From a virus, in IMG/VR virus record IMGVR_UViG_3300046012_000505, positions 37,003 through 101,002 of that record: a stretch of DNA of 64,000 nucleotides; one strand, written 5' to 3'. Every line of letters begins with the position of its first letter. The first letter of the stretch is position 1. Below the pieces are notes generated by a model that saw only the letters and a list, made by a program, of their open reading frames with translations, ran no database searches and was not told where the DNA came from. This document shows, piece by piece, positions 1 to 64,000 of the stretch. Both the position numbers and the translations under genes were made by a program.

Positions 1-76
1 CGGACGGCCGGATGATCGGCGACGATGGCGCGTCGTTCGCGACGGCGGGAAGTTCGAATTCGGGTAGGTCGGCCAT
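1..76 (-). CDS. N-terminus of a gene running off the window edge (MADLPESNFPPS...), downstream of terL; possibly portal
   Basis: ATG at 76 preceded by GAGGGG RBS; portal guess is from position only. Confidence 0.4.
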   Translation of the reverse strand, partial: MADLPEFELPAVANDAPSSPIIRPS

Positions 77-93
77 CTATCCCCTCGTCTTCC

Positions 94-345
94 TCACGGC
101 ATAACCGCCATCAACCCCTCGCGGTGCACCGACAGAATGAAATCCCGCTGGCGCAGATCACTGTCCGACAACCCGGTCGCCGCTATCTCCGCCAGCTTCG
201 CCTTCGCCTCATCGACCAGCGCCGGGTTCAAAGCCGCCGCATCGGCAAATGCCGCCGTCACTTTGGCGACCGGTTCCTGAGAAAGCACCTTGGCGCGGTA
301 GTAGCGGCCGAGGAAGTCGTCGAGGGTGACGATAGGCGGAGTCAT
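94..345 (-). CDS. hypothetical phage protein
   Basis: ATG at 345 overlaps the stop of the upstream ORF (ATGA coupling). Confidence 0.6.
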   Translation of the reverse strand: MTPPIVTLDDFLGRYYRAKVLSQEPVAKVTAAFADAAALNPALVDEAKAKLAEIAATGLSDSDLRQRDFILSVHREGLMAVMP

Positions 346-632
346 GCAAACCACCATGCGAGCGCGCGCCTGATCGCCGATTTTCTCGGAACCTTTGTTC
401 TGTCGAGCGTTACCAGCGCAGCATCTCGCACAGCCAGTATCGGACGCCCTCTTGTGGCGACGAGAATGGCATCAAAATCCTCGCGAGGAATTATGACTAG
501 CTGCTGGGGATACTGCAGGTCCGGCCAATGACTGGATACGAGACCGGGAAGGCTGGTATCGAATGTCCTAACCTTGCCTCCGGACTCAGCCACGCCGGCC
601 GATATTTTCACGCTGAGATCGAAGGCGCTCAC
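342..632 (-). CDS. hypothetical phage protein
   Basis: 96-aa ORF coupled by 4-nt overlaps at both ends. Confidence 0.6.
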   Translation of the reverse strand: MSAFDLSVKISAGVAESGGKVRTFDTSLPGLVSSHWPDLQYPQQLVIIPREDFDAILVATRGRPILAVRDAALVTLDRTKVPRKSAIRRALAWWFA

Positions 633-862
633 CGCCTCGCCTCCACCCCAACCGCCTTCCCGCGATCATCGAACGTCGGCCGCACACCGCCCTTGGCGAG
701 CGCCGTCCTGATCGCCGACAGCGCACGCTCGCCGGGCATCCGGTTCCGTCGCTCGAAATTCACCACCGTCGCCGCGCTCAACCGCGAGCGAGTCGCCAAC
801 TCGACTTGCGTCCAGCCAAGCCAGCCACGAGCCGCGCGACACTGTTTGGAGGTGATTATCAT
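629..862 (-). CDS. XRE-family HTH transcriptional regulator
   Basis: ITSKQCRAARGWLGWTQVELATRSRLSAATVVNFE is the typical alphaproteobacterial XRE HTH pattern. Confidence 0.85.
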   Translation of the reverse strand: MIITSKQCRAARGWLGWTQVELATRSRLSAATVVNFERRNRMPGERALSAIRTALAKGGVRPTFDDRGKAVGVEARR

Positions 863-882
863 ATTTTCTAAATACGGCTGTC

Positions 883-897
883 TCCACGCTACGTCAA
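883..897 (-). promoter_or_regulatory. -35-like TTGACG overlapping a degenerate TYCAC-N5-GTGRA operator
   Basis: TCCACGCTACGTCAA; minus strand TTGACGTAGCGTGGA upstream of the XRE gene. Confidence 0.5.
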
Positions 898-939
898 TTA
901 TTTTCTGCCATGCCGCCCGGCCGACCGGCCAGTTCGCCC

Positions 940-2754
940 TCACGTCGGATAGAGCGGCCGCAACCTCTGCGGCACGCGGAACGACTCCTCGTATGCCGCG
1001 TCCTGCTCGTCGTTTCGCACGGCGAGCCCGCGGTCGCGTAGGTGCTGCAGCGCCTGAGTCGCAGTGTCGGTGATGTCACGGCCGCCGCGGGGGAAGATCG
1101 CCATGTCGGAAATCACAGTTTCCGCCCAGGCGGGGTACGCCCAACGATCTTCCTTTGCGATGAACAACTGCGGGGCAAATATAATGCCGTTCGAATACAG
1201 GTGCACGACCGAGTGCGCGCGCGCCACCTTGTCGCCCTTCGGCGTGATGAGCTCGACGCCCCAATCCTCGTTCGCGTACAGGCGCCGCAACTCAGACGCG
1301 ACGTCAAGCCCGTTCGCCTTCGCCTCGATCAGCAGCGTGTCGATCCGATAATTCCTGCACGCATGCACCGTCCACTCGACAATGCCCCAGAACTTCTGCT
1401 GCTCGCGCAACCACTCCCGGCAGGTGTCCGCGTGCTTCATCCCGGTCACCGCCTGGCAGAGGTGGCAGTAGGTCGTCGCGATCTGCGCTTCGTCCGGCAC
1501 CGGCGGCCCGTGCAGCTCGAGGTGCTTCTTCCAGCCATACACCAGCATGATCTTCGACCGCTGGTCATCGTCCAAGCGCACCAACTGGTTCCCGTCCGTG
1601 ATGAGCCGCGGCCCAAGCTTCTTCACGCCCGTGTCGCGCCACACTCCCCAGATCGTCAGCGCGCTCGGATCATTCTCCTGTTTCTCGGTCAGCGCGGTAT
1701 CGAGCGACGCCACCAGATATTCGAAGGGCGGATAGACGATCCGGCCGCCTGAGTCGCGTTCCGGATGATCGAGCGGCGGATAGAGGCCCCACCATTTACG
1801 CTTGAAGATGCCGCCGCCGCGAGGAGCGGGCAGCTGTTGCAGCTGCGCGGCCGCTGCATATTCTCCGATGTCGTTTTTAAGCTTGGCGACGACACTCGAC
1901 GTGAACCGCTCAGGGAACGCGAGATCGCCGTCCTCAGACCGGGGATCTTCCCATGTGCGGGTCGGCTCGCCGTCCTCGTCGACCGCCAGCACCGTCACAC
2001 AGCGGCGGGCGCTGTCGTACTCCATGGGGACCATGTAGTAGACGTAGTCCATTTCTTTCGAGAGAATGGTGCCGGTCACATCGCTTTCGTGCGTTCTCTG
2101 CTGGATGACTACGATCGCGCTTTCTTCCGGGTCGTTGATGCGAGTTGGCACCACCTCGGTGAACCAACGATTGGTCTCATTGCGAACCACATCGGACTCA
2201 ACGGACTTGATAGAATTTGGATCGTCCGCGATGACGCGATCTCCGCGCTCCCCAGTGCCGACACCCCCGACGCTTGATGCCAATTTCCAGCCAGATTTGT
2301 TGTTCTCCGGCTTGGTAACGGTGTCGCGCGTGACCTCGAAACGATCACCCCAGAGTTTCTGAAATTCCGGCGAGCGGATGACCTGCAAAAACTTGCCGTT
2401 GTCTCGGACAGTGAGTCCCTGCGAATACGACGCGGCGAGATACCGCATCGACGGCATGTTGCGCGGGCCCCATTCCCACGCCGGCCAGAACACGGATGAA
2501 CTCAAGCTCTTGAGAAAGCCTGGCGGCACCCCAAGGAGAAGCCGCTTTATGTGCCCATCCGTCACGGCGGTCAGGTGCTCGCACAACCCATCAATCGCCC
2601 AGCCGCGGACGAACTCGCGTTCCGGCTCGACGACATGCCATAGGTGCGCGATGAACTCGACAAGCGACGCCTCACACCGCGCCTTGATCTCCGCCCGCCG
2701 TTCGAGCTCGTCGCGGACAAGCTGGCGGAGTGACGCGCGGTCGGCCCGGATCAT
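940..2754 (-). CDS. terL: phage terminase large subunit
   Basis: Walker A-like PPGFLKS, Walker B IADDP, VIQQR coupling motif, RNase H-like nuclease acids (SLDTA, IEAKANG, DITDTATQAL). Confidence 0.93.
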   Translation of the reverse strand: MIRADRASLRQLVRDELERRAEIKARCEASLVEFIAHLWHVVEPEREFVRGWAIDGLCEHLTAVTDGHIKRLLLGVPPGFLKSLSSSVFWPAWEWGPRNMPSMRYLAASYSQGLTVRDNGKFLQVIRSPEFQKLWGDRFEVTRDTVTKPENNKSGWKLASSVGGVGTGERGDRVIADDPNSIKSVESDVVRNETNRWFTEVVPTRINDPEESAIVVIQQRTHESDVTGTILSKEMDYVYYMVPMEYDSARRCVTVLAVDEDGEPTRTWEDPRSEDGDLAFPERFTSSVVAKLKNDIGEYAAAAQLQQLPAPRGGGIFKRKWWGLYPPLDHPERDSGGRIVYPPFEYLVASLDTALTEKQENDPSALTIWGVWRDTGVKKLGPRLITDGNQLVRLDDDQRSKIMLVYGWKKHLELHGPPVPDEAQIATTYCHLCQAVTGMKHADTCREWLREQQKFWGIVEWTVHACRNYRIDTLLIEAKANGLDVASELRRLYANEDWGVELITPKGDKVARAHSVVHLYSNGIIFAPQLFIAKEDRWAYPAWAETVISDMAIFPRGGRDITDTATQALQHLRDRGLAVRNDEQDAAYEESFRVPQRLRPLYPT

Positions 2755-3251
2755 TTAGGCGAGAACCCAGCCGGCGGCGGGTCCGGTTGCTCGTCGACCT
2801 CGCTGTATTCCGTCTCGTCCAGCTCGAGCAGCATGTGCTCGAGTTGTTCCGTCGGCATCTGGTCGAGCGATGGAAAGGTGATTTCCTTCCGCTGGACGAA
2901 GTGGCCTTTGAACTTGCCGATTAGCTCGATGGCAGAGAGGGCGGGTTTGTGCATGCCGGCCTGCGCCGCGGCGACGTAGGTCTTCCACGCCTCCTTCATC
3001 AACCGGTTCGGCGTCATCTCCGTCGGGTCGAGATCGGCGTCGACAGGCGCCGCCGGCGCCGGCACGACGATCTGCCGCTCAGCGCGTATCTCGTCGACGC
3101 GGGCGATCACCTGGCCCCAATACGGGCCAGCCTTGATGCCGTCGAGCGCGCCGGCCGAGAAGCCGGACAGCCGCACAGCCTCCGTCTCGCTCTGCCCCTC
3201 AGCGAGAAGGGCGGCGAGATTTTCGTATTTTGGATAGGGAATCTCCGCCAT
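2751..3251 (-). CDS. terS: probable terminase small subunit
   Basis: Directly upstream of terL with ATGA overlap; N-terminal HTH-like segment and ALSAIELIGKFKGHF motif common in TerS. Confidence 0.7.
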   Translation of the reverse strand: MAEIPYPKYENLAALLAEGQSETEAVRLSGFSAGALDGIKAGPYWGQVIARVDEIRAERQIVVPAPAAPVDADLDPTEMTPNRLMKEAWKTYVAAAQAGMHKPALSAIELIGKFKGHFVQRKEITFPSLDQMPTEQLEHMLLELDETEYSEVDEQPDPPPAGFSPK

Positions 3252-3271
3252 GACAGCAGGATAGCGGAAAC

Positions 3272-3286
3272 TCCACGGACCGTGAA
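3272..3286. promoter_or_regulatory. operator palindrome TYCAC-N5-GTGRA
   Basis: TCCACGGACCGTGAA, 20 bp upstream of terS. Confidence 0.65.
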
Positions 3287-3297
3287 GTAGGCGCCGA

Positions 3298-3495
3298 TCA
3301 GCGGACTCGGACCATCACCTCGTTCACTACCCCGCCAGCAGCCCACACCGCGACCGGCTCACCCTGGAACAGCAGACGCCAGCCGCGTCGCCCACCCTCA
3401 TCGAAGGACCGTTGCTGGAGGATCGGGAGCTCGCGCTTGATGCGGTGGAAGTCCTCCACCGTGCGCCGGACCCAGTGAGGCGCTTGGTCGGTCAT
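3298..3495 (-). CDS. hypothetical protein
   Basis: ATG at 3495 overlaps J-domain gene stop. Confidence 0.5.
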   Translation of the reverse strand: MTDQAPHWVRRTVEDFHRIKRELPILQQRSFDEGGRRGWRLLFQGEPVAVWAAGGVVNEVMVRVR

Positions 3496-4145
3496 CGGGT
3501 GGCCGGCGAGGTGAACCGCGGCCATATCTGCATGGTGATCGGCTCGGGCGGCGGCGGAGGATCGACGCGGAAATCGTAGTCGCCGAGCGCGAGAATCGCG
3601 GCGTCCACGGTTTTCTCAGTGGCAGTCATGGCGGCAAGCTGGGTGTCGATCGCCACCATCCTCGACAGCACGATCTCGCCGAGGCGGTTCGGGCGGCCAG
3701 GCTTCGCGGTGATCCTCTCGGCGAGCGCGGCCCAATTCGGCCGCGAGTCGATCAGGCCGGCGCGGTGCTTATCGAGGTGTTCGCGTTGTGCGCGGATATG
3801 CTTGAACATGACCTTGATGAGGTCCGTCCGCGCCACGGCCTGCACGCCGCCTGTCTTGGCGATCTCCTGCAGCGCGGCGTCCAGCGCGTTCGACAGCATG
3901 CCCATCAGGGCGACGTGCGAGTTATCGACCGCCGTCGGATCGATGGCGCCAGTCGCGTCGTATTTCGCGCGGCGAGCCTCGTCCGTCAGCACGTCGTGCG
4001 CGAGCTTGATGCGATCGAATACCTCAGCGTCGCCACCGACGTCGGGATGCGCCTTCTTGGCGAGCCGGCGGTACGCCGTGCGGACCTGCGCGGTCGTGGC
4101 ATCGCGGGGCAGGCCGAGGAGCGCGTAGGGGTCGAGCGGACTCAC
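3492..4145 (-). CDS. J-domain (DnaJ-like) protein
   Basis: DPYALLGL...AYRRLAKKAHPDVGG...RRAKYD with intact HPD motif. Confidence 0.92.
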   Translation of the reverse strand: MSPLDPYALLGLPRDATTAQVRTAYRRLAKKAHPDVGGDAEVFDRIKLAHDVLTDEARRAKYDATGAIDPTAVDNSHVALMGMLSNALDAALQEIAKTGGVQAVARTDLIKVMFKHIRAQREHLDKHRAGLIDSRPNWAALAERITAKPGRPNRLGEIVLSRMVAIDTQLAAMTATEKTVDAAILALGDYDFRVDPPPPPEPITMQIWPRFTSPATR

Positions 4146-4393
4146 TTCCCCGGCTGCTTCCTGCCGGCCGCGGCGTATGCGTAGTCGAGCACGCCGGGGT
4201 TTACGTAGCCCGCTATCCTGGCCACTTCCATGGCGCCCAGCAGCAGGTCCAGCGTCCTGCGAACATCGTCGCGCTCGCGTGCGAACTGAGCGGCCTTACC
4301 GACGTGATCCCGGCAAATCCGCTCGTGGCTCGACCGCGTCATCATCGCGACCGGTCGCTTGGTGCTGGCCTTCTTGGTCGGCTTCATGCTCAT
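4142..4393 (-). CDS. hypothetical protein
   Basis: Coupled ORF in operon. Confidence 0.5.
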   Translation of the reverse strand: MSMKPTKKASTKRPVAMMTRSSHERICRDHVGKAAQFARERDDVRRTLDLLLGAMEVARIAGYVNPGVLDYAYAAAGRKQPGK

Positions 4394-4875
4394 CCGGCAA
4401 AATCCGTGTCGAACACCGCCGCGCACCCCGCGCAGAGGAACAGATGCGTTGGACGCGGTCGGATCGCTGGAATGTCGCTGTCACTCGTGCCGTGACGCAA
4501 CTCCACGCCTTCCGGCACTGGACGCGTCTTCACGTTGTCGTAGCGAACCTGACCGCCGTGCATGTCGCAGAGAACGAAGGCGCGATACGAGGCGGGCTGC
4601 GGCTGCGGGGCGAGCCCCTTCCTCGCCAACTCGACGAGCGCCATGATCGTCGGCGGATCGGCGAGCCCGACGTGCAGCATGAGAGCGCGGCGGTCATCCG
4701 GGCTGAACGCGAAATGAGAGTTGAGCGTGTCGCACACCGGGCCGTCCGCGCAGACCACCTGCCGATCGTCAGGCCAGTCGGGCATGCTGTCATCCAGCCA
4801 TCCGCCCGGCGCGACCTTGTCGGCGGCAGTCGCCGCGGCGGCGAGCTTGTCGAGTAGTTCGGCGGTTATCGTCAT
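4390..4875 (-). CDS. Ead/Ea22-like phage protein with C-terminal Cys/His motif
   Basis: LDKLAAAATAA...W...HVGLADPPTIMALVELAR pattern. Confidence 0.55.
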   Translation of the reverse strand: MTITAELLDKLAAAATAADKVAPGGWLDDSMPDWPDDRQVVCADGPVCDTLNSHFAFSPDDRRALMLHVGLADPPTIMALVELARKGLAPQPQPASYRAFVLCDMHGGQVRYDNVKTRPVPEGVELRHGTSDSDIPAIRPRPTHLFLCAGCAAVFDTDFAG

Positions 4876-5321
4876 GCCGGCGGCTCCAACTGCAGCACGT
4901 CCACCTCGCCACCGCAGTGGGCGCTGTACCTGATCGCGACGTCGACGGCTTGCACGGCGCTCGCGCCCATGGCCAGCGCGCCGTAGGCCACCTTCTCCCC
5001 GATGCCGATGGCGTAGAATGGCGCGACGGTGCGGAATGGATTCCCAAATTCGTCGACGAAGAAAACATCGCCGCACGGTCTCGCAATGATTGCCTCGAAG
5101 CTGATGTCGTTTTCTTCGATCTTGAACCGACTGCCGAGGTCGGCATACGGCGAACGAACCCATGCGAGATATCTCTCGCCAATCCCTGCTCTGCCGCATA
5201 CGCCAACGACAGAGCCATCGGCCGCCCGCGCGATCTTCGATGTCGATCCGACGAGGACGTCGCCGCCCCACAGCGCTGTGTCGGCTGCGAGCACGCCAGC
5301 CCGATAGCAGACTATCGTCAC
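4872..5321 (-). CDS. HslV/proteasome beta-subunit-like Ntn hydrolase
   Basis: N-terminal Thr, GVLAADT, KI, FYAIGxG...GALAMGASAVQAVDVA...CGG. Confidence 0.8.
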   Translation of the reverse strand: MTIVCYRAGVLAADTALWGGDVLVGSTSKIARAADGSVVGVCGRAGIGERYLAWVRSPYADLGSRFKIEENDISFEAIIARPCGDVFFVDEFGNPFRTVAPFYAIGIGEKVAYGALAMGASAVQAVDVAIRYSAHCGGEVDVLQLEPPA

Positions 5322-5494
5322 CGCCGCTCCTCCTTCGCCCTCATCCGCGCGTCATCCGCCATGTCGGCGAGTCGGTCGCGCATCGCCGGGTACGCCCGCT
5401 CGGATGCGATCTCCTCGGCAAGGTCATCGGGGCATCCGGCATCAACCAACTTGTTTCGGATGCGATCGTATTCGGCGATGTAGAGGTCTTTCAC
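5318..5494 (-). CDS. hypothetical protein
   Basis: GTG start with GAGGG RBS; coupled overlaps. Confidence 0.55.
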   Translation of the reverse strand: MKDLYIAEYDRIRNKLVDAGCPDDLAEEIASERAYPAMRDRLADMADDARMRAKEERR

Positions 5495-5655
5495 TTCGCC
5501 GCCCTCCCCTTCGCCGCATCCGCCCGCAGCTTCCTCATGAAGGCGCGATACCGGCAGAGCGCGCAGCAGAACCGCTTGCTGGCGACGCGCTTGGGGAACT
5601 TGTCGCCGCACTCGGCGCATGTGCCGCTGGGGTATCGACGCGCCGGCACGCTCAT
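5491..5655 (-). CDS. small zinc-finger protein
   Basis: CAECG...RFCCALCR. Confidence 0.6.
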   Translation of the reverse strand: MSVPARRYPSGTCAECGDKFPKRVASKRFCCALCRYRAFMRKLRADAAKGRAAK

Positions 5656-5825
5656 AGGGTCAGCAGCCACAGGACGCCGATCGCAACGATCGCAATATCG
5701 GTGAAGATGCCAGCGGCCCACGCGTTCAGCCATCGGGCGCTGCGCTTTGCCAAGCATCCGGGCACGAATATAGGGAACGGGTAAAACGTCACCCCGGCGA
5801 GGAAGCCGCGCACTCGCTCGGTCAT
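5652..5825 (-). CDS. small membrane protein
   Basis: C-terminal hydrophobic helix; ATGA coupling. Confidence 0.5.
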   Translation of the reverse strand: MTERVRGFLAGVTFYPFPIFVPGCLAKRSARWLNAWAAGIFTDIAIVAIGVLWLLTL

Positions 5826-5947
5826 ATGAGTGCACAGAGAACGAATAACGGGAGTGCGAAGATCAACACTCCCCCGACCGGTGACCACGCGATCGCAGCG
5901 AAGGCGAGCGCGAGTCCCGCGATGGCAATACCCTTACCGACCGTCAC
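5822..5947 (-). CDS. 41-aa hydrophobic membrane peptide (not in ORF track)
   Basis: VTVGKGIAIAGLALAFAAIAWSPVGGVLIFALPLFVLCALI; GTG overlaps the ACP stop and its stop overlaps the next ATG. Confidence 0.55.
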   Translation of the reverse strand: MTVGKGIAIAGLALAFAAIAWSPVGGVLIFALPLFVLCALI

Positions 5948-6201
5948 GCCACCTTCTCCGCGACCTTCCGCTCGACCAGCGCAACCACATCGCTGACGAG
6001 CGCCTTCGCCGGCGGCACATCCGTGATGTCGTCCATCTCGATGCCGAACTCATCCTCGAGCGCCATGGCGAGGTCGACACCGTCGAGGCTGTCGGCGTTG
6101 AGGTCGTCGCGAAGTCGCGCGCTGGCTGTCACGCGCTCGACGTCGACGCCCAGCCGGTCGGCCAGCACGTCGCGCACCCGGTCGGCGATCGACGCGCTCA
6201 T
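5944..6201 (-). CDS. acpP: acyl carrier protein (copy 1)
   Basis: DLNADSLDGVDLAMALEDEFGIEM with phosphopantetheine-accepting Ser. Confidence 0.9.
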   Translation of the reverse strand: MSASIADRVRDVLADRLGVDVERVTASARLRDDLNADSLDGVDLAMALEDEFGIEMDDITDVPPAKALVSDVVALVERKVAEKVA

Positions 6202-6887
6202 GCGATGGGCGTCCAGCCGAAGCCGAGCACCGCCGTCGGGAACGGCTTGTGGACGCGCCGCGGCTCCTCGTCGGGGATCGGGGGCTTGGCGGGGCGCATG
6301 GGGACGAGGACGTTGTCACGCTCCACTGCGTCGTCGGCGAGAGACTGGGTGACCGGCGGGGCCGGGCGCCATGCGGCGAGCTCGGCGTGTAGAGCGTCGA
6401 TGATATGGTCACGCTCCAGCACGGCAGCGCGCAGATCGCGGTTCGCGCCCTCCAACTGCTCGACGCGCTGGTCGGCCGCCCGCTCGCTGCGCACCAAGGC
6501 GTCGAGATCGCCGCGCGAGATGGTGACGGAGTCGGCGGCATGCCCGCCCAGCAGCTTCGCCGCCACCTCGGCGCGGAGCAATTCGGTCTGATAGGTCGCC
6601 GGCGAGCCGTTCTTGAAGCGCTCCCACTCGGCATCGCTGTACACGAACCGGCTCGCGGCATCCCGCATCGCCCGGGCGACAGCCTCCAAATTCGCCGACG
6701 CCGGCTCTCGCCACAACCCGGTATACCGACTTGGCATGGGATCCAGCTTCACCTGCGTCTCACGGTCGCCCCGCATATCGCCGGCATGCCCGCTAGCGCA
6801 CCGCTCCGCATGCACCCCGTACTGCCCGCAGAACACGCAGAACGGCCCCGCCTGCTTCTGGAACTGCGCACCATCGGTGGTCGTCAT
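6198..6887 (-). CDS. hypothetical protein, N-terminal CxxC-H-C motif and coiled coil
   Basis: 229-aa coupled ORF. Confidence 0.6.
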   Translation of the reverse strand: MTTTDGAQFQKQAGPFCVFCGQYGVHAERCASGHAGDMRGDRETQVKLDPMPSRYTGLWREPASANLEAVARAMRDAASRFVYSDAEWERFKNGSPATYQTELLRAEVAAKLLGGHAADSVTISRGDLDALVRSERAADQRVEQLEGANRDLRAAVLERDHIIDALHAELAAWRPAPPVTQSLADDAVERDNVLVPMRPAKPPIPDEEPRRVHKPFPTAVLGFGWTPIA

Positions 6888-7165
6888 CCGCCTGCCTCCC
6901 TGTCCGCCGCTACCTCGCGCATATCGGCCGCCACCTCGATCGCCCGCGCGTCACGATCCAACCGATCGTAATCCGCAATCACCTTCGCGATCCGGCTGAT
7001 CGTTGCTAGCCGCGCCATCGGGTTTGGCGACCCGAGGCCGAGGTGTTCGATCACAGTTACCGCACGCTCCCAGGCATTATGCCGAGCGTGCGGCCGATGA
7101 CCCGTTGGGTAAGGCAGGGGGAAGTCTGGGATCGGCGAATCTGAGATGACGCTGTGCTTGTTCAT
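6884..7165 (-). CDS. hypothetical protein
   Basis: Coupled ORF. Confidence 0.5.
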   Translation of the reverse strand: MNKHSVISDSPIPDFPLPYPTGHRPHARHNAWERAVTVIEHLGLGSPNPMARLATISRIAKVIADYDRLDRDARAIEVAADMREVAADREAGG

Positions 7166-7365
7166 GCGGCGGTCTTTCGCTTGCCGCGGCGCAGCCATGG
7201 CGGGATGCGCGAGGCAGCGAGGAAGTCGCGACGGCTCATCCCGCGATGCACGGTCATGGAATGCGTCGCGCCATCGATGCGGCCGATCGTCTTGATCTCC
7301 TTCGGATAGCCCTTCGCGCGGAGGATCACGTTGACGCTGTTTTTCTTTCCGGGTCCCGTTCTCAT
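7162..7365 (-). CDS. small basic protein
   Basis: First ORF downstream of the operator at 7381. Confidence 0.55.
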   Translation of the reverse strand: MRTGPGKKNSVNVILRAKGYPKEIKTIGRIDGATHSMTVHRGMSRRDFLAASRIPPWLRRGKRKTAA

Positions 7366-7380
7366 CTTCGCTTCACCGAC

Positions 7381-7395
7381 TCCACGTTACGTGGA
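7381..7395. promoter_or_regulatory. operator palindrome TYCAC-N5-GTGRA
   Basis: TCCACGTTACGTGGA in intergenic gap. Confidence 0.7.
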
Positions 7396-7452
7396 TTTCC
7401 TACCTACGCCCATCGCCATCCGTTTGCAACGGGCATTTTCTCACCCGCTCAA

Positions 7453-7680
7453 TTATTCGACGAACGGACCGCCGTATATGCAGCGACCGGCCGCGCTATC
7501 GTGCCAGCACACAGAGCACGCCGCGCACCTGACGGCTCGATACCGCGGCGGCCCATACGGCAGGACGGGACTCAGCAGCCGACCCACCCGCACCGGCCGC
7601 GATCCTGGCAGCCAGTATCGCACCTCGTCGATTGGCACGCCGATCAGCGGGACACCGCGAGAGTCGACGGGTGAGGTCAC
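7453..7680 (-). CDS. hypothetical Cys-rich protein
   Basis: CAACSVC...C; coupled start. Confidence 0.4.
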   Translation of the reverse strand: MTSPVDSRGVPLIGVPIDEVRYWLPGSRPVRVGRLLSPVLPYGPPRYRAVRCAACSVCWHDSAAGRCIYGGPFVE

Positions 7681-8063
7681 CCCCACAGAACCCGCCGTAT
7701 CTGCACATCGATCTCATATTTCGCGCGCAACCGCTCGAGCTGTTTTCGCGCCTTCCACGCCGGCGACGGCGACCGCAAGCATGCAATGTCGGGATCAAGT
7801 CCACCGACGCGCACCGCCGCCATTCGATAAGCCTCCGAATGCGCCTGCTCGCGCAGTCGGTCGAGTTGTTTTCCCAATGCCTGACCGATACCCCCGTAGT
7901 ACTGCTGGGGTATCGGCGCCGGCGGCTCACCGAGAGCGCCAGCCGCCGACACGGCCGTCGTCGCCCGCGCCAACACGGACGGCAGCGCCGACGCCACGCT
8001 TGGCAGCGTAACCGGAGCCGCGCCGAGCAGCTTCATGATCGACCGTCTCGTCAGCGCCATCAT
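7677..8063 (-). CDS. hypothetical protein with twin-arginine signal-like N-terminus
   Basis: MMALTRRSIMKLLGAAPV. Confidence 0.6.
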   Translation of the reverse strand: MMALTRRSIMKLLGAAPVTLPSVASALPSVLARATTAVSAAGALGEPPAPIPQQYYGGIGQALGKQLDRLREQAHSEAYRMAAVRVGGLDPDIACLRSPSPAWKARKQLERLRAKYEIDVQIRRVLWG

Positions 8064-8221
8064 CGGCAAATCTTCTCCGCTATGTGCCACACCGAAGCAC
8101 CGATCAACATGAGCAGAATCCCGCGCACAAGGCCAACGTGCTCGCCGCCCCAGTCCAGCGCGACCCAGAACGCCAACGCGCAGACCACCTGGACCGCTAC
8201 CCATCCGATGCGCGCCATCAT
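8060..8221 (-). CDS. small two-helix membrane protein (not in ORF track)
   Basis: MMARIGWVAVQVVCALAFWVALDWGGEHVGLVRGILLMLIGASVWHIAEKICR; coupled at both ends. Confidence 0.5.
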   Translation of the reverse strand: MMARIGWVAVQVVCALAFWVALDWGGEHVGLVRGILLMLIGASVWHIAEKICR

Positions 8222-8325
8222 CGCTTACCTCGCCACCAAGCGGCCAGCCAGGCGACACCGCCGGCCGCCAGCCACACAGCCCCGCTGACGCCAAGCACCC
8301 AGAGCAGGGACCAGAGCCAGATCAC
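8218..8325 (-). CDS. 35-aa Trp-rich membrane peptide (not in ORF track)
   Basis: VIWLWSLLWVLGVSGAVWLAAGGVAWLAAWWRGKR; coupled at both ends. Confidence 0.45.
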   Translation of the reverse strand: MIWLWSLLWVLGVSGAVWLAAGGVAWLAAWWRGKR

Positions 8326-8822
8326 GCCGACCACGCCCGGTTCACCCACACGTCGCTCATCACGTCATGAACCCAATCCGCCGACCGCTCGATGAACAGC
8401 CGCGTCGGTCCCGGCAATCTCAGCAGGTCGACCGCCGACACATTCGGCAGCCGGCTCACCGCATCGATGGTCAGCGTCTCGTACGGCACGGCGAGCTCGT
8501 CGGTAGCCGTGTCGACGGCCAGTGCGTCGCTCGGGTCGTCGACCCACGACAGGTTTCCGCGCTCGTCCAGCGCCAGCGCCCCAGACAGCGTCGCCCATGT
8601 CGTCAGATCGCCAACCCGCGACCAATCCACCATCTTCGGAACCGTCTCGCCGAACAGAACCATCGGCGCGTCGCTGAACCGCACGTCCACCCGCTCGGCC
8701 GCGATCTCAAGCGGCACGATCCGCGACCGGTGGGCCGGCTCAGGCACCGGGCCGTTCACCCGACGTCCAAACACGGTCGTCAACCACGCGCGTTCGCCAG
8801 CCGTCAGCCCTTCGTCCGCCAT
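8322..8822 (-). CDS. hypothetical protein
   Basis: ATG at 8822 with GGAGG RBS. Confidence 0.6.
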   Translation of the reverse strand: MADEGLTAGERAWLTTVFGRRVNGPVPEPAHRSRIVPLEIAAERVDVRFSDAPMVLFGETVPKMVDWSRVGDLTTWATLSGALALDERGNLSWVDDPSDALAVDTATDELAVPYETLTIDAVSRLPNVSAVDLLRLPGPTRLFIERSADWVHDVMSDVWVNRAWSA

Positions 8823-8823
8823 A

Positions 8824-9009
8824 TCAGCCTCCCGCCTCATCACCCGGCCAGCGCGCTCGCTCGTACGCATCCACCGCCGTCATTAGCGCGTCGAGACGGT
8901 CGCCGTCCGGCGTGCCACGCGGCAAGCCCCACAGCCGCTCGATTTCCCGCAGAGCAAGCTGGTGCGATGCATCGTCGGTCACGGTCACGGGTAGCGCGGT
9001 GTCAGCCAT
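8824..9009 (-). CDS. HigA antitoxin N-terminal-domain-like protein lacking the HTH
   Basis: LALREIERLWGLPRGTPDGDRLDALMTAVDAYERARWP resembles the HigA N-terminal pattern (AL..IE.L....GT..GDRL..L..L+EAYE...P). Confidence 0.7.
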   Translation of the reverse strand: MADTALPVTVTDDASHQLALREIERLWGLPRGTPDGDRLDALMTAVDAYERARWPGDEAGG

Positions 9010-9010
9010 C

Positions 9011-9910
9011 TCAGCCTCCCACGCTCGCCACCAGTCCGATGGTGGGCGCCTCCTCCGCTATCCGCGCAACCGCCTCTCCGCCATCCAATACCCTCGCCGC
9101 CTCGCGCAGCAGGGATCGAAGCCTTCGCACCTCGGCATCGACCTGGAGCGCTTGGGCCCGCCGCTTCACCTCACCGAGCACGGAGTATTCCGAGGCATCT
9201 GCCGGCATGCCGAACGCCGTGCGGATGCCAGCCAGCGCGGCCTTCGCCTGCTCAGCTTCGGCCGCGGCCTCGACGCGCGCGTTCTCCACGATCTGCTTTG
9301 CCTTAGCGGTCGCCTTGTCGAGAACCTCGCGCGCGCTCTTGGGAGCCGCTAGATATTCCGCGATATCCTTCCCGAGGCGCTCACCGATCTTCCGCCTGGC
9401 GCGCGCATCGACCAAGTTGTCGTGCTCTCGCCGGTAGTAGTCGCTGGCGTGATAGCGATCAGCCGTTTCTCCCGCGCCAGAGCGCGCACCCTGCGCCACA
9501 TTGATCAGCCGCAGCCACGCGCCAGTCGGCAACTCGATCCGCTGCAGCGTCGGCCGCCGGAGGTGACGCCACATCTTGGACCCGCGCACGATCAGGCCGC
9601 AGCCCGACGGAATGTCCTTCAGTGTGCACAGCCCCTGCGGCACCGCGAAGGTAACGCCGCCGGCTATCTTCAAATACTTCTGCCACTTCCCGCCGGTCAG
9701 ATCGGAGCGCAGATCGGCGACCGATATTTTTACCTCGTATGCGACGAGCTCCGGATGGTCGTAGCTCCACCGCTTGAGCGCGTAGACGTCGGGCCGCGAT
9801 TGCCCGCTGCCTAGCACCGCCATGTTCTGCCAGACCCATCGTTCGCCGCCACACCGCAGGTGCAGCGCCAGGTCATTCGCGAGATGATCGTGGCCCCAAT
9901 CGACGGTCAT
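9011..9910 (-). CDS. mmcB: MmcB-family PD-(D/E)xK DNA repair nuclease with C-terminal coiled coil
   Basis: RPDV...YEVKISVADLRSD...KWQKY...FAVP...IPSGCGLI. Confidence 0.8.
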   Translation of the reverse strand: MTVDWGHDHLANDLALHLRCGGERWVWQNMAVLGSGQSRPDVYALKRWSYDHPELVAYEVKISVADLRSDLTGGKWQKYLKIAGGVTFAVPQGLCTLKDIPSGCGLIVRGSKMWRHLRRPTLQRIELPTGAWLRLINVAQGARSGAGETADRYHASDYYRREHDNLVDARARRKIGERLGKDIAEYLAAPKSAREVLDKATAKAKQIVENARVEAAAEAEQAKAALAGIRTAFGMPADASEYSVLGEVKRRAQALQVDAEVRRLRSLLREAARVLDGGEAVARIAEEAPTIGLVASVGG

Positions 9911-9920
9911 CGCAGGTACT

Positions 9921-10241
9921 TCATCGAGCGGCGGGCGTGGTCGGCACGCCGAGTTGCGCCAAGACGGCGGAACTGTGGCCATGCTCGCGGGCGTGACGCA
10001 TGAGGGCTATCATGAAGCCGTCGACATTGACGGCGCCACCTTCGCACCAGCATCGCCCGAGCGTGTCGGCGAGCCGAAGCATGAAGGGGACATTTTCCGG
10101 AAGCGTCACCGTTCGACCGACTGACCCCGCATCGTCATAGCCGACCATCGCGAGGAACCCGATCCCGCGCTCCTCGCACTTCCGCGCCAGATCACTCAGC
10201 GCCGGAGCGATTTCCTCGTCATAGAATTTTTCGTCGTTCAC
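9921..10241 (-). CDS. hypothetical phage protein
   Basis: GTG with GGAGG RBS; FYDEEIAPAL..LA..C...GI motif. Confidence 0.6.
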   Translation of the reverse strand: MNDEKFYDEEIAPALSDLARKCEERGIGFLAMVGYDDAGSVGRTVTLPENVPFMLRLADTLGRCWCEGGAVNVDGFMIALMRHAREHGHSSAVLAQLGVPTTPAAR

Positions 10242-10264
10242 GGGCAGTCCTCCCTCCATCGGCG

Positions 10265-10453
10265 TCACCCCCGCACCCCCGCAGCAGGTGACGACGTCGT
10301 TCGAACCGCCTTCGCCAGCGTGGCTTCCGCCGAGCTCAATCGCGACACCGCAGCGGGCACCGCAGCCGTGTCCTTCCACGCATCGGCCTGACACAGCGCC
10401 AGGCGCGCGGCGGCCCACTCAATCGCCGCGGTCTCTACCTCGCTACTCGCCAT
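10265..10453 (-). CDS. hypothetical protein
   Basis: ATG with GGAGGG RBS. Confidence 0.45.
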   Translation of the reverse strand: MASSEVETAAIEWAAARLALCQADAWKDTAAVPAAVSRLSSAEATLAKAVRTTSSPAAGVRG

Positions 10454-10652
10454 CCCGCCCTCCATGCTCGCCAGCGCGCGCCTCAATCCGCCGCAGCCGC
10501 TCCAACTCCGCCGACCGACGCTTCCGCCGAGCCCGCTCGTTACACGCCCGCCCGCAATACGCGTGCGACGCCCGCAACTTCGAGATCGGCTTCCCACACG
10601 TCGCGCAGGTCCGCAACCCCGTCACCGGCACATCAGCCAAGCCGCCCGTCAT
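10443..10652 (-). CDS. small zinc-finger protein
   Basis: CATCG...YCGRAC. Confidence 0.6.
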   Translation of the reverse strand: MTGGLADVPVTGLRTCATCGKPISKLRASHAYCGRACNERARRKRRSAELERLRRIEARAGEHGGRDGE

Positions 10653-10662
10653 CTCGCAAAAC

Positions 10663-10677
10663 TCCACAATCCGTGGA
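10663..10677. promoter_or_regulatory. operator palindrome TYCAC-N5-GTGRA
   Basis: TCCACAATCCGTGGA at the head of the 10652-to-7453 gene run. Confidence 0.7.
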
Positions 10678-10909
10678 TGATATACGCGTGTATGAAGATC
10701 ATGGGAAGGAAAAAATTATTACGGGCGAGGGGAGAACGTGAGAAAAGCCGGTGGGTTTTTCTGGCAGCGGTCCCCACCCCACCCCTCGAACACTCTGACG
10801 CGCGCTCGCCGATCCGCCTGGCAGGGTCGGCGCCGGCCGGGCAACCCGCCGACCGACGGCGCACCCAGGTCAGCGCGCCGTCGTCGTGGTTGGGCCGCCA
10901 GCGAGCGGA

Positions 10910-11545
10910 TCAGCGCCCACCGCGCCCGATCGATGGCGTCTGTGACGCTGTTCGTGGCGGCCGAGCCGTGTCACTGCCCACGAGCGAGGCGTCAGCGGCC
11001 TGCCTCAGCAACCGATAGAGCGTCGAGCGGTCTATACCGAACGTCGCGGCGACGCGTGAAGCCGATTCCTTCGGGTTGCTCATCAGCAGCCGCGCCTGCT
11101 CGATCTGGTGCGGGGCAAGCTTCGGCCGCCGGCCGCCGACCTTCCCGCGTGCTCGAGCGGCGACAAGCCCGGCATTGGTCCGCTCCCGGATCAGGTCGCG
11201 CTCCATCTCGGCGAGCGCGGCCATCATGTGGAAGAACATCCGACCCGCCGGCGTCGACGTGTCGATCGTGTCGGTGATCGAGCGGAAGGCGACGCCGCGA
11301 TCGGCCAAGGTGCGAACGAGGTCGACCAGCTGGTGCACGGTGCGGCCGAGCCGGTCGAGCTTCCAGACCATGAACGCGTCGCCATCGCGCAGATCGGCGA
11401 TCGCCTTGGCGAGCTCCGGGCGGTCCAGGCGGGATCCGCTGGCCGTCTCGGTGTAGACGCGCTCGCAGCCGGCCCGCTGCAGGGCGTCGAGTTGGAGGTC
11501 GAGGAGCTGGTCATCGGTCGAGACGCGAGCGTAGCCTATCAGCAT
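10910..11545 (-). CDS. small serine recombinase (resolvase/invertase)
   Basis: MLIGYARVST, VWKLDRLGR, AALAEMERDLIRERT, C-terminal HTH GIDRSTLYR. Confidence 0.95.
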   Translation of the reverse strand: MLIGYARVSTDDQLLDLQLDALQRAGCERVYTETASGSRLDRPELAKAIADLRDGDAFMVWKLDRLGRTVHQLVDLVRTLADRGVAFRSITDTIDTSTPAGRMFFHMMAALAEMERDLIRERTNAGLVAARARGKVGGRRPKLAPHQIEQARLLMSNPKESASRVAATFGIDRSTLYRLLRQAADASLVGSDTARPPRTASQTPSIGRGGR

Positions 11546-11566
11546 GGCGGCGGTTCCCCTGAAAGT

Positions 11567-11700
11567 GTTGCACAAACGACAATAACTCTACCATCGCCAC
11601 TTTGATTATGCAACAGCATCAATGAGACTGAGGGGTGGCGCGGTCGCGTCGTCCGATCAACCTTCGCGCGACCGTCGCACAACCCACCGTTTGTGCAACG
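11567..11700. other. res-like recombination site upstream of the resolvase
   Basis: GTTGCACAAACG (11567-11578) and its exact inverse (11688-11699), TTATGCAAC half-site (11606-11614), 28-bp imperfect palindrome 11673-11700. Confidence 0.65.
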
Positions 11701-11980
11701 CACTGGACCATCTACCAATCCGGTCATATGACCGCCGAGGCGTCCGGCGGCTGGTCGGCCGGCCAGTCGGGCACCGCGCCGCCGTGGTCGATGATGTTCG
11801 CTTCGAGGGCGCCGAGCGCCAAGGTCGCCGACCAACTGCCGACCGGCCACCAACCTCGCCCGCCTCACGGCGCTGACCCTAGCTCGCCCTAGCATCAGCC
11901 TTTCGATCAGCCTATCCACCGTCGCCGCCATCGTTCCCTCCATTGTTGAGTCAACCTCTCAACCACACCTATCGCGGGAC

Positions 11981-12337
11981 GTGACACGCTCCAAAATCCC
12001 GTGGCCCCCTTGTGTCACACCCCGTCACCCCCTCTCTGTCTCTCTTACCACTTTGAAAAGAAAGAAAGAAAGAAAGGGGGGCCACGGATTTCGCACATCT
12101 CCACCCATATACACACGCGCACATCACGCGCGCACCTGAAGGGGTGTCTCCCGAGCGTGTCACCTGTGGCCCCCCCCTAAAAGATTGCTATAAATCAAAC
12201 ACATGACAGAGACAGAGGGAGGGCAACAGCCTGTGACACAGGGGGGCGACAAGGCTCGATCTGGGGCGTGTCACGTAGACTGGGGCGATAGTCGAACGGT
12301 CGGCGTGCACGTTAATCGTGTGTGATGTAGGTGACAC
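11981..12337. repeat. GTGACAC iteron cluster with AT-rich tracts; putative replication origin
   Basis: GTGACAC/GTGTCAC at 11981, 12012, 12157, 12233, 12268, 12331 plus partial copies, directly downstream of the replication NTPase. Confidence 0.65.
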
Positions 12338-12346
12338 GCTGGAGGG

Positions 12347-14131
12347 CTATTCGGTCGGATCGATGGCTTTGAAGGGGACGGCGACGGCACGGAAGGACGA
12401 CCCGTGGCCGAATTTCATCGAGGATTTGGACTTGATCGCACCCGGAGCGCGGGCGAGCGGCACGGCCCATTGGACGGCCCAGGAGGTGTCGCGGAGGACG
12501 CGCTCGAGGGCAGAGTGCGAGTTTGCGAACCACACGTAGTAGCCGTCTCCAGCGCCCGGGTAGGGTGCCTCGGCGGACGGCGTGGAGCCAAGCGGGTTGA
12601 GCCGCTCGACGCGTATCCCGTAACGCCGCAGATAGACCAAGGCGTTGTCCGGCGGGATCACCTCATCCTGATACTCCTTGGCCACGCTGGCTATGAGATC
12701 GCCAATCGTGCGCTCGTAGATCGAGCCGTTGCCGAGACGCAAAATGACGACCTGCTGGCAGATGAACGAGAGCAGCTTGGCGTGGTCCGGCGTCGAATTC
12801 GCCTCGATCGCAGCCTCGTTGATCCAGCCGAGCTTGATGATCGACTCGCGGGCCTGATCGATCGTCAGGGTCTTGGAGTGGTGCAGCGCCGCGGCGCCAG
12901 CGAGCAGCACCCCTAATTGGTCGCCATTGCGGCGGCTTGGCATGATCTCCGCAGCTGCCTTCGCATAGGTCTCGGCGTTGGCGCGGATCGCCGGCAGGAG
13001 GGCCAACGAGCGGCTTAGGAGACGGGTCGAGAAGTCCTTTGTCAGCGTCTTGGCCGTCATCGCGCTGATCGTCTCGAAATGTTCGGCGATCGCACGCTTC
13101 ATATCGCTGGTATTGCCTTCCGGACCCAGCAACTGGATCACCGTGAAGCGCGACTCGTCGGCCTGTTCGGTCAGCATGGGCTGGACCGACGAGAAGCACA
13201 TGGACGACCGCACGCGGTATTGCTGCCCCTTACCGGCATCGCCGCCCTTGACGATCGGCGCACCGCCTTCGGTCGACGCGGCCCGGGCGAATTCGATGAT
13301 GGTCTGGAGGCGCTCACGATCGCGCGGGTTTTTGGTGTCCGCCTCGTCGAAGATGACCGGGCGCGCATCGGATTTGAGCGCCTGGCGCAAGCCGGGCTCC
13401 GTCGTTCGAGACTGCACGGAGAGGGCGATGCCGGACAGAGACGCCTCTACGATGTGCTCCTGCACCCAGGACTTGCCGGAGCCGGGCGGCGCGCATATCC
13501 AGATGTGAGGGCGCCATGCCAGCGCACCGCAAAGAGGCGCCACGACGCACCAGCCGGCCAGGATGGTAGCCATCCAGGGCCGCTCCCATCGCAGCAGCTC
13601 GCACAACTCGAAGAACCGCCGCGCCTCGTCATTGTCGAGCCGAGGACCTGGGTTGATGCCGAACGATGTGGCTTCCTCGTAGATATTGGTGGTGTCAAAC
13701 GACGCGACGGGCTGCCGCTCGCCGTCGACGATGAGATGGTCGCCCAGGTGCAGGACGACGCGCTTGCGGTCCCACCACGCGCCACGGCCGCGCAGCCGGT
13801 CGATGTTGAACACGCCGGCGCGCAGGCACGCCTGGATGAGCGCGTTGATGGCTGCAGGACGGTCGTAACCACCCTTCTTCGGGTATTCCCGTTCCCAGTA
13901 ATGCAGCGGCGCCAGCCCGAGCAGCGTGCCGTCATTGCTCAACGCCCGGCCGTTCGCCTCAGTGATTTGGCCGGATCTGCGCGCGAGGAAGTAATAGACG
14001 CCGTGATTGTGCCCTAGCGCCCGGAATTCCGTCTCATCGAGCGAGACCTCAGCCGACTCGCCGCCGGGCTTGGCCCGCTTGGCGGCTTTGCGCGCATCGG
14101 CGAGCGGAACGACTCTCTCGTCGTCTGGCAC
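12347..14131 (-). CDS. phage replication P-loop NTPase/helicase (primase-helicase family, no N-terminal primase domain visible)
   Basis: WRPHIWICAPPGSGKS Walker A, PVIFDEAD Walker B, ADESRF. Confidence 0.8.
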   Translation of the reverse strand: MPDDERVVPLADARKAAKRAKPGGESAEVSLDETEFRALGHNHGVYYFLARRSGQITEANGRALSNDGTLLGLAPLHYWEREYPKKGGYDRPAAINALIQACLRAGVFNIDRLRGRGAWWDRKRVVLHLGDHLIVDGERQPVASFDTTNIYEEATSFGINPGPRLDNDEARRFFELCELLRWERPWMATILAGWCVVAPLCGALAWRPHIWICAPPGSGKSWVQEHIVEASLSGIALSVQSRTTEPGLRQALKSDARPVIFDEADTKNPRDRERLQTIIEFARAASTEGGAPIVKGGDAGKGQQYRVRSSMCFSSVQPMLTEQADESRFTVIQLLGPEGNTSDMKRAIAEHFETISAMTAKTLTKDFSTRLLSRSLALLPAIRANAETYAKAAAEIMPSRRNGDQLGVLLAGAAALHHSKTLTIDQARESIIKLGWINEAAIEANSTPDHAKLLSFICQQVVILRLGNGSIYERTIGDLIASVAKEYQDEVIPPDNALVYLRRYGIRVERLNPLGSTPSAEAPYPGAGDGYYVWFANSHSALERVLRDTSWAVQWAVPLARAPGAIKSKSSMKFGHGSSFRAVAVPFKAIDPTE

Positions 14132-14276
14132 GGATCAGACCGACACGCGGAGCGGCATGAAATCCCCCATAAACCGCCGAGCATCGGCGGGGTTGGACCG
14201 GGCGCGCAGGCTGTGGGGGACAGCCCACGCACCCAGTCCTCACGTTGATTGCAGGTCAACGCGGCGCCACAGAATA

Positions 14277-14401
14277 CTCACAAAATGTGGATTGGTGGTA
14301 GCCCGAAATAGCGGGGAACACGGCTTGATTGTGGCTATCTACGCTGATCGCTGACTGAGATATTCACATTTTGTGAACTTTAGCGGTTGACAATGCGTGG
14401 A
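14277..14401. promoter_or_regulatory. divergent control region: three operator-like sites and a TTGACA -35 for the plus-strand island
   Basis: CTCACAAAATGTGGA 14277-14291, TTCACATTTTGTGAA 14363-14377, TTGACAATGCGTGGA 14387-14401. Confidence 0.7.
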
Positions 14402-14457
14402 GTCGGTAGCAGAAATGAGGGACCGGAAGCTGGTTCCGGTCGCACGGAGAAAACGAC

Positions 14458-14745
14458 ATGACTCACGCCTTCATAATCACCAGGGATTGCCTCGAAAAAC
14501 GCGACATCACCGTCATCGGACCGCGCAACGCGAACGACGGTCTGGTTGCCCAACTGAAGGACGGCGGCGGTCGCGCCTTCCGCATGCTCGATGACGACGG
14601 CGAGGTCTACTACGAGGGCCGCATCCTCACGAGCGACGGCCCCGGCTCGCAAGACGACTTCGCCCCGCTCGATTGCTACGGCGAGCCGAATGCGGGCTGC
14701 ACGTCCATCCAATATCGCCAAGGCGCCGTCTGGAAATCCCTCTGA
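14458..14745 (+). CDS. hypothetical phage protein
   Basis: GGAG RBS; FRMLDDDGEVYYEG...PLD.YG.PNAGCT.I.Y motif. Confidence 0.75.
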   Translation: MTHAFIITRDCLEKRDITVIGPRNANDGLVAQLKDGGGRAFRMLDDDGEVYYEGRILTSDGPGSQDDFAPLDCYGEPNAGCTSIQYRQGAVWKSL

Positions 14746-14792
14746 CCCATCGCAGCGCGGCGGGTCCGTCCAGCCGCGTCACGATGCGCCAG
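14742..14792. repeat. conserved intergenic hairpin 1 (CTGA...CCAG)
   Basis: 20-bp imperfect stem starting at the TGA stop. Confidence 0.7.
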
Positions 14793-14815
14793 AGCATCCG
14801 ACCGAGAGGCACGCC

Positions 14816-15013
14816 ATGAGAGTCAAAATCTACGATATCGACAGCAACACGGGCGAGCAGACCCTGCGCGGCGAGGACGCTACCTTGGCCATGTTCGACG
14901 ACGACGACGACCGGCATTGGGTCGAGCACGAACTGCGGTCGCGCGGCCGCTCGTATGTCGGCGGCGGCGCTGCCCCGCTCGTCCTGCTGGTGCGCGCCGG
15001 AGACGCCCAGTGA
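14816..15013 (+). CDS. small acidic protein
   Basis: GAGAGG RBS; MRVKIYDIDS...YVGGGAAP. Confidence 0.65.
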   Translation: MRVKIYDIDSNTGEQTLRGEDATLAMFDDDDDRHWVEHELRSRGRSYVGGGAAPLVLLVRAGDAQ

Positions 15014-15441
15014 CCCGCCGCGCCATCCGTCGCGGCCTCATCTACGCCGCCATCGTGATCGTGCCGTGGGCCGTCATAGGCGTGGGCTGCGCGATGCTGG
15101 CGGGCTGCGCTGGCGCGCCGCTGACAATCAGCGACGATCCGATGGCGCCGCCGCGTGCTGCCGTCTACCGGGCGATCGGTGAGCGCGACCCGTCGTTCGC
15201 GTTTCCTGCCTGTTACGATCTCGCGTTTGCCGCCTTCGATCGGATGCGCGCAGCGGGCGAGCATCCCATTCTCGTCGCCGCCCTCACCGAGACCGGCGAG
15301 GGTCATATGCTCGTCGAGGCTGACGGGCTGGCTTTTGACAACCGCTACTCGCGTCCGCAGCCGATCGACAGCCTACCCTACCGCTGGATCGAGGCGAGCG
15401 CCGACGGCGTGTCGTGGTTCAAGGCGGGAGTCGTGCAGTGA
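15010..15441 (+). CDS. lipoprotein, transglutaminase-like cysteine peptidase (C93/LapG/BTLCP-like)
   Basis: Lipobox LAGC; CYDLA, GEGHML, FDNR give a Cys-His-Asp triad spaced as in C93 peptidases. Confidence 0.65.
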   Translation: MTRRAIRRGLIYAAIVIVPWAVIGVGCAMLAGCAGAPLTISDDPMAPPRAAVYRAIGERDPSFAFPACYDLAFAAFDRMRAAGEHPILVAALTETGEGHMLVEADGLAFDNRYSRPQPIDSLPYRWIEASADGVSWFKAGVVQ

Positions 15442-15566
15442 CCGCCGAGACCCGCGCGATCGTCCGAAACACCCTCGCCTACGTCGCGATCGTGGTTGGT
15501 TCCTGGAGCGCCGTGCTGGCGGTCATCGCGCTGCTTAGGGCGCTGATCGCCGGAGTCGTTCAGTGA
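15438..15566 (+). CDS. 42-aa single-TM peptide (not in ORF track)
   Basis: VTAETRAIVRNTLAYVAIVVGSWSAVLAVIALLRALIAGVVQ; GTGA coupling at both ends. Confidence 0.6.
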   Translation: MTAETRAIVRNTLAYVAIVVGSWSAVLAVIALLRALIAGVVQ

Positions 15567-15823
15567 AGACCGGACCGCGCCTGTTCTGCGGCATCTACCC
15601 GTGCGGGCTGGTGTTCGCCGATCGCCACGTCGAGGTCGCGGGCGACTACAAGCGCCTCGCGTTCCTGCCCTACCGCACGCTGGTGGTGGAGTTCGAGAAG
15701 GACTGCCCTGCAGCGCTCCGCGCCGAGATCGCGGCCGACATCGCGCGGATGGCGCTGCGGGCCGGCGACGAATTCCAGATCAGCACCAGCGGCCAGACGA
15801 TCATCCTTGGAGGCGGGAAGTGA
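15563..15823 (+). CDS. hypothetical phage protein
   Basis: Coupled ORF with GGAG RBS. Confidence 0.7.
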   Translation: MKTGPRLFCGIYPCGLVFADRHVEVAGDYKRLAFLPYRTLVVEFEKDCPAALRAEIAADIARMALRAGDEFQISTSGQTIILGGGK

Positions 15824-16023
15824 TCGACAACGGCACCCCACCAGCGATCCAAGCCGCGATGGCGCGCCGGCCCAAACTCACCGTCACCGGACTGCCGGGC
15901 CGCAGCGACGACTTCACCGTCTACCCGCTCACGCTGGCCGACGCGGAGAAGATGGCCGAGCGGTACGCCGCGAAGCATCCCGGCTGCAGCGTCACGATCA
16001 CGTCAGCCGGAGCCGCACCATGA
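15820..16023 (+). CDS. hypothetical protein
   Basis: GTG overlaps upstream stop; GGAGG RBS. Confidence 0.6.
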   Translation: MIDNGTPPAIQAAMARRPKLTVTGLPGRSDDFTVYPLTLADAEKMAERYAAKHPGCSVTITSAGAAP

Positions 16024-16235
16024 CCGACTTCGCCATCGCGAACGAGCGTCCCGGCGACTGCGCGAAGTGCCACGGCACCGGGCGCTACCGTTGGGGCGGC
16101 CGCACGGTCAACGGGCAGTGGCGCGGCCACGAAGGCGACTGCCATTCGTGCCGGGGAACGGGCCGGCAGACCGAGCAGGATATCCGCCGGAACCGCGCCT
16201 ACAACCGCCGGAAAATTTCCACGATTTCACTCTGA
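16020..16235 (+). CDS. DnaJ-type zinc-finger protein
   Basis: CAKCHGTG...CHSCRGTG (two CxxCxGxG). Confidence 0.75.
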   Translation: MTDFAIANERPGDCAKCHGTGRYRWGGRTVNGQWRGHEGDCHSCRGTGRQTEQDIRRNRAYNRRKISTISL

Positions 16236-16256
16236 CCAGCAGCAGGAGAAACGACC

Positions 16257-16802
16257 ATGCCGAAAATCTACATCGTCCAAGCCGAACACCCCGCTGTGCC
16301 GGGCCGGCCGATCAGCGCCCACGCGACGATGGTGGGTGCACTGGCGCGCGCGCTGGAGCTTGTGAACATCATCCGCGAGGCTGTCGAGTTACCACAAATC
16401 GCCAAGTTGGCAGATGAGGCGGCGCTTGATGCCGCGCTCGCCCAAGTGGCGACCGCTAGCGACTATGCGTTCGACCCCGAGGGTGATGAGGGCGATTTCG
16501 ACGTCTGGATTACCTCGCTCGATTTGCAGGGCGACGCGGAAGCCGTCGCGGTGCCGCGCACGGTATTAGCCGATCTTCTCAAACTTGCGGCCACGGCGCC
16601 GGCCTATGCCACGAGTGGCCAGCAATGGGCCGTTCGGGCGGTATGGGACGCGCGTGGGCTTGAGGGCGCCACGGCCGCGCCAGAGGCGTCCGCTCCGGCG
16701 ACGCGACATTTCGCGCATACCGAGGAATCCTGCCCGTCGAAGCACTGGAACGACGGCGACGACGTTTGCGCCGACTGCGGCGCCGACTTGCAGGGAGCCT
16801 GA
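16257..16802 (+). CDS. hypothetical acidic protein with C-terminal Cys/His motif
   Basis: AGGAG RBS; C...HW...CADCG. Confidence 0.7.
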   Translation: MPKIYIVQAEHPAVPGRPISAHATMVGALARALELVNIIREAVELPQIAKLADEAALDAALAQVATASDYAFDPEGDEGDFDVWITSLDLQGDAEAVAVPRTVLADLLKLAATAPAYATSGQQWAVRAVWDARGLEGATAAPEASAPATRHFAHTEESCPSKHWNDGDDVCADCGADLQGA

Positions 16803-16854
16803 CCCTCTCGCCAGCGCGCTCGCCCACCACCGGGCGCGCTGGAATGAAGGCCAG
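16799..16854. repeat. conserved intergenic hairpin 2 (CTGA...CCAG)
   Basis: CCAGCGCGCTCG/CGGGCGCGCTGG core with outer CTG/CAG. Confidence 0.7.
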
Positions 16855-16877
16855 ACGACCAGCAGAGGGAGAAGCAG

Positions 16878-17162
16878 ATGAAATCGTTCGCCGACGTGAA
16901 ACGCCGCCTGCAGATCGGCACCGTGCTCGAGTGCGTCGAGAACACCTATCGACCGGAACTGAACGGCACGCGCCGCATCGTCACGAAGGTGCAGGGCAAC
17001 GCGATCCGCTGGCGCAACACAGACGAAGCGCCCGACGCGCGCCCGAGCTGGACGCCGTTTCCGCCCGCCAGCAACACCGCGATCGTCGACGCCGACACTT
17101 TCCAACTCTCACTCAAGCGCGATGGCCACTACGTGCGCCTGCGCTTCATCGACGCCGCCTAA
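16878..17162 (+). CDS. hypothetical protein
   Basis: GGGAG RBS. Confidence 0.7.
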   Translation: MKSFADVKRRLQIGTVLECVENTYRPELNGTRRIVTKVQGNAIRWRNTDEAPDARPSWTPFPPASNTAIVDADTFQLSLKRDGHYVRLRFIDAA

Positions 17163-17189
17163 CCAGCAACCCCGAGAACGGAGAGACAG

Positions 17190-17624
17190 ATGAGCAAATT
17201 CCACGTCCACCTATACGCGACCGTTCGCGTCAAGATGTGCGACGTCGAAGCCGCCGACCAAGGCGCGGCCGTGCGCGAGGCTGTGCGCCTGTTCGATGGC
17301 GATGCGACCTTCAGCCGGTTCAACGAGAACGTCGCCTATGCCGACGAGATTACCGCCGCGCTAGTCGACACCGTCGGGGACGAACAATTCTCCGAGAGCC
17401 GCACCTACACGCCCGATGGCGAGCCGGACAGTGGAGCGGCACGTAGGATCGACGCCGCCACGGTCGCGGAGGCAATCACCGTCCTGCGCCGCCTGCACGC
17501 CACCCTTGAGGGAGAGTGGGCCGACCCCGCCGCCTACGGCATGCCGATCGAGAACCCCGACCACAACCACCACGACGACATGATGGCGCTGCGTGGCGTC
17601 ATAGCCAAGCTCCCCTCGCCCTGA
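17190..17624 (+). CDS. hypothetical acidic protein
   Basis: GGAG RBS. Confidence 0.7.
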   Translation: MSKFHVHLYATVRVKMCDVEAADQGAAVREAVRLFDGDATFSRFNENVAYADEITAALVDTVGDEQFSESRTYTPDGEPDSGAARRIDAATVAEAITVLRRLHATLEGEWADPAAYGMPIENPDHNHHDDMMALRGVIAKLPSP

Positions 17625-17674
17625 TCGCAGCTAGAGCGCCGGCACCACGCGCCGACGCTCACTGCTGCAATCGG
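17621..17674. repeat. conserved intergenic hairpin 3 (CTGA...TCGG)
   Basis: CTGAT/ATCGG, GCAGC/GCTGC, GAGCG/CGCTC, CGGC/GCCG. Confidence 0.7.
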
Positions 17675-17699
17675 CAGCGTCATCAACCGGAGACCTACC

Positions 17700-18143
17700 A
17701 TGTCGAACGTGAAACTGAAGAACGAACTCACCCGCCAGATCAACAGCGCAATCGCCAGCGGCGTATTCGCCCGGCTGTGCGGCGGGCTGCCCGGCCTCGA
17801 GGTCTCCACCGCGCTGAAGGACGGCGCCATCGGCATCGACATCGAGCGGTCGCCGGTCGACCTCGTGAGCCATGACGTACTCGAGCCGAGCGATCACGGC
17901 TACGTCTACAAGATCACCTTTGCCGACGACAGCACGCCCGAGGGCGCCGCGATCAAGGCGGCACTCCGCGAAATCGCCGAGCGGGTCATCCAGCGGCACG
18001 CGCGCTACCGGATCCACGTCACCGGCCGCTGCATGGGGCAGCAAGTCGACAGGATGCGCGCAGGCCAGTCCGTCGAGACGGTCACGGTCCCGCCAGCCGC
18101 GATCGTCGCGGCGCCGGCAGCCGACCTGTTCGCCGCGCTCTGA
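17700..18143 (+). CDS. hypothetical protein
   Basis: GGAG RBS. Confidence 0.7.
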   Translation: MSNVKLKNELTRQINSAIASGVFARLCGGLPGLEVSTALKDGAIGIDIERSPVDLVSHDVLEPSDHGYVYKITFADDSTPEGAAIKAALREIAERVIQRHARYRIHVTGRCMGQQVDRMRAGQSVETVTVPPAAIVAAPAADLFAAL

Positions 18144-18192
18144 CGCACTGCGAGCGGCAGGGGTCGCACCCGGCCGCTCCGATGTGCACCAG
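18140..18192. repeat. conserved intergenic hairpin 4 (CTGA...CCAG)
   Basis: CTG/CAG, GCAC/GTGC, GAGCGGC/GCCGCTC, GGGT/ACCC. Confidence 0.7.
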
Positions 18193-18213
18193 ACCAGAAG
18201 AAGGGGAGACACG

Positions 18214-18483
18214 ATGACCAAGCACACCGCCGAGCCGTGGACGGCAACCGATATCGGCACGCTTCACGGCAAGGATAGCCAATTCATAGCCGAGCTAGGT
18301 GGCATGCGGGCCGAGGCGGATCTGCGCCGCATCGCCGCTTGCGTCAACGCCTGCGCCGGCATTTCCACGCAACAACTGGAAGCGTTCGCCTTCGTCATGA
18401 GGCCCGGGAGTGACAGACCGTTCGATCGCCTGGCGACAAAAGAGGCGTGGCGCAAACTGCGCGTCGCCCAGGCCACCCCATGA
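18214..18483 (+). CDS. hypothetical phage protein
   Basis: MTKHTAEPW...RRIAACVNACAGI motif; GGGGAG RBS. Confidence 0.7.
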   Translation: MTKHTAEPWTATDIGTLHGKDSQFIAELGGMRAEADLRRIAACVNACAGISTQQLEAFAFVMRPGSDRPFDRLATKEAWRKLRVAQATP

Positions 18484-18641
18484 CCCGCAAACCCGTCATC
18501 TACAACGGCCGGCCGATCGGCGAGGCGTCGACTTGGCGCGAGGTCGACGAGCTTATCGCCGAGCAGGGCCGCCCGATGTCCGGCGGCGATCGAGTGTCCG
18601 AGGGACCGGACGGATTTCACATCGAGACGAGGAGGAAATAG
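18480..18641 (+). CDS. hypothetical protein
   Basis: ATGA coupling. Confidence 0.55.
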   Translation: MTRKPVIYNGRPIGEASTWREVDELIAEQGRPMSGGDRVSEGPDGFHIETRRK

Positions 18642-18643
18642 CC

Positions 18644-19174
18644 ATGTCAGACCGTAGCAGCGCCAGCATCGACATCGGCGGGAAACTTGCCGCCGACAAG
18701 ATCGACGAACTCGCCGACGCCATCGAGAGCGAGGGAGTCGGACTCGATTGGGGCGAGTATCTCGACGCCGCCGGCGCGCGTGCCGCAATCGTCGACGCGT
18801 TCACCAGCAAGGGACCGCTGCGCCTCATGGCGAACGAGGTACGCGGCGGCGCGTTCGAGTCGCTGGAATCCATCTGCCGCGAACTCGGCCTCACCTACTG
18901 CCGAGGCGACGACGGGCGCTACACATGGACGGCCAGCCTCGTCTACTGGGAGCCGGGATTTGCCGAGCCGCAGGAATGGAACGGCACCGTCGACAACCAC
19001 ACCCCGCAACTCGACGCCTGGAAAATCCGCAAACTACTCGGCCCGCAGTGCGACAACATCGCTGCCCTGCGCGCCGAACTCGACCTGATGGACAAAGCCG
19101 AGAAGTTCGCCATCCCGCTCGTGATTGAGGGCGATATCGTTGAGCCGGCCGACGACGAGGCGACGGCGCAATGA
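18644..19174 (+). CDS. hypothetical acidic protein
   Basis: GGAGG RBS. Confidence 0.7.
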   Translation: MSDRSSASIDIGGKLAADKIDELADAIESEGVGLDWGEYLDAAGARAAIVDAFTSKGPLRLMANEVRGGAFESLESICRELGLTYCRGDDGRYTWTASLVYWEPGFAEPQEWNGTVDNHTPQLDAWKIRKLLGPQCDNIAALRAELDLMDKAEKFAIPLVIEGDIVEPADDEATAQ

Positions 19175-19365
19175 CCGGCGCCGACATGTGCGCGTGGAGA
19201 ACCCGTCTCGCGCTGCGCCAGGAGGACGCCGCGTCGCTCATCGGCTGCTCCAGCCGCCGGCTACGCAGCTACGAGCACGACGACGCGATTATCCCGAGGA
19301 AGATCGAACTCGCGTGTGAGGCGATCGAGGCACGTTTAACGAGGGGGAATGAAAATGCAGCGTGA
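19171..19365 (+). CDS. small XRE-like HTH protein
   Basis: WRTRLALRQEDAASLIGCSSRRLRSYE...IPRKIELACEAI. Confidence 0.75.
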   Translation: MTGADMCAWRTRLALRQEDAASLIGCSSRRLRSYEHDDAIIPRKIELACEAIEARLTRGNENAA

Positions 19366-22036
19366 GATCGAGGTCGACAACTTCGCGGGCGGCGGCGGCG
19401 CGTCCACTGGCATCGAGATGGCGACAGGGCGCCCGATCGCCATCGCGGTGAACCACGACGAAGAAGCCATCGCGATGCACGCCGCCAATCATCCCGACAC
19501 GGAACATATGTGCCAGTCCGTGTGGCGCGCTGATCCCCGCGACGTGGCGCGCGGGCGCCCCGTCGGCCTCGCGTGGTTCTCGCCCGATTGCTTTCCAGCC
19601 GGCACAATGGTTCTGACGCGCGACGGCTACCGCGCGATCGAGGAGATTCAAGCCGGCGACGAAGTGCTCACGCACAGGCTGCGCTGGAAAAAAGTCACCG
19701 AGACGCACCAAACCACCAAGCCTGTGCTGACGCTACGCGGGCACGGCCATCCAGGCTTGACCGTGAGCCATGAGCATCCGTTCTATGCGCGCCAGCGACC
19801 GGCGCCGGTTTGGAACAATGATCGCCGGTCTTACGAGTGGAATTTGAACGAGCCGAGATGGGCGCCAGCATCGATGCTGGATCGCGGATGGTACTGGGGC
19901 ACGCCGCGCCAGTTTCCCCCGTCAGAAGCTCCCGCCGTTGGCGGCCGCGGAATGATGGTCGACGAAAGCCTGATGTGGCTCGCCGGCCGCTATCTCGGCG
20001 ATGGCTGGTCTCGCATCACAGAAACGCGCGCCGAACTTGTCATAATCTGCGGCAAGCATGAGCATCAAACCCTCCGCGCGACGCTGGAGGCATGGCCGCG
20101 CCAGGGTTACCGTGCGGGACACAACGAACTTGCATGGCATTGGCGCGAGGTCGAGACCGCCTATCAGGGATCAACCAATCATCGCGGCCTTGTCGAGTGG
20201 CTACGCTCGCACTTCGGTCACGGGGCCGGCACGAAGACCGTGCCAGCATGGGCCTTGGGTCTATCCGACCACCTGCGCCGCGCTCTGCTGCAAGGCTACC
20301 TCAGCGCCGACGGCAACCGCGATCACGCCAAGGCTTTCGTCGAGTGCAACACAATCTCTAAAGCTCTCGCCTTCGGCATCAAGGCGCTGGCTAATAGCCT
20401 GGGTCACACCGCAGGAATCTATCTCAACAGCAATAACACCACTACCATCGAGGGCCGCATTGTCTCGGCGCAACCGATTTACAAGCTGCGCTGGCGGGAT
20501 GAAGTCTCGGCACTTCACGAGCAGACGCGCACCGAGAACGGCATCGAATGGTGTCCCATCCGTGAGCAGTCTGACACGGGGCAATCAGCCACGGTCTATA
20601 ACATCGGCGTTGAGGACGACGAGAGCTATATCGTCGAGGGGATCATCGTCCACAACTGCAAGCACTTCTCCAAGGCGAAGGGCAGTCAGCCCGTCAAGCG
20701 CAACATCCGCGACCTCGCCTGGGTGGTGATCCATTGGGCGAAGCTCGTGCAGCCGCGCATCATCATGCTGGAGAACGTCGAGGAATTCCGCGATTGGGGT
20801 CCGCTGATCGAGGGCGTCGACGGTAAGATGGTTCCCTGCCCGCTCCGCAAGGGGCTGACCTATCGCCGCTGGAAACGGGAGTTGGTGAAGCTCGGATACC
20901 GCGTCGAGGACCGCGAGCTACGCGCCTGCGACTACGGTGCGCCGACCATCCGCAAGCGCCTGTTCGTCATCGCGCGGCGCGACGGCCTGCCGATCATTTG
21001 GCCGGCGCCTACGCACGCCCCTCTTCGGCTAAGCCAGGATGGCATCGTTACGGAGTGGGCACGCGGACATGGCCTGACACTTAAGGACATCCAAAACCTC
21101 AAGCCGTACCGCACCGCGGCAGACTGCATCGACTGGTCTATTCCTTGCCCGTCGATCTTCGAGCGCGATCGCCCGCTGGCCGAGAACACCATGCGGCGTA
21201 TCGCGGCAGGCATCAAACGCTACGTGATCGACGCGGCCACGCCATTCATCGTGCCGGTGACGCACCACGGCGACAGCCGAGTCCACGGCATCGACGAGCC
21301 GCTCCGTACCGTGACCACGGCACCCCGAGGCGAACACGCCCTGGTGACGCCGTTCATCGCCCCGCGCTACGGCGAGCGCCCGGGCCAGGAGCCGCGCACC
21401 CACGCCGCCGACAAGCCGATCCCGACCATCGTTCCGACCGCGAACGGCGCCCGGCTAGTCGCGGCGTTCATGGCGCAGCACAATACCGGGATGGTAGGCC
21501 ACCCGATGACCAAGCCTCTCTCCACCATCATCCAACGCGGAACGACGCAGGGTCTCGTGACGTCCAACCTCGTCAAGCTGCGCGGCACCTGCAAGGACGG
21601 CCAGCCAGTCGACGAGCCGGCGCCGACGATCACCGCCGGCGGATGGCACATCGGCGAAGTCCGCGCCTTCCTCATCAAGTATTTCGGCACCGACCAGGAT
21701 CCGCGCCTGGAGGAGCCGATGCACACCGTCACGACGCGCGACCGCTTCGGCCTCGTCACCGTGGCCGGCGAGGAATACCAGATTGTCGACATTGGGATGC
21801 GGATGCTGACCCCGCGCGAGCTTTTCCGGGCGCAGGGCTTCCCGGAATCGTACATCATCGATCCGATGTTCAACGGAAAGCCCCTGACGAAGACATCCCA
21901 GGTCCGCTGCTGCGGCAACTCTGTCTGTCCGCCGCTGTCCGAGGCGCTTGTCCGGGCGAATTACGTGCCCGATCAGGTCGCGCCGACGCGGCGCCGTCCA
22001 GCCGCCGTCCAGCCTGTCGTCGCGGCGCTGTTCTGA
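19349..22036 (+). CDS. DNA cytosine-5 methyltransferase interrupted by an intein
   Basis: Motif I DNFAGGGG, motif IV SPD|C, ENVEEF, RKRLF, C-terminal GNSVCP. Confidence 0.93.
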   Translation: MKMQREIEVDNFAGGGGASTGIEMATGRPIAIAVNHDEEAIAMHAANHPDTEHMCQSVWRADPRDVARGRPVGLAWFSPDCFPAGTMVLTRDGYRAIEEIQAGDEVLTHRLRWKKVTETHQTTKPVLTLRGHGHPGLTVSHEHPFYARQRPAPVWNNDRRSYEWNLNEPRWAPASMLDRGWYWGTPRQFPPSEAPAVGGRGMMVDESLMWLAGRYLGDGWSRITETRAELVIICGKHEHQTLRATLEAWPRQGYRAGHNELAWHWREVETAYQGSTNHRGLVEWLRSHFGHGAGTKTVPAWALGLSDHLRRALLQGYLSADGNRDHAKAFVECNTISKALAFGIKALANSLGHTAGIYLNSNNTTTIEGRIVSAQPIYKLRWRDEVSALHEQTRTENGIEWCPIREQSDTGQSATVYNIGVEDDESYIVEGIIVHNCKHFSKAKGSQPVKRNIRDLAWVVIHWAKLVQPRIIMLENVEEFRDWGPLIEGVDGKMVPCPLRKGLTYRRWKRELVKLGYRVEDRELRACDYGAPTIRKRLFVIARRDGLPIIWPAPTHAPLRLSQDGIVTEWARGHGLTLKDIQNLKPYRTAADCIDWSIPCPSIFERDRPLAENTMRRIAAGIKRYVIDAATPFIVPVTHHGDSRVHGIDEPLRTVTTAPRGEHALVTPFIAPRYGERPGQEPRTHAADKPIPTIVPTANGARLVAAFMAQHNTGMVGHPMTKPLSTIIQRGTTQGLVTSNLVKLRGTCKDGQPVDEPAPTITAGGWHIGEVRAFLIKYFGTDQDPRLEEPMHTVTTRDRFGLVTVAGEEYQIVDIGMRMLTPRELFRAQGFPESYIIDPMFNGKPLTKTSQVRCCGNSVCPPLSEALVRANYVPDQVAPTRRRPAAVQPVVAALF
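19589..20656 (+). mobile_element. intein (356 aa) with LAGLIDADG homing endonuclease
   Basis: Starts CFPAGTMVLT, ends IIVHN before C; WLAGRYLGDG and LLQGYLSADG blocks. Confidence 0.93.
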
Positions 22037-22219
22037 GTATCGAGAGAAACCGCACCAAGCACTTTTTTCAATTATTTTTCGCTAATGAAATCAAGGGGCA
22101 CGATTCAAAAAACCCTTGATATTGGCCTGTTTCTGCAATTTCCGAAAACTCGATATGCTACAATAGCACTGTCAGCCGGTGGAACGGCTGGCAGTGTCGA
22201 AAGCAAGATGGAGATGAAA

Positions 22220-22504
22220 ATGGGTTGGATTATGTTGCCGAAACCCGGAGCGAAAGATGGACCTTGCAAGGGGAATTGTAAACACCTCGATTGCAAGGCG
22301 ACGAAGCAGGAGGCCGAATGCCTCTGCACGCATTGTCAGAAGCCGATCGGCTTCGAGACGAAGTTCTATATCGACCGCCCGGAGTCGGGCATCAGCGTCG
22401 TCGGCCAGCGCATCTACTCGCACTTCCTCTGCGCGATCAAAGCCGCCGACGAGAGGCGCAAGAAACTTCCGCCGCTCGACCTCGGCCATCTAGGCGCTAT
22501 GTAA
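22220..22504 (+). CDS. Cys/His-rich small protein with its own AT-rich promoter (moron-like)
   Basis: C..C.H..C, CTHC, HFLC; extended -10 TGCTACAAT at 22156-22164; alternative starts 22208/22214. Confidence 0.65.
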   Translation: MGWIMLPKPGAKDGPCKGNCKHLDCKATKQEAECLCTHCQKPIGFETKFYIDRPESGISVVGQRIYSHFLCAIKAADERRKKLPPLDLGHLGAM

Positions 22505-22520
22505 TCGGCTGGCCGCGCTC

Positions 22521-23501
22521 CTAACCGGGCGCGGCCGCCGCCACAAATATCCGCGGTATCGCCCGGTAAGCCAACTTCTGCAGCGCTTCCCCGTGCTCTG
22601 TGCTATCGCCGGTCAGCCCCGTCGCCTCAATTAGCAGCCGGCGAGCGCGGCCAGATTTCCAGTTGAGTACGCAGCAGCCCGGCGCTCCGGCCGCGCCCGC
22701 CTCGTTCCACGCGGCCGGCGTCGCATACACCCTTACCGCTTTACCATCCTCGAGACGCTGTTCCGCATGAGCCCATCCGACGATGTCGAGTCCGCCTTCT
22801 CTGACCCACCACTTCGCTGGCTCTTTCGGATCCCAGGCGACGATATCGGCGACGTCCAGCCAGCGCGGCCGCGTGGCGACCGTGGTGCCGCACCACTCAT
22901 CGAGTACCGGCTGCATCGCCTCGCGAATGATCTCTACCGGGCAGTCCTCACAATCGGCCGCCAGCAGCGCCGGCTCGACGTGCTCGATATAGCAGAAATC
23001 CATGAGCCACCGGGCGCGCCCTTCCTTGTCCGTTGGTGCTAAATTCAGCCACGCTAGGCGGTCCGCATACGACCACAACGACGGCTCCCGAGCTTCGTAC
23101 AGCGGCAAAGTCGCCAGCCAGCGCCCTTCCGGGTCCGGCTCCCAATACTTGCTTCCCACGGACGCGCGGACGGCTCCAAGCGGCATCGGCGCCGGCTCAG
23201 ACGGCCACCAGGACGGCACGCCAGCCTCAAAACCCAAGTCGGAATCGACGATATCCGCGTGCGGTGGCAACAGCACGCCAGGCGCCATCGTCAGCGCCGC
23301 ATCGAGCAGCTGTGGAAACGATTCAGCGAACCGCTTTCGGTTCCGTCGCGCCCATGCCTCCCACGCCTCGACGGCAATGGACGACCGCAGATTGCCGCTT
23401 CGTTCGCGTATCTGACCGTCGACGAGCCCGCGAATCGCGCGCCGAACCGCCAGGGCGCGCGACTGCTCGACCGTCAGCCCGCTACCCAAACAGCCCGCCA
23501 T
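22521..23501 (-). CDS. replication-region protein, possibly a degenerate primase/Toprim-like domain
   Basis: DIVAW.P..P..WW.R.G...G...ATPAAW..AG...G.CVL pattern recalled from alphaproteobacterial phage replication modules. Confidence 0.5.
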   Translation of the reverse strand: MAGCLGSGLTVEQSRALAVRRAIRGLVDGQIRERSGNLRSSIAVEAWEAWARRNRKRFAESFPQLLDAALTMAPGVLLPPHADIVDSDLGFEAGVPSWWPSEPAPMPLGAVRASVGSKYWEPDPEGRWLATLPLYEAREPSLWSYADRLAWLNLAPTDKEGRARWLMDFCYIEHVEPALLAADCEDCPVEIIREAMQPVLDEWCGTTVATRPRWLDVADIVAWDPKEPAKWWVREGGLDIVGWAHAEQRLEDGKAVRVYATPAAWNEAGAAGAPGCCVLNWKSGRARRLLIEATGLTGDSTEHGEALQKLAYRAIPRIFVAAAAPG

Positions 23502-23880
23502 CGAGCGCCGCCTGCGCGTCCGCGACCGAGCGGGCGACGACCGCGACGCCGCCGAAATCCGTCACCATCGCGAGGAACCGCTTCTGCGCGTCAGACGCTC
23601 GCCCGGTATCTCCCTTGGTCTCGACCGCAACGAACCGCGCGATCGACCGCCCGACCATTGCCGGCGTAATCAGCACGCGCTGCAGCCCGATGATATCCGA
23701 GCCGCCCTCGACCATACCGGCCCGCAGCGGTCGCGGATTGCGGATCAACACCGAACCGTCCTGCAGCCGCGTGACATCGCCCGCCCAGCCCATGCCCGTG
23801 TTGACCCGGAACGCCCGCACGTCCGGCCGGCTGCCGACGGCCAGCAGGACAGATTTCAGGACCGGTGACTCGCGCGTCAT
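23482..23880 (-). CDS. VRR-NUC family nuclease
   Basis: FRVNTG, GGSDIIG, VAVETK...GRASDAQKRF...GGVAVVARSV. Confidence 0.88.
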   Translation of the reverse strand: MTRESPVLKSVLLAVGSRPDVRAFRVNTGMGWAGDVTRLQDGSVLIRNPRPLRAGMVEGGSDIIGLQRVLITPAMVGRSIARFVAVETKGDTGRASDAQKRFLAMVTDFGGVAVVARSVADAQAALDGGLFG

Positions 23881-25328
23881 CCCGCGCGCCTTTGCCCGCG
23901 CAGGACGTGCATCGCCCAAGTGCGCCGGTACTTCTTCGCCTTCGCGATTTTGTAGAGCTTTTCGATGTCGGTCCCGGCCCAGGCGAGCGACTCCTTGTAG
24001 GTCATCGCCTTCAGCCGATCGGCTTCCGGGTCGCGCCGGAACTCGACGAGCTCGCCGTCGACCTGCTCGGGACCAGGGCGCCCGACGACCTTGAAGGGTT
24101 TGCCGCATGCCGGGCAGGCGGTCAGCGTGGCGGCGCAAACGGCGAAACACTGGTCGCACTGACGGATGGCCGGACCGTCCTCGCTCGCCTCAGACTTCCG
24201 CCGCTTCTTCCGCCCTTCCAGACTCCACTCGCGCACGTCGTCAGGCAGCCCGTGCATGTGGCAGCAGCCGGCGTGATCGAGCAGGATGGCATAGGGTTTC
24301 GGACCCGCCGCGATCGCCGCGCGCCGCCCCCCCACCGTGGTCAGATCAAATCCAGGCGCGTAGACCGGGCGCAGCACGCGGCCACACTGCTGCAGGAACA
24401 GCCCGAGCGACTGGGTAGGTCGCAGCAGGATAGCCACCTCCGCGCCCGGCACGTCGTAGCCTTCGCCGAACAGATCGACGTTCGATAGACCCTGGACCTG
24501 CTCCTTCGCAAAGGCCCGCGTGCCGGCCATGCGCGTGCCAGGATCGGTATTGCCATCGATATGGAGAAACGAAAACCCGGCGCCCCCGAATTGCGCCGCG
24601 ACGTGCTCGCTGTGCTTGATCGAGACGCAGAACACCAGGGCGCGCTTGCCGGCGGCGAGTCGGCGGTAATGGTCGACGGCATCGCCCGTAATTGTCGGTT
24701 TATCCATCGCCGCGACAAGCTCGGCCGCAACGTAGTCGCCCATCCGGGTTTGCACCTCGGCGAGGTCAGGGCGCGTCGGCGCGTACAGCCGATATGGCGA
24801 GAGATAGCCTTGCTCAATCAATTCCGCGACCGTCGGCCCGACGATGATTTCGCTGAAATGGTTGCCGAGCCCGCGACCATCGAGACGCTCCGGCGTGGCG
24901 GTCACGCCCAGCACAAAGGCGTTCGGGTACGCGGCCATGATCTTTTCCCAGGAGCCGGCCGCAGCATGGTGCGCCTCGTCGACCACGATCATGTCGAAGC
25001 CCGGGTACTGATCCAGCCGGCGCACCAGCGTTTGCACGGACGCTACCTGCACCGCTCCCTTTCGGCCAGTCCGACCGCCGGCTATGACGCCGTGTTCGAC
25101 GCCCATCTCGTCGAGCGCGCGGCTGGTTTGGTCGAGCAGTTCCTGACGATGGACGAGTATACAGATACGCTTGCCACGCGCCGCCGCACCACGGGCGATG
25201 TAGACGAACATCACCGTCTTGCCGGATCCGGTAGGGCTCACGGCCAGCACGCGCCGCTTGCCGGCAGAGAAGGCTGCTCGGATCGACGTAACGAACGAAG
25301 TCTGGTAGTCGCGGAGGTCGAAACTCAC
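23877..25328 (-). CDS. SF2 DEAH-box helicase with C-terminal zinc ribbon
   Basis: LRDYQ, PTGSGKT, DEAHH, TATP, QQCGRVLR, CDQC...CPACG. Confidence 0.93.
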   Translation of the reverse strand: MSFDLRDYQTSFVTSIRAAFSAGKRRVLAVSPTGSGKTVMFVYIARGAAARGKRICILVHRQELLDQTSRALDEMGVEHGVIAGGRTGRKGAVQVASVQTLVRRLDQYPGFDMIVVDEAHHAAAGSWEKIMAAYPNAFVLGVTATPERLDGRGLGNHFSEIIVGPTVAELIEQGYLSPYRLYAPTRPDLAEVQTRMGDYVAAELVAAMDKPTITGDAVDHYRRLAAGKRALVFCVSIKHSEHVAAQFGGAGFSFLHIDGNTDPGTRMAGTRAFAKEQVQGLSNVDLFGEGYDVPGAEVAILLRPTQSLGLFLQQCGRVLRPVYAPGFDLTTVGGRRAAIAAGPKPYAILLDHAGCCHMHGLPDDVREWSLEGRKKRRKSEASEDGPAIRQCDQCFAVCAATLTACPACGKPFKVVGRPGPEQVDGELVEFRRDPEADRLKAMTYKESLAWAGTDIEKLYKIAKAKKYRRTWAMHVLRGQRRAG

Positions 25329-25332
25329 CGAC

Positions 25333-25608
25333 TCACCCGCCCCTCAGCCGGACATTCTCATACCGAAGCCCGCGATACAGTTCCGCCTCTCTCCCCAGAT
25401 CCGCCGGCGTCAGCGTCTCCGGCGCGCTGTACGGATTTCCCGCCGCCCGCTCATGCACCCGGAAATGCGCCGGCGAGCAGAATCGCCGGGTCTTGTATTT
25501 GCTCGCCGGCTCGTTCGGCCGCCGGGGAATCGCCTCGCCGCAGTGCTGGCAGAACCGCACGGCGTAGGGTACGGCGCGCGGCGACGCGGCGATCGGGTCG
25601 GAGGTCAC
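25333..25608 (-). CDS. zinc-finger protein
   Basis: CQHCG...RFCSPAH. Confidence 0.6.
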   Translation of the reverse strand: MTSDPIAASPRAVPYAVRFCQHCGEAIPRRPNEPASKYKTRRFCSPAHFRVHERAAGNPYSAPETLTPADLGREAELYRGLRYENVRLRGG

Positions 25609-25931
25609 GGGATTTCTGTCTCGACGCGACGGAGGCAGTCCACGGCGGCGCCGATGACGGAGGCCGGCGCGCCCGATGGTTCGCGACCTACGCCAGCGGC
25701 GATATCGGCGAGCGAGTCGCCGTGCTGCAGGCAACGAGAGACGAGAACGGCCACGTCGTCGAGGAGGTGATCCCGCTCGCTGCCGACCTGGCCGCCGCCA
25801 CGCAGGAATGTTTCGACGATTCTGCCGTCGCGCGCGAAGCCAGCTGTGACATGGATGCGCTTGCCGCCATCGAGCGGCCACCGAATGTTGTCAGTTGCGT
25901 TGTTGCGCCGATCCGGCGGACGCTCTCTCAT
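25605..25931 (-). CDS. stand-alone domain resembling the class II ribonucleotide reductase C-terminal (TSCPD-like) domain
   Basis: RERPPDRR...HVTAGF..DGRIVETFL..G..GS....LLDD.A.LVS..LQHG..L. Confidence 0.7.
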   Translation of the reverse strand: MRERPPDRRNNATDNIRWPLDGGKRIHVTAGFARDGRIVETFLRGGGQVGSERDHLLDDVAVLVSRCLQHGDSLADIAAGVGREPSGAPASVIGAAVDCLRRVETEIP

Positions 25932-26146
25932 CTCGCTTTCCTCGAATAATTCGGGTGAGGAATGCCCTTCATCGCCCGCGCGCCGCCGCGCGACCGCAGC
26001 GGGATGCCGGACGCCGCGAGATAGGCCCGAACGGGCGATTTTGTGTATCCGAGGATCTTCGCGACCTCGCGCATCGTCTTGCCCTCGCCGTAAAGGCGGA
26101 TGGCTGCCGCGAGAGGGAATACACGGCCGAGGCGGGCGCGGGTCAT
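25928..26146 (-). CDS. HTH protein
   Basis: LYGEGKTMREVAKILGYT.SPVRAYL...GIPLR. Confidence 0.7.
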   Translation of the reverse strand: MTRARLGRVFPLAAAIRLYGEGKTMREVAKILGYTKSPVRAYLAASGIPLRSRGGARAMKGIPHPNYSRKAR

Positions 26147-27357
26147 GCCACCACCCCGGTGAACAGCGGAGCGTCGAGCCCGCTGAGTTTCGCGATGCGA
26201 TGCCGGATGTCGGCCGCGTATTGGTCCTCGCGTTCGATCAGGATGCACTCGAACCCCTCGCGAAGGCAGGCGACGCCGGTAGTGCCGCTGCCGGAGAACG
26301 GGTCGAGAACTAGGCCGCCTGGCGGTGTGACGAGGCGCGCGAGCCAGCGCATGAGCGCCACGGGCTTGACTGTGGGGTGCTTGCTGTCGCAGCGATCATC
26401 GGCGTCGGCCTTGGCGGAGAAGAAGAAGCGGGCGGCGGAACTGCTACCGCAACCCGGGAAAGCCGCCAGCACATCATCGCTGCCATCAAGCAGCAAATTT
26501 GCCGGCCAGCGCCCTGTCGGGTCGTAATTCTCTCGATCCTTCGAGAACTTGCCATAGACCCGATTTGTCATCGGCCCAGTGCCAAAATCGCCGTGCTGGT
26601 TTTTGCCCTTGCTCTCGACTTCGTCCCCGTCGCCGGCAAACTCGACCCTGCACCCGTCGATGTTCAGCGCGCCCGTCCCCCACTTGAGAACATTAGCCGC
26701 GACGGTCGATTCCGAGAGAGGCTTGCGCGCAAGGCAGATCGGCTCCCAAGCCGGTTTAATGGCAGTGCCCCACCCTTCCCAGATGGCGGCGTCCGCCGTG
26801 GCCGGCGCCGTCACCGCATGGGTATAGGTCCGGTCGCCCAACTTCTCCCAGGTGCCATCCTTGCCCTGGTCGGCGCCGGGCCGGATGCGACGCACGGTAG
26901 GACCTTCTTCGATGACCTCGCGCGTCGCACCAGCCGCCTTGTCGATTCCTTTGCTGACATCGTGAGACTTTGGGAATCCTGTTGCGAAGGCCCAGCCCAG
27001 CTGGTCCCTGATCTCAAACCCGGCATCCTCGATCGCGCACGCCATCCGGTGATAGGTCCGCGTCCCTGAGAAGGCGACGAGATGCGCGCCGGGCTTGAGG
27101 ACGCGGTAGACTTCCGACCACCATGCCGGATCGAAAGCCGTCTCGCCGGTATCCCATTTCTGATTCATGAAACCGCGCGCGGTGCGCTGGTGCGGCCCGG
27201 ATTTCGACCACGTTTTATCGTTGCGCCCGACCTTGGCGAACCGCTTGTTGATCGTCTGGAGGCTGTACGGCGGGTCCGTCACGCACGAATCGACGCTGCA
27301 ATCGGCCATCGTCTTGATGACCTCGCGGCAGTCGCCGTGTTCGAGGCGAACACTCAC
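26143..27357 (-). CDS. DNA N6-adenine/N4-cytosine methyltransferase (beta class)
   Basis: N-terminal VTDPPY, HPTVKP, C-terminal DPFSGSGTTG. Confidence 0.93.
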   Translation of the reverse strand: MSVRLEHGDCREVIKTMADCSVDSCVTDPPYSLQTINKRFAKVGRNDKTWSKSGPHQRTARGFMNQKWDTGETAFDPAWWSEVYRVLKPGAHLVAFSGTRTYHRMACAIEDAGFEIRDQLGWAFATGFPKSHDVSKGIDKAAGATREVIEEGPTVRRIRPGADQGKDGTWEKLGDRTYTHAVTAPATADAAIWEGWGTAIKPAWEPICLARKPLSESTVAANVLKWGTGALNIDGCRVEFAGDGDEVESKGKNQHGDFGTGPMTNRVYGKFSKDRENYDPTGRWPANLLLDGSDDVLAAFPGCGSSSAARFFFSAKADADDRCDSKHPTVKPVALMRWLARLVTPPGGLVLDPFSGSGTTGVACLREGFECILIEREDQYAADIRHRIAKLSGLDAPLFTGVVA

Positions 27358-27743
27358 CCCATCGCCCTCATCTGCGCCCGGTCCTGCACGACCGGCGGCG
27401 ACGCCTTCTCCGCCGGCCGCCAGCACCGCGCATGATGCTCCTCGCAGTACTGCGAGCCGTGCCGCAGTTCGGCGCCGCAGTAGATGGCATCGCCGAGGGC
27501 GAGCCAGTTCGGCGACCCCGCGATGAACTGGCAGCCGCGCTTGCCAGGCCGCGCAACAGCAACTGGGGTGGCGGTCGGCTTGATCGGGCTGACGCGTGCC
27601 GGCAGGTCCAGCCGATGAGCGCGGCCTACGACGGAGTTCTTGGTGACGCCCAGGCGCCGACCTATCTCGGCGGTCGAATAACCAGCCGCCCACAGGGTCC
27701 GCAACGCGCCGTCGAGCTCCGGCGTCCAGCTCGATGGGATCAT
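27354..27743 (-). CDS. gcrA: GcrA-like cell-cycle regulator
   Basis: WT......LRTLWAAGYSTAEIGRRLGVTKNSVVGRAHRLDL; CQFI...YCG...YCEEH. Confidence 0.9.
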   Translation of the reverse strand: MIPSSWTPELDGALRTLWAAGYSTAEIGRRLGVTKNSVVGRAHRLDLPARVSPIKPTATPVAVARPGKRGCQFIAGSPNWLALGDAIYCGAELRHGSQYCEEHHARCWRPAEKASPPVVQDRAQMRAMG

Positions 27744-28015
27744 GCCGGCACCTCGCCCTCGAAGCTCGGCAGCATCCCGATCGCGCGTTTGTACACGTCG
27801 AGGAGCGATTCCTGTTCGTCGAGATCGTCCTTGTCGAGCTTCCGGATGGCGATGAGTTGACGCATGATCTTCGTGTCGAACCCCGTCCCCTTCGCCTCGG
27901 CGAAAACTTCCTTGATGTCGTCGCCGATGGCGGCCTTCTCAGTTTCGAGCCGTTCGATGCGCTCGATAAATGACTTCAGCCGATCGCCGGCCACCCCAGC
28001 CACATCCGTCATCAC
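27740..28015 (-). CDS. gapR: GapR/DUF2312 nucleoid-associated protein
   Basis: RLKSFIERIERLETEKAAIGDDIKEVFAEAKGTGFDTKIMRQLIAIRK. Confidence 0.93.
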   Translation of the reverse strand: MMTDVAGVAGDRLKSFIERIERLETEKAAIGDDIKEVFAEAKGTGFDTKIMRQLIAIRKLDKDDLDEQESLLDVYKRAIGMLPSFEGEVPA

Positions 28016-28086
28016 CTTCCCCTCAAGTTACCCGTTGAATTCCCAGTGCAGCCACACGGCGAGCAGGATTGCGACGCAGATAGTCG

Positions 28087-28905
28087 TCATGCGAACCGCG
28101 CCTTTCCGTGCTCGTCCAAGAGAATGGCGAGCGTCGCGTCGGCGACGTCCTCGGCGCTGATGATGCCGAGCGGTGCGGCTTTGCTCCTTGCGGCGGCGGT
28201 GCGGCGCCTTGCGGCGGTGCGGCGCGCGTCGGCGAGTTTCGCAGCGAACGCCGCCCGAAATTCCGGGTCGGCCCAAAGCCGCTTCAGTCGTTTCCTCGAC
28301 ACAACGAGAGACGCATCCATTTTTTCGCGATACGCTGGATCGGCCCACCGCTCACGCATCATCTTCGATTGCCGAGCGCGGACGGCCGGCCTGTCTTTGC
28401 CCCGCCTTACCGCTGCAATGTATTTCTCTCGCCAGACCGGGTCTTGCCAGCGAGCCTTCAGTATCTCGGAAAAGTGGTCACGGTAGGCTTGCACCTTCTT
28501 GCTCGCCGACACGGCCGCGAGCGTTTTCTCCCGGTACTCCGGATCTTGCCATTGGGCCTTTTTTATCTCCGACGCGCGCCTGCGGGCCTCCGGCGTTTTC
28601 CTCGATGCCACCAGGGCCGCCTCTAACTTAGGCCCCGTTTCCGGGTCGGCCCACCGGCGTCTATTCCACTCGCTCAGACGCTCGCGCGCTGACGGATCGG
28701 CCCACCTCTTGCGGCTCGATGCCGATTGCTGGGCCCTCGCCTCCGGTGTTTGCTTCACCGCCTTGATGCTCGCCCTGCGGGATTTGGCGGTATTTGGGTT
28801 TGTCCACGATAGCGCGGTCGAGCACGAGCGCGAGCAGGCACGCCGCTTTGATCTCGCCGGCCGCTCAAACTCGGCGCCGCATTTCGGATTGGCGCAGATC
28901 ATCAT
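28087..28905 (-). CDS. basic protein with N-terminal zinc finger and W-x-D-P helical repeats (NUMOD3-like)
   Basis: CANPKC...CSRSC; six W[AQ]DP plus one WTNP. Confidence 0.7.
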   Translation of the reverse strand: MMICANPKCGAEFERPARSKRRACSRSCSTALSWTNPNTAKSRRASIKAVKQTPEARAQQSASSRKRWADPSARERLSEWNRRRWADPETGPKLEAALVASRKTPEARRRASEIKKAQWQDPEYREKTLAAVSASKKVQAYRDHFSEILKARWQDPVWREKYIAAVRRGKDRPAVRARQSKMMRERWADPAYREKMDASLVVSRKRLKRLWADPEFRAAFAAKLADARRTAARRRTAAARSKAAPLGIISAEDVADATLAILLDEHGKARFA

Positions 28906-29930
28906 CGCCCCTCGACCACAGCGGCGCGCGCCGTTGCCTCGGCCTCGCTGATCTTGAACACCGCTGCGAGCCGGGCGATCGGCGCGCCGTCCCGCACCGC
29001 CTTGGCGAAGCGGGCATCCTCCGACATCGCACCGAGGAATTCCGGTGCCGCAAGGGTGGCGCCATCTCTGGGCGCCCCCGCTGGCTGCGCAGGCCTCGTC
29101 ACGAGCGCAGGTGCCGGCTTCATCACACTCCATGACGGCGCTGCGCCGGCGACGCCCTGCCGCAGCAGACGCTCGATCGCCATCTGGACGGTGATCTTCA
29201 TCTCGGCCGAGATGGCGACCGCCCGCGGGAAGAGCCAGTCGCCGTCTGTGCGGCCCAGGAAGGCGGCGAGCCGGTTGGCATAGGGCCCGGGCTCGTCGGC
29301 ATTGTGGGTAACGGCGACGGCGGCGAGAAAGAGCGCGGCGCGCAGGAAATGCGGCTTTTCGCGATAGGCTTTGACGACCGCGCCCAGGCCGAGTCGGACA
29401 TCGTCCGGCGGATAGTCCGCGATCACCCTGCCGAGCGCGCCGATCGCCATCGTCTCGCCGGACTTCAACTGCTTCGCCCCCGAGGGATGGCGCGGGATGG
29501 AAAGGCCGAGCTCGTCGCAAAGCGACTTGATTGCCAGCGCCCGCTCATCGCCGGCCGCGAGTTTGGCGTGGTGGATCGCCATGGTGGTCATGGCGACGCG
29601 GTTCTGGTTGGTGTCGACGAAGATTGCCGCCTGTTCGGCGAACGAGCTGGCCCTGACGATGACAGCCGGCACATGCGTCTCGCCGCGCCGGCGCGCCGCC
29701 TCGACCCGGTGGCCGCCGTCGATCACGAGCCAGCCATCGCCGTTTTCAGTGGCAATAATCGTCTGGAAGGCTGACCAATTGAACCGCTCTACGAGCCTTG
29801 CGATCAACGCTTGGCTACGCCGGCTTTCGAGATTCCGCTGGTACCGCTCGTCGACCGAAAGTCGCGCGACGGGCAGCCACCCCATCTCCGGCTTCGGTCC
29901 GGGGTCCGCATGTGGGGCGGCCTCGCTCAC
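28902..29930 (-). CDS. ParB/sulfiredoxin-like N-terminal domain protein
   Basis: LSVDERYQR...VIDGGHRVEAA...VPAVI...QAAIFV..N. Confidence 0.8.
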   Translation of the reverse strand: MSEAAPHADPGPKPEMGWLPVARLSVDERYQRNLESRRSQALIARLVERFNWSAFQTIIATENGDGWLVIDGGHRVEAARRRGETHVPAVIVRASSFAEQAAIFVDTNQNRVAMTTMAIHHAKLAAGDERALAIKSLCDELGLSIPRHPSGAKQLKSGETMAIGALGRVIADYPPDDVRLGLGAVVKAYREKPHFLRAALFLAAVAVTHNADEPGPYANRLAAFLGRTDGDWLFPRAVAISAEMKITVQMAIERLLRQGVAGAAPSWSVMKPAPALVTRPAQPAGAPRDGATLAAPEFLGAMSEDARFAKAVRDGAPIARLAAVFKISEAEATARAAVVEGR

Positions 29931-30295
29931 ACCCTCTGCTCCAAGCAGTACCCAAACCCGTACCGCGTCTCGATCTTGTGCGACGCGCCAGCGAGTTTCT
30001 TCCGCAGCCGCTTGACATGCGACCGCACGCTGTCGCCGTTGCCAGCGTCGCCGTATGGGGTCAGCGCGTCGGCGATGTTCTCGTAGGTGAAGATGCGGCC
30101 CGGCCGGCTGGCGAGCAGAGAGAGCAGCGCGTATTCTGTCCGGGTCAGCGGCCGGCGACCGTCGCCGACGATGACCGAATAGTTATCATGATCGAGAAAG
30201 GTGCCGGCGCCTTCGCGAGCGCCGGCAGTCTGGTCCGCCACAGGGGGGAGGGCGGCGGACGGTCGGCATTTCGGGTGCGCGGCGAGGGAGATCAC
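29927..30295 (-). CDS. OmpR/CtrA-type winged-helix DNA-binding domain without receiver domain
   Basis: LTRTEYALLSLLASRPGRIFT...HVKRLRKKLAGASHKIETRYGFGY. Confidence 0.85.
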   Translation of the reverse strand: MISLAAHPKCRPSAALPPVADQTAGAREGAGTFLDHDNYSVIVGDGRRPLTRTEYALLSLLASRPGRIFTYENIADALTPYGDAGNGDSVRSHVKRLRKKLAGASHKIETRYGFGYCLEQRV

Positions 30296-30525
30296 GCGAG
30301 CTTCCCCTCGACCGTCTTGACGACATCGCCGACCGTGACCCAGGACGACTGCTCTTCCGGCGTGATGCGGCCGATGGCGAATTCCTGCTCCAGCGCCAGC
30401 CCGATCTCTTCGAATGTCAGGCTGTCGGCGCCGAGGTCTTCGATCAGGCGCGCAGCGTCCTCGACGGCCGGCGTCACGACGGCAGCGATGATCGTGCGGA
30501 CGCGCGCGCCAATGTCCTGCGTCAT
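30292..30525 (-). CDS. acpP: acyl carrier protein (copy 2)
   Basis: LIEDLGADSL..EEIGLALEQEFAI...TVGDVV. Confidence 0.88.
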   Translation of the reverse strand: MTQDIGARVRTIIAAVVTPAVEDAARLIEDLGADSLTFEEIGLALEQEFAIGRITPEEQSSWVTVGDVVKTVEGKLA

Positions 30526-31271
30526 TGCCCTTCCTCCGATGGATCCCTGATCGCGTCCGGGCTCGGCAGGTACAGCCCCCTCGCCTTCCGCCGCGTGCTG
30601 GCGAGCAGGAACGTGTCGACGTTGATGCCGAGCGCCGGGAAGTCCATCGCCACCCGGCGATGCGCCTGGTCGTAGCCGTAGGCGTCGAAGCCGAGCAGCC
30701 GCGTGACCCGCTCCTCGGCGAACCCGATCAGCCAGGTGACGTACCAGGTCGAGATCGCCCAGGTATGCGCGATCCTCATCATCGGCTCGACGAGGCGGTG
30801 CTGCATCACGCTGGCGTCGACCCAGACGCACCCGCTCAGCGCGATCGGGCAGTCCTCGATCTGATGGGCAAGCTCTGCCGTGACGATGCAGCGGCCCTCT
30901 CTGCCGGCGACGTGCGGGTTCGCGTAGAACAGCCGGCGGGTGACGAGATTGTCGTAGAGCGAATTTTCGAGCTCGATGCGCCGGGTCGCGCAGCAGGCGA
31001 CGACCTTGCCGTCCCGCTCGACCATGACGACGACAACCTCATGCGGGCCGCCGACGTTCGGCCAGAAATCGGGATTGAACGGCTGAAAGAGGATTTGCCC
31101 GGTGTCCCGCTTGATCCGCGCGATGGTGTCGAGATCGTGGGCGAGGTAGACGCGCAGCCCGGCGGCGTCCAATGCGTCGGTGATGGCGATGAGGCGCTTG
31201 CCGACCTCGATGCGGACGAGCTGCGGCAGCAGGGGCGCGGCGATGCCTTCGGCGAGCAGGATGCGGGTCAT
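30522..31271 (-). CDS. putative GNAT/acyl-transferase-fold protein (LuxI/FeeM-like architecture)
   Basis: VVVMVERDGKVVACCATR strands, LSGCVWVD...HRLVEPMMRIA motif-A-like segment, WLIGFAE strand, AYGY; fold call is inference. Confidence 0.5.
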   Translation of the reverse strand: MTRILLAEGIAAPLLPQLVRIEVGKRLIAITDALDAAGLRVYLAHDLDTIARIKRDTGQILFQPFNPDFWPNVGGPHEVVVVMVERDGKVVACCATRRIELENSLYDNLVTRRLFYANPHVAGREGRCIVTAELAHQIEDCPIALSGCVWVDASVMQHRLVEPMMRIAHTWAISTWYVTWLIGFAEERVTRLLGFDAYGYDQAHRRVAMDFPALGINVDTFLLASTRRKARGLYLPSPDAIRDPSEEGQ

Positions 31272-32350
31272 GCCGCAATCCTCTCGCGCTTCAGCACCTT
31301 CGTCGCCGACACGACGCCGCCGTTCTTTCCGCGCGGCCCGTCCGGCATGGCGAGGCTGAGATAGTCGACCTGATCGTTGCCGATCGGCGCCTGGACGCGG
31401 CGCAGGACCGGGCCGCTCCGGGCGACCTGCATCCAATGGCGCGTCATGTCGGCGAAGCGCAGCGTCGGAATTGCCATGATGTTCTTGCCGGCCCAGTCGT
31501 CGGGGAGGCCGAGCTGTCCCGCGAGGATCGGCAGCGTCACGTCCTCGCCGACGACGTTCAGATAGGACGCGCGCCCCGGCATGTTGCGGAGCGATGCCGC
31601 CCATGCCGAGCCGGGGTCGTCGGTGCTCTCGGCGAGGATCGCGCGGAACTCGGGGACATTATTGGCGACCTCGAGGCCGAGCTGATGCACCACCAGATAG
31701 GGCGTCGGAAGCTTTGCCGAGAGCGCCAGGGCGTTGGCGGCTTCCCCGGGCGAGGCAGGGACCGCCGCGACCCATTCCCCCGCGCAGTCGACGACGCGGC
31801 GCACGGTGCGGAGCGTCTTGCGGCCCTCATCGATGAGGAAGGCGCAGGCGCGCGACACGGCGGCTTGGTTGGCCTGCCCTTCGGTATAGCGCAGCTCGGC
31901 GGTGAAATCGGGGCGCAGGGTGAGAGATACCCAGCCCAGCATGCGATGAGCGAAACGCTCGGTTGCCGTCTCGCCGACGGCGCGGCGGATGAACTCGAGG
32001 CTCCCGTGCGCGGCGTGGTGGAGATTGCCGGCATCGTCGCACCAGAAAATTTGATCGGCGTGCGGGCGAAGCTGGGTGACGTTGGAATTGACGGCCGGCA
32101 GCTGACCGCAGACGCCGGGTGCCTCGACCCCGTAGACCTCGCCGACAAACCCATGATCACCTGACTTGGCAAAGAATGCCGCGAGGTTGAACACCGCCTC
32201 CGCCGTGATCCGCGTCGAGCCGGCGACGTAGCGGTCGAAGGTGTCGATCGAGACGCCGGCCGCGTGCGCCAGGGTCTTTGCCCGGACGCCGGTATTGGGA
32301 TAGGTGCGGCGGCGGAGCGCGGCAGCGAAGCGGGAGGCGAGTACGGTCAT
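31268..32350 (-). CDS. XRE HTH fused to a C-terminal PAS-like sensor domain
   Basis: KTLAHAAGVSIDTFDRYVAG HTH; WAGKNIMAIP...ARSGPVL..V.A.I....VDYLSLAMP...VVSAT resembles alphaproteobacterial PAS_5-type domains. Confidence 0.6.
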   Translation of the reverse strand: MTVLASRFAAALRRRTYPNTGVRAKTLAHAAGVSIDTFDRYVAGSTRITAEAVFNLAAFFAKSGDHGFVGEVYGVEAPGVCGQLPAVNSNVTQLRPHADQIFWCDDAGNLHHAAHGSLEFIRRAVGETATERFAHRMLGWVSLTLRPDFTAELRYTEGQANQAAVSRACAFLIDEGRKTLRTVRRVVDCAGEWVAAVPASPGEAANALALSAKLPTPYLVVHQLGLEVANNVPEFRAILAESTDDPGSAWAASLRNMPGRASYLNVVGEDVTLPILAGQLGLPDDWAGKNIMAIPTLRFADMTRHWMQVARSGPVLRRVQAPIGNDQVDYLSLAMPDGPRGKNGGVVSATKVLKRERIAA

Positions 32351-32739
32351 GCCCGCACCCCACTCGCCTTCGCCGCTTCCTCATGCTGGCACAGGAAGGC
32401 ATCGGCCTCCTGCATCATGGTTAGCGTCGCCCGGTAGCAACTTTCGTCTTTGCATGGCGAGAAACCGATGCGGCGATAACGGTCGAGCAGCGCAAAGGCT
32501 TCGTTTCGCTGCTCCTCCGCGTCTTGCAATTGAGCAGTCCGAACGGCGACCGTTGCTTCCGCGCCACGAAGGCCGTCGTCGGTCTCTTGCACCAGCTGAC
32601 AGAAATCCGCGACCGTTTCGTTCAGCTCGTCATTGAGAGCAAGCGCCTTTCGCAGCACGTAGCTTTGAGCACCGGCAAGGGCACAGATCAGGATCACGGC
32701 CAACCAGCCGCCGATGGCCATCAACTCCGCGGCGCTCAC
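32347..32739 (-). CDS. membrane-anchored coiled-coil protein
   Basis: N-terminal hydrophobic helix followed by heptads. Confidence 0.6.
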   Translation of the reverse strand: MSAAELMAIGGWLAVILICALAGAQSYVLRKALALNDELNETVADFCQLVQETDDGLRGAEATVAVRTAQLQDAEEQRNEAFALLDRYRRIGFSPCKDESCYRATLTMMQEADAFLCQHEEAAKASGVRA

Positions 32740-32807
32740 CCGGCCCTCCGCAATTCTGCCCTACCGGCGCCGCAGCAATGCCCCGCGCGCCCTGCGATGG
32801 TCGCGGC

Positions 32808-33293
32808 ATGGAAACGCTGACCAGCCGAGAACTCGACGTGCTGCGATTGCTCGCCAAACACGGCGGAGGCAACAAGACGATCGCCCGCGAGCTCGGCATC
32901 GAACCCGCCACCGTGAAGGCCCGGCTGCGCGAGGCGCTGCGCAAGATCGGGCTGCGCACCAGGACGCAGGCCGCGCTGTGGTATCGAGATCATGGACCCG
33001 GCTGGCAGCGCATAGGCGACATCGCCGGCGAGATCGTGCGAGAGCTTGGCCGCCCCGCTATGACGAGCGACGACCGCGCGCTCTACCGAGACGCCGACGG
33101 GGCGGCCGCTTTTCATGATCGCGGCCACCTACCGAGCCACCAGCGCGACGAAGGCGCCGAACGCAAAGGTGACGAACGCGGCGAGGATGGCGACGCCGAA
33201 CGGTGTGAGATCGCGGCGGCGATGATGCGAACGGAGTATCCCCCTATCCCGTTTGCACACCTCCGGATTGACCGGGCGCGTGATAGGGCTTGA
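32808..33293 (+). CDS. LuxR/GerE-type HTH protein, antisense to the surrounding operon
   Basis: LTSRELDVLRLLA..G.GNKTIARELGIEPATVKARL....RKIG.RTRTQAALW; C-terminal half low complexity. Confidence 0.75.
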   Translation: METLTSRELDVLRLLAKHGGGNKTIARELGIEPATVKARLREALRKIGLRTRTQAALWYRDHGPGWQRIGDIAGEIVRELGRPAMTSDDRALYRDADGAAAFHDRGHLPSHQRDEGAERKGDERGEDGDAERCEIAAAMMRTEYPPIPFAHLRIDRARDRA

Positions 33294-33308
33294 CGATGGG
33301 GAATTCAC
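33129..33308 (-). CDS. small membrane protein downstream of cro
   Basis: GTG overlaps cro stop; C-terminal TM FGVAILAAFVTFAFGAFVALVA. Confidence 0.5.
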   Translation of the reverse strand: MNSPSSSPITRPVNPEVCKRDRGILRSHHRRRDLTPFGVAILAAFVTFAFGAFVALVAR

Positions 33309-33502
33309 GCAGCCGCCTCTTGACCGAGAAAGCCGTCCGGCAGGGTGACGCGCTTTTTCTTGGCGAGGGCGGCCACGGCACGGCGGTAGGGCCACGAGAC
33401 CCCGCGAACGCGCCAGTTGCCCACCGTGCTGAGGTTTCGGACGCCGCAATGCTCAGCGACGATTGCGATGCCACCGAGGGCGTCTATGAGTTCCGCGTGC
33501 AT
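33305..33502 (-). CDS. cro: Cro-like regulator
   Basis: LIDALGG...VA..CG....STVGNWR.RG; divergent from cI. Confidence 0.8.
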   Translation of the reverse strand: MHAELIDALGGIAIVAEHCGVRNLSTVGNWRVRGVSWPYRRAVAALAKKKRVTLPDGFLGQEAAA

Positions 33503-33513
33503 CGCGCAGCATA

Positions 33514-33587
33514 TTCACATTCCGTGGATGCTGTCCAGCGCGAAACGTTGATTTTGTTTTAGGCGAAATTAATCCACATTCTGACAA
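33514..33587. promoter_or_regulatory. cI/cro intergenic operators
   Basis: TTCACATTCCGTGGA 33514-33528; degenerate TCCACATTCTGACAA 33573-33587 abutting the cI ATG. Confidence 0.75.
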
Positions 33588-33868
33588 TGAGAAACGGTAG
33601 CACGGCCAAGCAATTGAAGGACACCGGCGACCGGCTCGCCCGGGCGCGCGAAGCGCTCGAACTCAGCCAGGTCGAGATATGCCGCAACATCGGCATAGGC
33701 GAAACGACGTGGAATAATTGGGAAAAGGCGAAGCGACGCCCCGACCCGTTGGCGCTGGTGCGATTCGCCAACGCCTACGGCATTTCCCTCGACTACATCT
33801 ACCGCGGCGACACCCAAGCCCTGAGCAGCCGCATCCTCTCTAAGATACTAGGCCGCAGAGCAGGGTAG
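33587..33868 (+). CDS. cI: CI-like XRE repressor (HTH only, no S24 peptidase domain)
   Basis: GDRLARAREALELSQ....IGI..TTWNNWE...RRP...ISLDYIYRG. Confidence 0.85.
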   Translation: MRNGSTAKQLKDTGDRLARAREALELSQVEICRNIGIGETTWNNWEKAKRRPDPLALVRFANAYGISLDYIYRGDTQALSSRILSKILGRRAG

Positions 33869-34106
33869 GTTTACCGACATCCCATACCCGCTCGTCGGCG
33901 AGTCGCATCATGATGCAGGCCGCCACGTAGAGATCGTGTGCCGCATCGGCGGAAAACCCCATCTTTGCCGCTGTCCAGGCCGTCATCGCGACCGCCTCTA
34001 AGCGCGGCACCGGGATGCCGTTCACATATTCCCGGATGAACTCCAGGTCGACAGTCGGAAGAAATTGCGTGTCGTCGGCCACCTCAAGGTTCACAAGCTC
34101 TGCCAT
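33840..34106 (-). CDS. hypothetical protein convergent with and overlapping cI
   Basis: GGAG/GGGGG RBS; own upstream AT-rich region. Confidence 0.55.
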   Translation of the reverse strand: MAELVNLEVADDTQFLPTVDLEFIREYVNGIPVPRLEAVAMTAWTAAKMGFSADAAHDLYVAACIMMRLADERVWDVGKPTLLCGLVS

Positions 34107-34237
34107 TTCCCCCGCTCCATAAGGAACGTCTATTTACCCATAAGTGGCATTGTTGTGACAATGGGTAACGTGGGGTGCATACATCGCAATAAAATGACGC
34201 GCCGTGCATGCTCGGTGATGATTGCTTAATTGCTAAC

Positions 34238-34290
34238 TCCACGATTTGTGAATTTCAACCATTGACATGCTTCACGCAATGTGAAGAATG
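34238..34290 (+). promoter_or_regulatory. rightward early promoter flanked by two operators
   Basis: TCCACGATTTGTGAA 34238-34252, TTGACA 34262-34267, TTCACGCAATGTGAA 34271-34285. Confidence 0.78.
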
Positions 34291-34315
34291 ACGGTTCCAC
34301 TCGTTGGAGCCGAAC

Positions 34316-34510
34316 ATGCCGAAGCCCCCAACGCCCGAACCTCTCGCCACGCTCAAGACCACTTACAATTGGCTGCGTAAGCCGCTGCGGGTCGACCCGG
34401 CGCAGAACATCGCCGTATTCAACCTGAAGGGACACCGCAGTCTGACTGCGAGGCTGCGGAACCTGATCGCGGAGATGCAGGCCAGCGGTGGAAACGGCGC
34501 ACAGCCATGA
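34316..34510 (+). CDS. hypothetical protein
   Basis: GGAG RBS, first gene of the rightward operon. Confidence 0.6.
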   Translation: MPKPPTPEPLATLKTTYNWLRKPLRVDPAQNIAVFNLKGHRSLTARLRNLIAEMQASGGNGAQP

Positions 34511-34824
34511 CCGCCATCCCGCTCACCATCCCGCGCGCCACCGACTCGCGCAGCAGCGCCGTCACCGGCTCGACGATGACGAGAGCCGAACTCGAGCGCT
34601 TTCACGACGGACCTATTCCGGCCCGCGCGGGTCGCACGATCGATCGCCAGCGGGCCAGCGCGGAAATCCGCTTCCTCGCGCGCCAGGTCGAGTTCCACCG
34701 ACTCGCCGCGCTGGAATGGGATGCGCGCGGTGACGTCGCCAGCGCGCAGCGGAACCGGAAAGACGCGGCGTTGTTCGAGAAACAGCGCGGCGAGTGGGTC
34801 GCGTATCTGGCGAGGTTGGGATGA
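34507..34824 (+). CDS. hypothetical protein
   Basis: ATGA coupling. Confidence 0.55.
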   Translation: MTAIPLTIPRATDSRSSAVTGSTMTRAELERFHDGPIPARAGRTIDRQRASAEIRFLARQVEFHRLAALEWDARGDVASAQRNRKDAALFEKQRGEWVAYLARLG

Positions 34825-35138
34825 GTGCGCCTCAGACATTGGCGGACATGGAAGCGGCCGGGCGGCGCGCGGGACATATCAAGGCTGCGCTCGCGGAATT
34901 GACGGACGCCGAGAACCGCCTTGCTCTTCTGCACCAGCAACGTAAAGCGCTCGGCTGGAAAGACGGTCAATGCTGGCGCCCTCGACTCACATTGCGCGAG
35001 CAACGCGATCAATATCGAGACCCGCCGCGGATCGACATCGAGGTCGAGATCCCCTTCGGCGTCGTCCAGCAGCAACTCGTGTACGCCGTCGAGCGCGCAC
35101 GCCGGAAAGTCATTCAGCTCGGCGGGTCGCTGCCATGA
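34821..35138 (+). CDS. hypothetical protein
   Basis: ATGA coupling. Confidence 0.6.
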   Translation: MSAPQTLADMEAAGRRAGHIKAALAELTDAENRLALLHQQRKALGWKDGQCWRPRLTLREQRDQYRDPPRIDIEVEIPFGVVQQQLVYAVERARRKVIQLGGSLP

Positions 35139-35341
35139 CCCGCCGCGACATTCCAGACCCGTGCACCGCCGAAGCCCGCGAGCAGGACTGCACCTGCACG
35201 ATGGAGTCCGTGAACTCGGCCAGCATCGACCCGCCCGAGCCAGTCACCGACCCGTTCTGCCCGCTGCACGGCTACCGCGATGCCGACCGCGAGCGCGACG
35301 CTCAACGCGACGACCCCGATGATCGCCCTTGGGAGGATTAA
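35135..35341 (+). CDS. small metal-binding protein
   Basis: CTC...CPLHG. Confidence 0.6.
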   Translation: MTRRDIPDPCTAEAREQDCTCTMESVNSASIDPPEPVTDPFCPLHGYRDADRERDAQRDDPDDRPWED

Positions 35342-35344
35342 GCC

Positions 35345-35461
35345 ATGAAGACCTTCACATCCTGGCTCGGCCGTCTGTTCAGCCGCCCGCAGCCGACGAC
35401 GTTCCAGCGCTGCCTCGCTGTGCACATGCACTTCGCTAAAAACCCCGGCGCGCTCCGGTGA
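35345..35461 (+). CDS. 38-aa peptide (not in ORF track)
   Basis: GGAGG RBS; MKTFTSWLGRLFSRPQPTTFQRCLAVHMHFAKNPGALR. Confidence 0.45.
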   Translation: MKTFTSWLGRLFSRPQPTTFQRCLAVHMHFAKNPGALR

Positions 35462-35563
35462 TCGTCCAATGGCGGATCGTCCGTCCGGCGCTCCTTGCGC
35501 TGCTCGCCGCGATCGCCGCCGGCATCGTGTAACGCACACCGCCCCGTCCAATTAGGAACTCCC

Positions 35564-37030
35564 ATGCGCATCGTCCAACTCACCGCCGAGAATTTCAAAC
35601 GTCTCCGCGTCGTCAGCATCACGCCGGACGGCAACCTCGTCCAGATCACCGGCCGCAATGGTCAAGGCAAGAGCAGCGTCCTGGATTCGATCTGGGCCGC
35701 ACTCGGCGGCAAGGACGCCATCCAGAGCGTGCCGATCCGCAAGGGCGCCGAGACTGCCGCCATCACGCTCGACCTCGGCGACATCAAGGTGACGCGCAAA
35801 TTCACCGCCGCCGGCGGCACCACGCTGACCGTCGAGAACGCCGACGGCGCGCGCTACCCGTCGCCTCAGAAGATGCTCGACGGGCTGATCGGCGCGATCG
35901 CCTTCGACCCGCTCGAGTTCTCGCGCATGCAGCCGGCGCAGCAGTTCGCGCAGCTGCGGTCCCTGGTGAAACTCGACGTCGACATCGACGACCTGGACGC
36001 CAAGAACGCGACCGACTTCGCCAAACGCACGGAGATCAACCGGGAGAGCAAGCGCCTCCGCGCCGTGCTGGCCGGCATGCCCGCCGTGCCAGACGATTTG
36101 CCCCCCGATCCGATCGACACTGCGGCGCTGGTCGACGAGATCGCCAGGGCCGGCGAGCATAACGCCGACATCGAACGGCGCCGCGGCAACCGGAAGACCG
36201 CCGCCGACTCGGTCGAGCGCCTGACCGCCGAAATCAAGGAGATCAACGACAGCCTGCCCGGCAAGCTCGCCGCCAGCGAACGCCGCTATGCGGCCATCGT
36301 CGCCGATCTGCAGGCCCAGATCGAGGCGCTGCAGGCCCGCATCGTCAAGGTCAACGCCGACGCCGACGAGGAGCGGACCACCTTCAGCGACGAGGCCGCC
36401 AACGAGACTCGCGAGCGGGCCGAGCAGTTGACCGCCCTGCAGGCGAAGATCGACGCCGCCCAACCCCTTCCCGACCCGATCGACGCCGCCGAGGTCCGCG
36501 CCAGGTTGACCGCCGCCACGGCGACCAACGAGCAGATCGCCCAGCGCACCGCCCGTGCCAAGGCGGAAGCCGACGCCGTAGCCAGCGAGGCGGCCGCCGA
36601 CACGCTCACCCAGGCGATGGCCGACCGCGGCGCTACCAAGGCCAAAGCCATCGCGGCCGCCGCCATGCCCGTCCCCGATCTCGGCTTCGGCGACGGCATC
36701 GTGACGCTCAGCGACCTGCCGTTCGATCAAGCGAGCTCCGCCGAGCAGCTGCGCGTCTCCTGCGCGATCGCCATGGCGATGAACCCGAAACTCCGCGTGC
36801 TGCGGATCAAGGACGGTTCGCTGCTCGACGAGGACGGACTCGCGCTGCTGGCGACGATGGCCGACGAGCACGACACGCAGATATGGATCGAGAGGGTGGC
36901 AAGCGGCGACAAGGTCGGGATCGTGCTCGAGGACGGGCATATCCAGGGTGTCGAGCAACCGCCAGAGCCAGAGCCGGTTGCCGAACTGCACGACCTGTCC
37001 ATCGGCGTGCCAGCCGGACAACTCATCTAG
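35564..37030 (+). CDS. Rad50/SbcC-like ATPase with long coiled coil
   Basis: ENFKRL, ITGRNGQGKSS, ASSAEQ signature, IKDGSLLD. Confidence 0.88.
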   Translation: MRIVQLTAENFKRLRVVSITPDGNLVQITGRNGQGKSSVLDSIWAALGGKDAIQSVPIRKGAETAAITLDLGDIKVTRKFTAAGGTTLTVENADGARYPSPQKMLDGLIGAIAFDPLEFSRMQPAQQFAQLRSLVKLDVDIDDLDAKNATDFAKRTEINRESKRLRAVLAGMPAVPDDLPPDPIDTAALVDEIARAGEHNADIERRRGNRKTAADSVERLTAEIKEINDSLPGKLAASERRYAAIVADLQAQIEALQARIVKVNADADEERTTFSDEAANETRERAEQLTALQAKIDAAQPLPDPIDAAEVRARLTAATATNEQIAQRTARAKAEADAVASEAAADTLTQAMADRGATKAKAIAAAAMPVPDLGFGDGIVTLSDLPFDQASSAEQLRVSCAIAMAMNPKLRVLRIKDGSLLDEDGLALLATMADEHDTQIWIERVASGDKVGIVLEDGHIQGVEQPPEPEPVAELHDLSIGVPAGQLI

Positions 37031-37032
37031 CC

Positions 37033-37539
37033 ATGCGCGTCCGGTTCTCAGCCGACGATGCCGGCCGCGCCTACGACGAATGGGGCGCGAACTGCGGCCC
37101 AGGCGCGCTCGCCGGGGTCATGGGGATGACGCTGGCTGAAGTGCGGCCGCACATGGGTGATTTCGAGCGGAAGCGCTACACGAACCCGACGCTGATGTTC
37201 GACTGTCTCGCCAGGGCGGGCGCGCGCTGGACTTTTGAGAAAGGGTCCCGTGACTGGCCGCGCTACGGCTTGGCGCGCATCCAATGGGAAGGGCCGTGGA
37301 CGAAGCCCGGCGTTCCTCCGCGCGTTGCCTACCGGCACACGCACTGGGTCGGATCATGCGTCCGCTCGGCAGCGAATATCGGAATTTTCGACATCAACTG
37401 CATGGAAAGCGGCGGCTGGGTTTCTCTCAGTGACTGGGAAACCTTGGTCGTGCCGTGGCTCCTCAAAGAGACCGAGCCGAAGGCGGACGGCCGCTGGCAC
37501 ATCACGCACGCTATCGAAGTCACTCAGCCGCCAATTTAA
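37033..37539 (+). CDS. papain-like (C39-like) fold protein
   Basis: NCGPGALA...THWVG...IFDIN gives a Cys-His-Asp order. Confidence 0.55.
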   Translation: MRVRFSADDAGRAYDEWGANCGPGALAGVMGMTLAEVRPHMGDFERKRYTNPTLMFDCLARAGARWTFEKGSRDWPRYGLARIQWEGPWTKPGVPPRVAYRHTHWVGSCVRSAANIGIFDINCMESGGWVSLSDWETLVVPWLLKETEPKADGRWHITHAIEVTQPPI

Positions 37540-37554
37540 CCCGAGGGAGACCCC

Positions 37555-37998
37555 ATGACCAAGCCGACACCATTGGAAGCCGCGATCCAGCGGACCCGCG
37601 CAAGCCTCGCCGAGGCGACGACCAAAGTGCAGGATCTGACCGATCAGATTCTCACCCTGGACCGCGAACGTTACGTCGCCCGGGCGCATGTCGCCGCCTA
37701 CACCGACGCGCTCACCCTCATGGGTGCCGGCGATGCCGTCGAGGCGCCGCCCGAGTCGGGCGCGCCGCGCGCCAAGCCCGGCGCCGTCGAGGAGGCGATC
37801 GCCGCTCACCTCGCCAACTACCCCGACGGCATCAAGCTCGACGGGCTGGTCGAGCGCACCGGCCAGAAGCGCGCGTCGGTCCAGGCCGCGCTGCGCCGCA
37901 TGACCGACGCCGGCAAGGTCGCGCTGGACGGCGAGATGTACCGCATCCCAGCCAGCGACGTCGGCACCGAAGCGCCCCACCAGGAGGCCGCAGAATGA
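37555..37998 (+). CDS. coiled-coil plus winged-helix protein
   Basis: C-terminal PDGIKLDGLVERTGQKRASVQAALRRM...G.V...G..Y. Confidence 0.65.
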   Translation: MTKPTPLEAAIQRTRASLAEATTKVQDLTDQILTLDRERYVARAHVAAYTDALTLMGAGDAVEAPPESGAPRAKPGAVEEAIAAHLANYPDGIKLDGLVERTGQKRASVQAALRRMTDAGKVALDGEMYRIPASDVGTEAPHQEAAE

Positions 37999-38942
37999 AA
38001 ATATCGGCCCCCTGCTTCCTCGACGGGTTTCCGAACGAGACCTACCACGGCGACTGCTGCGACGGGCCCAGCCTGTCGCATGGCGGCGCGCACGACATCA
38101 TCAAGACATGCCCGGCGCTCTATTTCGAGGACAGTCCGTACAATCCGAACCGGCCCGAGGACGAGAGCAAGAAGGCTTTCAATCTCGGCTCGGCGGCGCA
38201 CACGCTCGTGCTCGAGCCCGACCAATGGGCGTCGCGCGTCGTCATCGTGCGCGGCGTCACCAAAGACGGCAAGCCATCCGCCGGCTACAGCAGCCAGAGC
38301 GCCAAGGACCAGCGCGACGCCGCCCTCGCCGCCAACAAAATCCCGGTTCTTGCCGAGGAGCACAGCGAGGTCATGGCGATGCACGCCGCCCTGCTGCGCC
38401 ACCCGATCGCCGGCAACGCATTCGAGGGCGGCGTTGCCGAACGGTCGTTCTTCTGGCGCGATCCCGAGTTCGGCATCTGGCTCAAATGCCGGCCGGACTA
38501 TCTCTACGCCGACAACGACACTATCGTGCACTACAAGACCACCGGCCGCGGCGCGGCACCACCGGACCTGTCCAAGACGCTTTGGGACATGGGCTGGCAT
38601 TCGACGGTGCCCTGGTACTGTGACGGAGTGGAGGCCGTCACAGGCCACCGCCCGCGCAATTCCCTGTTCGTCGTGCAGGAGGTCGAGCCGCCCTATCTGG
38701 TATCGGTCACGCGCGTCAACCAGCGTGCCGTCAACTGGGGCCGCAAGGCGAACCGCAAGGCAATCAGCCTGTTCGCCAACTGCATGCGTACCGGCCAGTG
38801 GCACGGCTATCGCGAGCCGAACTCCCTCGACAAGGATACCGTGTTCACCATCGACGTGCCGGGCTGGGCCGAGTTCCAGCTTGCCGACGCCGACGAGGCC
38901 GGCGCGTTCGACATCGCGCCCGCCGCCCAGGCCGCGGAGTAG
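37995..38942 (+). CDS. RecE/exonuclease VIII-like PD-(D/E)xK nuclease (DUF3799-like)
   Basis: YH...LS, FNLGSAAHTLVLEP, AERSFFW, KCRPD, YKTT, FVVQE.EPPY. Confidence 0.85.
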   Translation: MKISAPCFLDGFPNETYHGDCCDGPSLSHGGAHDIIKTCPALYFEDSPYNPNRPEDESKKAFNLGSAAHTLVLEPDQWASRVVIVRGVTKDGKPSAGYSSQSAKDQRDAALAANKIPVLAEEHSEVMAMHAALLRHPIAGNAFEGGVAERSFFWRDPEFGIWLKCRPDYLYADNDTIVHYKTTGRGAAPPDLSKTLWDMGWHSTVPWYCDGVEAVTGHRPRNSLFVVQEVEPPYLVSVTRVNQRAVNWGRKANRKAISLFANCMRTGQWHGYREPNSLDKDTVFTIDVPGWAEFQLADADEAGAFDIAPAAQAAE

Positions 38943-38944
38943 GT

Positions 38945-39214
38945 ATGAACAATATCGTCTACAAATACGAACTGCACCCCGGCGGCATGCCGACGCAAAT
39001 GCCGAAGGGCGCGACGCTTCTCTCCGTAGGCTTCCAGGAGACCGCGCTTCAGGTGTGGGCACTGGTCGCGCCGCATGGCGAGAACGTGGCGCGACGCATT
39101 GCGGCAGTGCCAACCGGCCGTTCCTGCGATCTCGAAGGCGCGGTGTTCGTTGGCACCGCCCACCATCCTGCCGGTCTTGTGTTTCATGTCTTCGACTTCG
39201 GCGAGGCACCCTAA
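38945..39214 (+). CDS. hypothetical phage protein
   Basis: VYKY.L...MPKGA.LLSV..Q.....WALV...TG....FVGT.....VFHVF motif. Confidence 0.7.
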   Translation: MNNIVYKYELHPGGMPTQMPKGATLLSVGFQETALQVWALVAPHGENVARRIAAVPTGRSCDLEGAVFVGTAHHPAGLVFHVFDFGEAP

Positions 39215-39217
39215 TCC

Positions 39218-40441
39218 ATGTCCATCATCAGCATCGCTCCCATCCAGCGTGCCGGCAGCCACGTCATCATCTCGCTGACCGGACCATCGGGCAGTGGCAA
39301 GACCTACACCGGCATCCTGATCGCGCGCGGTCTCGTCGGCCCGAATGAGCCGATCGGCTTCCTCGACACGGAGACCGGTCGCGGGCGCCTCTATTCCGAC
39401 ATCGCCGGCGCGTGCAAATACGGCGAGTTGACAGCGCCGTTCTCGCCCGATCGCTACATCGAGGCCATCGAGGAATTCGAGCGCACCGGCATCAAGGCGC
39501 TGATCATCGACAGCATTTCACACGAATGGGAGGGCACCGGCGGGGTGGTCGAGATGGCCGAAGCGACCAACCGCAAGGACTACGGTAAATGGGCGATGCC
39601 GAAGGCCAAGCACAAGAAATTCATGGGTCGCCTGCTGTCGTCCCGCATGCACCTGATCCTGTGCTGCCGAGCTCGCCAGCCGATTCGTGAGGAGATCACC
39701 GAATCCGGCAAGAAGGAAATCATCGTCGGGGACTGGAAGGAAATCCAGGAGAAGGGCTTTATCTACGAGGTCACCGTGTCCGTCCTGCTACGCCCCGACG
39801 GCACCCGCAAGATCACGAAATGCCCCGCCGCTCTGCTCCCCGCCTTCGCCGGCGACGGCTACATCACCCCCGCTACCGGAGAATTCATCGCCACATGGGT
39901 CGGCGGCGGCTCGCCTGTCAACCACGCGCTCGAGGAGCTTCGCCGCGCCGGCCAAGTAGCCGCGGAGAATGGCAGCAAGGAATTCGGCAAGTGGTGGAAC
40001 CTGACGGACGTCAAACAGCAACGCGACGCGCTGCGTCCCTTCCTCGACAACTTCGCCTCGATCGCCAAGACGGCCGACGACGAAGCCACCCGGCTCCGCG
40101 CCGAGCAGGACACCAAACAGGACGACGATCCGTTCGCCGGCCGCGACGCTGACTCGGTCACCACCCGGCAACCCGAGCCGCCCCCCACCCCGGCCGCCGA
40201 CTTCTGGACCCGCGACGATCTCGCCATCGCGCCGCAGCAGAAGGACGGCAAGACCGCCTGGCAGGGATGGGAGACTGAGATGCGCGCCCACGCGTCCAAC
40301 GCACGCGACGAGGACGACCTGCGCCGGCTCGACGTCGACAACTCGTCGCACTGGGACGCCTTCACCGAGGCAAACCAGAAAGCCGCCAAGCTGCTGCGGC
40401 TGTTCTTCTCCGAACGGCGCGACAAGCTGCGGGCTTTGTGA
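39218..40441 (+). CDS. Sak4-like AAA ATPase / recombinase
   Basis: GPSGSGKT, LDTE, PFSP..Y, IIDSISHEWEG.GG; downstream of RecE-like nuclease. Confidence 0.85.
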   Translation: MSIISIAPIQRAGSHVIISLTGPSGSGKTYTGILIARGLVGPNEPIGFLDTETGRGRLYSDIAGACKYGELTAPFSPDRYIEAIEEFERTGIKALIIDSISHEWEGTGGVVEMAEATNRKDYGKWAMPKAKHKKFMGRLLSSRMHLILCCRARQPIREEITESGKKEIIVGDWKEIQEKGFIYEVTVSVLLRPDGTRKITKCPAALLPAFAGDGYITPATGEFIATWVGGGSPVNHALEELRRAGQVAAENGSKEFGKWWNLTDVKQQRDALRPFLDNFASIAKTADDEATRLRAEQDTKQDDDPFAGRDADSVTTRQPEPPPTPAADFWTRDDLAIAPQQKDGKTAWQGWETEMRAHASNARDEDDLRRLDVDNSSHWDAFTEANQKAAKLLRLFFSERRDKLRAL

Positions 40442-40540
40442 TGACCACTCCCGAGGATAAGGCACGCGCGACCTATTCGGGGCGTCAAAACGTGCGTGCC
40501 GGACGAATTTTATCATCCCGTGCGCTGACGCGCTCGGCAG

Positions 40541-40557
40541 CCGTCCCTTAGATTGAG
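40541..40557. repeat. left arm of perfect 17-bp inverted repeat flanking the RNA ligase
   Basis: CCGTCCCTTAGATTGAG. Confidence 0.9.
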
Positions 40558-40564
40558 GATTGAG

Positions 40565-41206
40565 ATGAAAGAGTACCACAAAATCCAGACCGTTTTTAAA
40601 CGCGACCCGGCGACGAACCATAAGACTTTGTTGGACGGCGATTATTCGGAAGATGCCTTCGCCTATCTTGCCGGCAATCTATGGGTCTTTACCGAGAAAG
40701 TGGACGGCACGAACATTCGCGTGATGGTCTCGCCAAATCTCGACGGCCCAGTATTCGGCGGCAAGACCGACGCTGCGCAAATTCCGGCATTCCTCGTCCA
40801 ACGCCTTCAAGAGCGGTTCCTTTCTCAGGCGGCGAAGCTCCGCGAGATTTTCCCCGATGGCGGCTGCCTCTACGGCGAAGGCTACGGCGCGAAGATTCAG
40901 AAGGGCGGCGGCAACTATCGCACCGACCAGGACTTCGTGCTGTTCGATGTCAAGGTCGGCGACTGGTGGCTGCAGCGCGAGGCAGTGGAGGAGGTGGCCG
41001 GCAAGCTCGGCGTGGACGTGGTTCCGATCATCGGCGCCGGCACGCTCGCCGAGATGGTCGGCATGGTCCGCGCCGGATTCATCTCGACCTGGGGCGACTT
41101 CGCTGCCGAGGGCGTCGTTGCGCGCCCCGCAGTCGAGATGAAAACCCGCAACGGTCAGCGCATCATCACGAAGATCAAACACCGCGACTTTGCGGTCTCA
41201 ATCTAA
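40565..41206 (+). CDS. ATP-dependent RNA ligase (Rnl2-like adenylation domain)
   Basis: Motif I EKVDGTN, III LYGE, IIIa FVLFDV, IV EGVV, V KIK. Confidence 0.9.
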   Translation: MKEYHKIQTVFKRDPATNHKTLLDGDYSEDAFAYLAGNLWVFTEKVDGTNIRVMVSPNLDGPVFGGKTDAAQIPAFLVQRLQERFLSQAAKLREIFPDGGCLYGEGYGAKIQKGGGNYRTDQDFVLFDVKVGDWWLQREAVEEVAGKLGVDVVPIIGAGTLAEMVGMVRAGFISTWGDFAAEGVVARPAVEMKTRNGQRIITKIKHRDFAVSI

Positions 41207-41213
41207 GGGACGG
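41197..41213. repeat. right arm of perfect 17-bp inverted repeat flanking the RNA ligase
   Basis: CTCAATCTAAGGGACGG, exact reverse complement of 40541-40557; contains the ligase TAA. Confidence 0.9.
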
Positions 41214-41284
41214 ATGCGCCGCGAAGCGGGCCTGACACAGATGGCCCGGCACGCAACGAGTGACAACACCAAAGGGACCCCGTC

Positions 41285-41620
41285 ATGACCGAGCAATCTA
41301 TCCCCCTGTCCCCCGCCAGCGCACAAGCACTCCACCATTTTGGCGATCCCTGCATTCACTGCGCTATCCCGCACGATGATGTGCCGGTCGGGCCGTGCCG
41401 TGGTGATCCGGCGAAGGCGATCCCGATCGCCTATAAATCGCTCGGCGTCCGATGGGATCATGTCGAGCGGTTCCTGGTCTGCTTCAGCAATGGGCGCGTG
41501 GAGCAACGCTATTCGCACATCAGCGAGCACGCGCCCTACTGGCATTTTGGCTACGCTCGGGACTTCCAGTCGCCACCCCGCTACGACCAAAAGCTAACGC
41601 CAGCGGATATCACGCCATGA
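41285..41620 (+). CDS. hypothetical protein with CxxC motif
   Basis: PCIHC...H.....GPC. Confidence 0.6.
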   Translation: MTEQSIPLSPASAQALHHFGDPCIHCAIPHDDVPVGPCRGDPAKAIPIAYKSLGVRWDHVERFLVCFSNGRVEQRYSHISEHAPYWHFGYARDFQSPPRYDQKLTPADITP

Positions 41621-42549
41621 GCGAGGACCGGAAGCGCGAGGACGAGATACGCGCCAACATCATCCAGAACGGCGCGACGTGGCGCGGGGATGTTGACTGC
41701 CTCCTGCGAATCATCGACGCCACGCGGGGGACGTTGAGCGACTTTATCGCGCTCGTGGCCGAAGGGGACGCCCGGTCAGCGGGGCTCAGAGAGGCGCTGG
41801 AGGAGGCCGATACATACTTTCACACTATCAGCCGTAACATTGTTGACGATGTCGACTCAGGGCAATGGACGCCTTTCTTCGACGAGATATCTAGCGCCGC
41901 TATTCTTGGACGCGCAAAGATCAAATCAGCGCTCTCGGTCGCGAAGTCCGAAGCGGAGTGGTGGGCGCACCAAGAAATTCTTGCTCTGCGCGCCCGGAAC
42001 GCGGCGCTCACGAGTGCGCCGCCGCAGTTGCGGGAGTTGCGCGAGGTCGCTCACGCAGCTTGGCACGCTCTCGACGAGGGTGAAGATTGCGGCGATGGAC
42101 GGCACATCATCGACGATGTGTCCGACCTCAACGCGGCGCTCAAAGCCCTGTGCGGCGACGAAGACGACATCCATTACGCGCTGGAGCCGATCGACGCCAT
42201 GATCGCCGCCCTCGCCTCCTCGGGTTCACCAGCGAGCGGGATGGAGGAGGCGGTGCTGGAGGTTGTCGCCGAACGCCGCCGTCAGGTCGAGGCCGAGGGC
42301 TGGGCGCTGGAGCATGACGATAAGCATACGGACGGCGCCTTGGCAAAGGCGGCCACCTGTTACGCTTCGGTCTATCCGTTGGGAGCGTGTTACTGGCCTT
42401 GGGACCTTAAGTGGTGGAAGCCAAAAGACCGGCGGCGCAACCTCGTGAAGGCCGGCGCGCTGATCCTCGCCGAGATCGAACGCATCGACCGCGCCGCCTC
42501 CCGGTCAAACACCCCGCCAGCACCGAGCGATGCACAGGAGACGATATGA
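41617..42549 (+). CDS. mosaic phage protein with conserved C-terminal domain
   Basis: AERRRQVEAEGW..EHDD.H..G.LA.AA.CY...WPW...WWKP...RRNLVKAGALILAEIERIDR. Confidence 0.75.
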   Translation: MSEDRKREDEIRANIIQNGATWRGDVDCLLRIIDATRGTLSDFIALVAEGDARSAGLREALEEADTYFHTISRNIVDDVDSGQWTPFFDEISSAAILGRAKIKSALSVAKSEAEWWAHQEILALRARNAALTSAPPQLRELREVAHAAWHALDEGEDCGDGRHIIDDVSDLNAALKALCGDEDDIHYALEPIDAMIAALASSGSPASGMEEAVLEVVAERRRQVEAEGWALEHDDKHTDGALAKAATCYASVYPLGACYWPWDLKWWKPKDRRRNLVKAGALILAEIERIDRAASRSNTPPAPSDAQETI

Positions 42550-42929
42550 GCGAGCGCAAGGCGATCCCCGAAGATATCGAGTTCGATCCGACCTATCGAC
42601 GGCAGCGACTCCTCGCAAGGTACGCGCTTGGCTTGGCGATCAACGCATTGCGTGGAGCGCGGCCTTGTTGGGCGGACGCGCCGGACCAGAAGAAGGTCGC
42701 CGACATGTTGCAGGCGGCCGCGGTCGAGAACGGCATCATTGTTTTCGACGACTTCCATCATGCGCCGATGTGCCGCGCCAACCACTGGCATTTCGCATCC
42801 ATGCCGACGGGGCCTTGCACATGCGGGGCCGCGAGCTCGGTGCCGCGAGCAACGCGGGTCGAAACGAAAAGCGGTGCGCCAAAGATCGACACAAAAGAAT
42901 CTGCCGCGAGCGATGGAGGGGACCGGTGA
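42546..42929 (+). CDS. hypothetical protein with His/Cys motif
   Basis: HAPMC.ANHWH...CTCG. Confidence 0.55.
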   Translation: MSERKAIPEDIEFDPTYRRQRLLARYALGLAINALRGARPCWADAPDQKKVADMLQAAAVENGIIVFDDFHHAPMCRANHWHFASMPTGPCTCGAASSVPRATRVETKSGAPKIDTKESAASDGGDR

Positions 42930-43612
42930 GCGTGACAATGGACGCATTCGCCGAGGACGCTGCGGAGATCACGCGCCTCCGCGCCGAGATAACCCGTCTT
43001 ACCGACCTCTGCGCCGCCTACAAGGGACAGGTGGAGGCAGGTGCGGCGGAGATCGGGCGCCTGACCGCCGACCTCAGCTCCATGTCGTTCGCTCACACGC
43101 TGGCAGAGGAACAGCGGGACACCGCCACCCGCGCCCTCTCCGACCTCCGATCACGGATAGAGAACCCGGATGAGGCGATGGTGGAGGCTATCGCGCGGGA
43201 AATGTGTCGCCGCCGGATGACTTCTATCGACGAGGGGGACACTAGGCCGAACTGGCACTATGCCGCCGAAAGCCTGCAAGGGGCCATCGCGCATAATTGG
43301 GGCGGTGAGATTACGACTGTCCGCACCGTTCTCTTCGCCCTCGCCAAGGATCTGACCCCGCCATCCGAGAAGGCGCAGGAGATCGATTTGACCAAGAGCG
43401 CGCCGGGAGCGTTGCCGTGCCCGTTCTGCGGATCGCGGGACGTGGTTAACTGGCTTTCGCACGATGCCGCGCCGAACGTCTGGACGGTGTTTTGCCAAGC
43501 GTGCGAGACCGAGGGTCCGCATTCCAGCAGCGAAGCGGATTCATTAGATAAATGGAATCGCCGCGCCGCCCTCGCCCTCGATCCCCTCCCCACAGGAGAC
43601 ACCAATGTCTGA
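42926..43612 (+). CDS. coiled-coil protein with C-terminal Lar restriction-alleviation domain
   Basis: LPCPFCG...VFCQAC..EGP......A...WNRR. Confidence 0.75.
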   Translation: MSVTMDAFAEDAAEITRLRAEITRLTDLCAAYKGQVEAGAAEIGRLTADLSSMSFAHTLAEEQRDTATRALSDLRSRIENPDEAMVEAIAREMCRRRMTSIDEGDTRPNWHYAAESLQGAIAHNWGGEITTVRTVLFALAKDLTPPSEKAQEIDLTKSAPGALPCPFCGSRDVVNWLSHDAAPNVWTVFCQACETEGPHSSSEADSLDKWNRRAALALDPLPTGDTNV

Positions 43613-44429
43613 CGATGCAGAGGTAGAGCGCGGCCCCGAGATTACGCATGAGAAAGCCCGCGAGAGCGCCCGTCGCCTCATCAACAGCGCATTCCAGCAA
43701 GAGCCGCGCGCTCGTCTCGGGATACCGGCGCGTCCCGGCTACGACGACGATTTGGTGATCGTCGAGTACATCAAGCAGCAGGCCGCCCTACGCCCCGCCC
43801 CTCCCGCTCAGGATGCGCTCGTAGAGGCGATCAGGGAGAGGGATGAGGCGCGGGCGACCTCAGCAGAGCGCAAGACGACTATCGAGATGATCGAGCAATC
43901 TCTGATCGATGCCTCTTTCCAATCTCGCGTGCAGCCTTGGTTGCTGGCGTGCTTCGGCGCGGAGATCGCCGGCGACAAGGTAGAGCGCAACCATCGCTTT
44001 TTTGAGGAGGCGACGGAGACGGTTCAGGCCGGCGGCATGACACGCAGCGAGGCGCATCAGCTCGTCGACTACACCTACGATCGCCCGACTGGTGATCTGC
44101 GCCAGGAAGTCGGCGGCGCGATGAACACGCTCGCCGCGCTATGTCTCGCGCATGGGCTGGATATGCACGCGGCCGGCGAGCTCGAACTGGCGAGGGTGTG
44201 GACGAAGGTCGACGTCATCCGCGCCAAGCAAGCTGCCAAGCCGAGGCATTCGCCATTGCCGGAAGCGCCGTCCTCATCGGTCGAGAAGGCGCGGGAGGCG
44301 GTGATAGAGGCGTATCGGCGGCTCGCGAGCGCGAAAGATGCGGATGAATATTACGACCTACTCGGCGCCCTCAATCACATGATCGCCAATCTCGACTCCC
44401 TCACCCCAGGGGAGAAGGCCGGTGGTTGA
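43605..44429 (+). CDS. MazG-like all-alpha NTP pyrophosphatase-domain protein
   Basis: ERNHRFFEEATE.VQ...QEVGG...TLAALC. Confidence 0.6.
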   Translation: MSDDAEVERGPEITHEKARESARRLINSAFQQEPRARLGIPARPGYDDDLVIVEYIKQQAALRPAPPAQDALVEAIRERDEARATSAERKTTIEMIEQSLIDASFQSRVQPWLLACFGAEIAGDKVERNHRFFEEATETVQAGGMTRSEAHQLVDYTYDRPTGDLRQEVGGAMNTLAALCLAHGLDMHAAGELELARVWTKVDVIRAKQAAKPRHSPLPEAPSSSVEKAREAVIEAYRRLASAKDADEYYDLLGALNHMIANLDSLTPGEKAGG

Positions 44430-44886
44430 GCGCATCCAGCTTCGCCGCACGAAGGGCTGGCGTATCCCCGAAAACACCGTCGTCGTGTCGCGGCCGAGCA
44501 AGTGGGGAAACCCGTTCGACTTTCGGAAATCCGAGTTCTGCTGGGCCGCGCTGTCGTTCGGATGCAGAGGCGATCGAATCGGGCGGCAGGAAGCATCGGT
44601 CCGGGCATTCCGCGATTGGATTGATCCTCGATGGGGCCGACGAACGCTCGGCATGGAAGAGCAGCCGCATTTGTGCGGCCCGGAGGGCGAGCGTCTGAAT
44701 CTTGGTCCGGCGGTCAAAGCTGGCGCGGCGCCATCTAAAGCCGACATCGTGAAGGAACTTCGCGGCAAAAACCTCGCTTGCTGGTGCAAGCTCGGCGAAC
44801 CGTGCCATGCGGACGTGCTGCTCGAGATCGCCAATCGACCGCACCCGATCGAGCGCCGCAACATCGATGCCAAGGATGCCGCATGA
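44422..44886 (+). CDS. DUF4326-like protein
   Basis: RIQLRRTKGWR.P, RPSKWGNPF, LRGKNLACWC...CHADVLL. Confidence 0.85.
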   Translation: MVERIQLRRTKGWRIPENTVVVSRPSKWGNPFDFRKSEFCWAALSFGCRGDRIGRQEASVRAFRDWIDPRWGRRTLGMEEQPHLCGPEGERLNLGPAVKAGAAPSKADIVKELRGKNLACWCKLGEPCHADVLLEIANRPHPIERRNIDAKDAA

Positions 44887-46655
44887 CGGAAGCCATCACC
44901 ATAGGCGCCGTCACCATGGACGCGCGGGACTATGCCAGCCAGGGCAGCGCGCTTCTCGGCATCCGGGACAGCGGCAAGTCCTATTCCGCGACGTGGCTCG
45001 CCGAGCGATTGCTTGACGCCGGCATACCCTTCATCGCCTTCGATCCGATCGGCTTGTGGCGCTGGCTCAAGGTCGGCGTCGGCGAGCATCCCGGCTATCC
45101 CGTCATCGTCGCCGGCGGCGAGCATGGCGATCTGCCGCTGACCGTCGCATCGGCTCCCGAGATCGTGCGCGCCGCGATGCGCGAGGGTGTCTCGCTGGTC
45201 ATCGACCTCTATTCGATGGATCTGAGCAAGGCCGATTGGAAACGCATCGTTCAGAGCTGCGTCCGCGTCCTGCTCTACGAGAACAAGCGGTACGGCCTGC
45301 GCCACGTCTTCATCGAGGAGGCCGCCGAGTTCTGCCCGCAGCGGGTCGCGCCGGATCAGGGCGTCGTCTTCGCCGAGATCGAAAAACTTGCCCGCATGGG
45401 CGGCAACGCGCTCCTCGGCTACACGCTCATCAACCAGCGGGCCGAGGAGGTCAACAAGGCCGTCCTCGAGTTGTGCGACAATCTCTTCCTACACCGCCAG
45501 AAGGGCAAGAACTCGCTCAACTCGCTGACCAAGTGGCTCGACGTGGCCGACGCCAAGGGCGCCGGCGGGATCATCAAGAGCCTGCCGACCCTGCCGCAGG
45601 GCGACTGTTGGGCATGGGCATCGGGCAGTGACGAGCCGGTGCGCGTCCATGTGCCGGCGAAGAACACGTTTCATCCCGACCGCCGAGCGATGCGCGAGCA
45701 TGGCGAGCCGACGCACGCGAGGGCGATCGATGTCTCGGCGTTCGTCGCGCAGATGACGGCGGCTTTGGCTGAGGCGGAAAAGCCCGTGTTAATTTCCTCG
45801 ACCACCAAGGAGGGCGCAAAAATTAACACGGCCGCTATCTCGGCGGCGCGCGAGGAAGGCTATCAGGCCGGGCTCGCCGATGGGCGCCGGGCTGCGGAGG
45901 CCGATGCCGCGGAACGGCTGCGCACGATGCAGGCGGCGATCGATGCCGCGCTCGGCTACCTCGTCCCGTTCGTCAAGCGCGAAGGCGGCGACGTTCCGGT
46001 GATCGATGTTCGCCGGCCGGCGGCGCCGCCGGTGATCGATGTTCGCCGGCCGGCGGCGCCGCCGGTGATCGATGTTCGCCGGCCGGCGGCGCCGCCGATG
46101 ATCGAGCATGCGCCGCCGGCAATCTCGCACACTACGCGCGCCACCGCCGCGCCACCGGCGCAGTCGGACGATCGCCGCGGCTCCGGCGCCGAGTTGCGCA
46201 TTCTCAAGGTGCTGGCGCAGCGTCATCCGGCTCGGCTATCCGACGCGCAATGGGCGACCTTGGCCGGCATGAAGCGCACCGGCGGCACCTGGAGCACCTA
46301 TAAGAGCCGGCTGCGCACGGCGGGGCATATCGAGCAAGGCGGCGATAAACTCTTTGCCGTGACGCGCGCCGGGCTTCGTGCGGCCGATCATGTCCCGGCG
46401 GCGCCAGCGAGTGCGGCCGACGTCATCGCCATGTGGAAGCGCGCACTCGGCGACGGACCGAGCCGGATGCTCGATGCGCTGATCGCCTCGCATCCGCAGC
46501 CGATGGACCGGGCCAATCTCGCTGATCGCGTTCGGATGACAGCGACGGGAGGGACATTCTCGACGTACCTGTCGAGGCTCAAGACGAATGGGCTTGTCGA
46601 CGTGATCGGGCGCAGGGTCAAGGTCAGCCCGACGCTGATGGATGGCGGCCCATGA
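44883..46655 (+). CDS. HerA/DUF87-like P-loop ATPase with two C-terminal winged-helix repeats
   Basis: GIRDSGKS, FDPIG.W, IEEAAEFCPQ, INQR; GGTWSTYKSRL and GGTFSTYLSRL. Confidence 0.8.
   Translation: MTEAITIGAVTMDARDYASQGSALLGIRDSGKSYSATWLAERLLDAGIPFIAFDPIGLWRWLKVGVGEHPGYPVIVAGGEHGDLPLTVASAPEIVRAAMREGVSLVIDLYSMDLSKADWKRIVQSCVRVLLYENKRYGLRHVFIEEAAEFCPQRVAPDQGVVFAEIEKLARMGGNALLGYTLINQRAEEVNKAVLELCDNLFLHRQKGKNSLNSLTKWLDVADAKGAGGIIKSLPTLPQGDCWAWASGSDEPVRVHVPAKNTFHPDRRAMREHGEPTHARAIDVSAFVAQMTAALAEAEKPVLISSTTKEGAKINTAAISAAREEGYQAGLADGRRAAEADAAERLRTMQAAIDAALGYLVPFVKREGGDVPVIDVRRPAAPPVIDVRRPAAPPVIDVRRPAAPPMIEHAPPAISHTTRATAAPPAQSDDRRGSGAELRILKVLAQRHPARLSDAQWATLAGMKRTGGTWSTYKSRLRTAGHIEQGGDKLFAVTRAGLRAADHVPAAPASAADVIAMWKRALGDGPSRMLDALIASHPQPMDRANLADRVRMTATGGTFSTYLSRLKTNGLVDVIGRRVKVSPTLMDGGP
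45996..46105 (+). repeat. 33-bp tandem repeat, three perfect copies plus a partial (PVIDVRRPAAP)
   Basis: CCGGTGATCGATGTTCGCCGGCCGGCGGCGCCG at 45996, 46029, 46062. Confidence 0.95.
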
Positions 46656-47194
46656 GCACGCCAGAATATCGCGGCGTCTTGGTCCGCGAGCTCGGCGGCA
46701 CGCGCACCCTCTGCGTCGGCATGCAGAACCCGAGCAAGGCGGCGGCGCACGATCCTTCCGTCAACGATCCGACCGTCCTGCGCCTGATCGGCTTCACCGG
46801 CCGGCTCGAGTTCGGCCGGCTGATCGTCGTCAATACCTACGACAGGACGGCGACCGATCCTGCCGACCTCTACCGGTGGCTGTGGTCGCTTTCGGCAAGC
46901 GAGCGGGAGGAACATCGCCGGCGCGCGCTCGACATCGCCATCCGCGAAGCACTCTCCGCCGACCTCTTCATCGCAGCATGGGGCAACGGCAGCCCGGATG
47001 ATCGCTGGCCGCTCAGCTTCGCCGACGGGCTCGTAGCGGCCGGCATCGATCTCTACCACCTCGGTCTCAATCAGAACGGCACGCCAAAGCACCCGCTCGC
47101 CCGCGGCAAGAACCGGATCCCGGATGATCAGGTTCCGGCACTGTGGCGGCGCGGGCAGGCCATCGCCGACGCGCGGAAGGAGATGGGTGGCTAA
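46652..47194 (+). CDS. DUF1643-like protein
   Basis: MQNPSKA....NDPT, VVN.Y...ATDP, AAWG, G.PKHPL. Confidence 0.85.
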   Translation: MSTPEYRGVLVRELGGTRTLCVGMQNPSKAAAHDPSVNDPTVLRLIGFTGRLEFGRLIVVNTYDRTATDPADLYRWLWSLSASEREEHRRRALDIAIREALSADLFIAAWGNGSPDDRWPLSFADGLVAAGIDLYHLGLNQNGTPKHPLARGKNRIPDDQVPALWRRGQAIADARKEMGG

Positions 47195-47514
47195 TGGCCG
47201 CTCCGCGCCAGCGCCCGGCATCCGAGCCTCGCGGCTATACGCTCGACGAGGTCGCGAATTATCTCGGCCACGCGCGCAATTGGCTGACCGCCGAACGGCT
47301 CGCCGAGCTGCGCAAGAGCGGCTTCCCGCCCATCGACCCCCTGCTCGAGCGCGTCGACAAGCGCGCCCTTGATGCCTGGTGGGACGCGCGGAGCGGAATC
47401 CTGCCGCCGCTTGACGGCGACCGGCCGAACGATCCAGCATCCTCGCGGCCCAATCCCTGGCGAGGAGCGTTGCGCGATGGAGATCAAAATTCCCCACGTC
47501 ATCGCCATCCGTAA
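47194..47514 (+). CDS. xis: excisionase-like HTH protein
   Basis: YTLDEVANYLG...GFP..DP....D.RALDAW; immediately upstream of int. Confidence 0.7.
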   Translation: MAAPRQRPASEPRGYTLDEVANYLGHARNWLTAERLAELRKSGFPPIDPLLERVDKRALDAWWDARSGILPPLDGDRPNDPASSRPNPWRGALRDGDQNSPRHRHP

Positions 47515-48529
47515 GCGCGGCGGCCGGAAAGGCGATCGCGTCCTCTACTACTGGCGCCGCAAGGGTCACAAGCTGCGTCGCCTGCCGAACGACCCACGGG
47601 CGCCGGCGTTCCTCGCGAAGCTCAATCAGTTCGAGCGCGAGGCGGCGGCAGAGGCCGGGCCGGCCGCCCCGGATCCCGAAACCATCGCCTGGCTGATAGA
47701 AAAATACCTCGCCAGTCCCGACACCGCCGCGCTGGCGCCGCGCACCGTGGTCAATTATCGCTTCTTTCTCAACCGCCTCCTGCCAAAGTTCGGCCATCTC
47801 CCCTATGCCGCCCTCGACCGCGAGGCGGTCTATGATCTGCGGGACCATTTCGCGGCCAAGCCAAACACCGCGAACGAGATCGTCTCGGCGCTGCGCGGCA
47901 TGCTGACATGGGCCGTCGACCGCGGCATCCTCGCGGTCAACGTGGCGCAGCGCCCGAAGCGCATCTATGTCGCCCGCCGCCACGCAATGTGGTCCCACGC
48001 CGACGAGAAGGCCTTCCTCGATGCGGCCGACCCGACGATGGCGCTCGCCTTCATGCTCGGCGCCTACACGGCGCAGCGCCTCGCCGATATCTGCGGGATG
48101 ACCTGGGGCCAGTACAACGGCAAGACGATCAAGCTCGTCCAGATGAAGACCGAGCGTCGCGCCCATCGCCTTATCGAGGTGCCGTGCCATGCCGACCTCA
48201 AGACCGTTCTCGACGCCGCCAAGCGATCCTCGATCATGATCCTGACGACGCCGACCGGGAAGGCGTTCAAGCCGTCGAATTTCAACCTGCGCTGGAAGAT
48301 GGTCTCGCGCGCCGCCGGGATCAGAGGGCTGCAGTTCCGCGATCTCCGGCGCACCGCCATCGTCCGGCTCGGCGAGGCCGGTGCAAATGCCATCCAGATC
48401 GCCGCGGTCAGCGGCCACGACATCAACACCAGCCAGAAGATTTTGGAGACCTATTTGCCGCGCAATTTCCGCATGGCGGAAGCGGCGATCTTGGCGCTCG
48501 AGCGAGACAGGCCGGGAACAAAAGTGTAA
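47477..48529 (+). CDS. int: tyrosine integrase
   Basis: AQRLADI (R), QMKT (K), FRDLRRT, VSGH, ETY (Y). Confidence 0.93.
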   Translation: MEIKIPHVIAIRKRGGRKGDRVLYYWRRKGHKLRRLPNDPRAPAFLAKLNQFEREAAAEAGPAAPDPETIAWLIEKYLASPDTAALAPRTVVNYRFFLNRLLPKFGHLPYAALDREAVYDLRDHFAAKPNTANEIVSALRGMLTWAVDRGILAVNVAQRPKRIYVARRHAMWSHADEKAFLDAADPTMALAFMLGAYTAQRLADICGMTWGQYNGKTIKLVQMKTERRAHRLIEVPCHADLKTVLDAAKRSSIMILTTPTGKAFKPSNFNLRWKMVSRAAGIRGLQFRDLRRTAIVRLGEAGANAIQIAAVSGHDINTSQKILETYLPRNFRMAEAAILALERDRPGTKV

Positions 48530-48705
48530 ACGGTTCTCGTTACGGTGTAAACGAATGGCGGATTTCTGCGGGTGAGAATAGGGATCGATCTCGGAGGGAC
48601 AGTTATCGAATCGCTGAAAAACGGCGGATTCCAGCCAATCGTTTACACCTGGACTACCCACCGACGACCAAGGATATCCGCCAGATTTTCGGCGTGGTGT
48701 AAACG
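48524..48705. other. attP-like region with integrase arm-type repeats
   Basis: GTGTAAACG at 48524, 48545, 48697 and inverted at 48640; GGCGGAT at 48557, 48623 and inverted at 48676. Confidence 0.7.
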
Positions 48706-48717
48706 GTTTTTGCTCCC

Positions 48718-48909
48718 ATGATCGCCTATCTCGGCTTCTCCCGGACCACTGAGGTAGATGTCGATCCGCGCGATCTCGGCTGCGGCGCCGGGGAGGTTCC
48801 GTGCTTCGAATGCGAGGGATCTGGAATCTGGGCCTTCATGGAGCCGGAGATTCCGGCCGAGCCGTGCGTCAATTGCAAGGGGACCGGGATCGTGTTGATC
48901 TCGATTTGA
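48718..48909 (+). CDS. DnaJ-type zinc-finger mini-protein
   Basis: CFECEGSG...CVNCKGTG. Confidence 0.65.
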   Translation: MIAYLGFSRTTEVDVDPRDLGCGAGEVPCFECEGSGIWAFMEPEIPAEPCVNCKGTGIVLISI

Positions 48910-48925
48910 GAGAAGGAAGCGAGAA

Positions 48926-49204
48926 ATGACGCCTCGGATATATCGAGCCCTGCAATTGTTGAGCGCCGGCCCACGCCCCATCGACAGCTTCGCCGGCAAT
49001 CTACGCGAGGGCTTGATCGACGCCGGCATGGCAGAGCCGCCGCTAGTCGATACGAACGGCCCGCGCGCCGCGCTCACTGAGGCCGGGCGCGCCGCGCTAG
49101 CGAAAGAGACATACGGACGCGATATGCTGAGTCTCAACGCCAAGATCGCAATGGGCAAGCCGGGCGCGTACCCGAGTGAGGATGTCGAGGAGATCAAGTT
49201 TTGA
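48926..49204 (+). CDS. hypothetical winged-helix-like protein
   Basis: LIDAG.......LTEAGRAAL. Confidence 0.55.
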   Translation: MTPRIYRALQLLSAGPRPIDSFAGNLREGLIDAGMAEPPLVDTNGPRAALTEAGRAALAKETYGRDMLSLNAKIAMGKPGAYPSEDVEEIKF

Positions 49205-49476
49205 GCCCCCTTGAAGTGACCGAATGGCTCCTGCGCAAGCCCAAGCCGTTCTCGGCTGGGCTAGTCGTCAACCGACCGGCCGGCGGTATGTCGCATGCAG
49301 CGAGGCTTTTCCAGGCGCGCATCTGGCGCGGGTACGCGATGACGTGGCATGGGCGTTCGACCCGCACTGGCGTCGACCGACGTTGGCGCGAAGAAATCGG
49401 ACGAATGACCTATGACGGGTGCTTGCGCCGCGTCCGGGCGAATCTCTACCTCGCTCGGCGAGCGCGGCGAGTATGA
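49201..49476 (+). CDS. hypothetical basic protein
   Basis: TTG overlaps upstream stop. Confidence 0.4.
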   Translation: MSPLEVTEWLLRKPKPFSAGLVVNRPAGGMSHAARLFQARIWRGYAMTWHGRSTRTGVDRRWREEIGRMTYDGCLRRVRANLYLARRARRV

Positions 49477-49515
49477 ACAGACTCCCGCCGACGCTCAGAT
49501 CGACACCTAAAATCG

Positions 49516-49752
49516 ATGTGCGACCCCCGCACCCCTGAAATCCTCGCCTGGCTGGAATCCCTCCCCTTGCGCAAGCGCCTCGCCGCCATGCACGGGATGA
49601 CGATAGCCTTCCCGGCATTGCAGCGATCGGCGGACTGGAAGGCGCAGATGGGGAAGGTGCGGGATGAGTTGAAGCCGACCGCTCGGCAGCTTGGCGACAT
49701 CATGAGAGAGGCCGGGGAGATCGGCGGGCGGTTGAGGCGCGCGCTGGCGTGA
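49516..49752 (+). CDS. hypothetical protein
   Basis: ORF in run; alternative start at 49473. Confidence 0.5.
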   Translation: MCDPRTPEILAWLESLPLRKRLAAMHGMTIAFPALQRSADWKAQMGKVRDELKPTARQLGDIMREAGEIGGRLRRALA

Positions 49753-49759
49753 GGCGGCG

Positions 49760-49951
49760 GTGACCCTGACCCGCAATCAAATCCTCGCCCTCTTCACCGC
49801 GCACCCGGACACCTGGGAGCTTGCCGGCGTGCCGGACTGGCTCGCGGAGGAATGTGTCGACCTTGGCTTGGTCGTGAAGACGCCGCGGGGGAAGTGGCGG
49901 CTGACACTGGCGGGGTCTCGGGAGAGGAAGAAGAGGCTCGGCGAGGCGTGA
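49760..49951 (+). CDS. small winged-helix-like protein
   Basis: DLGLV......WRLT.AG. Confidence 0.55.
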   Translation: MTLTRNQILALFTAHPDTWELAGVPDWLAEECVDLGLVVKTPRGKWRLTLAGSRERKKRLGEA

Positions 49952-50396
49952 AGCGTGCTTCCGGCGGAGGCGAGAATCTGATAGGATGATTTTGCTGCGG
50001 CGGCGTTGATGGAAACGCTCGCTCGCCACAGAGCAGGACAGGAAGCGGCGGCCGGCGCCTGGACGGCAAGGTCATCCTGAGCCGGTTTCGAGTCCGGCCC
50101 GCAGCTTTAAGACCCCACCAGGGGCCGTCCGGGTTGATCGCCGGGCGTAGATTGTGGAGTGCTGCGGCGAAACACGGTGATAACCTCGTGGCGCAGTGAT
50201 CCGTCTCGTAGAGCGGCCAGCGCATCGCCAGCCAATCGACCGCCCTTGCATACGGGACCGCTCGCGTGTTGCCCTGCCGTACAGCCTCGCCGAGACGGGC
50301 GCTGATCGTCTGGCCGGCCGCACCACCCGACAGCGCCGAGACGAGGCAATCGAAGGCCCACGCGACAGAGCCGGGCATGCGGCGGAGGACGTTCAC
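49794..50396 (-). CDS. small lysis-region protein; credible domain about 50190-50396, C-terminal extension probably read-through
   Basis: FDCLVSALSGG..GQTISARLG...VDW....E.DHC motif, then low-complexity tail. Confidence 0.5.
   Translation of the reverse strand: MNVLRRMPGSVAWAFDCLVSALSGGAAGQTISARLGEAVRQGNTRAVPYARAVDWLAMRWPLYETDHCATRLSPCFAAALHNLRPAINPDGPWWGLKAAGRTRNRLRMTLPSRRRPPLPVLLCGERAFPSTPPQQNHPIRFSPPPEARFTPRRASSSSPETPPVSAATSPAASSRPSQGRHIPPRASPARRQAPRCPGAR
49994..50106 (+). ncRNA. non-canonical tRNA-like element
   Basis: Acceptor stem GCTGCGG/CCGCAGC, D arm GCGT-TGATGGAA-ACGC, T arm GCCGG-TTTCGAGT-CCGGC; about 60 nt of non-tRNA interior; TAGGAT -10 just upstream. Confidence 0.55.
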
Positions 50397-50689
50397 GCGA
50401 TAGCACCGTTCGTGATGAAGCCGTGCCAGTGGCCGAACTTGCTGGCATCGACGCTCGGCGTGAGCGAAAGCGTGTTCCAGTCCTCGCCGCCGGTCATGTT
50501 CCAGACGTGACCGGGAGGCCAACAACGGGGGTTATCGGGTTCTGGATCGATTAAGCCGTCCTGGTGCACCGCGACCCCGAGCCGATGCCTGTCGCCGGCG
50601 GGACAATGCGGGCAGTCGAAGGTGAAGCCGACGCGCGGACCACCCTCTTTGAAGACGTACCAGCGTGGATCGAGATCAGTGAGTCTCAC
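50393..50689 (-). CDS. small metal-binding protein (DUF6527-like)
   Basis: FDCPHC...H...W..TG...LSLTPSV....HWHGFITNG. Confidence 0.7.
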   Translation of the reverse strand: MRLTDLDPRWYVFKEGGPRVGFTFDCPHCPAGDRHRLGVAVHQDGLIDPEPDNPRCWPPGHVWNMTGGEDWNTLSLTPSVDASKFGHWHGFITNGAIA

Positions 50690-50895
50690 GGCGTCACCAC
50701 CACCTTCGCCGGCGCCGCCTCGCAGCCCCAGTTGCGATCTAGCATCGATGATCCCCATGGGGTCGAGAGCTTCACGCACACGGCGTTGGGATCGCTCGCC
50801 AGCGCCTTTGCCAGGTCAGCGGTTCCGCTGCACCCGGCGAGGCCCGCGACGACCCCCATGACGAGGACGACGCGGGCCAGCGCAGCAGGCATCAC
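50686..50895 (-). CDS. lipoprotein (spanin candidate)
   Basis: Lipobox LAGC; downstream of endolysin. Confidence 0.6.
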   Translation of the reverse strand: MMPAALARVVLVMGVVAGLAGCSGTADLAKALASDPNAVCVKLSTPWGSSMLDRNWGCEAAPAKVVVTP

Positions 50896-51194
50896 GCCGC
50901 CGGGGCTGCGGCTGCAACGGGCGCGGCAAGCTGCCCCTGGAGCGTGCCAAGCCATTGCAGCGTAGCCGAGGTCTGCACCAGCCCCGCAACCGCCGTCGCC
51001 GTGCCGCACGAGCTTGTGGCCCACGGGCTGACAGCCGACGCCGGATTGAGCTTCTGCGCCGCCATGACATCGGTGCAGGCCGCCTGGATGCCGGCGGCGA
51101 TATCGGTTTGCGCGGTCTGGAGCTGCGAGGCGGTGCAGGCAGAGAGGGCGAGGAACGCCGCGCCGACGAGGATGGTCAAGCGATACTGTTTCAT
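50892..51194 (-). CDS. lipoprotein (spanin candidate)
   Basis: Lipobox LSAC; GGAGG RBS. Confidence 0.7.
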   Translation of the reverse strand: MKQYRLTILVGAAFLALSACTASQLQTAQTDIAAGIQAACTDVMAAQKLNPASAVSPWATSSCGTATAVAGLVQTSATLQWLGTLQGQLAAPVAAAAPAA

Positions 51195-51391
51195 TGGTTG
51201 CCTCCATGAGGGACGAAATAGACGACGACGGTCGTCAGGATGGTCTGGATCGCCTGCCCGATCTCGGACGGCAACGGCGGCTGGATGTAGCGGTTGAGCA
51301 GGTAGACGACGATGGTCGTCAGGGCGCCGGCGAGAACGGCGCCAACGGCCTTGTTGACGCCGATCACGGGAGCGGGAGGAAGTGCGGTCAC
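51191..51391 (-). CDS. holin-like two-TM protein
   Basis: NKAVGAVLAGALTTIVVYLL...QTILTTVVVYFVP; AGGAG RBS. Confidence 0.65.
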   Translation of the reverse strand: MTALPPAPVIGVNKAVGAVLAGALTTIVVYLLNRYIQPPLPSEIGQAIQTILTTVVVYFVPHGGNQ

Positions 51392-51453
51392 TGGTGGGGT
51401 GCTCCTTTCGAGCATGGAAGGGGCCGCCCCACGACGGAGCGGCCGCGTTGAAA

Positions 51454-51948
51454 TCACTGATACGCGCGATTGAGCCAGCCGGGCAGATTCGGCGCTTCCG
51501 CCGGCTTGCTCTGCGCGACGAGCCGGTAATGCGCGGCGATCTCGCTCCGCAACGCGGCCCGCAGGCCGCCGCCGAGCGCCGCAGAGCACGCCTTCGCCGT
51601 GGCGGGGCCGATCACCCCATCCTCGTCTGCAGGCACGCCGGCGGCCCTGAGCGCCCGTTGCAGGCAGCGGATGGCAGAGGGACCGCCCATCGGCACCGCG
51701 GCGTCGAGCAGTTTCACCGGGATTGAGGCGCCGGGAAGCTGGCTGATGCGGAAGCGGAGCCAGAAATCGGTGAAGTAGATGGCGCGCGCCCGTTCGGCGG
51801 TGAGGTTCGGAATGTCCTCGTTCGGGTAGGACCGTTTCGAGATGCCGAATTTCGTCTCGCCTCCGGGATCGTCCGCGCTCGCCGGCTTGTAGCCGCCTTC
51901 GTTGGCGAGCAGCGCCGTCACGGCGGCGTCGAAAATGGCGTCGCTCAC
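51454..51948 (-). CDS. endolysin, glycoside hydrolase family 108 with peptidoglycan-binding domain
   Basis: NEGGY....DDPGGETKFGIS...LQRAL...DGVIGPAT...GWLNR. Confidence 0.92.
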   Translation of the reverse strand: MSDAIFDAAVTALLANEGGYKPASADDPGGETKFGISKRSYPNEDIPNLTAERARAIYFTDFWLRFRISQLPGASIPVKLLDAAVPMGGPSAIRCLQRALRAAGVPADEDGVIGPATAKACSAALGGGLRAALRSEIAAHYRLVAQSKPAEAPNLPGWLNRAYQ

Positions 51949-52340
51949 GGCGACCCCGGCATCGGATAGGGCTTGCCGCCCGGCCCAAGCACCTTATCCC
52001 GGTAATAGAAGCTCTGCGTCTCCAGCGCCCCGATGCGCTTCTCATGATCCGCCATCACTCGAGCCTCGTCACGGTCGGCGAGCTCCAGCGTGTCGAGCCG
52101 GCCATCGCGCGTCTTGTCCCGGTACTCGCCGACCGCCAGCGATGTTTCGATCCTCGCGACGGAGATTTGCAGATTGTCGAAAGCGTCGGACGCTCGGTGA
52201 AAGGCCCAGCTCGCGGCGCCGATGATGACCGGCGCGAGGAGCGAGACGACGACAGTCATCAGCCGCGCCCACCCGGCCGCCTTGTCGCTCTTGCCGATCT
52301 TCTCGACGAGGCTTGGCGGGCTGCCGTTGTGATCGAACAT
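51945..52340 (-). CDS. single-TM coiled-coil protein upstream of endolysin (holin/antiholin-like)
   Basis: LMTVVVSLLAPVIIGAASWAF TM then heptads. Confidence 0.65.
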   Translation of the reverse strand: MFDHNGSPPSLVEKIGKSDKAAGWARLMTVVVSLLAPVIIGAASWAFHRASDAFDNLQISVARIETSLAVGEYRDKTRDGRLDTLELADRDEARVMADHEKRIGALETQSFYYRDKVLGPGGKPYPMPGSP

Positions 52341-52515
52341 CGTCAGGCACCCGATCGGGCAAGACTCGTTGAGGAATTTGTGGCTAGCATGAACCGCCCT
52401 GTGGGCCGGCGGTGGTGACTGCGCGTGGTCATGTCAGAGTGTTCTCCTCTGTCGCTGTCGGGCGGTGAGACGCCCGGTGGCCCCGCCGATAGGGGCGCCT
52501 TGTGGCGATCCTCGA

Positions 52516-53691
52516 TCACGGCGTCGTCACGCAATGCTCGAAGATGATCTGCCCGCTCGCATCGGCCGGCCCGTTATCGACCGCCAGAAGCTGCGGATCG
52601 ACCGGGAACCCTTGCAAGACGCAGCCGCGGAAGATGAATTTCGCCCCAGGCTGGCTAGAATTGTTCGTCCGCAGATTGAGCGTTTCGGTCTTGTTGTCGG
52701 CCGCGATCATGCAGGATTGCAGCGTGACGATGCCGCCCCAGGGTCCAGCGGAGTCGACGAAATTGGCCTTGGTCAGGTTGGCATCGCTCTGGAGCGCATC
52801 GCAGCCGAACTGCATACCGGTGACGAGCACGGTGCTTTTCGCGTTCGAGCCGGCGAGCGCGTTCCCGTAGACCTGCGAGAGGTGCTCGACCCGGCCACCG
52901 AAGAAATTGGCGATCGATGTGTTTCCGTTGTCGCGGAAGAGCGTCGTGTCGGAGACGGTCGAGCCGGCATACTTGCTGGCCGTGCCGTTGAAATCCGTGA
53001 CGTGCAAACCCCCGCCACCGTTGGTGTGGTTGAGGTAGAACCACGTCCCGCCGGCGTTGAGGAGACCGGCGCAATGATCGAAGGACTGGACATAAGCCTG
53101 CCCGGCATCCGAATAGAACCAGGTATCGCAGCCGGCGCCGTAGCAGCCCTCAAAGCGGATGTTCTCGCCGTTGGCCCCGGTGCCCACCAGGATGGCGAAG
53201 GAGATCGCGGCACCCGAGACATGGACACGCTCGACGGCATGGTTCGAGAACTCCGTCGAGTTGAAGAGAAGACCGTAGGCGGCGCTCTTCGCCGTCGAGC
53301 AGTTGAGCCCGAAATTGTCGAACTTGCAGTTGCGCCACAGCGAGCTGCCGACCTGCATGATCGCGTTGAACGGGCCGGCGCCGTCGAGGCGGATGAGCGT
53401 GCCGCCGGGGCCGCCGCCGTCATCGATCTTGCAGCCGTCGCCGTAGAGCCGCCAGCCGGCGCGGTTGTTGCCGCCACCCATCGTCGAGCCGATGACGAGC
53501 GGCGCCGTGATGCGGTAGGTGCCCTTGGGGATGTAGCAGTTGATCCCGGCGTCGCGCGCCTGGGTGATGATGCTCTGGAGCGCCGCCGTGTCGTCGGTCG
53601 CGCCGTCGCCCTTGACGCCGTATTCCTTGACGTTGATGACGGCCGGCGATATCAGCCGTCCATTGGCGTTCTCGGTCAGCACATCCGACAT
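52516..53691 (-). CDS. pectate-lyase-like beta-helix protein (tailspike/depolymerase candidate)
   Basis: [21 protein letters not shown]...[11 protein letters not shown]. Confidence 0.85.
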
Positions 53692-53696
53692 CGCGG

Positions 53697-54683
53697 TCAC
53701 GGGATGACGGCGCGCACCAGCCGGGACCACAGGCTGGCATGGGCCTCGTCCCGCAGCGCGGCGATCTCGGCCTGCTGTTCCTGCATGCCCTTGACGAGGA
53801 GCGCGATGATCGCCTCTGGGCGGTAGGATTTCGGCGTCGCCATGTCGTCCTCGTAGAGCGCGGCGCGCGGCTCGACCGCGGCGACGTTCTCGGCGTTGAG
53901 GCCGATCTGCAGGGCGGCGCCGTTGGGGTCGGCGTTGCTGCCGCCGAGCGCCATGTGGAAGCTGCCGGGGGCGAGGCGCATCACCTCGGCGAGGGCGCCC
54001 GCCTCGAGCGGCTTCCAGTCGGGCTTGAAGCGCAGCGATGAAATCGTGCAGCTGCCGGCCGCCTGGATGAGGATCTGGCCGCTCGCGGAGAGACACACCA
54101 CGTCGGCGTTGGTGCCGGTCGTCGTGTTGGTCAGAAACACATGCTGGCTCGTGTCGATGGTGAGCGCGTTCGTCGCGTTGGTCTGGACGAACAGACCGCC
54201 AGTAGTGTTCAGCGTCAGCGAGTTCGCGCCGTTTCCGGTGGAATTGCCGCTGCCATTGAGCAGAAGCGACGAATAGCCGTCCGCGGTGTTGTTGCCTATG
54301 TAGTAGCCGGCCTGAGCCGCAATTCCAGTGCTCTTGTTGACCACGCTAAGCGAGTTGTTCTGGTTGGTGCTTCCATCCAGGGTGAAATAGCTGCCGTTTC
54401 GTGTGGAGGCGCCGCCGGCACCCTGGCCCGTTAGGATCGCAGCGTTCCTAACACTGAACTGCGAGCTGTTGTTGATCGCGATGTCGATCGCGCCGCCGGC
54501 GCTCGTCACCCCATTGCCGCGAACACCATAACCCGCCGTGTTGGTGGTCGGAAAGAAGCTCCCGGCCACGCACGGCGCGCCCGGCGAGCAGTCCGGGTTG
54601 TTGATGCTCGATTGCTGCGCCCGCGCCGGCAGCGCGGCGAGGACGAAAGCGGCGAGGAGAAGCGCAAGACGGCGCATGCTCAC
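53697..54683 (-). CDS. fibre-like protein with signal peptide and C-terminal S74 intramolecular chaperone
   Basis: [22 protein letters not shown]; SSLRFK...[11 protein letters not shown]...[17 protein letters not shown]. Confidence 0.8.
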
Positions 54684-55189
54684 ATCTCCTTCGCGACGTA
54701 TTGGTGGCCGCTCGTCGTCGCGTTGACCGTGATCGCCTCGGTCGAGACCGGCCCCCCGCCGCTGTCATAGGAGCCGCAGGGCAAGAGCTCGATCGAGGTG
54801 CCGCCCGCGATCGACGCCGCCGAGGTGAAGTTGATGACGAGGTTTTCCGCCGCGGCGATGTTCTGGCTCGTCGCCGAGCAGGGGTTCTGGATGAGGATGC
54901 GCTTGCGCGAGGCATTGACGGCGGCGAGGGCCTGCGAGGTGCCCCCGGTCGCGATCGTGCCCGACCGGTTGGTGAAGGTGCCGTTCAGCGGAGCAACGCC
55001 GCCGCTGTTCGACGTGACCAGCGGCGTCGTGGCGTTGCCGCATGGCGTGCCGGGCGCATTCGTGGCGCCGCACTCGATGACCGCGCCAGGCGATTGCTGG
55101 CCAGTGGTGCTGTTGGTATAGGTGGTCGCCCAGGTGATCGCCGCCGAGAGCAGCAGGATCACTAGCGAGGGGGCAATAAGGCGCCGCAT
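54680..55189 (-). CDS. beta-rich protein with signal peptide
   Basis: MRRLIAPSLVILLLSAAITWA; SGTIATGGTSQ...N..RK..LIQNP. Confidence 0.75.
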   Translation of the reverse strand: MRRLIAPSLVILLLSAAITWATTYTNSTTGQQSPGAVIECGATNAPGTPCGNATTPLVTSNSGGVAPLNGTFTNRSGTIATGGTSQALAAVNASRKRILIQNPCSATSQNIAAAENLVINFTSAASIAGGTSIELLPCGSYDSGGGPVSTEAITVNATTSGHQYVAKEM

Positions 55190-55274
55190 CGGTCACTCCG
55201 ACCGGCCGGTCTCGCGGCGTGCGGGATGGCAGGAAATCGGTGAGACCGGCGGCGCGCCGGGCTGAATGGCGCGC

Positions 55275-55303
55275 AGTTTACTCGGTTAGGGGCGCGCGGG
55301 CAA
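55275..55303 (-). promoter_or_regulatory. sigma70-type promoter for the fibre/lysis block
   Basis: TTGCCC-17 bp-TAAACT on the minus strand, followed by a structured leader. Confidence 0.55.
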
Positions 55304-55359
55304 GACTGGGACGTCGGACGCGCGGCGGCAGGCTCGCACGCCCCGGCCCGCAGCAACCC

Positions 55360-58300
55360 TTACGGCGCCGCAAACGGCGAGTTCATCTTTGCCTCGCGCT
55401 GCCCTCGCGGTCCGCGTTTCATGGCGGTCGTGTCCGGGCTGATCCGCTGCGCCAGCCGCTGTTTGATCGCCTTCGCCGTCACCGCGACATCCGGATTCTT
55501 GGCGAGCAGATCATGCAACTCGTCCTGCAGCCGGCCGGCTTCTGCCGCGTCGCCGCGGGCAGACGCCGCCATGGCCTGTTCCTCGATCGCGGTCGCCTGG
55601 CCGAGCTTCTCCGCCTGCAATTCCTGTTTGGCGTGATCCGTCCGGTATTCGTAGTCGCGGTATTCGTAGTCGCGCGCCAGCCTGGCGCCGGTGAAACCGA
55701 GCCCCGCCGCCACCTGATCGGCGGTCGTGACGTCCTTCGCCGGAACGATCACATCGCCCTTCTGCGTCCGGACGCCTTCCGTCGGGAACGCCTCGGCGCC
55801 GCGCACGAGGTTCCGCGCCGCCGACGGCAGCAGTTCTGCTGCCGCGGCGATCGGCTGACCGCCGTGCGTGTACCTTGTGTGCGCCGCCGACAACCGCTGG
55901 TAAAGCATCGATGGCACCACGCCGAGCGCGGAGGTCGGCGTCAGGTTCTTCGACCCGGCATCGCCGAACCCCAGCCGGCTCGAGAGGTCGATCCCCAGCA
56001 CGGACCGCGCCGGACCGCGCAGCATCATCTCGGCGGCGAGCTTCGAGAACCCGACGTCCTCCATGAGCTGGTAAATCCGCGCCTCTGCCTGTGGGTCTAT
56101 GCCGGTCAGCATCTTGTGCATCTCGTCGTAGGCCTTCTCGGCATCGCCGGCGAACGGCAGCCCCAGCGCGCCGCCGAGCATACCGAGACCAGCCATCATG
56201 AACAGGGCCGCGCCCTTACCCTCCGGTCCCATGCGGTGCATCATCTTCCACACGGACGAGAGGTAGTTCATCTCAAAGTTCCGGAACTGGAACAGCATCG
56301 TGCCGGCGGCGCCGCGTGCCATCGGCGCCCGGTTCGTCTTGCCCCAGACGAACAGCCCCTCGTCGACCAGGAATTTCGCCATCGAGGCCGGCGTCAGGCC
56401 GTCCCGGGCGGCCATGCGCTGGAACACCTGATTATTGCCCCACGCCTTGGCGCCCTTCTCCAGCATGCCGGGCTGGCTGTAGAGCCGGTATCCGGCCAGC
56501 AGGGCGCCGACGCGGTTCACCTGATCGGCCGTGCTGATATTCGATGCCGCGATGTCGAGCATGCGGCCCCACATCTTGGCGTGCGGCCGCAATGCCTCGC
56601 TGTGCCCCTGGCCGAGCCCGCGGATGTCGTCGGCGGCCACGGCGTGGATGAGGCCGGTCCGCAGAGCCTCGGCGATCAACGCCTTCTCCGCCGGCGTCCG
56701 CCCCATGCGGTCCATATCGACGTGCAGGCCACGCTCGCCGTTGACGCGGATCGCGCGCACCGCCTCGCCGAGCGCGCCGTAGAGGTGGCGACCGGCCGCA
56801 CCGTATCCGACGCCGGCGCCGAGCGTCGCGTGGGCGACCATCGGACCGTGGGTCGCGATCAGCGCCGTGCTCGAGGGATTGGCAGCCAGCGCCCAATAGA
56901 ACCCGAACTGCCGCAGCGCCTGCATCTCGGTCTTCGGGCTGTTCTGATACTCGGACCATTTCTGCCAGTATTGGCGAACGCCCGGGTCGGGGTGCGTGTC
57001 GATATAGGCTTCCTGCGCCTGCCGGATCGCGTCGCGGTGCAGCATGTCGGCCGCGTGGCCGGACGTCCAGCCGAGGTATGAGCCAGTCGCGCGTTCGAAG
57101 TCCGGGCTGTAGCCTGGCACGGTCCTCGACCGCCGTTTAAATCCAGCCTTCATCTCCTCATACATCTGGTCGCGCATCTTCTCGACCATCGGGCCGTACA
57201 ACTCGCTGTCCTTCTGCTGCAGCGCCATGAACAGCTTCTCGACCGCCGGGATGTCGAGTTTCCGCAGCGCCTCGGCGTTGCGCGCCAGATAGCCATCCTC
57301 AATCCGGTGCGTATCGGATTCCCATCCCTGTTCTCCGCGGCGCCAATTCCCCGGGTATTTCGCCCGCAACTCTTTGATGCGCGCGTCCGCCGTCTTCGGA
57401 ACGCGACCGTTATCGGCCTTGCCGAAAAGCTTGTCGAACGCCCCCTTGCTGTCGACGAGTTCGAAGCGAACAACGTCGGGATGGCCGCCCAACGAATCGG
57501 GCGCCTTCCCTGCTTTTTCCTTCACGGCGATGTAATAGTCGCCGAACCGCATCAGCGGCACGTATCCCGACCGCGCCTGCCCCTGCATGTTCTCGACGAG
57601 GTCGGCGATGCCGCGCAGCCGCTTCGCCTCGCCGGCCGCCAGCATCGGCCGATCGGCGGCCGCGCGAATTGCCGCCGGATCGACCGCGCCATCCCATCCG
57701 AGTTTCCGAGCAGCCGACTCGGTCAGCGTGTTCCACACGTCGCGGAACAGCGCGCGCCGCTCGTGGTAGACAGCCGACGTGGCCGGGTCGAGCGCGATCG
57801 CCTGACCGGGCTTGCTGTGCTCGGCTTCTTCCTGTCCCTCGTTCCGGGCGACGATCTGCCGGCCATCGTTCGGCCGCACCCTGCCGTTGAGCCGGTCCAA
57901 CTCCTCGACCGCGTGCAGCCGCGTCCGCTGCGCCGGCGACAGGTCGACATAGCCCTTCGACTTCTCCGCCCAATCGTGATGCAGCCCGTTCGCCGTCGCA
58001 TCCTTCCGCCGCCACTCGTCCCAGACGCGCGACGAGCGCCAGTCCATGGTTGCCAGCGAGCGCGGCAGGATGACAAACTTCTCGAGCGCGCCGAGGAACT
58101 TGGTCGGGGCGCCCTTCGCCGACGGCAGCATCCTCGCCAGCGTGCGCGCGTAGGTGCCGGCACCCTTGCCGCCGTTCGCCTCTGCCATGGCATCCGCCAC
58201 GTTATCCATTGGATCGTGGCCGCCTGGCGCGATCTCCGGCACCTCTGGGTTGGCCGGACGCTGGAACAACGCACCCTGCTTCGGTTGCTGGTCGCCGAAC

Positions 58301-61300
58301 AGGCCGCCCGGCTCCTCCTGGGGTTTCCCGCTGCGTAGTTTGCTCTGCCGTTGGAGCAGTTTCGCCTCCTGCTGCGCGCGGCGATCGTCCTCGACGCGCG
58401 CGGCCTCCCGCGGCGTCACCCGCTCGGCGCCGGGGATGACCCGCTGCGGGCCTTGATCGGTCTGGTCGATGGTCGGCCGCTGGGCGGCTCGCTTGACACT
58501 CGCGCCGGGCGCGTGGTTATCTTGCTCGCCGCCCTTGGTTAGCGACTCCTGGCGCGGGGATATAGTTGAGGGCTGCGGCCCCCGACCTGAAATTTCCCCC
58601 GAGCGAGAGCTGCCATTGGCGGCGCCTTCATTATCATCCTGCCATTCTCTGAACGAGTAACCTCCGCCAAACCCGTCGCCGGCATGTCGGTAGTCCTCGT
58701 TTTCTATCGCCGCGATGTGATCGCCGAGAGATAGCCCCGGCTCGATCGCGACATTGGTTTTCCAGGAGCCGCCTTGCCGTTCCCCGTTCTTCATCCCAAG
58801 CGCGTGATCGGAGATCCGGATTTGCTCGCCGTTGAGTTCGCCGGAGCGGCTTAGGTAGTAGGAGGACGCGCTGTCGCCTTTCTTTGAAACGTGATCGATG
58901 CGCCAGCCGCGCGCCAAGAGAGCATCTTTCAGGTCCGCTAGTATAGACGCTCGCTGCGCAGACCCGCGCTGGGCGGCCGCAGCCATCTCCGGCACGCCGG
59001 TTGACTCGCCAGCGCGCCGACCCACAGCGCCGCTCTCGATGCGGGTGAACACGTCGTCTGGCGTCACGTTCTTGCCCAGCACGGAGCGCGCCGCCGCAGC
59101 AACCCGGCGCCGGAACAGGTCAAGCTTGTAGAAAATCGGCTGCAGCCACTCGGGGAGCCGAGAGATCAACCCGCCGTCGCGCCGCCAGTCGGAGAACCGC
59201 TCGGCGATCGCCTCCTCGAGGTGCCCGTCTGCCGACAGGCCCGGCCAGCGGTTCGCCACGTCGTATTTCTGCGACCAACCATCATCGGCCGCACCCTTCG
59301 TCAGCGCGGCCCACTCGTCAGCACCCAGCAGGCCGGACCGGCGGAGTTGATGGATAACCTCATGGCGCATGGTCTGCTCGGCATCGGGCGACTTGAGCGA
59401 CCACGAGACGATATGCGCGAGGCTTTCCGGGTCGACATGCGTGGCGCCGAACGTGCCGAACCGCTGGCCGCCCGCGTCCTCGCCGCGCAACGAGGTCGCC
59501 GCCTGAGTCTTGGTCCCCGGCGCCATTTTACGCGCGATTTCATTTACACGGTCGGACAGCGCCCGCTCGGCCGGCGTGAACTCGGACTCGGGCTTGAACG
59601 TGCCGGTCAGGTTGCTGGCGAGGCGGCGGCGCTGGCCTTCGCCGACGTTGCCGGGCAGCGCCTCGACAGCGCCGTGCTGTTGCGCCGCCTCATCTTCCGG
59701 CGCCGCCTCACCAACAGGCAACTCCTTCGGCTTCTCGACCGGCTTCAACTCGGTCTCGAGATCGCTCACCGCACGGCGCAGTCGTTCGATCTCGTCATAG
59801 CCCTCGAATGGCTTCCCGATCTGCGGGCGCAGCGAATCAAGATACCGCTGCGCTTCCGCTCGCTGCTCCTGGCTATAGCGCAGGTCGCCTTCCATGTTCC
59901 GGATGCGGTGTTCTGCCGATCCGATGACGCTCGACGCGCTGTGCCCCTCGCCCTTCAACTGGTCGAGCTCGTCACCGTTCCGGCGCAGGTAATATTCCGG
60001 GTTGTCGCGGCCGTCCTTGGCGACGATCAGCGGGAATCCGCCGATCGAGCCAATCTCGGCCTCGCCGCCGCGCGGCAGTCCCGGGAACACCTTAGCGTGC
60101 GCGTCCGACAGCGCGATCGCCGCATCCTTCCTGACCGCGAACGGCTTGCTGCCTACCCGCATATTGAACAACTCGCCGCGCGTGTCCTTGCGCTGGGCGA
60201 GGTCCTGCTGCACCGCCGGAATGCGCTTGTCGAAATGCGCGATCCTGCTCTGCGCATCGCGTGCCCGCGCCTTCATGCCGTACTGCTCGCGGTCGTAAGC
60301 CTGCAACCGGCGCTGCGCCTTGTCCAACTGCTGGCGCAGGTCGGTCAGCGTGATAAGCCGCTCGTCGGACGTCGCCATGGCCGACGCCTGCTCGTACATG
60401 CTGGCCTCGCCCAGGTCTTCCATATCGCGGAGTTCCGGGTCACCGCGGAAGAACTGCTCGATGAACCGCCCCTTGCGGCCCATCATCTGCCACATCGTCG
60501 AGTCGTATGTGCCCTTGGTCGAATAATCGTGAATCTGCACTTCCGGGTTGAGGTTGCCCTGCCGGATCGCTCGGCCGACGCGCTGCTCGTCATCCGCCGG
60601 GAACCACAGCGGGTCTTGATTGTGCAGCGCGACGAGCCGGCGCTGCGCGTTGACGCCGGTGCCCATCTTCTGCGTCGAGCCGATCAGGATGCGGACCTTG
60701 CCCTCGTTCACGTCATTGAAAAGCTTCTGCCGGGCGACGTGCGACTTGTAGTCCTTGATGAACGCGATCTCGTTCGCCGGCACGCCGCGGCGGATCAAGT
60801 CGCTTTTCATCCACTGGTAGCCCGAGAAATCGCGCGTGCCGCCCTCGCCGATGCCAAGATTGGCAAAGACCATCTGCGCTGCCGGCCCCTTGAACAGCGG
60901 CTTTTCGTAGTTGGTCTTCGGGTCATAGAATTGCTGGTTCTTCGTGTCCTTCCAGATGCGGTGGACGTTGTCGATCATCGCGTTGAGTTTCGACGACGGA
61001 TCGTTCGGCGATGCTGCGCCTGCCACGAACCGTGGGTCGATCGCCGCGTGTCGCCCGTCGTTGATGACGGACAGCAGGATGTCGTCGCCCTTCTGCGGCG
61101 GCCCCTTGCGCTCCCTGATCGCTTTGATGCGGTCCGCCAGAACCTGCTGGTAATCCCTCAGCGTGTCGGTCAGCGGCGCAAGGTGGAACTGGCGCTGTCC
61201 GCCGGCCATCTTCGGCCGCACGACGTACTGCTCAAGCTGGCTCGGCGTGACGACGTCCATGACGCCGCCGACCATCTTGTAGAGCTCCGGGATATTCACG

Positions 61301-63999
61301 AACCGCGAGAACCGCGTGACCGGCGCGTAACTGCCGTCGGCGGTCTGCTCGAGTTCGTTCTTCACATCGCCGAACGTCGACGCCCAGGAGTCGAAATGCG
61401 ACAGCCCGCGCCTCTCCAACTCCTCCGGCTGGAGATACCGGCTGATCGTGTAGAGCTCGCCCATCGTGTTCGTGACCGGCGTACCAGACGCCAGCACCGC
61501 CGAGCGGCCCGGGCTCTTGCTGTCGAGGTAGCGCAGCTTCGTGTAGAGGTCCCACGCCGCGTTCGAGCCTTCCGGCGTGATGCCCTTCAAGCCGCTCTGC
61601 TTTGTCCCGAAAGAAAGTTTGCGGAATCCGTGCGCCTCATCGACAAAGGCGAAGTCGACTCCCATCTCCTCGAACGTGTTGACCGCATCCTGCTTGCCGG
61701 CACCGCGGCCGGACAGCTTCTGCTCAAGCTTCTCCTTCTGCTTTTCCAGCCGCTTGACCGTGATCCGATCGTCCTTCGCGTCCAACTCGCTCAGCGCGGC
61801 GTCGATCATGTCGATCTGCTCGCTGATGAGATGCGCCTGGAACTCGTCGCTGATCGGGATTTTCCCGAACCCGGAATGCGTGATGATGATGGCGTCGAGG
61901 TCGTTCTGAGACACATCGGCGACGAACTGCTTGCGGCGGTCGGTGTGAAACCGCCGCTCGTCGGCCACGGCGATGCGCGCGGTCGGATACTGCTCGTAGA
62001 ACTCCTTCGCGAACTGGCCCAGCATGTGGTTTGGCACCACGTACATAGGCTTGCGGACAAGCCCAAGACGGCGCATTTCCATTCCCGCCCCGATCATCGC
62101 CGAGGTCTTGCCGGCGCCGACCGCGTGCGCCATGTAGGTGCTGCCGTCCTGGATGATGCGCGCCACCACGCGCTTCTGGTGCGGGCGCCATGACCAGTCC
62201 GTCGAGACGCCGGGCGTCGTCAGATACGAGCCATCGAACTGCCGCAGGACCACGCGGTTGAGCTTGTCGTTGTAGAGCGTGGCAAGGCTGTCCGCTCGCG
62301 CCGGATCGCCGCCGGCCCAGTCGTCGAACGCCTGGCGCATCGCATCGTACTTGTCCTGCGCTGCCTGCGTGGCGACCGCATCGAACGTGCGCGTCGTGCT
62401 CCCGTTGACCTTCTCGGTCCGGTAAATCCTCGGCGGCGTCCGGTTGAGCGAGTCCGCCAGCAGGTCGAATGCGCCGCGGTCCTGCGTGCCCCACTCCGCT
62501 CGGCCAGGCCCGTCTCCAGCACGCGAGCCGTCGACAATCCAGCCGCCCGTCACGTCGGAGTGCCGCACGCGCGGCTCGCCAATGCCCAGGCGGTCGCGGG
62601 CGAACTCCGCGATCGTCTCCGGCGGGATCCACGGCATGCCGAGCGTCATGGTGATCTCGGATGGCGCCAGCGGCGCTGGCTGTGCCGCATCGAGCGCCGA
62701 GACGTTCCGGCGCACGTCAGGGTCGCTGGCCGCGTGAGCGCGCGCTACAGCCAGCTTGTCGACGACGTCGCCGGACAGATACTCGTCCTTGGTCTGGTAG
62801 GTGTCGTCCGTGCCCGGCACCTTGAAAATGCTGTCGCCGAGCTCGTTGATGACGCCCTGACGGTCCGTACCCATCTTCGCGGCGATCGCATCGAGGTCGA
62901 GGCGGCCGTGCTTGTTGAGAGACCACAGCACGCCATCGTTGGCGCTCTTGATCTCCGGCTCCTGCTCCTTCGTCAGGATGTTCTCGTCGAAGATGCGGCG
63001 CTTGGTCGCTTTCCCCGTTGCGTCGTCGTAATACTCGACCGACCGGAGCCGATAGCTCTCCTGGTCGTCCATGAACGGATCGATGTTCGGCCGCTTCTCG
63101 ATCACGATGTCCGGCATGTCGTCGGGATCGAACGAGCCGTGATCGAACTTCCGACCCTCGCGCTCGGCGCGGTCCATGGCATCTTTGCGGGCGCGTGCGA
63201 TTTCCTGCGTCTTCGCCTTACGCTCGATCATCGGCGTCGGGTCGAATTCGCCCTCGTCGAAATACTCGCCGCGGTCGCGCGCCATCTCGCGCGCCTCGGC
63301 GCGCGCGTTCTCGGCCTGGATGATGTTCGGGCGCCGGTACTGGTAGTCTGTCTTGTTGATGGGCCCGTACTTCCGCACGAACCGGTCATAGTGGCGGTTG
63401 AGGTCTTCCCGCGCCTTTGCCGCCGCCTCGGTATCCTCCGCCAGGTCGGCGCGGAACACCTCGCGCAACGCGTCGCGGACCGGGATCATGGTCTGCACGC
63501 GCTCCATCTCGGCGGCAGTCATGCCGCCGGTGACCCCGGCGCCGCGCTGCTCCACCGGGCGACCAACGCCGTTCCGGTACTGCATCAGGCGGCCGTTCTG
63601 CGTGTAGAAACTGCCGTCCTTCTTCTGCCCCGACGCGAAGTCCAGCGCCGCCCGGTCTTCCGGGGTCGGCAGGTGATCCATGACGTCCTTCGGCAGGCGA
63701 TCGACCGCCGCGCGCAGGTCCGCCTCTAGGTCTTGGCCCTCGATCGGCCGAACCCCGTACCGGCCCTCGTAGAGCTTGTCGAAAAACCCTTCCTGCCCCA
63801 GCACCTGTTCCGGATGGTCGGAGAAATAACGGCTGACGTTGCCCTCGGTCGTGCCGCCCTTCGCATCCGGCAGCGTCCGCTTGACCACGCCAGTCCATTC
63901 GAGCGACCCAGGCTCCGCACCCTCGGCGCGCTTCTTGAAGAACAGGATGTCCGTCGTCACTTCCGTGCCGGCGTTCTTCTTGAACGCCGACGATGGCAC
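55360..63999 (-). CDS. giant DarB-like polyvalent protein (MTase tail, SNF2 helicase, zincin-like, PLxRFG domain), 5' end outside window
   Basis: NAGTEVTTDILFF (end of N6-MTase), AHAVGAGKT, DEAH, SGTP, QRVGRAIRQGN, HEVIH, YVPLMRFGDY. Confidence 0.88.
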   Translation of the reverse strand: MPSSAFKKNAGTEVTTDILFFKKRAEGAEPGSLEWTGVVKRTLPDAKGGTTEGNVSRYFSDHPEQVLGQEGFFDKLYEGRYGVRPIEGQDLEADLRAAVDRLPKDVMDHLPTPEDRAALDFASGQKKDGSFYTQNGRLMQYRNGVGRPVEQRGAGVTGGMTAAEMERVQTMIPVRDALREVFRADLAEDTEAAAKAREDLNRHYDRFVRKYGPINKTDYQYRRPNIIQAENARAEAREMARDRGEYFDEGEFDPTPMIERKAKTQEIARARKDAMDRAEREGRKFDHGSFDPDDMPDIVIEKRPNIDPFMDDQESYRLRSVEYYDDATGKATKRRIFDENILTKEQEPEIKSANDGVLWSLNKHGRLDLDAIAAKMGTDRQGVINELGDSIFKVPGTDDTYQTKDEYLSGDVVDKLAVARAHAASDPDVRRNVSALDAAQPAPLAPSEITMTLGMPWIPPETIAEFARDRLGIGEPRVRHSDVTGGWIVDGSRAGDGPGRAEWGTQDRGAFDLLADSLNRTPPRIYRTEKVNGSTTRTFDAVATQAAQDKYDAMRQAFDDWAGGDPARADSLATLYNDKLNRVVLRQFDGSYLTTPGVSTDWSWRPHQKRVVARIIQDGSTYMAHAVGAGKTSAMIGAGMEMRRLGLVRKPMYVVPNHMLGQFAKEFYEQYPTARIAVADERRFHTDRRKQFVADVSQNDLDAIIITHSGFGKIPISDEFQAHLISEQIDMIDAALSELDAKDDRITVKRLEKQKEKLEQKLSGRGAGKQDAVNTFEEMGVDFAFVDEAHGFRKLSFGTKQSGLKGITPEGSNAAWDLYTKLRYLDSKSPGRSAVLASGTPVTNTMGELYTISRYLQPEELERRGLSHFDSWASTFGDVKNELEQTADGSYAPVTRFSRFVNIPELYKMVGGVMDVVTPSQLEQYVVRPKMAGGQRQFHLAPLTDTLRDYQQVLADRIKAIRERKGPPQKGDDILLSVINDGRHAAIDPRFVAGAASPNDPSSKLNAMIDNVHRIWKDTKNQQFYDPKTNYEKPLFKGPAAQMVFANLGIGEGGTRDFSGYQWMKSDLIRRGVPANEIAFIKDYKSHVARQKLFNDVNEGKVRILIGSTQKMGTGVNAQRRLVALHNQDPLWFPADDEQRVGRAIRQGNLNPEVQIHDYSTKGTYDSTMWQMMGRKGRFIEQFFRGDPELRDMEDLGEASMYEQASAMATSDERLITLTDLRQQLDKAQRRLQAYDREQYGMKARARDAQSRIAHFDKRIPAVQQDLAQRKDTRGELFNMRVGSKPFAVRKDAAIALSDAHAKVFPGLPRGGEAEIGSIGGFPLIVAKDGRDNPEYYLRRNGDELDQLKGEGHSASSVIGSAEHRIRNMEGDLRYSQEQRAEAQRYLDSLRPQIGKPFEGYDEIERLRRAVSDLETELKPVEKPKELPVGEAAPEDEAAQQHGAVEALPGNVGEGQRRRLASNLTGTFKPESEFTPAERALSDRVNEIARKMAPGTKTQAATSLRGEDAGGQRFGTFGATHVDPESLAHIVSWSLKSPDAEQTMRHEVIHQLRRSGLLGADEWAALTKGAADDGWSQKYDVANRWPGLSADGHLEEAIAERFSDWRRDGGLISRLPEWLQPIFYKLDLFRRRVAAAARSVLGKNVTPDDVFTRIESGAVGRRAGESTGVPEMAAAAQRGSAQRASILADLKDALLARGWRIDHVSKKGDSASSYYLSRSGELNGEQIRISDHALGMKNGERQGGSWKTNVAIEPGLSLGDHIAAIENEDYRHAGDGFGGGYSFREWQDDNEGAANGSSRSGEISGRGPQPSTISPRQESLTKGGEQDNHAPGASVKRAAQRPTIDQTDQGPQRVIPGAERVTPREAARVEDDRRAQQEAKLLQRQSKLRSGKPQEEPGGLFGDQQPKQGALFQRPANPEVPEIAPGGHDPMDNVADAMAEANGGKGAGTYARTLARMLPSAKGAPTKFLGALEKFVILPRSLATMDWRSSRVWDEWRRKDATANGLHHDWAEKSKGYVDLSPAQRTRLHAVEELDRLNGRVRPNDGRQIVARNEGQEEAEHSKPGQAIALDPATSAVYHERRALFRDVWNTLTESAARKLGWDGAVDPAAIRAAADRPMLAAGEAKRLRGIADLVENMQGQARSGYVPLMRFGDYYIAVKEKAGKAPDSLGGHPDVVRFELVDSKGAFDKLFGKADNGRVPKTADARIKELRAKYPGNWRRGEQGWESDTHRIEDGYLARNAEALRKLDIPAVEKLFMALQQKDSELYGPMVEKMRDQMYEEMKAGFKRRSRTVPGYSPDFERATGSYLGWTSGHAADMLHRDAIRQAQEAYIDTHPDPGVRQYWQKWSEYQNSPKTEMQALRQFGFYWALAANPSSTALIATHGPMVAHATLGAGVGYGAAGRHLYGALGEAVRAIRVNGERGLHVDMDRMGRTPAEKALIAEALRTGLIHAVAADDIRGLGQGHSEALRPHAKMWGRMLDIAASNISTADQVNRVGALLAGYRLYSQPGMLEKGAKAWGNNQVFQRMAARDGLTPASMAKFLVDEGLFVWGKTNRAPMARGAAGTMLFQFRNFEMNYLSSVWKMMHRMGPEGKGAALFMMAGLGMLGGALGLPFAGDAEKAYDEMHKMLTGIDPQAEARIYQLMEDVGFSKLAAEMMLRGPARSVLGIDLSSRLGFGDAGSKNLTPTSALGVVPSMLYQRLSAAHTRYTHGGQPIAAAAELLPSAARNLVRGAEAFPTEGVRTQKGDVIVPAKDVTTADQVAAGLGFTGARLARDYEYRDYEYRTDHAKQELQAEKLGQATAIEEQAMAASARGDAAEAGRLQDELHDLLAKNPDVAVTAKAIKQRLAQRISPDTTAMKRGPRGQREAKMNSPFAAP

Positions 64000-64000
64000 T

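Follow-up and report, generated by a model that had tools for sequence, protein, structure and literature searches.

Hairpins behind stop codons as candidate gene-boundary marks in the mRNA of an uncultured soil phage

The early mRNA of phage T7 carries the RNase III signals R0.3, R0.5, R1, R1.1 and R1.3, about five per 7 kb. Stem-loops in the puf operon of Rhodobacter capsulatus and stabilisers of the REP type protect the upstream mRNA from 3' exonucleases and set different levels of upstream and downstream genes. In cluster K genomes a conserved asymmetric motif, the SAS (11-19 per genome), overlaps the RBS of certain genes of different families and extends it. At about half of these sites the ESAS, an imperfect inverted repeat of ~50 bp, is placed just upstream; its arms are conserved in sequence and it now appears to contain a SigA promoter (PMC3203893, PMC11373665). 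The PeSL cassettes of T4-type phages have a strong sigma-70 promoter inside, and their stem-loops are working terminators (PMC2839356, PMC4122927).

Here we analysed an operon of an uncultured soil phage with a 101-kb genome and 65% GC. The window was the whole stretch of 64,000 nucleotides, and four hairpins in it were labelled H1 to H4 from 5' to 3'. The phage was a singleton in every collection searched, and with no relatives of it the sample consisted of these four hairpins. An alphaproteobacterium is the probable host. The phage has no relation to T7, and a T7-type RNA polymerase was not found in it.

Upstream of the array a primase gene, recognised by homology, lies on the - strand (12347-14131). 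The divergent control region between the two (14132..14457, placed from gene map and sequence) is presumed to hold the operon promoter, and TTGACA there overlaps a palindromic operator-like site near 14387. The operon itself is on the + strand. Its first gene (14458..14745, 95 aa) belongs to phrog_12268, has unknown function and ends in CTC TGA C. It is followed by a block of six small genes without hairpins (14816..16235), which overlap by 4 nt between start and stop (14816-15013, 15010-15441, 15438-15566, 15563-15823, 15820-16023 and 16020-16235) and have stereotyped coupled junctions, GCCGGAG-N7-RTGACC. The last of the six encodes a 71-aa zinc-ribbon protein with a weak match to a Q-like antiterminator family (E=0.0045, within noise). 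Next comes a 181-aa gene (16257..16802) with a C-terminal Cys motif, CPSKHW...CADCG, directly 5' of H2. This motif was also found in two metagenomic proteins, in one of which PPPPP joins it to a copy of the N-terminal domain of the 181-aa gene. A 94-aa gene without known family (16878..17162) precedes a 144-aa mosaic gene (17190..17624), whose N-terminal half is similar to 82-aa metagenomic proteins and whose C-terminal ~55 aa, adjoining H3, are nearly identical in alignment to two proteins with other N-termini. The 147-aa gene (17700..18143) is the only single gene with a hairpin on both sides; its homologues are all distant (33-38% identity) and include repeated domains in two giant proteins. 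The remainder of the operon is tightly coupled and free of hairpins (18214-18483, 18480-18641, 18644-19174, 19171-19365 and 19349-22036). Its last gene (19349-22036) encodes an intein-containing C5 cytosine methyltransferase, and an AT-rich gap of 183 nt follows the operon end at 22036.

All four 70-75-nt intergenic gaps of the operon were filled by an imperfect hairpin of 51-56 nt, and each gap longer than 30 nt contained one. The positions given by the sequence-only reading were reproduced, as were the start at C+TGA and the closing CCAG in three hairpins and TCGG in the fourth. All four are on the + strand. In H1 (14742-14792, 51 nt) the internal loop is 2x2 (positions 12-13/39-40), the upper stem begins at position 14, and 2 bp can be added to the stem, to 14740-14794 (CTCTG...CAGAG). 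H2 (16799-16854, 56 nt) has a 3x3 internal loop and a perfect upper stem of 12 bp. H3 (17621-17674, 54 nt) is the one with the TCGG end and has a 2x3 internal loop, and H4 (18140-18192) measures 53 nt. A two-tier design is common to all four: the basal stem measures 9-11 nt, the internal loop falls at positions 10-13, and the upper stem begins at 13-14. The next ATG was found 21-25 nt after each hairpin (14816, 16878, 17700 and 18214) and no T-run 3' of any of them, in agreement with the short spacing and the missing U-tract described earlier. Among the 132 stop codons of the genome only these four had a single-stem hairpin of 51-56 nt at offset 0 filling a short gap that separates co-oriented genes. 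A C precedes all seven non-overlapped operon stops, vs 21% genome-wide.

The hairpins had been described as different in internal sequence. This does not hold throughout: H1 and H4 are ~72% identical (z=5 vs shuffles; in the 0.6% tail vs 490 other GC-rich hairpin windows). Between these two the stem shows two double, compensatory changes, C-G to A-T and T-A to C-G, and a register shift in H4 preserves the stem length seen in H1. From this comparison we regard H1 and H4 as related copies. No further copy of any hairpin was found in the 101-kb genome.

Behind H2 and H4 the motif GACCAG[C/A]AG recurs, as had been noticed. The leader 3' of H2 (16855..16877, + strand) contains GACCAGCAG (16857-16865) and the RBS GGGAGA, and that of H4 (18192..18213, + strand) contains GACCAGAAG (18192-18200) and the RBS GGGGAGA, ahead of the ATG at 18214. 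The two hairpin-less junctions of the sequence-only reading were present as well, CTGACCAGCAG (16232) and CTAACCAGCAA (17159). In the first (16232..16256, + strand) CTGA overlaps GACCAGCAG (16234-16242); an RBS, GGAGA, comes next, and the gene starts with the ATG at 16257. The second (17159..17189, + strand) carries a variant of the leader motif and reads CTAACCAGCAA...GGAGAGACAG before the ATG. GCCTAAC was also read at this junction, and only there. In total (G)ACCAG[C/A]A(G) was found ahead of GGAGA at four of the six junctions, three exact and one variant. GACCAG[C/A]AG occurred four times in the window vs 0.74 expected, and three of the four were in the array, before an RBS. Upstream of starts genome-wide only Shine-Dalgarno words were enriched; the leader motif is confined to this one operon.

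Folding energies were calculated for both strands. As RNA the top strands of H1 to H4 gave -25.4, -31.3, -28.9 and -29.5 kcal/mol (z -3.3, -4.6, -4.3 and -3.3), values reached by 0-2 of 200 shuffles, and the bottom strands gave -32.5, -36.3, -38.3 and -30.5 kcal/mol (z -4.8, -4.2, -6.5 and -3.0). On both strands the hairpins folded better than shuffled sequence (z -3.0 to -6.5), a comparison that the sequence-only reading had asked for. Against coding windows the sense-strand energies were at the 1-9% level, and energy alone discriminates weakly in a genome of 65% GC. The bottom strand had the largest advantage in H3 (-38.3 vs -28.9), and with DNA parameters it was better in three hairpins and equal in one. 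Over the predicted pairs we counted 12 A.C and 3 G.U oppositions on the top strand, close to the earlier manual count of about ten A.C and three G.T; the 12 A.C become G.U on the bottom strand. The claim that this strand folds better thus holds for three to four of the four hairpins, but the bias of 12 vs 3 loses significance (p=0.074) when corrected for the A/C-rich make-up of the coding strand. Mean folding energy is in any case 1.4 kcal/mol better for the antisense of + genes. An internal loop was present in all four top strands, and on the bottom strand it largely closes in H1 and H2; asymmetric loops were found only in H3 and H4.

In its architecture the array resembles the T7 signals. 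These, too, are several irregular stem-loops of ~20 bp that have an internal loop and no U-tract, and within a single early polycistronic transcript each sits after the stop of one cistron and ahead of the RBS of the next. Four such elements per 7.6 kb were found here. By prediction the soil phage stems are irregular, with 17-19 pairs and the internal loop at 10-13 nt from the base, and intercistronic, which is the T7-type structure. In size and shape the two-tier design matches RNase III signals of the T7 type. The two sets have no sequence relation, the stem includes the stop codon in the soil phage, and the soil phage hairpins are predicted folds. The puf and REP-type stabilisers are likewise hairpins that lack a U-tract and follow a stop codon within an operon, and the puf system is of alphaproteobacterial type; they differ in that they are single sites in cellular operons.

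Tentatively, and with a probability a little short of even, we propose that the hairpins are intercistronic RNA stem-loops through which parts of an early polycistronic mRNA would be processed or stabilised, each followed by a local start-associated leader. A single early mRNA would run from the divergent control region at ~14.4 kb to ~22.0 kb, transcribed as one unit. Directly behind each coding block an irregular two-tier stem of ~17-19 bp would fold as punctuation. Either a host endonuclease specific for double strands, of RNase III type, would cut the hairpins, or the hairpins may merely block 3'-to-5' exonucleases; in both cases a protective stem-loop would end the upstream mRNA segment. 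The next gene could then be translated independently from its own leader of 21-25 nt, with a possible effect on expression. The hairpin would be an optional module between stop codon and leader, and where it is absent the same leader abuts the stop.

Several observations bear on this RNA-level proposal. The phage uses a canonical U-tailed terminator elsewhere (gap 5826-5943, - strand) and no T-run follows the hairpins, so efficient intrinsic termination at the array is unlikely. A sigma-70-like promoter was not found in 13900-22600 by a simple scan, which also misses the presumed promoter of the operon itself, and the 21-25 nt between hairpin and next start leave no room for one; the downstream genes would thus depend on read-through transcripts. 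The constant length of 51-56 nt, the constant ATG spacing and the absence of the elements that DNA-level explanations need (integron integrase, Y1 transposase) also count in its favour. The non-Watson-Crick oppositions count against it: at 12:3 they lean towards the other strand, whereas selection on the sense RNA should give the opposite, although the bias is not significant after composition correction. The position of the stop codon inside the basal stem counts against it too, because the terminating ribosome would melt this stem. Predicted accessibility of the downstream start was not improved by the hairpins, and ribosome occupancy had no consistent effect. The RNA-processing array suggested by the sequence-only reading fits the hairpin anatomy (irregular 17-19 bp stems, intercistronic, no U-tract), and cleavage is one of the two actions proposed.

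The same boundaries could instead serve gene shuffling at the DNA level, which we consider unlikely. Hairpin and leader would then be conserved boundary linkers for insertion, deletion or swapping of accessory genes, either by homologous recombination as in PeSL cassettes or by an attC-like enzyme acting on the folded bottom strand. Related boundary modules do stand beside unrelated genes (the ~72% identical H1 and H4), the GACCAG[C/A]AG leader precedes three different genes, the two hairpin-less junctions resemble the leader minus the hairpin module, and the operon genes are ORFans or mosaics. As in PeSL cassettes, the early region is plastic and stem-loops border its ORFan genes, with a short conserved boundary sequence beside unrelated genes and a hint of another gene behind the same leader in a relative. 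This hint comes from a contig of a minor population in the source sample, whose match breaks off at 16872 and resumes at 17469, so that the final 30 nt of the junction with H2 appear to stand before a different gene start. However, the joint was seen in a single contig with 30 nt on one side, and the breakpoints glimpsed on this thin evidence do not coincide with CTGA/CCAG: one (16872) lies at the RBS, in the leader motif that precedes the ATG, and the other (17469) falls within a gene. The shared sequence consists of the 9-16-nt leader motif, very short for homologous recombination, and the H1/H4 pair; three of the four hairpins are without significant common sequence. PeSL cassettes differ further in their promoter, which was not found in 13900-22600, and here the stem-loops have no U-tract.

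For an attC-like enzyme the parallels are imperfect palindromes that begin at stop codons, vary in sequence at similar size and fold somewhat better on the bottom strand, and small genes that are co-oriented and lack promoters, as in attC sites and CALINs; clusters of attC without integrase occur in phages (PMC9892861). The 5' ends of the hairpins read (C)TCTGAC or GCCTGAC, the 3' ends GCCAGAG, GCCAGAC or ACCAGAC, and GTT is absent; CTCTGAC/GCCAGAG stands in place of RYYYAAC/GTTRRRY, and the earlier statement that these are not canonical attC sites holds. Consistent extrahelical bases were not evident, the length of 51-56 nt is below the usual attC range of 57-141 nt, and only four operon junctions carry a site. 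The genome's only tyrosine recombinase (47477-48529, phrog_1) is an ordinary phage integrase and had no match to the integron-integrase model TIGR02249 at E<=0.001. The Y1 (HUH) transposase PF01797 was absent from the phage genome, with controls matching; this search covered phage genes, and an enzyme may be supplied by the host. Cassette shuffling of the attC type, one of the two possibilities first raised, is not supported by these tests, which showed no AAC/GTT core, no integron integrase or Y1 transposase in the phage genome and no significant strand bias (p=0.074).

Quite unlikely, in our view, is a role as leaky U-less attenuators or pause sites, at which a fraction of RNA polymerases would stop or slow, giving a descending expression gradient that an antiterminator of the phage or ribosomes close behind might relieve. 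In favour, the upper stems are rich in GC, and similar U-less GC hairpins end other gene blocks (gap 51368-51453; genome 24220-24484 and 20476-20533). Placed directly behind stop codons, the hairpins would fold in a manner sensitive to the terminating ribosome, and the zinc-ribbon gene 16020-16235 could be an antiterminator, but its Q-like match is at noise level. The long irregular stems differ from the compact terminators of the same phage, and a canonical U-tailed one is in use elsewhere. The hairpins do not have the form of intrinsic (Rho-independent) terminators, with no T-run after any of them and nothing listed at the four sites by the terminator scan.

We give little credence to functionless filler, that is, decaying palindromic insertions of selfish or replication-slippage origin, tolerated between stop and leader and drifting. 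Mismatches that track the A/C-rich strand composition, as drift would give, and start-site accessibility that is not gained fit this idea. GAC(C) at the stop (TGAC) and again at the leader start after H1, H2 and H4 looks like a target duplication, but TGAC(C) is a common stop context genome-wide and CC follows 25% of stops. The copies have neither common sequence nor the terminal repeats of a mobile family, and no more of them were found in the genome. Length, spacing and two-tier shape are constant, and the H1/H4 stem was kept through double changes and a register shift. Elements of the REP/RAYT or IS200/IS605 type, which combine a Y1 (HUH) transposase with a conserved hairpin beside a fixed tetranucleotide, were set aside as well, with PF01797 and further hairpin copies absent from the phage genome.

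Highly improbable is that protein-binding DNA palindromes, operators or promoters, regulate each downstream block separately as now proposed for the cluster K ESAS, even though the layout is ESAS-like, about half of the start-associated motifs having an imperfect ~50 bp inverted repeat immediately before them (PMC3203893, PMC11373665) and the phage has an operator-like palindrome near 14387: the arms differ between sites so that one protein could not read all, -35/-10 hexamers were not found, the genome's operator-type palindrome is a different, short 15-bp motif, and, unlike SAS/ESAS, the motif is limited to 3-4 junctions of one operon, with an inverted repeat at two of the four that bear it. 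A bacterial SECIS, in which a SelB-binding stem-loop follows an in-frame UGA within a gene at a fixed distance, does not fit either; the UGA is in the stem base, each downstream gene has an RBS and ATG of its own, a ribosome reading through H2 would reach a TGA 14 codons on, the gene after H1 and the one after H4 lie in another frame, and Rfam SECIS had no match.

The minor relative in the source sample hints at gene exchange at the leader motif and inside genes, and exchange of modules does seem to happen in the array region. On our analysis the hairpins themselves most likely mark gene boundaries in a long mRNA, as in T7, and as such marks, not as integron-type recombination sites, they would be a fairly ordinary feature.

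The four hairpins H1 to H4 (14742-14792, 16799-16854, 17621-17674 and 18140-18192) all belong to one + strand block of 17 genes, according to a gene map of the region built from codon bias. At the head of the block lies a divergent control region of 326 nt (14132-14457) facing the primase gene; the last gene encodes an intein-containing C5 methyltransferase (19349-22036) and is followed by an AT-rich gap of 183 nt. Most junctions within the block are 4-nt start/stop overlaps with the stereotyped arrangement GCCGGAG-N7-RTGACC, and two others are short (21 and 27 nt). The remaining four measure 70, 75, 75 and 70 nt and contain one hairpin each. All sequence features listed by the sequence-only reading were present as described. 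The hairpins are 51-56 nt long, begin with the base before the TGA and end 21-25 nt ahead of the next ATG without a T-run. Each follows a stop and precedes a gene with its own translation start, and the stems are irregular, with a length of about two helical turns. Among the overlapping junctions, those of six coupled genes (14996-16025) show GCCGGAG, 7 nt and RTGACC, codon 2 usually being ACC.

Each hairpin was predicted to fold into a single stem on both strands. The sense RNA energies of H1 to H4 were -25.4, -31.3, -28.9 and -29.5 kcal/mol (z -3.3 to -4.6), the antisense energies -32.5, -36.3, -38.3 and -30.5 kcal/mol (z -3.0 to -6.5), and folding with DNA parameters gave the same order as the RNA energies. 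Stems of -28 kcal/mol are frequent in coding DNA: a sliding-window MFE scan returned 435 clusters at or below this value and was not discriminating, and compared with coding windows of this GC-rich genome the sense-strand energies lie only at the 1-9% level. As strong stems are so common in coding DNA, the case for the hairpins rests on their placement and regularity and not on energy. When stop-anchored hairpins were scanned over all 132 stop codons, the four ranked within the best 15, and no other hairpin of such size filled a short gap between co-oriented genes; the rest were found inside overlapping downstream genes or in long gaps. A fifth stop-anchored hairpin lies outside the window (genome 20176-20475, - strand; L003:176-475), in a 244-nt gap after a late gene of 99 aa. 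It is 58 nt long, folds at -31.8 kcal/mol, begins with CTAACC and centres on a perfect GC stem; it does not resemble H1 to H4.

In the predicted sense-strand fold all four hairpins share a two-tiered shape. The basal tier is a stem of which the stop codon is part; three hairpins have an A.C opposition at position 4. An internal loop follows at positions 10-13 in every hairpin, and the GC-rich upper tier starts at position 13-14, leading over a single mismatch and 2-4 further pairs to a 5-8-nt loop. The footprint of a ribosome halted on the TGA would be roughly confined to the basal tier. The internal sequences had been described as different, which applies to most pairs, as these were not significantly alike, but not to H1 and H4. 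These two, approx. 72% identical, probably diverged from one element; their similarity stands at z=5 relative to shuffles and in the 0.6% tail when set against 490 other GC-rich hairpin windows. Aligning the four with MAFFT gave nothing structurally meaningful. No other copy of any hairpin was detected in the genome by blastn-short, and a comparison with Rfam produced no match at gathering thresholds; at E<=5 there were just chance matches to microRNAs or sRNAs.

The bottom strand had been proposed to fold better, on the basis of about ten A.C against about three G.T oppositions. The excess was confirmed in the predicted pairs, with 12 A.C on the top strand (G.U on the bottom strand) against 3 G.U on top (p=0.018 versus 50:50), and the antisense energies were indeed lower. 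However, the coding strand of the operon is rich in A and C, which sets the expected share at 0.59 and raises p to 0.074, and the antisense advantage is general, since antisense windows of + strand genes fold 1.4 kcal/mol better on average (sd 4.5). We concluded that the strand bias is not compelling as evidence for a functional bottom strand.

The junctions were more uniform than the sequence-only reading had recognised. A C precedes the stop at all seven non-overlapped operon stops, compared with 21% genome-wide, and three of the seven read CTCTGAC; CC directly follows 25% of all stops in the genome. The leader motif GACCAG[C/A]AG occurs three times in the operon, each time just before the RBS, where 0.74 occurrences would be expected in 64 kb. 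In a simple picture, the accessory genes are packaged as plug-in units consisting of a stop, an optional hairpin, a standard leader and the gene.

We propose that the hairpins would punctuate an early polycistronic message, serving as signals for processing or for 3'-end protection, a reading to which we give somewhat less than an even chance. The early RNase III signals of T7 are irregular two-turn stems with an internal loop, placed between cistrons behind a stop, without U-tract or promoter, and the intercistronic stabilisers of the Rhodobacter puf operon are of comparable anatomy. H1 to H4 resemble the T7 signals in shape and placement, and RNA punctuation fits their anatomy best because they combine irregular two-turn stems with an internal loop, an intercistronic site and the lack of both U-tract and promoter. 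No sigma-70-type promoter was seen at the junctions, where there is hardly space for one.

Other roles were considered and rejected. Acting as an insulator of the downstream start was not borne out by folding, in which shuffling or deleting the hairpin left the -16 to +3 region at least as accessible. Nor was a ribosome-toggled junction, as occupancy of the stop region shifted RBS accessibility inconsistently (+0.22, +0.02, -0.13 and +0.13). A T7-like promoter in ACGAC...GGGAGA was discarded because no T7-type RNA polymerase was found, in a search whose sensitivity the controls cannot show. Translational bypass of the T4 gene 60 type was dismissed, there being no matching landing codon after H1. 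At H3, the 75 nt (17625-17699) between the TGA of gene 17190-17624 and the ATG of gene 17700-18143 are in frame and stop-free, so that read-through would fuse both proteins; this open stretch is probably a coincidence in GC-rich DNA.

That the hairpins are instead linkers in a DNA-level shuffling of genes we consider unlikely. Two of the array genes are themselves mosaic. The C-terminal approx. 55 residues of 17190-17624, adjoining H3, are highly similar, and in alignment nearly identical, to the C-termini of two metagenomic proteins with other N-termini, and its N-terminal half resembles proteins of 82 aa. The C-terminal Cys motif of 16257-16802, adjoining H2, was found again in two metagenomic proteins, and in the homologue P0009 it is joined via PPPPP to a copy of the same gene's N-terminal domain. 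As database proteins share only parts of the array genes, exchange takes place inside genes as well. For 17700-18143, the sole gene between two hairpins, homologues are only distant (33-38% identity), and two giant proteins (P0011 and P0012; 2017 and 4421 aa) contain 7-9 copies of its domain.

The source soil run contained the phage at approx. 7000x and a minor population at approx. 120x; sequence differences in the runs were listed from a minimum share of 10. In one minor contig the match covers the final 30 nt of the H2 junction (stem end and leader, to 16872) and resumes at 17469, the start of the shared C-terminal module of 17190-17624, a joint that agrees with the protein homologue P0003. 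This single contig, with 30 nt on one side, suggests that the relative apparently kept the leader before a different gene. Another minor contig of this sample skips the methyltransferase intein (Hint, LAGLIDADG and intein-splicing domains at residues ~81-436), omitting 19423-20655 as if a relative carried an intein-less allele. The phage also occurred in a lake-water metagenome, at 2-3x and identical in all pieces displayed (12000-23000). No RNA run was among those listed as containing the phage.

No relative of the array genes or the primase turned up in collections of phages, plasmids, IMG/VR viruses, metagenomes or genomes. With the array as blastn query, phages and plasmids yielded at most a 120-nt patch, in Arthrobacter phages. 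Viral, metagenome and genome contigs gave no hit in scans seeded with two array proteins, the primase, the homologues P0005 and P0006, or protein alignment A4. Some phages have a related portal, at 44-51% identity, but the primase is absent from five complete ones, so only the structural module is shared with them; the primase of Bordetella phage PHB04 stands in a different context. In Arthrobacter phage Tallboi, what follows the homologue of the first operon gene is a perfect terminator hairpin of ordinary type and not an H1-like one.

Leaky attenuation by the hairpins is a rather improbable alternative; they lack a T-run, and the phage does use U-tailed terminators, as seen from a canonical intrinsic terminator at 5826-5943 (- strand; GGGAGTG...CACTCCC stem and T-rich tail). 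Several other gene blocks terminate in perfect GC hairpins without a U-tract. Functionless palindromes we regard as very unlikely.

There is only a slight chance of a phage gene-cassette system that uses neither the integron AAC/GTT core nor an integron integrase and has the hairpins as its recombination sites, defined by structure and variable in sequence. In such a system the bottom strand would fold during replication, a phage or host enzyme would cut and rejoin at the fixed CTGAC/CCAG ends, and the hairpin-less junctions at 16232 and 17159, CTGACCAG and CTAACCAG, would be scars or empty sites. The attC-like reading was not supported: the hairpin ends carry no AAC/GTT core, the lengths of H1 to H4 are below the attC range and extrahelical bases are inconsistent. 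The one tyrosine recombinase in the genome is an ordinary phage integrase 29 kb away without a match to the integron-integrase model, and no Y1 transposase was found in the genome. A DNA-invertase-type serine recombinase (phrog_125, E 2e-76) is encoded 3 kb from the array (10910-11545, - strand); this family acts on short inverted sites, not on hairpins. Least of all can we credit a role as operators, at junctions where no promoter was seen.

The genome is a single virus contig of 101,002 bp with 65% GC, of which the window covers bases 37003-101002; its genes include portal, head, primase, helicase, integrase and invertase. On the - strand, a giant reading frame (2879 + 1546 aa) exits the contig end and resumes at the contig start, with another frame of 1570 aa after it (window 55360-63999 and L002:2-9354). 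The contig is thus probably circularly permuted or circular, though classed as linear and 89% complete.

Among the closest known systems, cluster K phages carry SAS/ESAS (PMC3203893, PMC11373665), in which a start-associated motif may be preceded by an inverted repeat, an arrangement like that of our junctions. T4-type PeSL cassettes have stem-loops at ORFan boundaries, similarly placed to ours, that mediate shuffling (PMC2839356). With no promoter at the junctions and hardly room for one, neither the PeSL model nor ESAS in its promoter reading fits as it stands. Phage attC clusters (PMC9892861) also count among these systems. By sequence or defining features the hairpin set could be assigned to none of them, nor to the T7 RNase III signals, and it is small, with four copies and without relatives.

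The practical value lies in annotation and in the design of multi-gene constructs for high-GC hosts, probably of alphaproteobacterial type. Should the hairpins turn out to be processing or stabilising signals, they would add one more case of a tailed phage, here unrelated to T7 and with a high-GC, probably alphaproteobacterial host, that divides its long early message into pieces tuned separately, by signals defined by shape and position and not by sequence.

Follow-up and report, generated by a model that had tools for sequence, protein, structure and literature searches.

Why does a temperate soil phage carry, just after its lysis-lysogeny switch, genes for a DNA-binding regulator, an acyltransferase and an acyl carrier protein (ACP)? 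The question is raised by a stretch of 64,000 nucleotides of viral DNA (IMG/VR record IMGVR_UViG_3300046012_000505, positions 37,003 to 101,002; the window, hereafter), for which an earlier note, made from the letters alone, had proposed that three such genes make and sense a diffusible acylated molecule. Our tentative answer, to which we assign a probability of about 40%, is that the cassette combines an ACP-dependent acyltransferase that has lost its P-loop with a putative sensor-regulator on which the enzyme would act back, either through its product or through the state of the acyl-ACP, so as to tune early or lysogeny transcription. In more general terms, it is plausible that the cassette makes and senses an acylated molecule.

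The cassette consists of three minus-strand ORFs that encode, in order of transcription, a putative XRE-HTH regulator of 360 aa (31268-32350), a GNAT-fold protein of 249 aa (30522-31271) and an ACP of 77 aa (30292-30525). Stop and start codons overlap in an ATGA at 31268-31271 (regulator/GNAT) and again at 30522-30525 (GNAT/ACP), and a gap of 955 bp separates the cro-like gene from the regulator gene. The layout is therefore the one that the earlier note had described, an ATGA-coupled trio about 1 kb downstream of cro. The chain of coupling is, however, longer than this trio. Upstream, a 130-aa gene (32347-32739, minus strand) also reaches the regulator gene through an ATGA overlap; it belongs to no family in Pfam, PHROG or PADLOC and is a variable insert, missing in a close soil relative in which one contig joins 32352 straight to 32744. 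Downstream, GTGA overlaps connect the ACP gene with a gene for a stand-alone OmpR-type winged-helix DNA-binding protein of 122 aa (29927-30295, minus strand; Trans_reg_C, E 6.5e-18), and that gene with a ParB-like one (28902-29930). Overlaps of four bases occur often in GC-rich operons of phages, and they therefore show that these genes are co-transcribed and coupled, not that a special link exists between their products.

The operon is headed by the gene of a cro-like small DNA-binding protein (33305-33502, minus strand; phrog_8008, E 2.5e-7), next to a divergent XRE-type repressor-like gene (33587-33868, plus strand; HTH_31, E 3.5e-11; HTH_3, E 2.8e-10) that also matches PHROG transcriptional repressor families. 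Between cro and the cassette, a GerE/LuxR-C-type HTH regulator is encoded on the opposite strand (32778-33293, plus strand; GerE, E 4.2e-13), and the family matches of this protein are of HTH type only. Apart from a cro-proximal promoter-like site at 33537-33508 on the minus strand, a scan for promoters and terminators gave one plus-strand site, which lies within the repressor gene, and a single terminator-like site; the stretch from the GerE gene to the cassette contained none. A search for repeats gave short ones at chance level only.

Which of these genes belong together? In two other, distant proviruses (L002 and L014), homologues of the regulator gene lie upstream of homologues of the GNAT gene, in the same order and directly after cI/cro, with a 94-aa gene inserted between the two in L002. 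The HTH homologues are 41-46% (L002) and 29% (L014) identical to the regulator, HTH and GNAT proteins diverge in parallel (41/45% and 29/27% identity), and cI and cro are not common to these proviruses. HTH and GNAT are thus a co-inherited pair, and the cassette recurs at one and the same regulatory position in three phage switch regions that are unrelated in other respects. The GerE gene also has a counterpart in L002, in a conserved arrangement (6156-6650, minus strand; GerE, E 5.3e-16; 58% identity over the HTH), and tblastn of the 122-aa winged-helix protein against L002 and L014 gave no match. Neither distant provirus contains any PP-binding domain and, consequently, conservation does not extend to the ACP. 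In the close soil relative (about 85-95% nucleotide identity), it does stay beside the GNAT gene, on one contig. HTH and GNAT co-occur in that relative as well. The co-occurrence of all three genes, which the earlier note had made a condition, is hence partial: the ACP is seen only in the close relative, and the two distant proviruses keep only HTH and GNAT. Further locus scans of genome, metagenome and viral contigs found no relative. The conserved unit would accordingly be one of two genes, placed right behind the cI/cro switch in the early operon of temperate phages of the alphaproteobacterial type and made up of an XRE-HTH regulator with a probable PAS-like sensor domain and a putative GNAT-fold acyltransferase without a CoA-binding P-loop; the phage's own ACP would be a gain of this lineage.

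Structure prediction and a Foldseek search gave the 249-aa protein (P0002) a GNAT fold with the V-shaped cleft between beta4 and beta5, so that a call previously made by eye proved correct. Its top match, and also its longest structural alignment, is FeeM, a synthase of N-acyl amino acids, with a score tied with those of CoA-dependent GNATs and not separated from them. SbzI is also among the matches (E 7e-4). Sequence identity to FeeM is only around 12%, and the phage enzyme has an N-terminal extension of 38 residues relative to it. Pfam contains no family that matches at E≤1, hence no curated Acetyltransf_* match, only 3 of 96 members of the enzyme's own family touch Acetyltransf_1 (best E 7e-4), and the family profile reaches AAC(6') in the PDB at E 0.044. 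Comparison with BFVD yielded generic viral GNATs only, tblastn against phages yielded no match, PADLOC had none for the cassette proteins, and a degenerate DNA pattern made for the helix motif of clade B matched 41 viral loci, none of which encodes the family. What emerges is a new, unannotated GNAT family of about 108 clusters, clearly split into a P-loop and a P-loop-less clade. The identity of a LuxI-type AHL synthase was considered and rejected on sequence: Autoind_synth (PF00765), whose members conserve acidic and arginine residues at the N-terminus, does not match the enzyme at E≤1 or any of the 96 family members at E≤0.01. LuxI-type chains do not appear among the Foldseek or VIA matches listed.

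The two clades of the family tree differ in the pyrophosphate-binding motif A, the P-loop R/Q-x-x-G-x-G/A. This motif is absent at the aligned position from the enzyme of the window and from its L002 and L014 homologues, and about 55 further P-loop-less members are known only from short metagenome contigs. The other clade is found on rhizobial, Azospirillum and Roseibium plasmids; it belongs to the same sequence family, with common core residues (the Roseibium protein matches the family profile at E 1.5e-70), but it has kept the CoA P-loop, as F-R-G-R-G-L in all eight homologues examined, and its members are annotated only as hypothetical proteins in plasmid islands. Their neighbours include an adjacent ATP-grasp gene in three of the eight cases and ectB in one. 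The annotations around the eight plasmid loci contain neither an HTH-PAS gene nor an ACP, the only exceptions being HTH genes, one of 69 aa at one locus and a small divergent one beside the Roseibium copy. Substitution of the P-loop is characteristic of GNATs that depend on a carrier protein, such as FeeM and SbzI (PMC11685415). Both features by which such enzymes are recognised, the substituted P-loop and a carrier protein encoded alongside (PMC11685415), are found here, the adjacency only in this lineage.

As for the carrier protein itself, the 77-aa product is a true but divergent ACP. It scores 24.3 bits against PF00550 (PP-binding; cut-off 20.8) and matches the NCBIfam ACP model (E 6e-12), the ACP family PHROG 5934 and ACPs in the PDB (E 3e-8), and its D34-S35-L36 aligns with the known phosphopantetheine attachment site (Ser35), just as the earlier note had read an intact DSL serine. 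A word index returned only one relative, at 48% identity. Prediction of the GNAT-ACP complex gave an ipSAE of 0.41 (0.36-0.53 over the runs), against 0.01 for the best of three controls. For comparison, 58 of 80 solved complexes attained the mark, and so did 2 of 110 mismatches; only 7 of those 80 complexes, but both of these mismatches, did so with values of 0.60 or less. Contacts agreed between runs to at least 88%, and the pLDDT of the partner was at least 85; taken together, the models weakly suggest docking. A second ACP is encoded at 5944-6201, and it may therefore be that the phage uses ACPs for something else. Genes for an acyl-ACP synthetase, a PPTase or a ketosynthase are absent from the phage genome, which means that loading of the ACP must rely on the host. 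Even if no signal is made, phage ACPs, frequent as they are and so far without explanation, gain a testable enzymatic partner here.

The third component, the regulator (P0001), appears to be built of an XRE-type HTH (residues ~7-60), a conserved central domain (~95-210) and a probable PAS-like C-terminal domain (~214-356). The HTH matches HTH_31 with E 3.9e-4 and 21.1 bits, short of the 27 that Pfam requires; an identical score is obtained for the L002 homologue, and the ESM-Atlas feature neighbours are HTH_3 clusters. For the C-terminus, the PAS-like assignment comes from ESM-Atlas models of the regulator (pLDDT 0.65) and of its 29%-identical L014 homologue (0.60), both of low confidence, whose nearest structural neighbour is a PAS_5 cluster (TM 0.67 and 0.58 by row), with further PAS/GGDEF rows below. 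Profile searches did not add to it: the regulator matches neither PAS families at E≤1 nor an Autoind_bind family in Pfam, the PAS_5 HMM (PF07310) has no hit at E≤10 in the genome of the phage and none in five large plasmids, and a profile of the C-terminus gives chance-level PDB matches only, none of them PAS. Also, tblastn of the regulator against phages and plasmids gave no match. The description of this protein as XRE-HTH with a PAS-like C-terminus thus stands in part, with a sub-threshold HTH match and two model-based PAS_5 neighbours on one side and no PAS profile on the other. The absence of a GNAT fold, of a PAS-like C-terminus or of co-occurrence had been named beforehand as grounds for giving the idea up, and none of these was fully observed, co-occurrence being partial.

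How might these parts work together? We propose that the acyl donor would be bound to phosphopantetheine, on the phage ACP in this lineage and on the host ACP in the relatives, and that the enzyme would pass the acyl group on to an acceptor amine, in the manner of SbzI and of the FeeM-type synthases of N-acyl amino acids. The product, presumably a small molecule, or the acyl-ACP state that it reports, may then be sensed by the neighbouring regulator, which would tune early or lysogeny transcription. A bolder version, close to that of the earlier note and in our opinion unlikely, is a phage communication system of new chemistry: the GNAT, with phage or host ACP, would make a diffusible N-acyl compound that binds the HTH-PAS protein and renders lysogeny dependent on phage density. 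The ligand-bound regulator, in the position of CII, would drive a transcript that runs across the antisense GerE gene in the direction of the repressor. If this were true, phage density would set lysogeny without LuxI, LuxR or a peptide.

Other explanations give the enzyme a different substrate or no substrate at all. It may acylate or acetylate a protein or another macromolecule, be it a host or phage protein or, as Mu Mom does, DNA, as a takeover or regulatory step early in infection; the HTH protein would then be an ordinary early regulator co-inherited by chance, and the ACP either the donor or unrelated. We regard this as a real possibility, though not a likely one. Loss of the P-loop is, moreover, equally compatible with a pseudoenzyme, and it affects the whole clade. 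A P-loop-less GNAT could thus be without catalytic function and partner the HTH protein in ligand binding or regulation (as a co-repressor, an anti-repressor or a sensor subunit), with the ACP as a lineage-specific addition, a reading that suits the tight translational coupling of HTH and GNAT and the persistence of the pair in two proviruses without ACP. However, the phage proteins retain the family-wide core residues R97, Y116, W150, R166, W176 and G199, an ACP gene has come to adjoin the GNAT gene in this lineage, and FeeM and SbzI are active despite the missing P-loop (PMC11685415), so we consider a purely regulatory partner quite unlikely.

The FeeM-like fold and the adjacent ACP would also suit a lysogenic-conversion moron that alters the host surface by making a membrane aminolipid or another acylated envelope component in an OlsB-like manner, and phage ACPs are in fact classed by PHROG under moron and auxiliary metabolic genes. 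Yet the genes lie within the early operon of the lytic direction, which is no position for a moron, have no match to N-acyltransferase families of Pfam (Acetyltransf_5, for example), and are paired with a regulator in a conserved way that a moron would leave unexplained; it seems to us very unlikely. A regulator followed by a GNAT might finally recall a toxin-antitoxin or abortive-infection module, in which an HTH antitoxin precedes a GNAT toxin that acetylates aminoacyl-tRNA. Known toxins of this kind are, however, proteins of about 160-175 aa that depend on acetyl-CoA and come with small RHH antitoxins (DUF1778 in TacAT/AtaRT), whereas here a 360-aa HTH protein precedes a 249-aa enzyme without P-loop, the pair is split by the 94-aa gene in L002, and neither DUF1778 nor PADLOC gives a match, which makes such a module highly improbable. 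With regard to the ACP-dependent acyltransferase and sensor-regulator that we favour, every component is small and easily expressed and, therefore, the question is within reach of routine biochemistry.

Signalling in the lysis-lysogeny decision of phages is known from peptides (arbitrium) and, more recently, from canonical LuxI/LuxR modules of Roseobacter prophages. The cassette is a concrete candidate made of different parts: a P-loop-less branch of an unannotated GNAT family, an ACP encoded by the phage, and a protein of HTH type that probably contains a sensor domain. With lambda CII, a 97-aa activator without sensor domain, it shares the place directly after cro in the early operon, and with arbitrium, where Bacillus phages secrete a peptide (AimP) and have a TPR receptor (AimR), it shares the notion that the phage itself produces a signal by which lysogeny is biased; sequence or domain similarity exists to neither. 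FeeM/FeeL, a synthase of N-acyl amino acids and its carrier protein from soil eDNA, resembles the phage pair in GNAT fold, substituted P-loop and adjacent ACP gene. Nevertheless, no common sequence family is detectable, the structural score does not set FeeM apart from CoA-dependent GNATs, and FeeM/FeeL belongs to a biosynthetic cluster, whereas the phage enzyme is paired with a regulator in an early operon and has an ACP that relatives do not conserve. SbzI, which acts with SbzG in altemicidin biosynthesis, is likewise a GNAT with a replaced P-loop to which a carrier protein hands the acyl group (PMC11685415), but it belongs to a secondary-metabolite cluster of an actinomycete, has no sequence relationship to the phage enzyme and uses another acceptor. 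A further parallel is offered by the xre-luxR-luxI quorum-sensing modules that set lysis-lysogeny in Roseobacter prophages and behave as exchangeable cassettes (PMC13345283). These modules also reside in prophages of Alphaproteobacteria and place an XRE-type gene next to a receptor and a synthase of the acyl-ACP type, and here, too, the cassette alone is common to otherwise different switch regions. They differ in that our cassette matches neither Autoind_synth nor Autoind_bind, its receptor candidate being HTH plus PAS-like and its enzyme being of another GNAT family. Control of lysogeny by acyl signals in prophages is therefore already known in principle (PMC13345283), and the cassette described here would be a new variant of it.

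The region around the HTH, GNAT and ACP genes is a classic temperate switch. The virus record that carries it is linear, 101 kb long, 89% complete (CheckV) and about 65% G+C, and one soil metagenome run contains 86% of the words sampled from the window. An XRE repressor-like gene (33587-33868, plus strand) is divergent from a cro-like gene (33305-33502, minus strand) with a promoter-like site just upstream. The cro-like gene leads a minus-strand operon in which a 130-aa gene that belongs to no known family (32347-32739) is followed by the trio, an OmpR-type winged-helix gene, a ParB-like gene and then GapR, GcrA and an N6/N4 DNA methyltransferase. Antisense within this operon, between cro and the cassette, lies a gene for a GerE/LuxR-C-type HTH regulator (32778-33293, plus strand), which keeps its position and orientation in the distant provirus L002 (6156-6650, minus strand) and may head a transcript running in the repressor direction. 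Elsewhere in the window, the minus strand encodes a DnaJ-domain protein (3492-4145, E 1.1e-16), an MmcB-like protein (9011-9982) and, by eye, a serine recombinase or resolvase (10910-11575).

The trio consists of genes for a 360-aa HTH regulator (31268-32350), a 249-aa GNAT (30522-31271) and a 77-aa ACP (30292-30525), all on the minus strand. Checked on the sequence, the trio agrees with an earlier note in coordinates, lengths and ATGA overlaps, and the note's interpretation, that the three proteins make and sense a diffusible acylated molecule, is partly supported. The chain of four-base overlaps continues one gene upstream, where the 130-aa gene shares an ATGA with the regulator gene, and two genes downstream, where GTGA overlaps join a stand-alone OmpR/CtrA-type winged-helix domain without receiver domain (29927-30295, minus strand; Trans_reg_C, E 6.5e-18) to the ACP before it and the ParB-like DUF6551 gene after it. 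Therefore, the overlaps alone do not set the trio apart.

Pfam, NCBIfam, PHROGs and PADLOC contain no match to the 249-aa protein. When 1.84 billion cluster representatives were searched exhaustively with phmmer, 108 relatives scored E≤1e-3 and 3 scored E≤1e-30; they are about 230-290 aa long and either unnamed or labelled hypothetical. The GNAT-like fold, previously called by eye, is borne out by an AlphaFold2 model built on 96 relatives (pLDDT 93.7, pTM 0.90), whose top fold-search match is FeeM, with NatD, Naa60 and other GNATs ranking lower. In alignment and tree the family splits into two clades, with and without the P-loop, the CoA-binding motif-A loop of GNATs. The first keeps the canonical loop, typically F/Y-R-G-R/K-G-L, and includes all eight plasmid homologues inspected (hosts: Roseibium, Sinorhizobium, Rhizobium, Mesorhizobium, Bradyrhizobium and Azospirillum), annotated only as hypothetical. 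Their neighbours include an ATP-grasp gene at three of the eight loci and ectB at one, and no ACP is annotated near any of the eight. On three Sinorhizobium and Rhizobium symbiosis or accessory plasmids (L006, L007 and L012) the GNAT adjoins an ATP-grasp gene annotated as 'biotin carboxylase subunit family', and in R. bangladeshense a P-loop-bearing GNAT lies 3′ of ectB, close to nifHD. These neighbourhoods suggest that rhizobial plasmids carry an uncharacterised pathway for a small molecule. The second clade, with a variable, non-glycine loop at the same position, holds all three phage GNATs on two separate branches. P-loop substitution, FeeM included, is a hallmark of carrier-protein-dependent GNATs according to the SbzI study (PMC11685415), and, at the level of sequence, nothing argues more strongly that the phage enzyme would depart from the usual use of acyl-CoA.

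The 77-aa protein clears the Pfam PP-binding cut-off, matches NCBIfam (E 6e-12) and PDB (E 3e-8) ACPs and aligns D34-S35-L36 with the attachment site, so that it is indeed an ACP with an intact DSL serine. It is divergent, with one relative (48% identity) in a word-indexed search of 5.8 billion proteins. A second ACP of 85 aa (5944-6201, minus strand; PP-binding E 2.9e-10, DSL motif) is 40% identical to it, and its gene is coupled to a 229-aa gene upstream that belongs to no known family. The presence of two ACPs in a single phage hints at a broader carrier-protein function. Genes for an AMP-binding enzyme, a PPTase or a ketosynthase are absent from the phage, and activation and loading would thus fall to host enzymes. 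Complex prediction for GNAT and ACP scored 0.41 (runs 0.36-0.53; best control 0.01), with at least 88% of contacts agreeing between runs and partner pLDDT of at least 85. In the benchmark of this score, 58 of 80 solved complexes reached the mark, as did 2 of 110 mismatches, and passing scores up to 0.60 comprised only 7 of those solved complexes together with both mismatches. The model lends weak support to binding; because adjacency and P-loop loss already made binding reasonably likely, the docking score is a small increment, not proof.

As for the regulator, the XRE-HTH assigned to its N-terminus corresponds to an HTH_31 match (E 3.9e-4) that is weak and below the cut-off, yet reproduced in the L002 homologue. 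A central domain (residues 95-210, approximately) is strongly conserved. No PAS profile matches the protein; nevertheless, a PAS-like C-terminus is likely from ESM Atlas models. The nearest structural cluster is the PAS_5 family both for the 360-aa protein (residues 214-356; pLDDT 0.65, TM 0.67) and for its homologue in a second distant provirus, L014 (residues 85-351; 29% identity, pLDDT 0.60, TM 0.58), with both TM scores normalised to the PAS protein; for L014, further PAS-containing matches follow.

In the two distant proviruses, two genes of the trio co-occur. In L002 (58 kb, 92% complete), the provirus's own cI and cro-like genes are followed by antisense GerE, HTH (41-46% identity), a 94-aa insert, GNAT (45%) and a 112-aa non-ACP protein. 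L014 (53 kb) has cI, cro, HTH (29%) and GNAT (27%), the last two with overlapping stop and start, then GcrA and a methyltransferase. Neither provirus has a PP-binding domain. By tblastn, window and L002 have the cassette genes alone in common in this region, not cI or cro, and HTH and GNAT therefore behave like a co-inherited, exchangeable two-gene module. The ACP is a lineage-specific addition. Contigs of a close relative in a second soil run (roughly 85-95% nucleotide identity) include one covering ACP and GNAT and another in which the HTH gene meets the GerE region directly (32352 joined to 32744), skipping the 130-aa gene, which is tentatively a variable insert, apparently gained or lost recently; these contigs are tentative because they are low-depth metagenome assemblies placed at 80% likeness. 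Just upstream of cI, L014 also encodes a 359-aa protein (2953-4032, plus strand) with a C-terminal HTH and a long N-terminal region, by eye LuxR-type and PAS-like respectively, which may be a further sensor-regulator at the switch.

Taken together, we favour, at a probability of about 0.4, an ACP-dependent N-acyltransferase that would work with a sensor-regulator at the place CII occupies in lambda. With the antisense GerE gene between cro and the cassette, kept in L002, a promoter at the cassette head reading towards the repressor would resemble an establishment promoter; a promoter scan found none there. Acylation of protein or DNA by the GNAT is a less probable account, and the acyl-signal reading is unlikely. 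The GNAT might instead be a non-catalytic partner of the regulator, and a pseudoenzyme would show the same P-loop loss; the phage GNATs keep the family core residues, and we consider this less likely again. An envelope-lipid moron appears more doubtful still, and a toxin-antitoxin pair is the least probable of all.

Whatever the function of this candidate acyltransferase cassette, the GNAT family with its two clades, the conserved HTH and GNAT pairing within phage switch regions and an enzyme as candidate partner of a phage ACP are new. Prophage-encoded acyl-signal systems are known to set lysogeny in Alphaproteobacteria, and those of Roseobacter phages are xre-luxR-luxI cassettes swapped between phages (PMC13345283). 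If the present cassette signals, it would be a variation on this described control rather than a new principle: it resembles the Roseobacter cassettes in position, modularity and its XRE-type gene, and differs from them in having neither LuxI nor LuxR.
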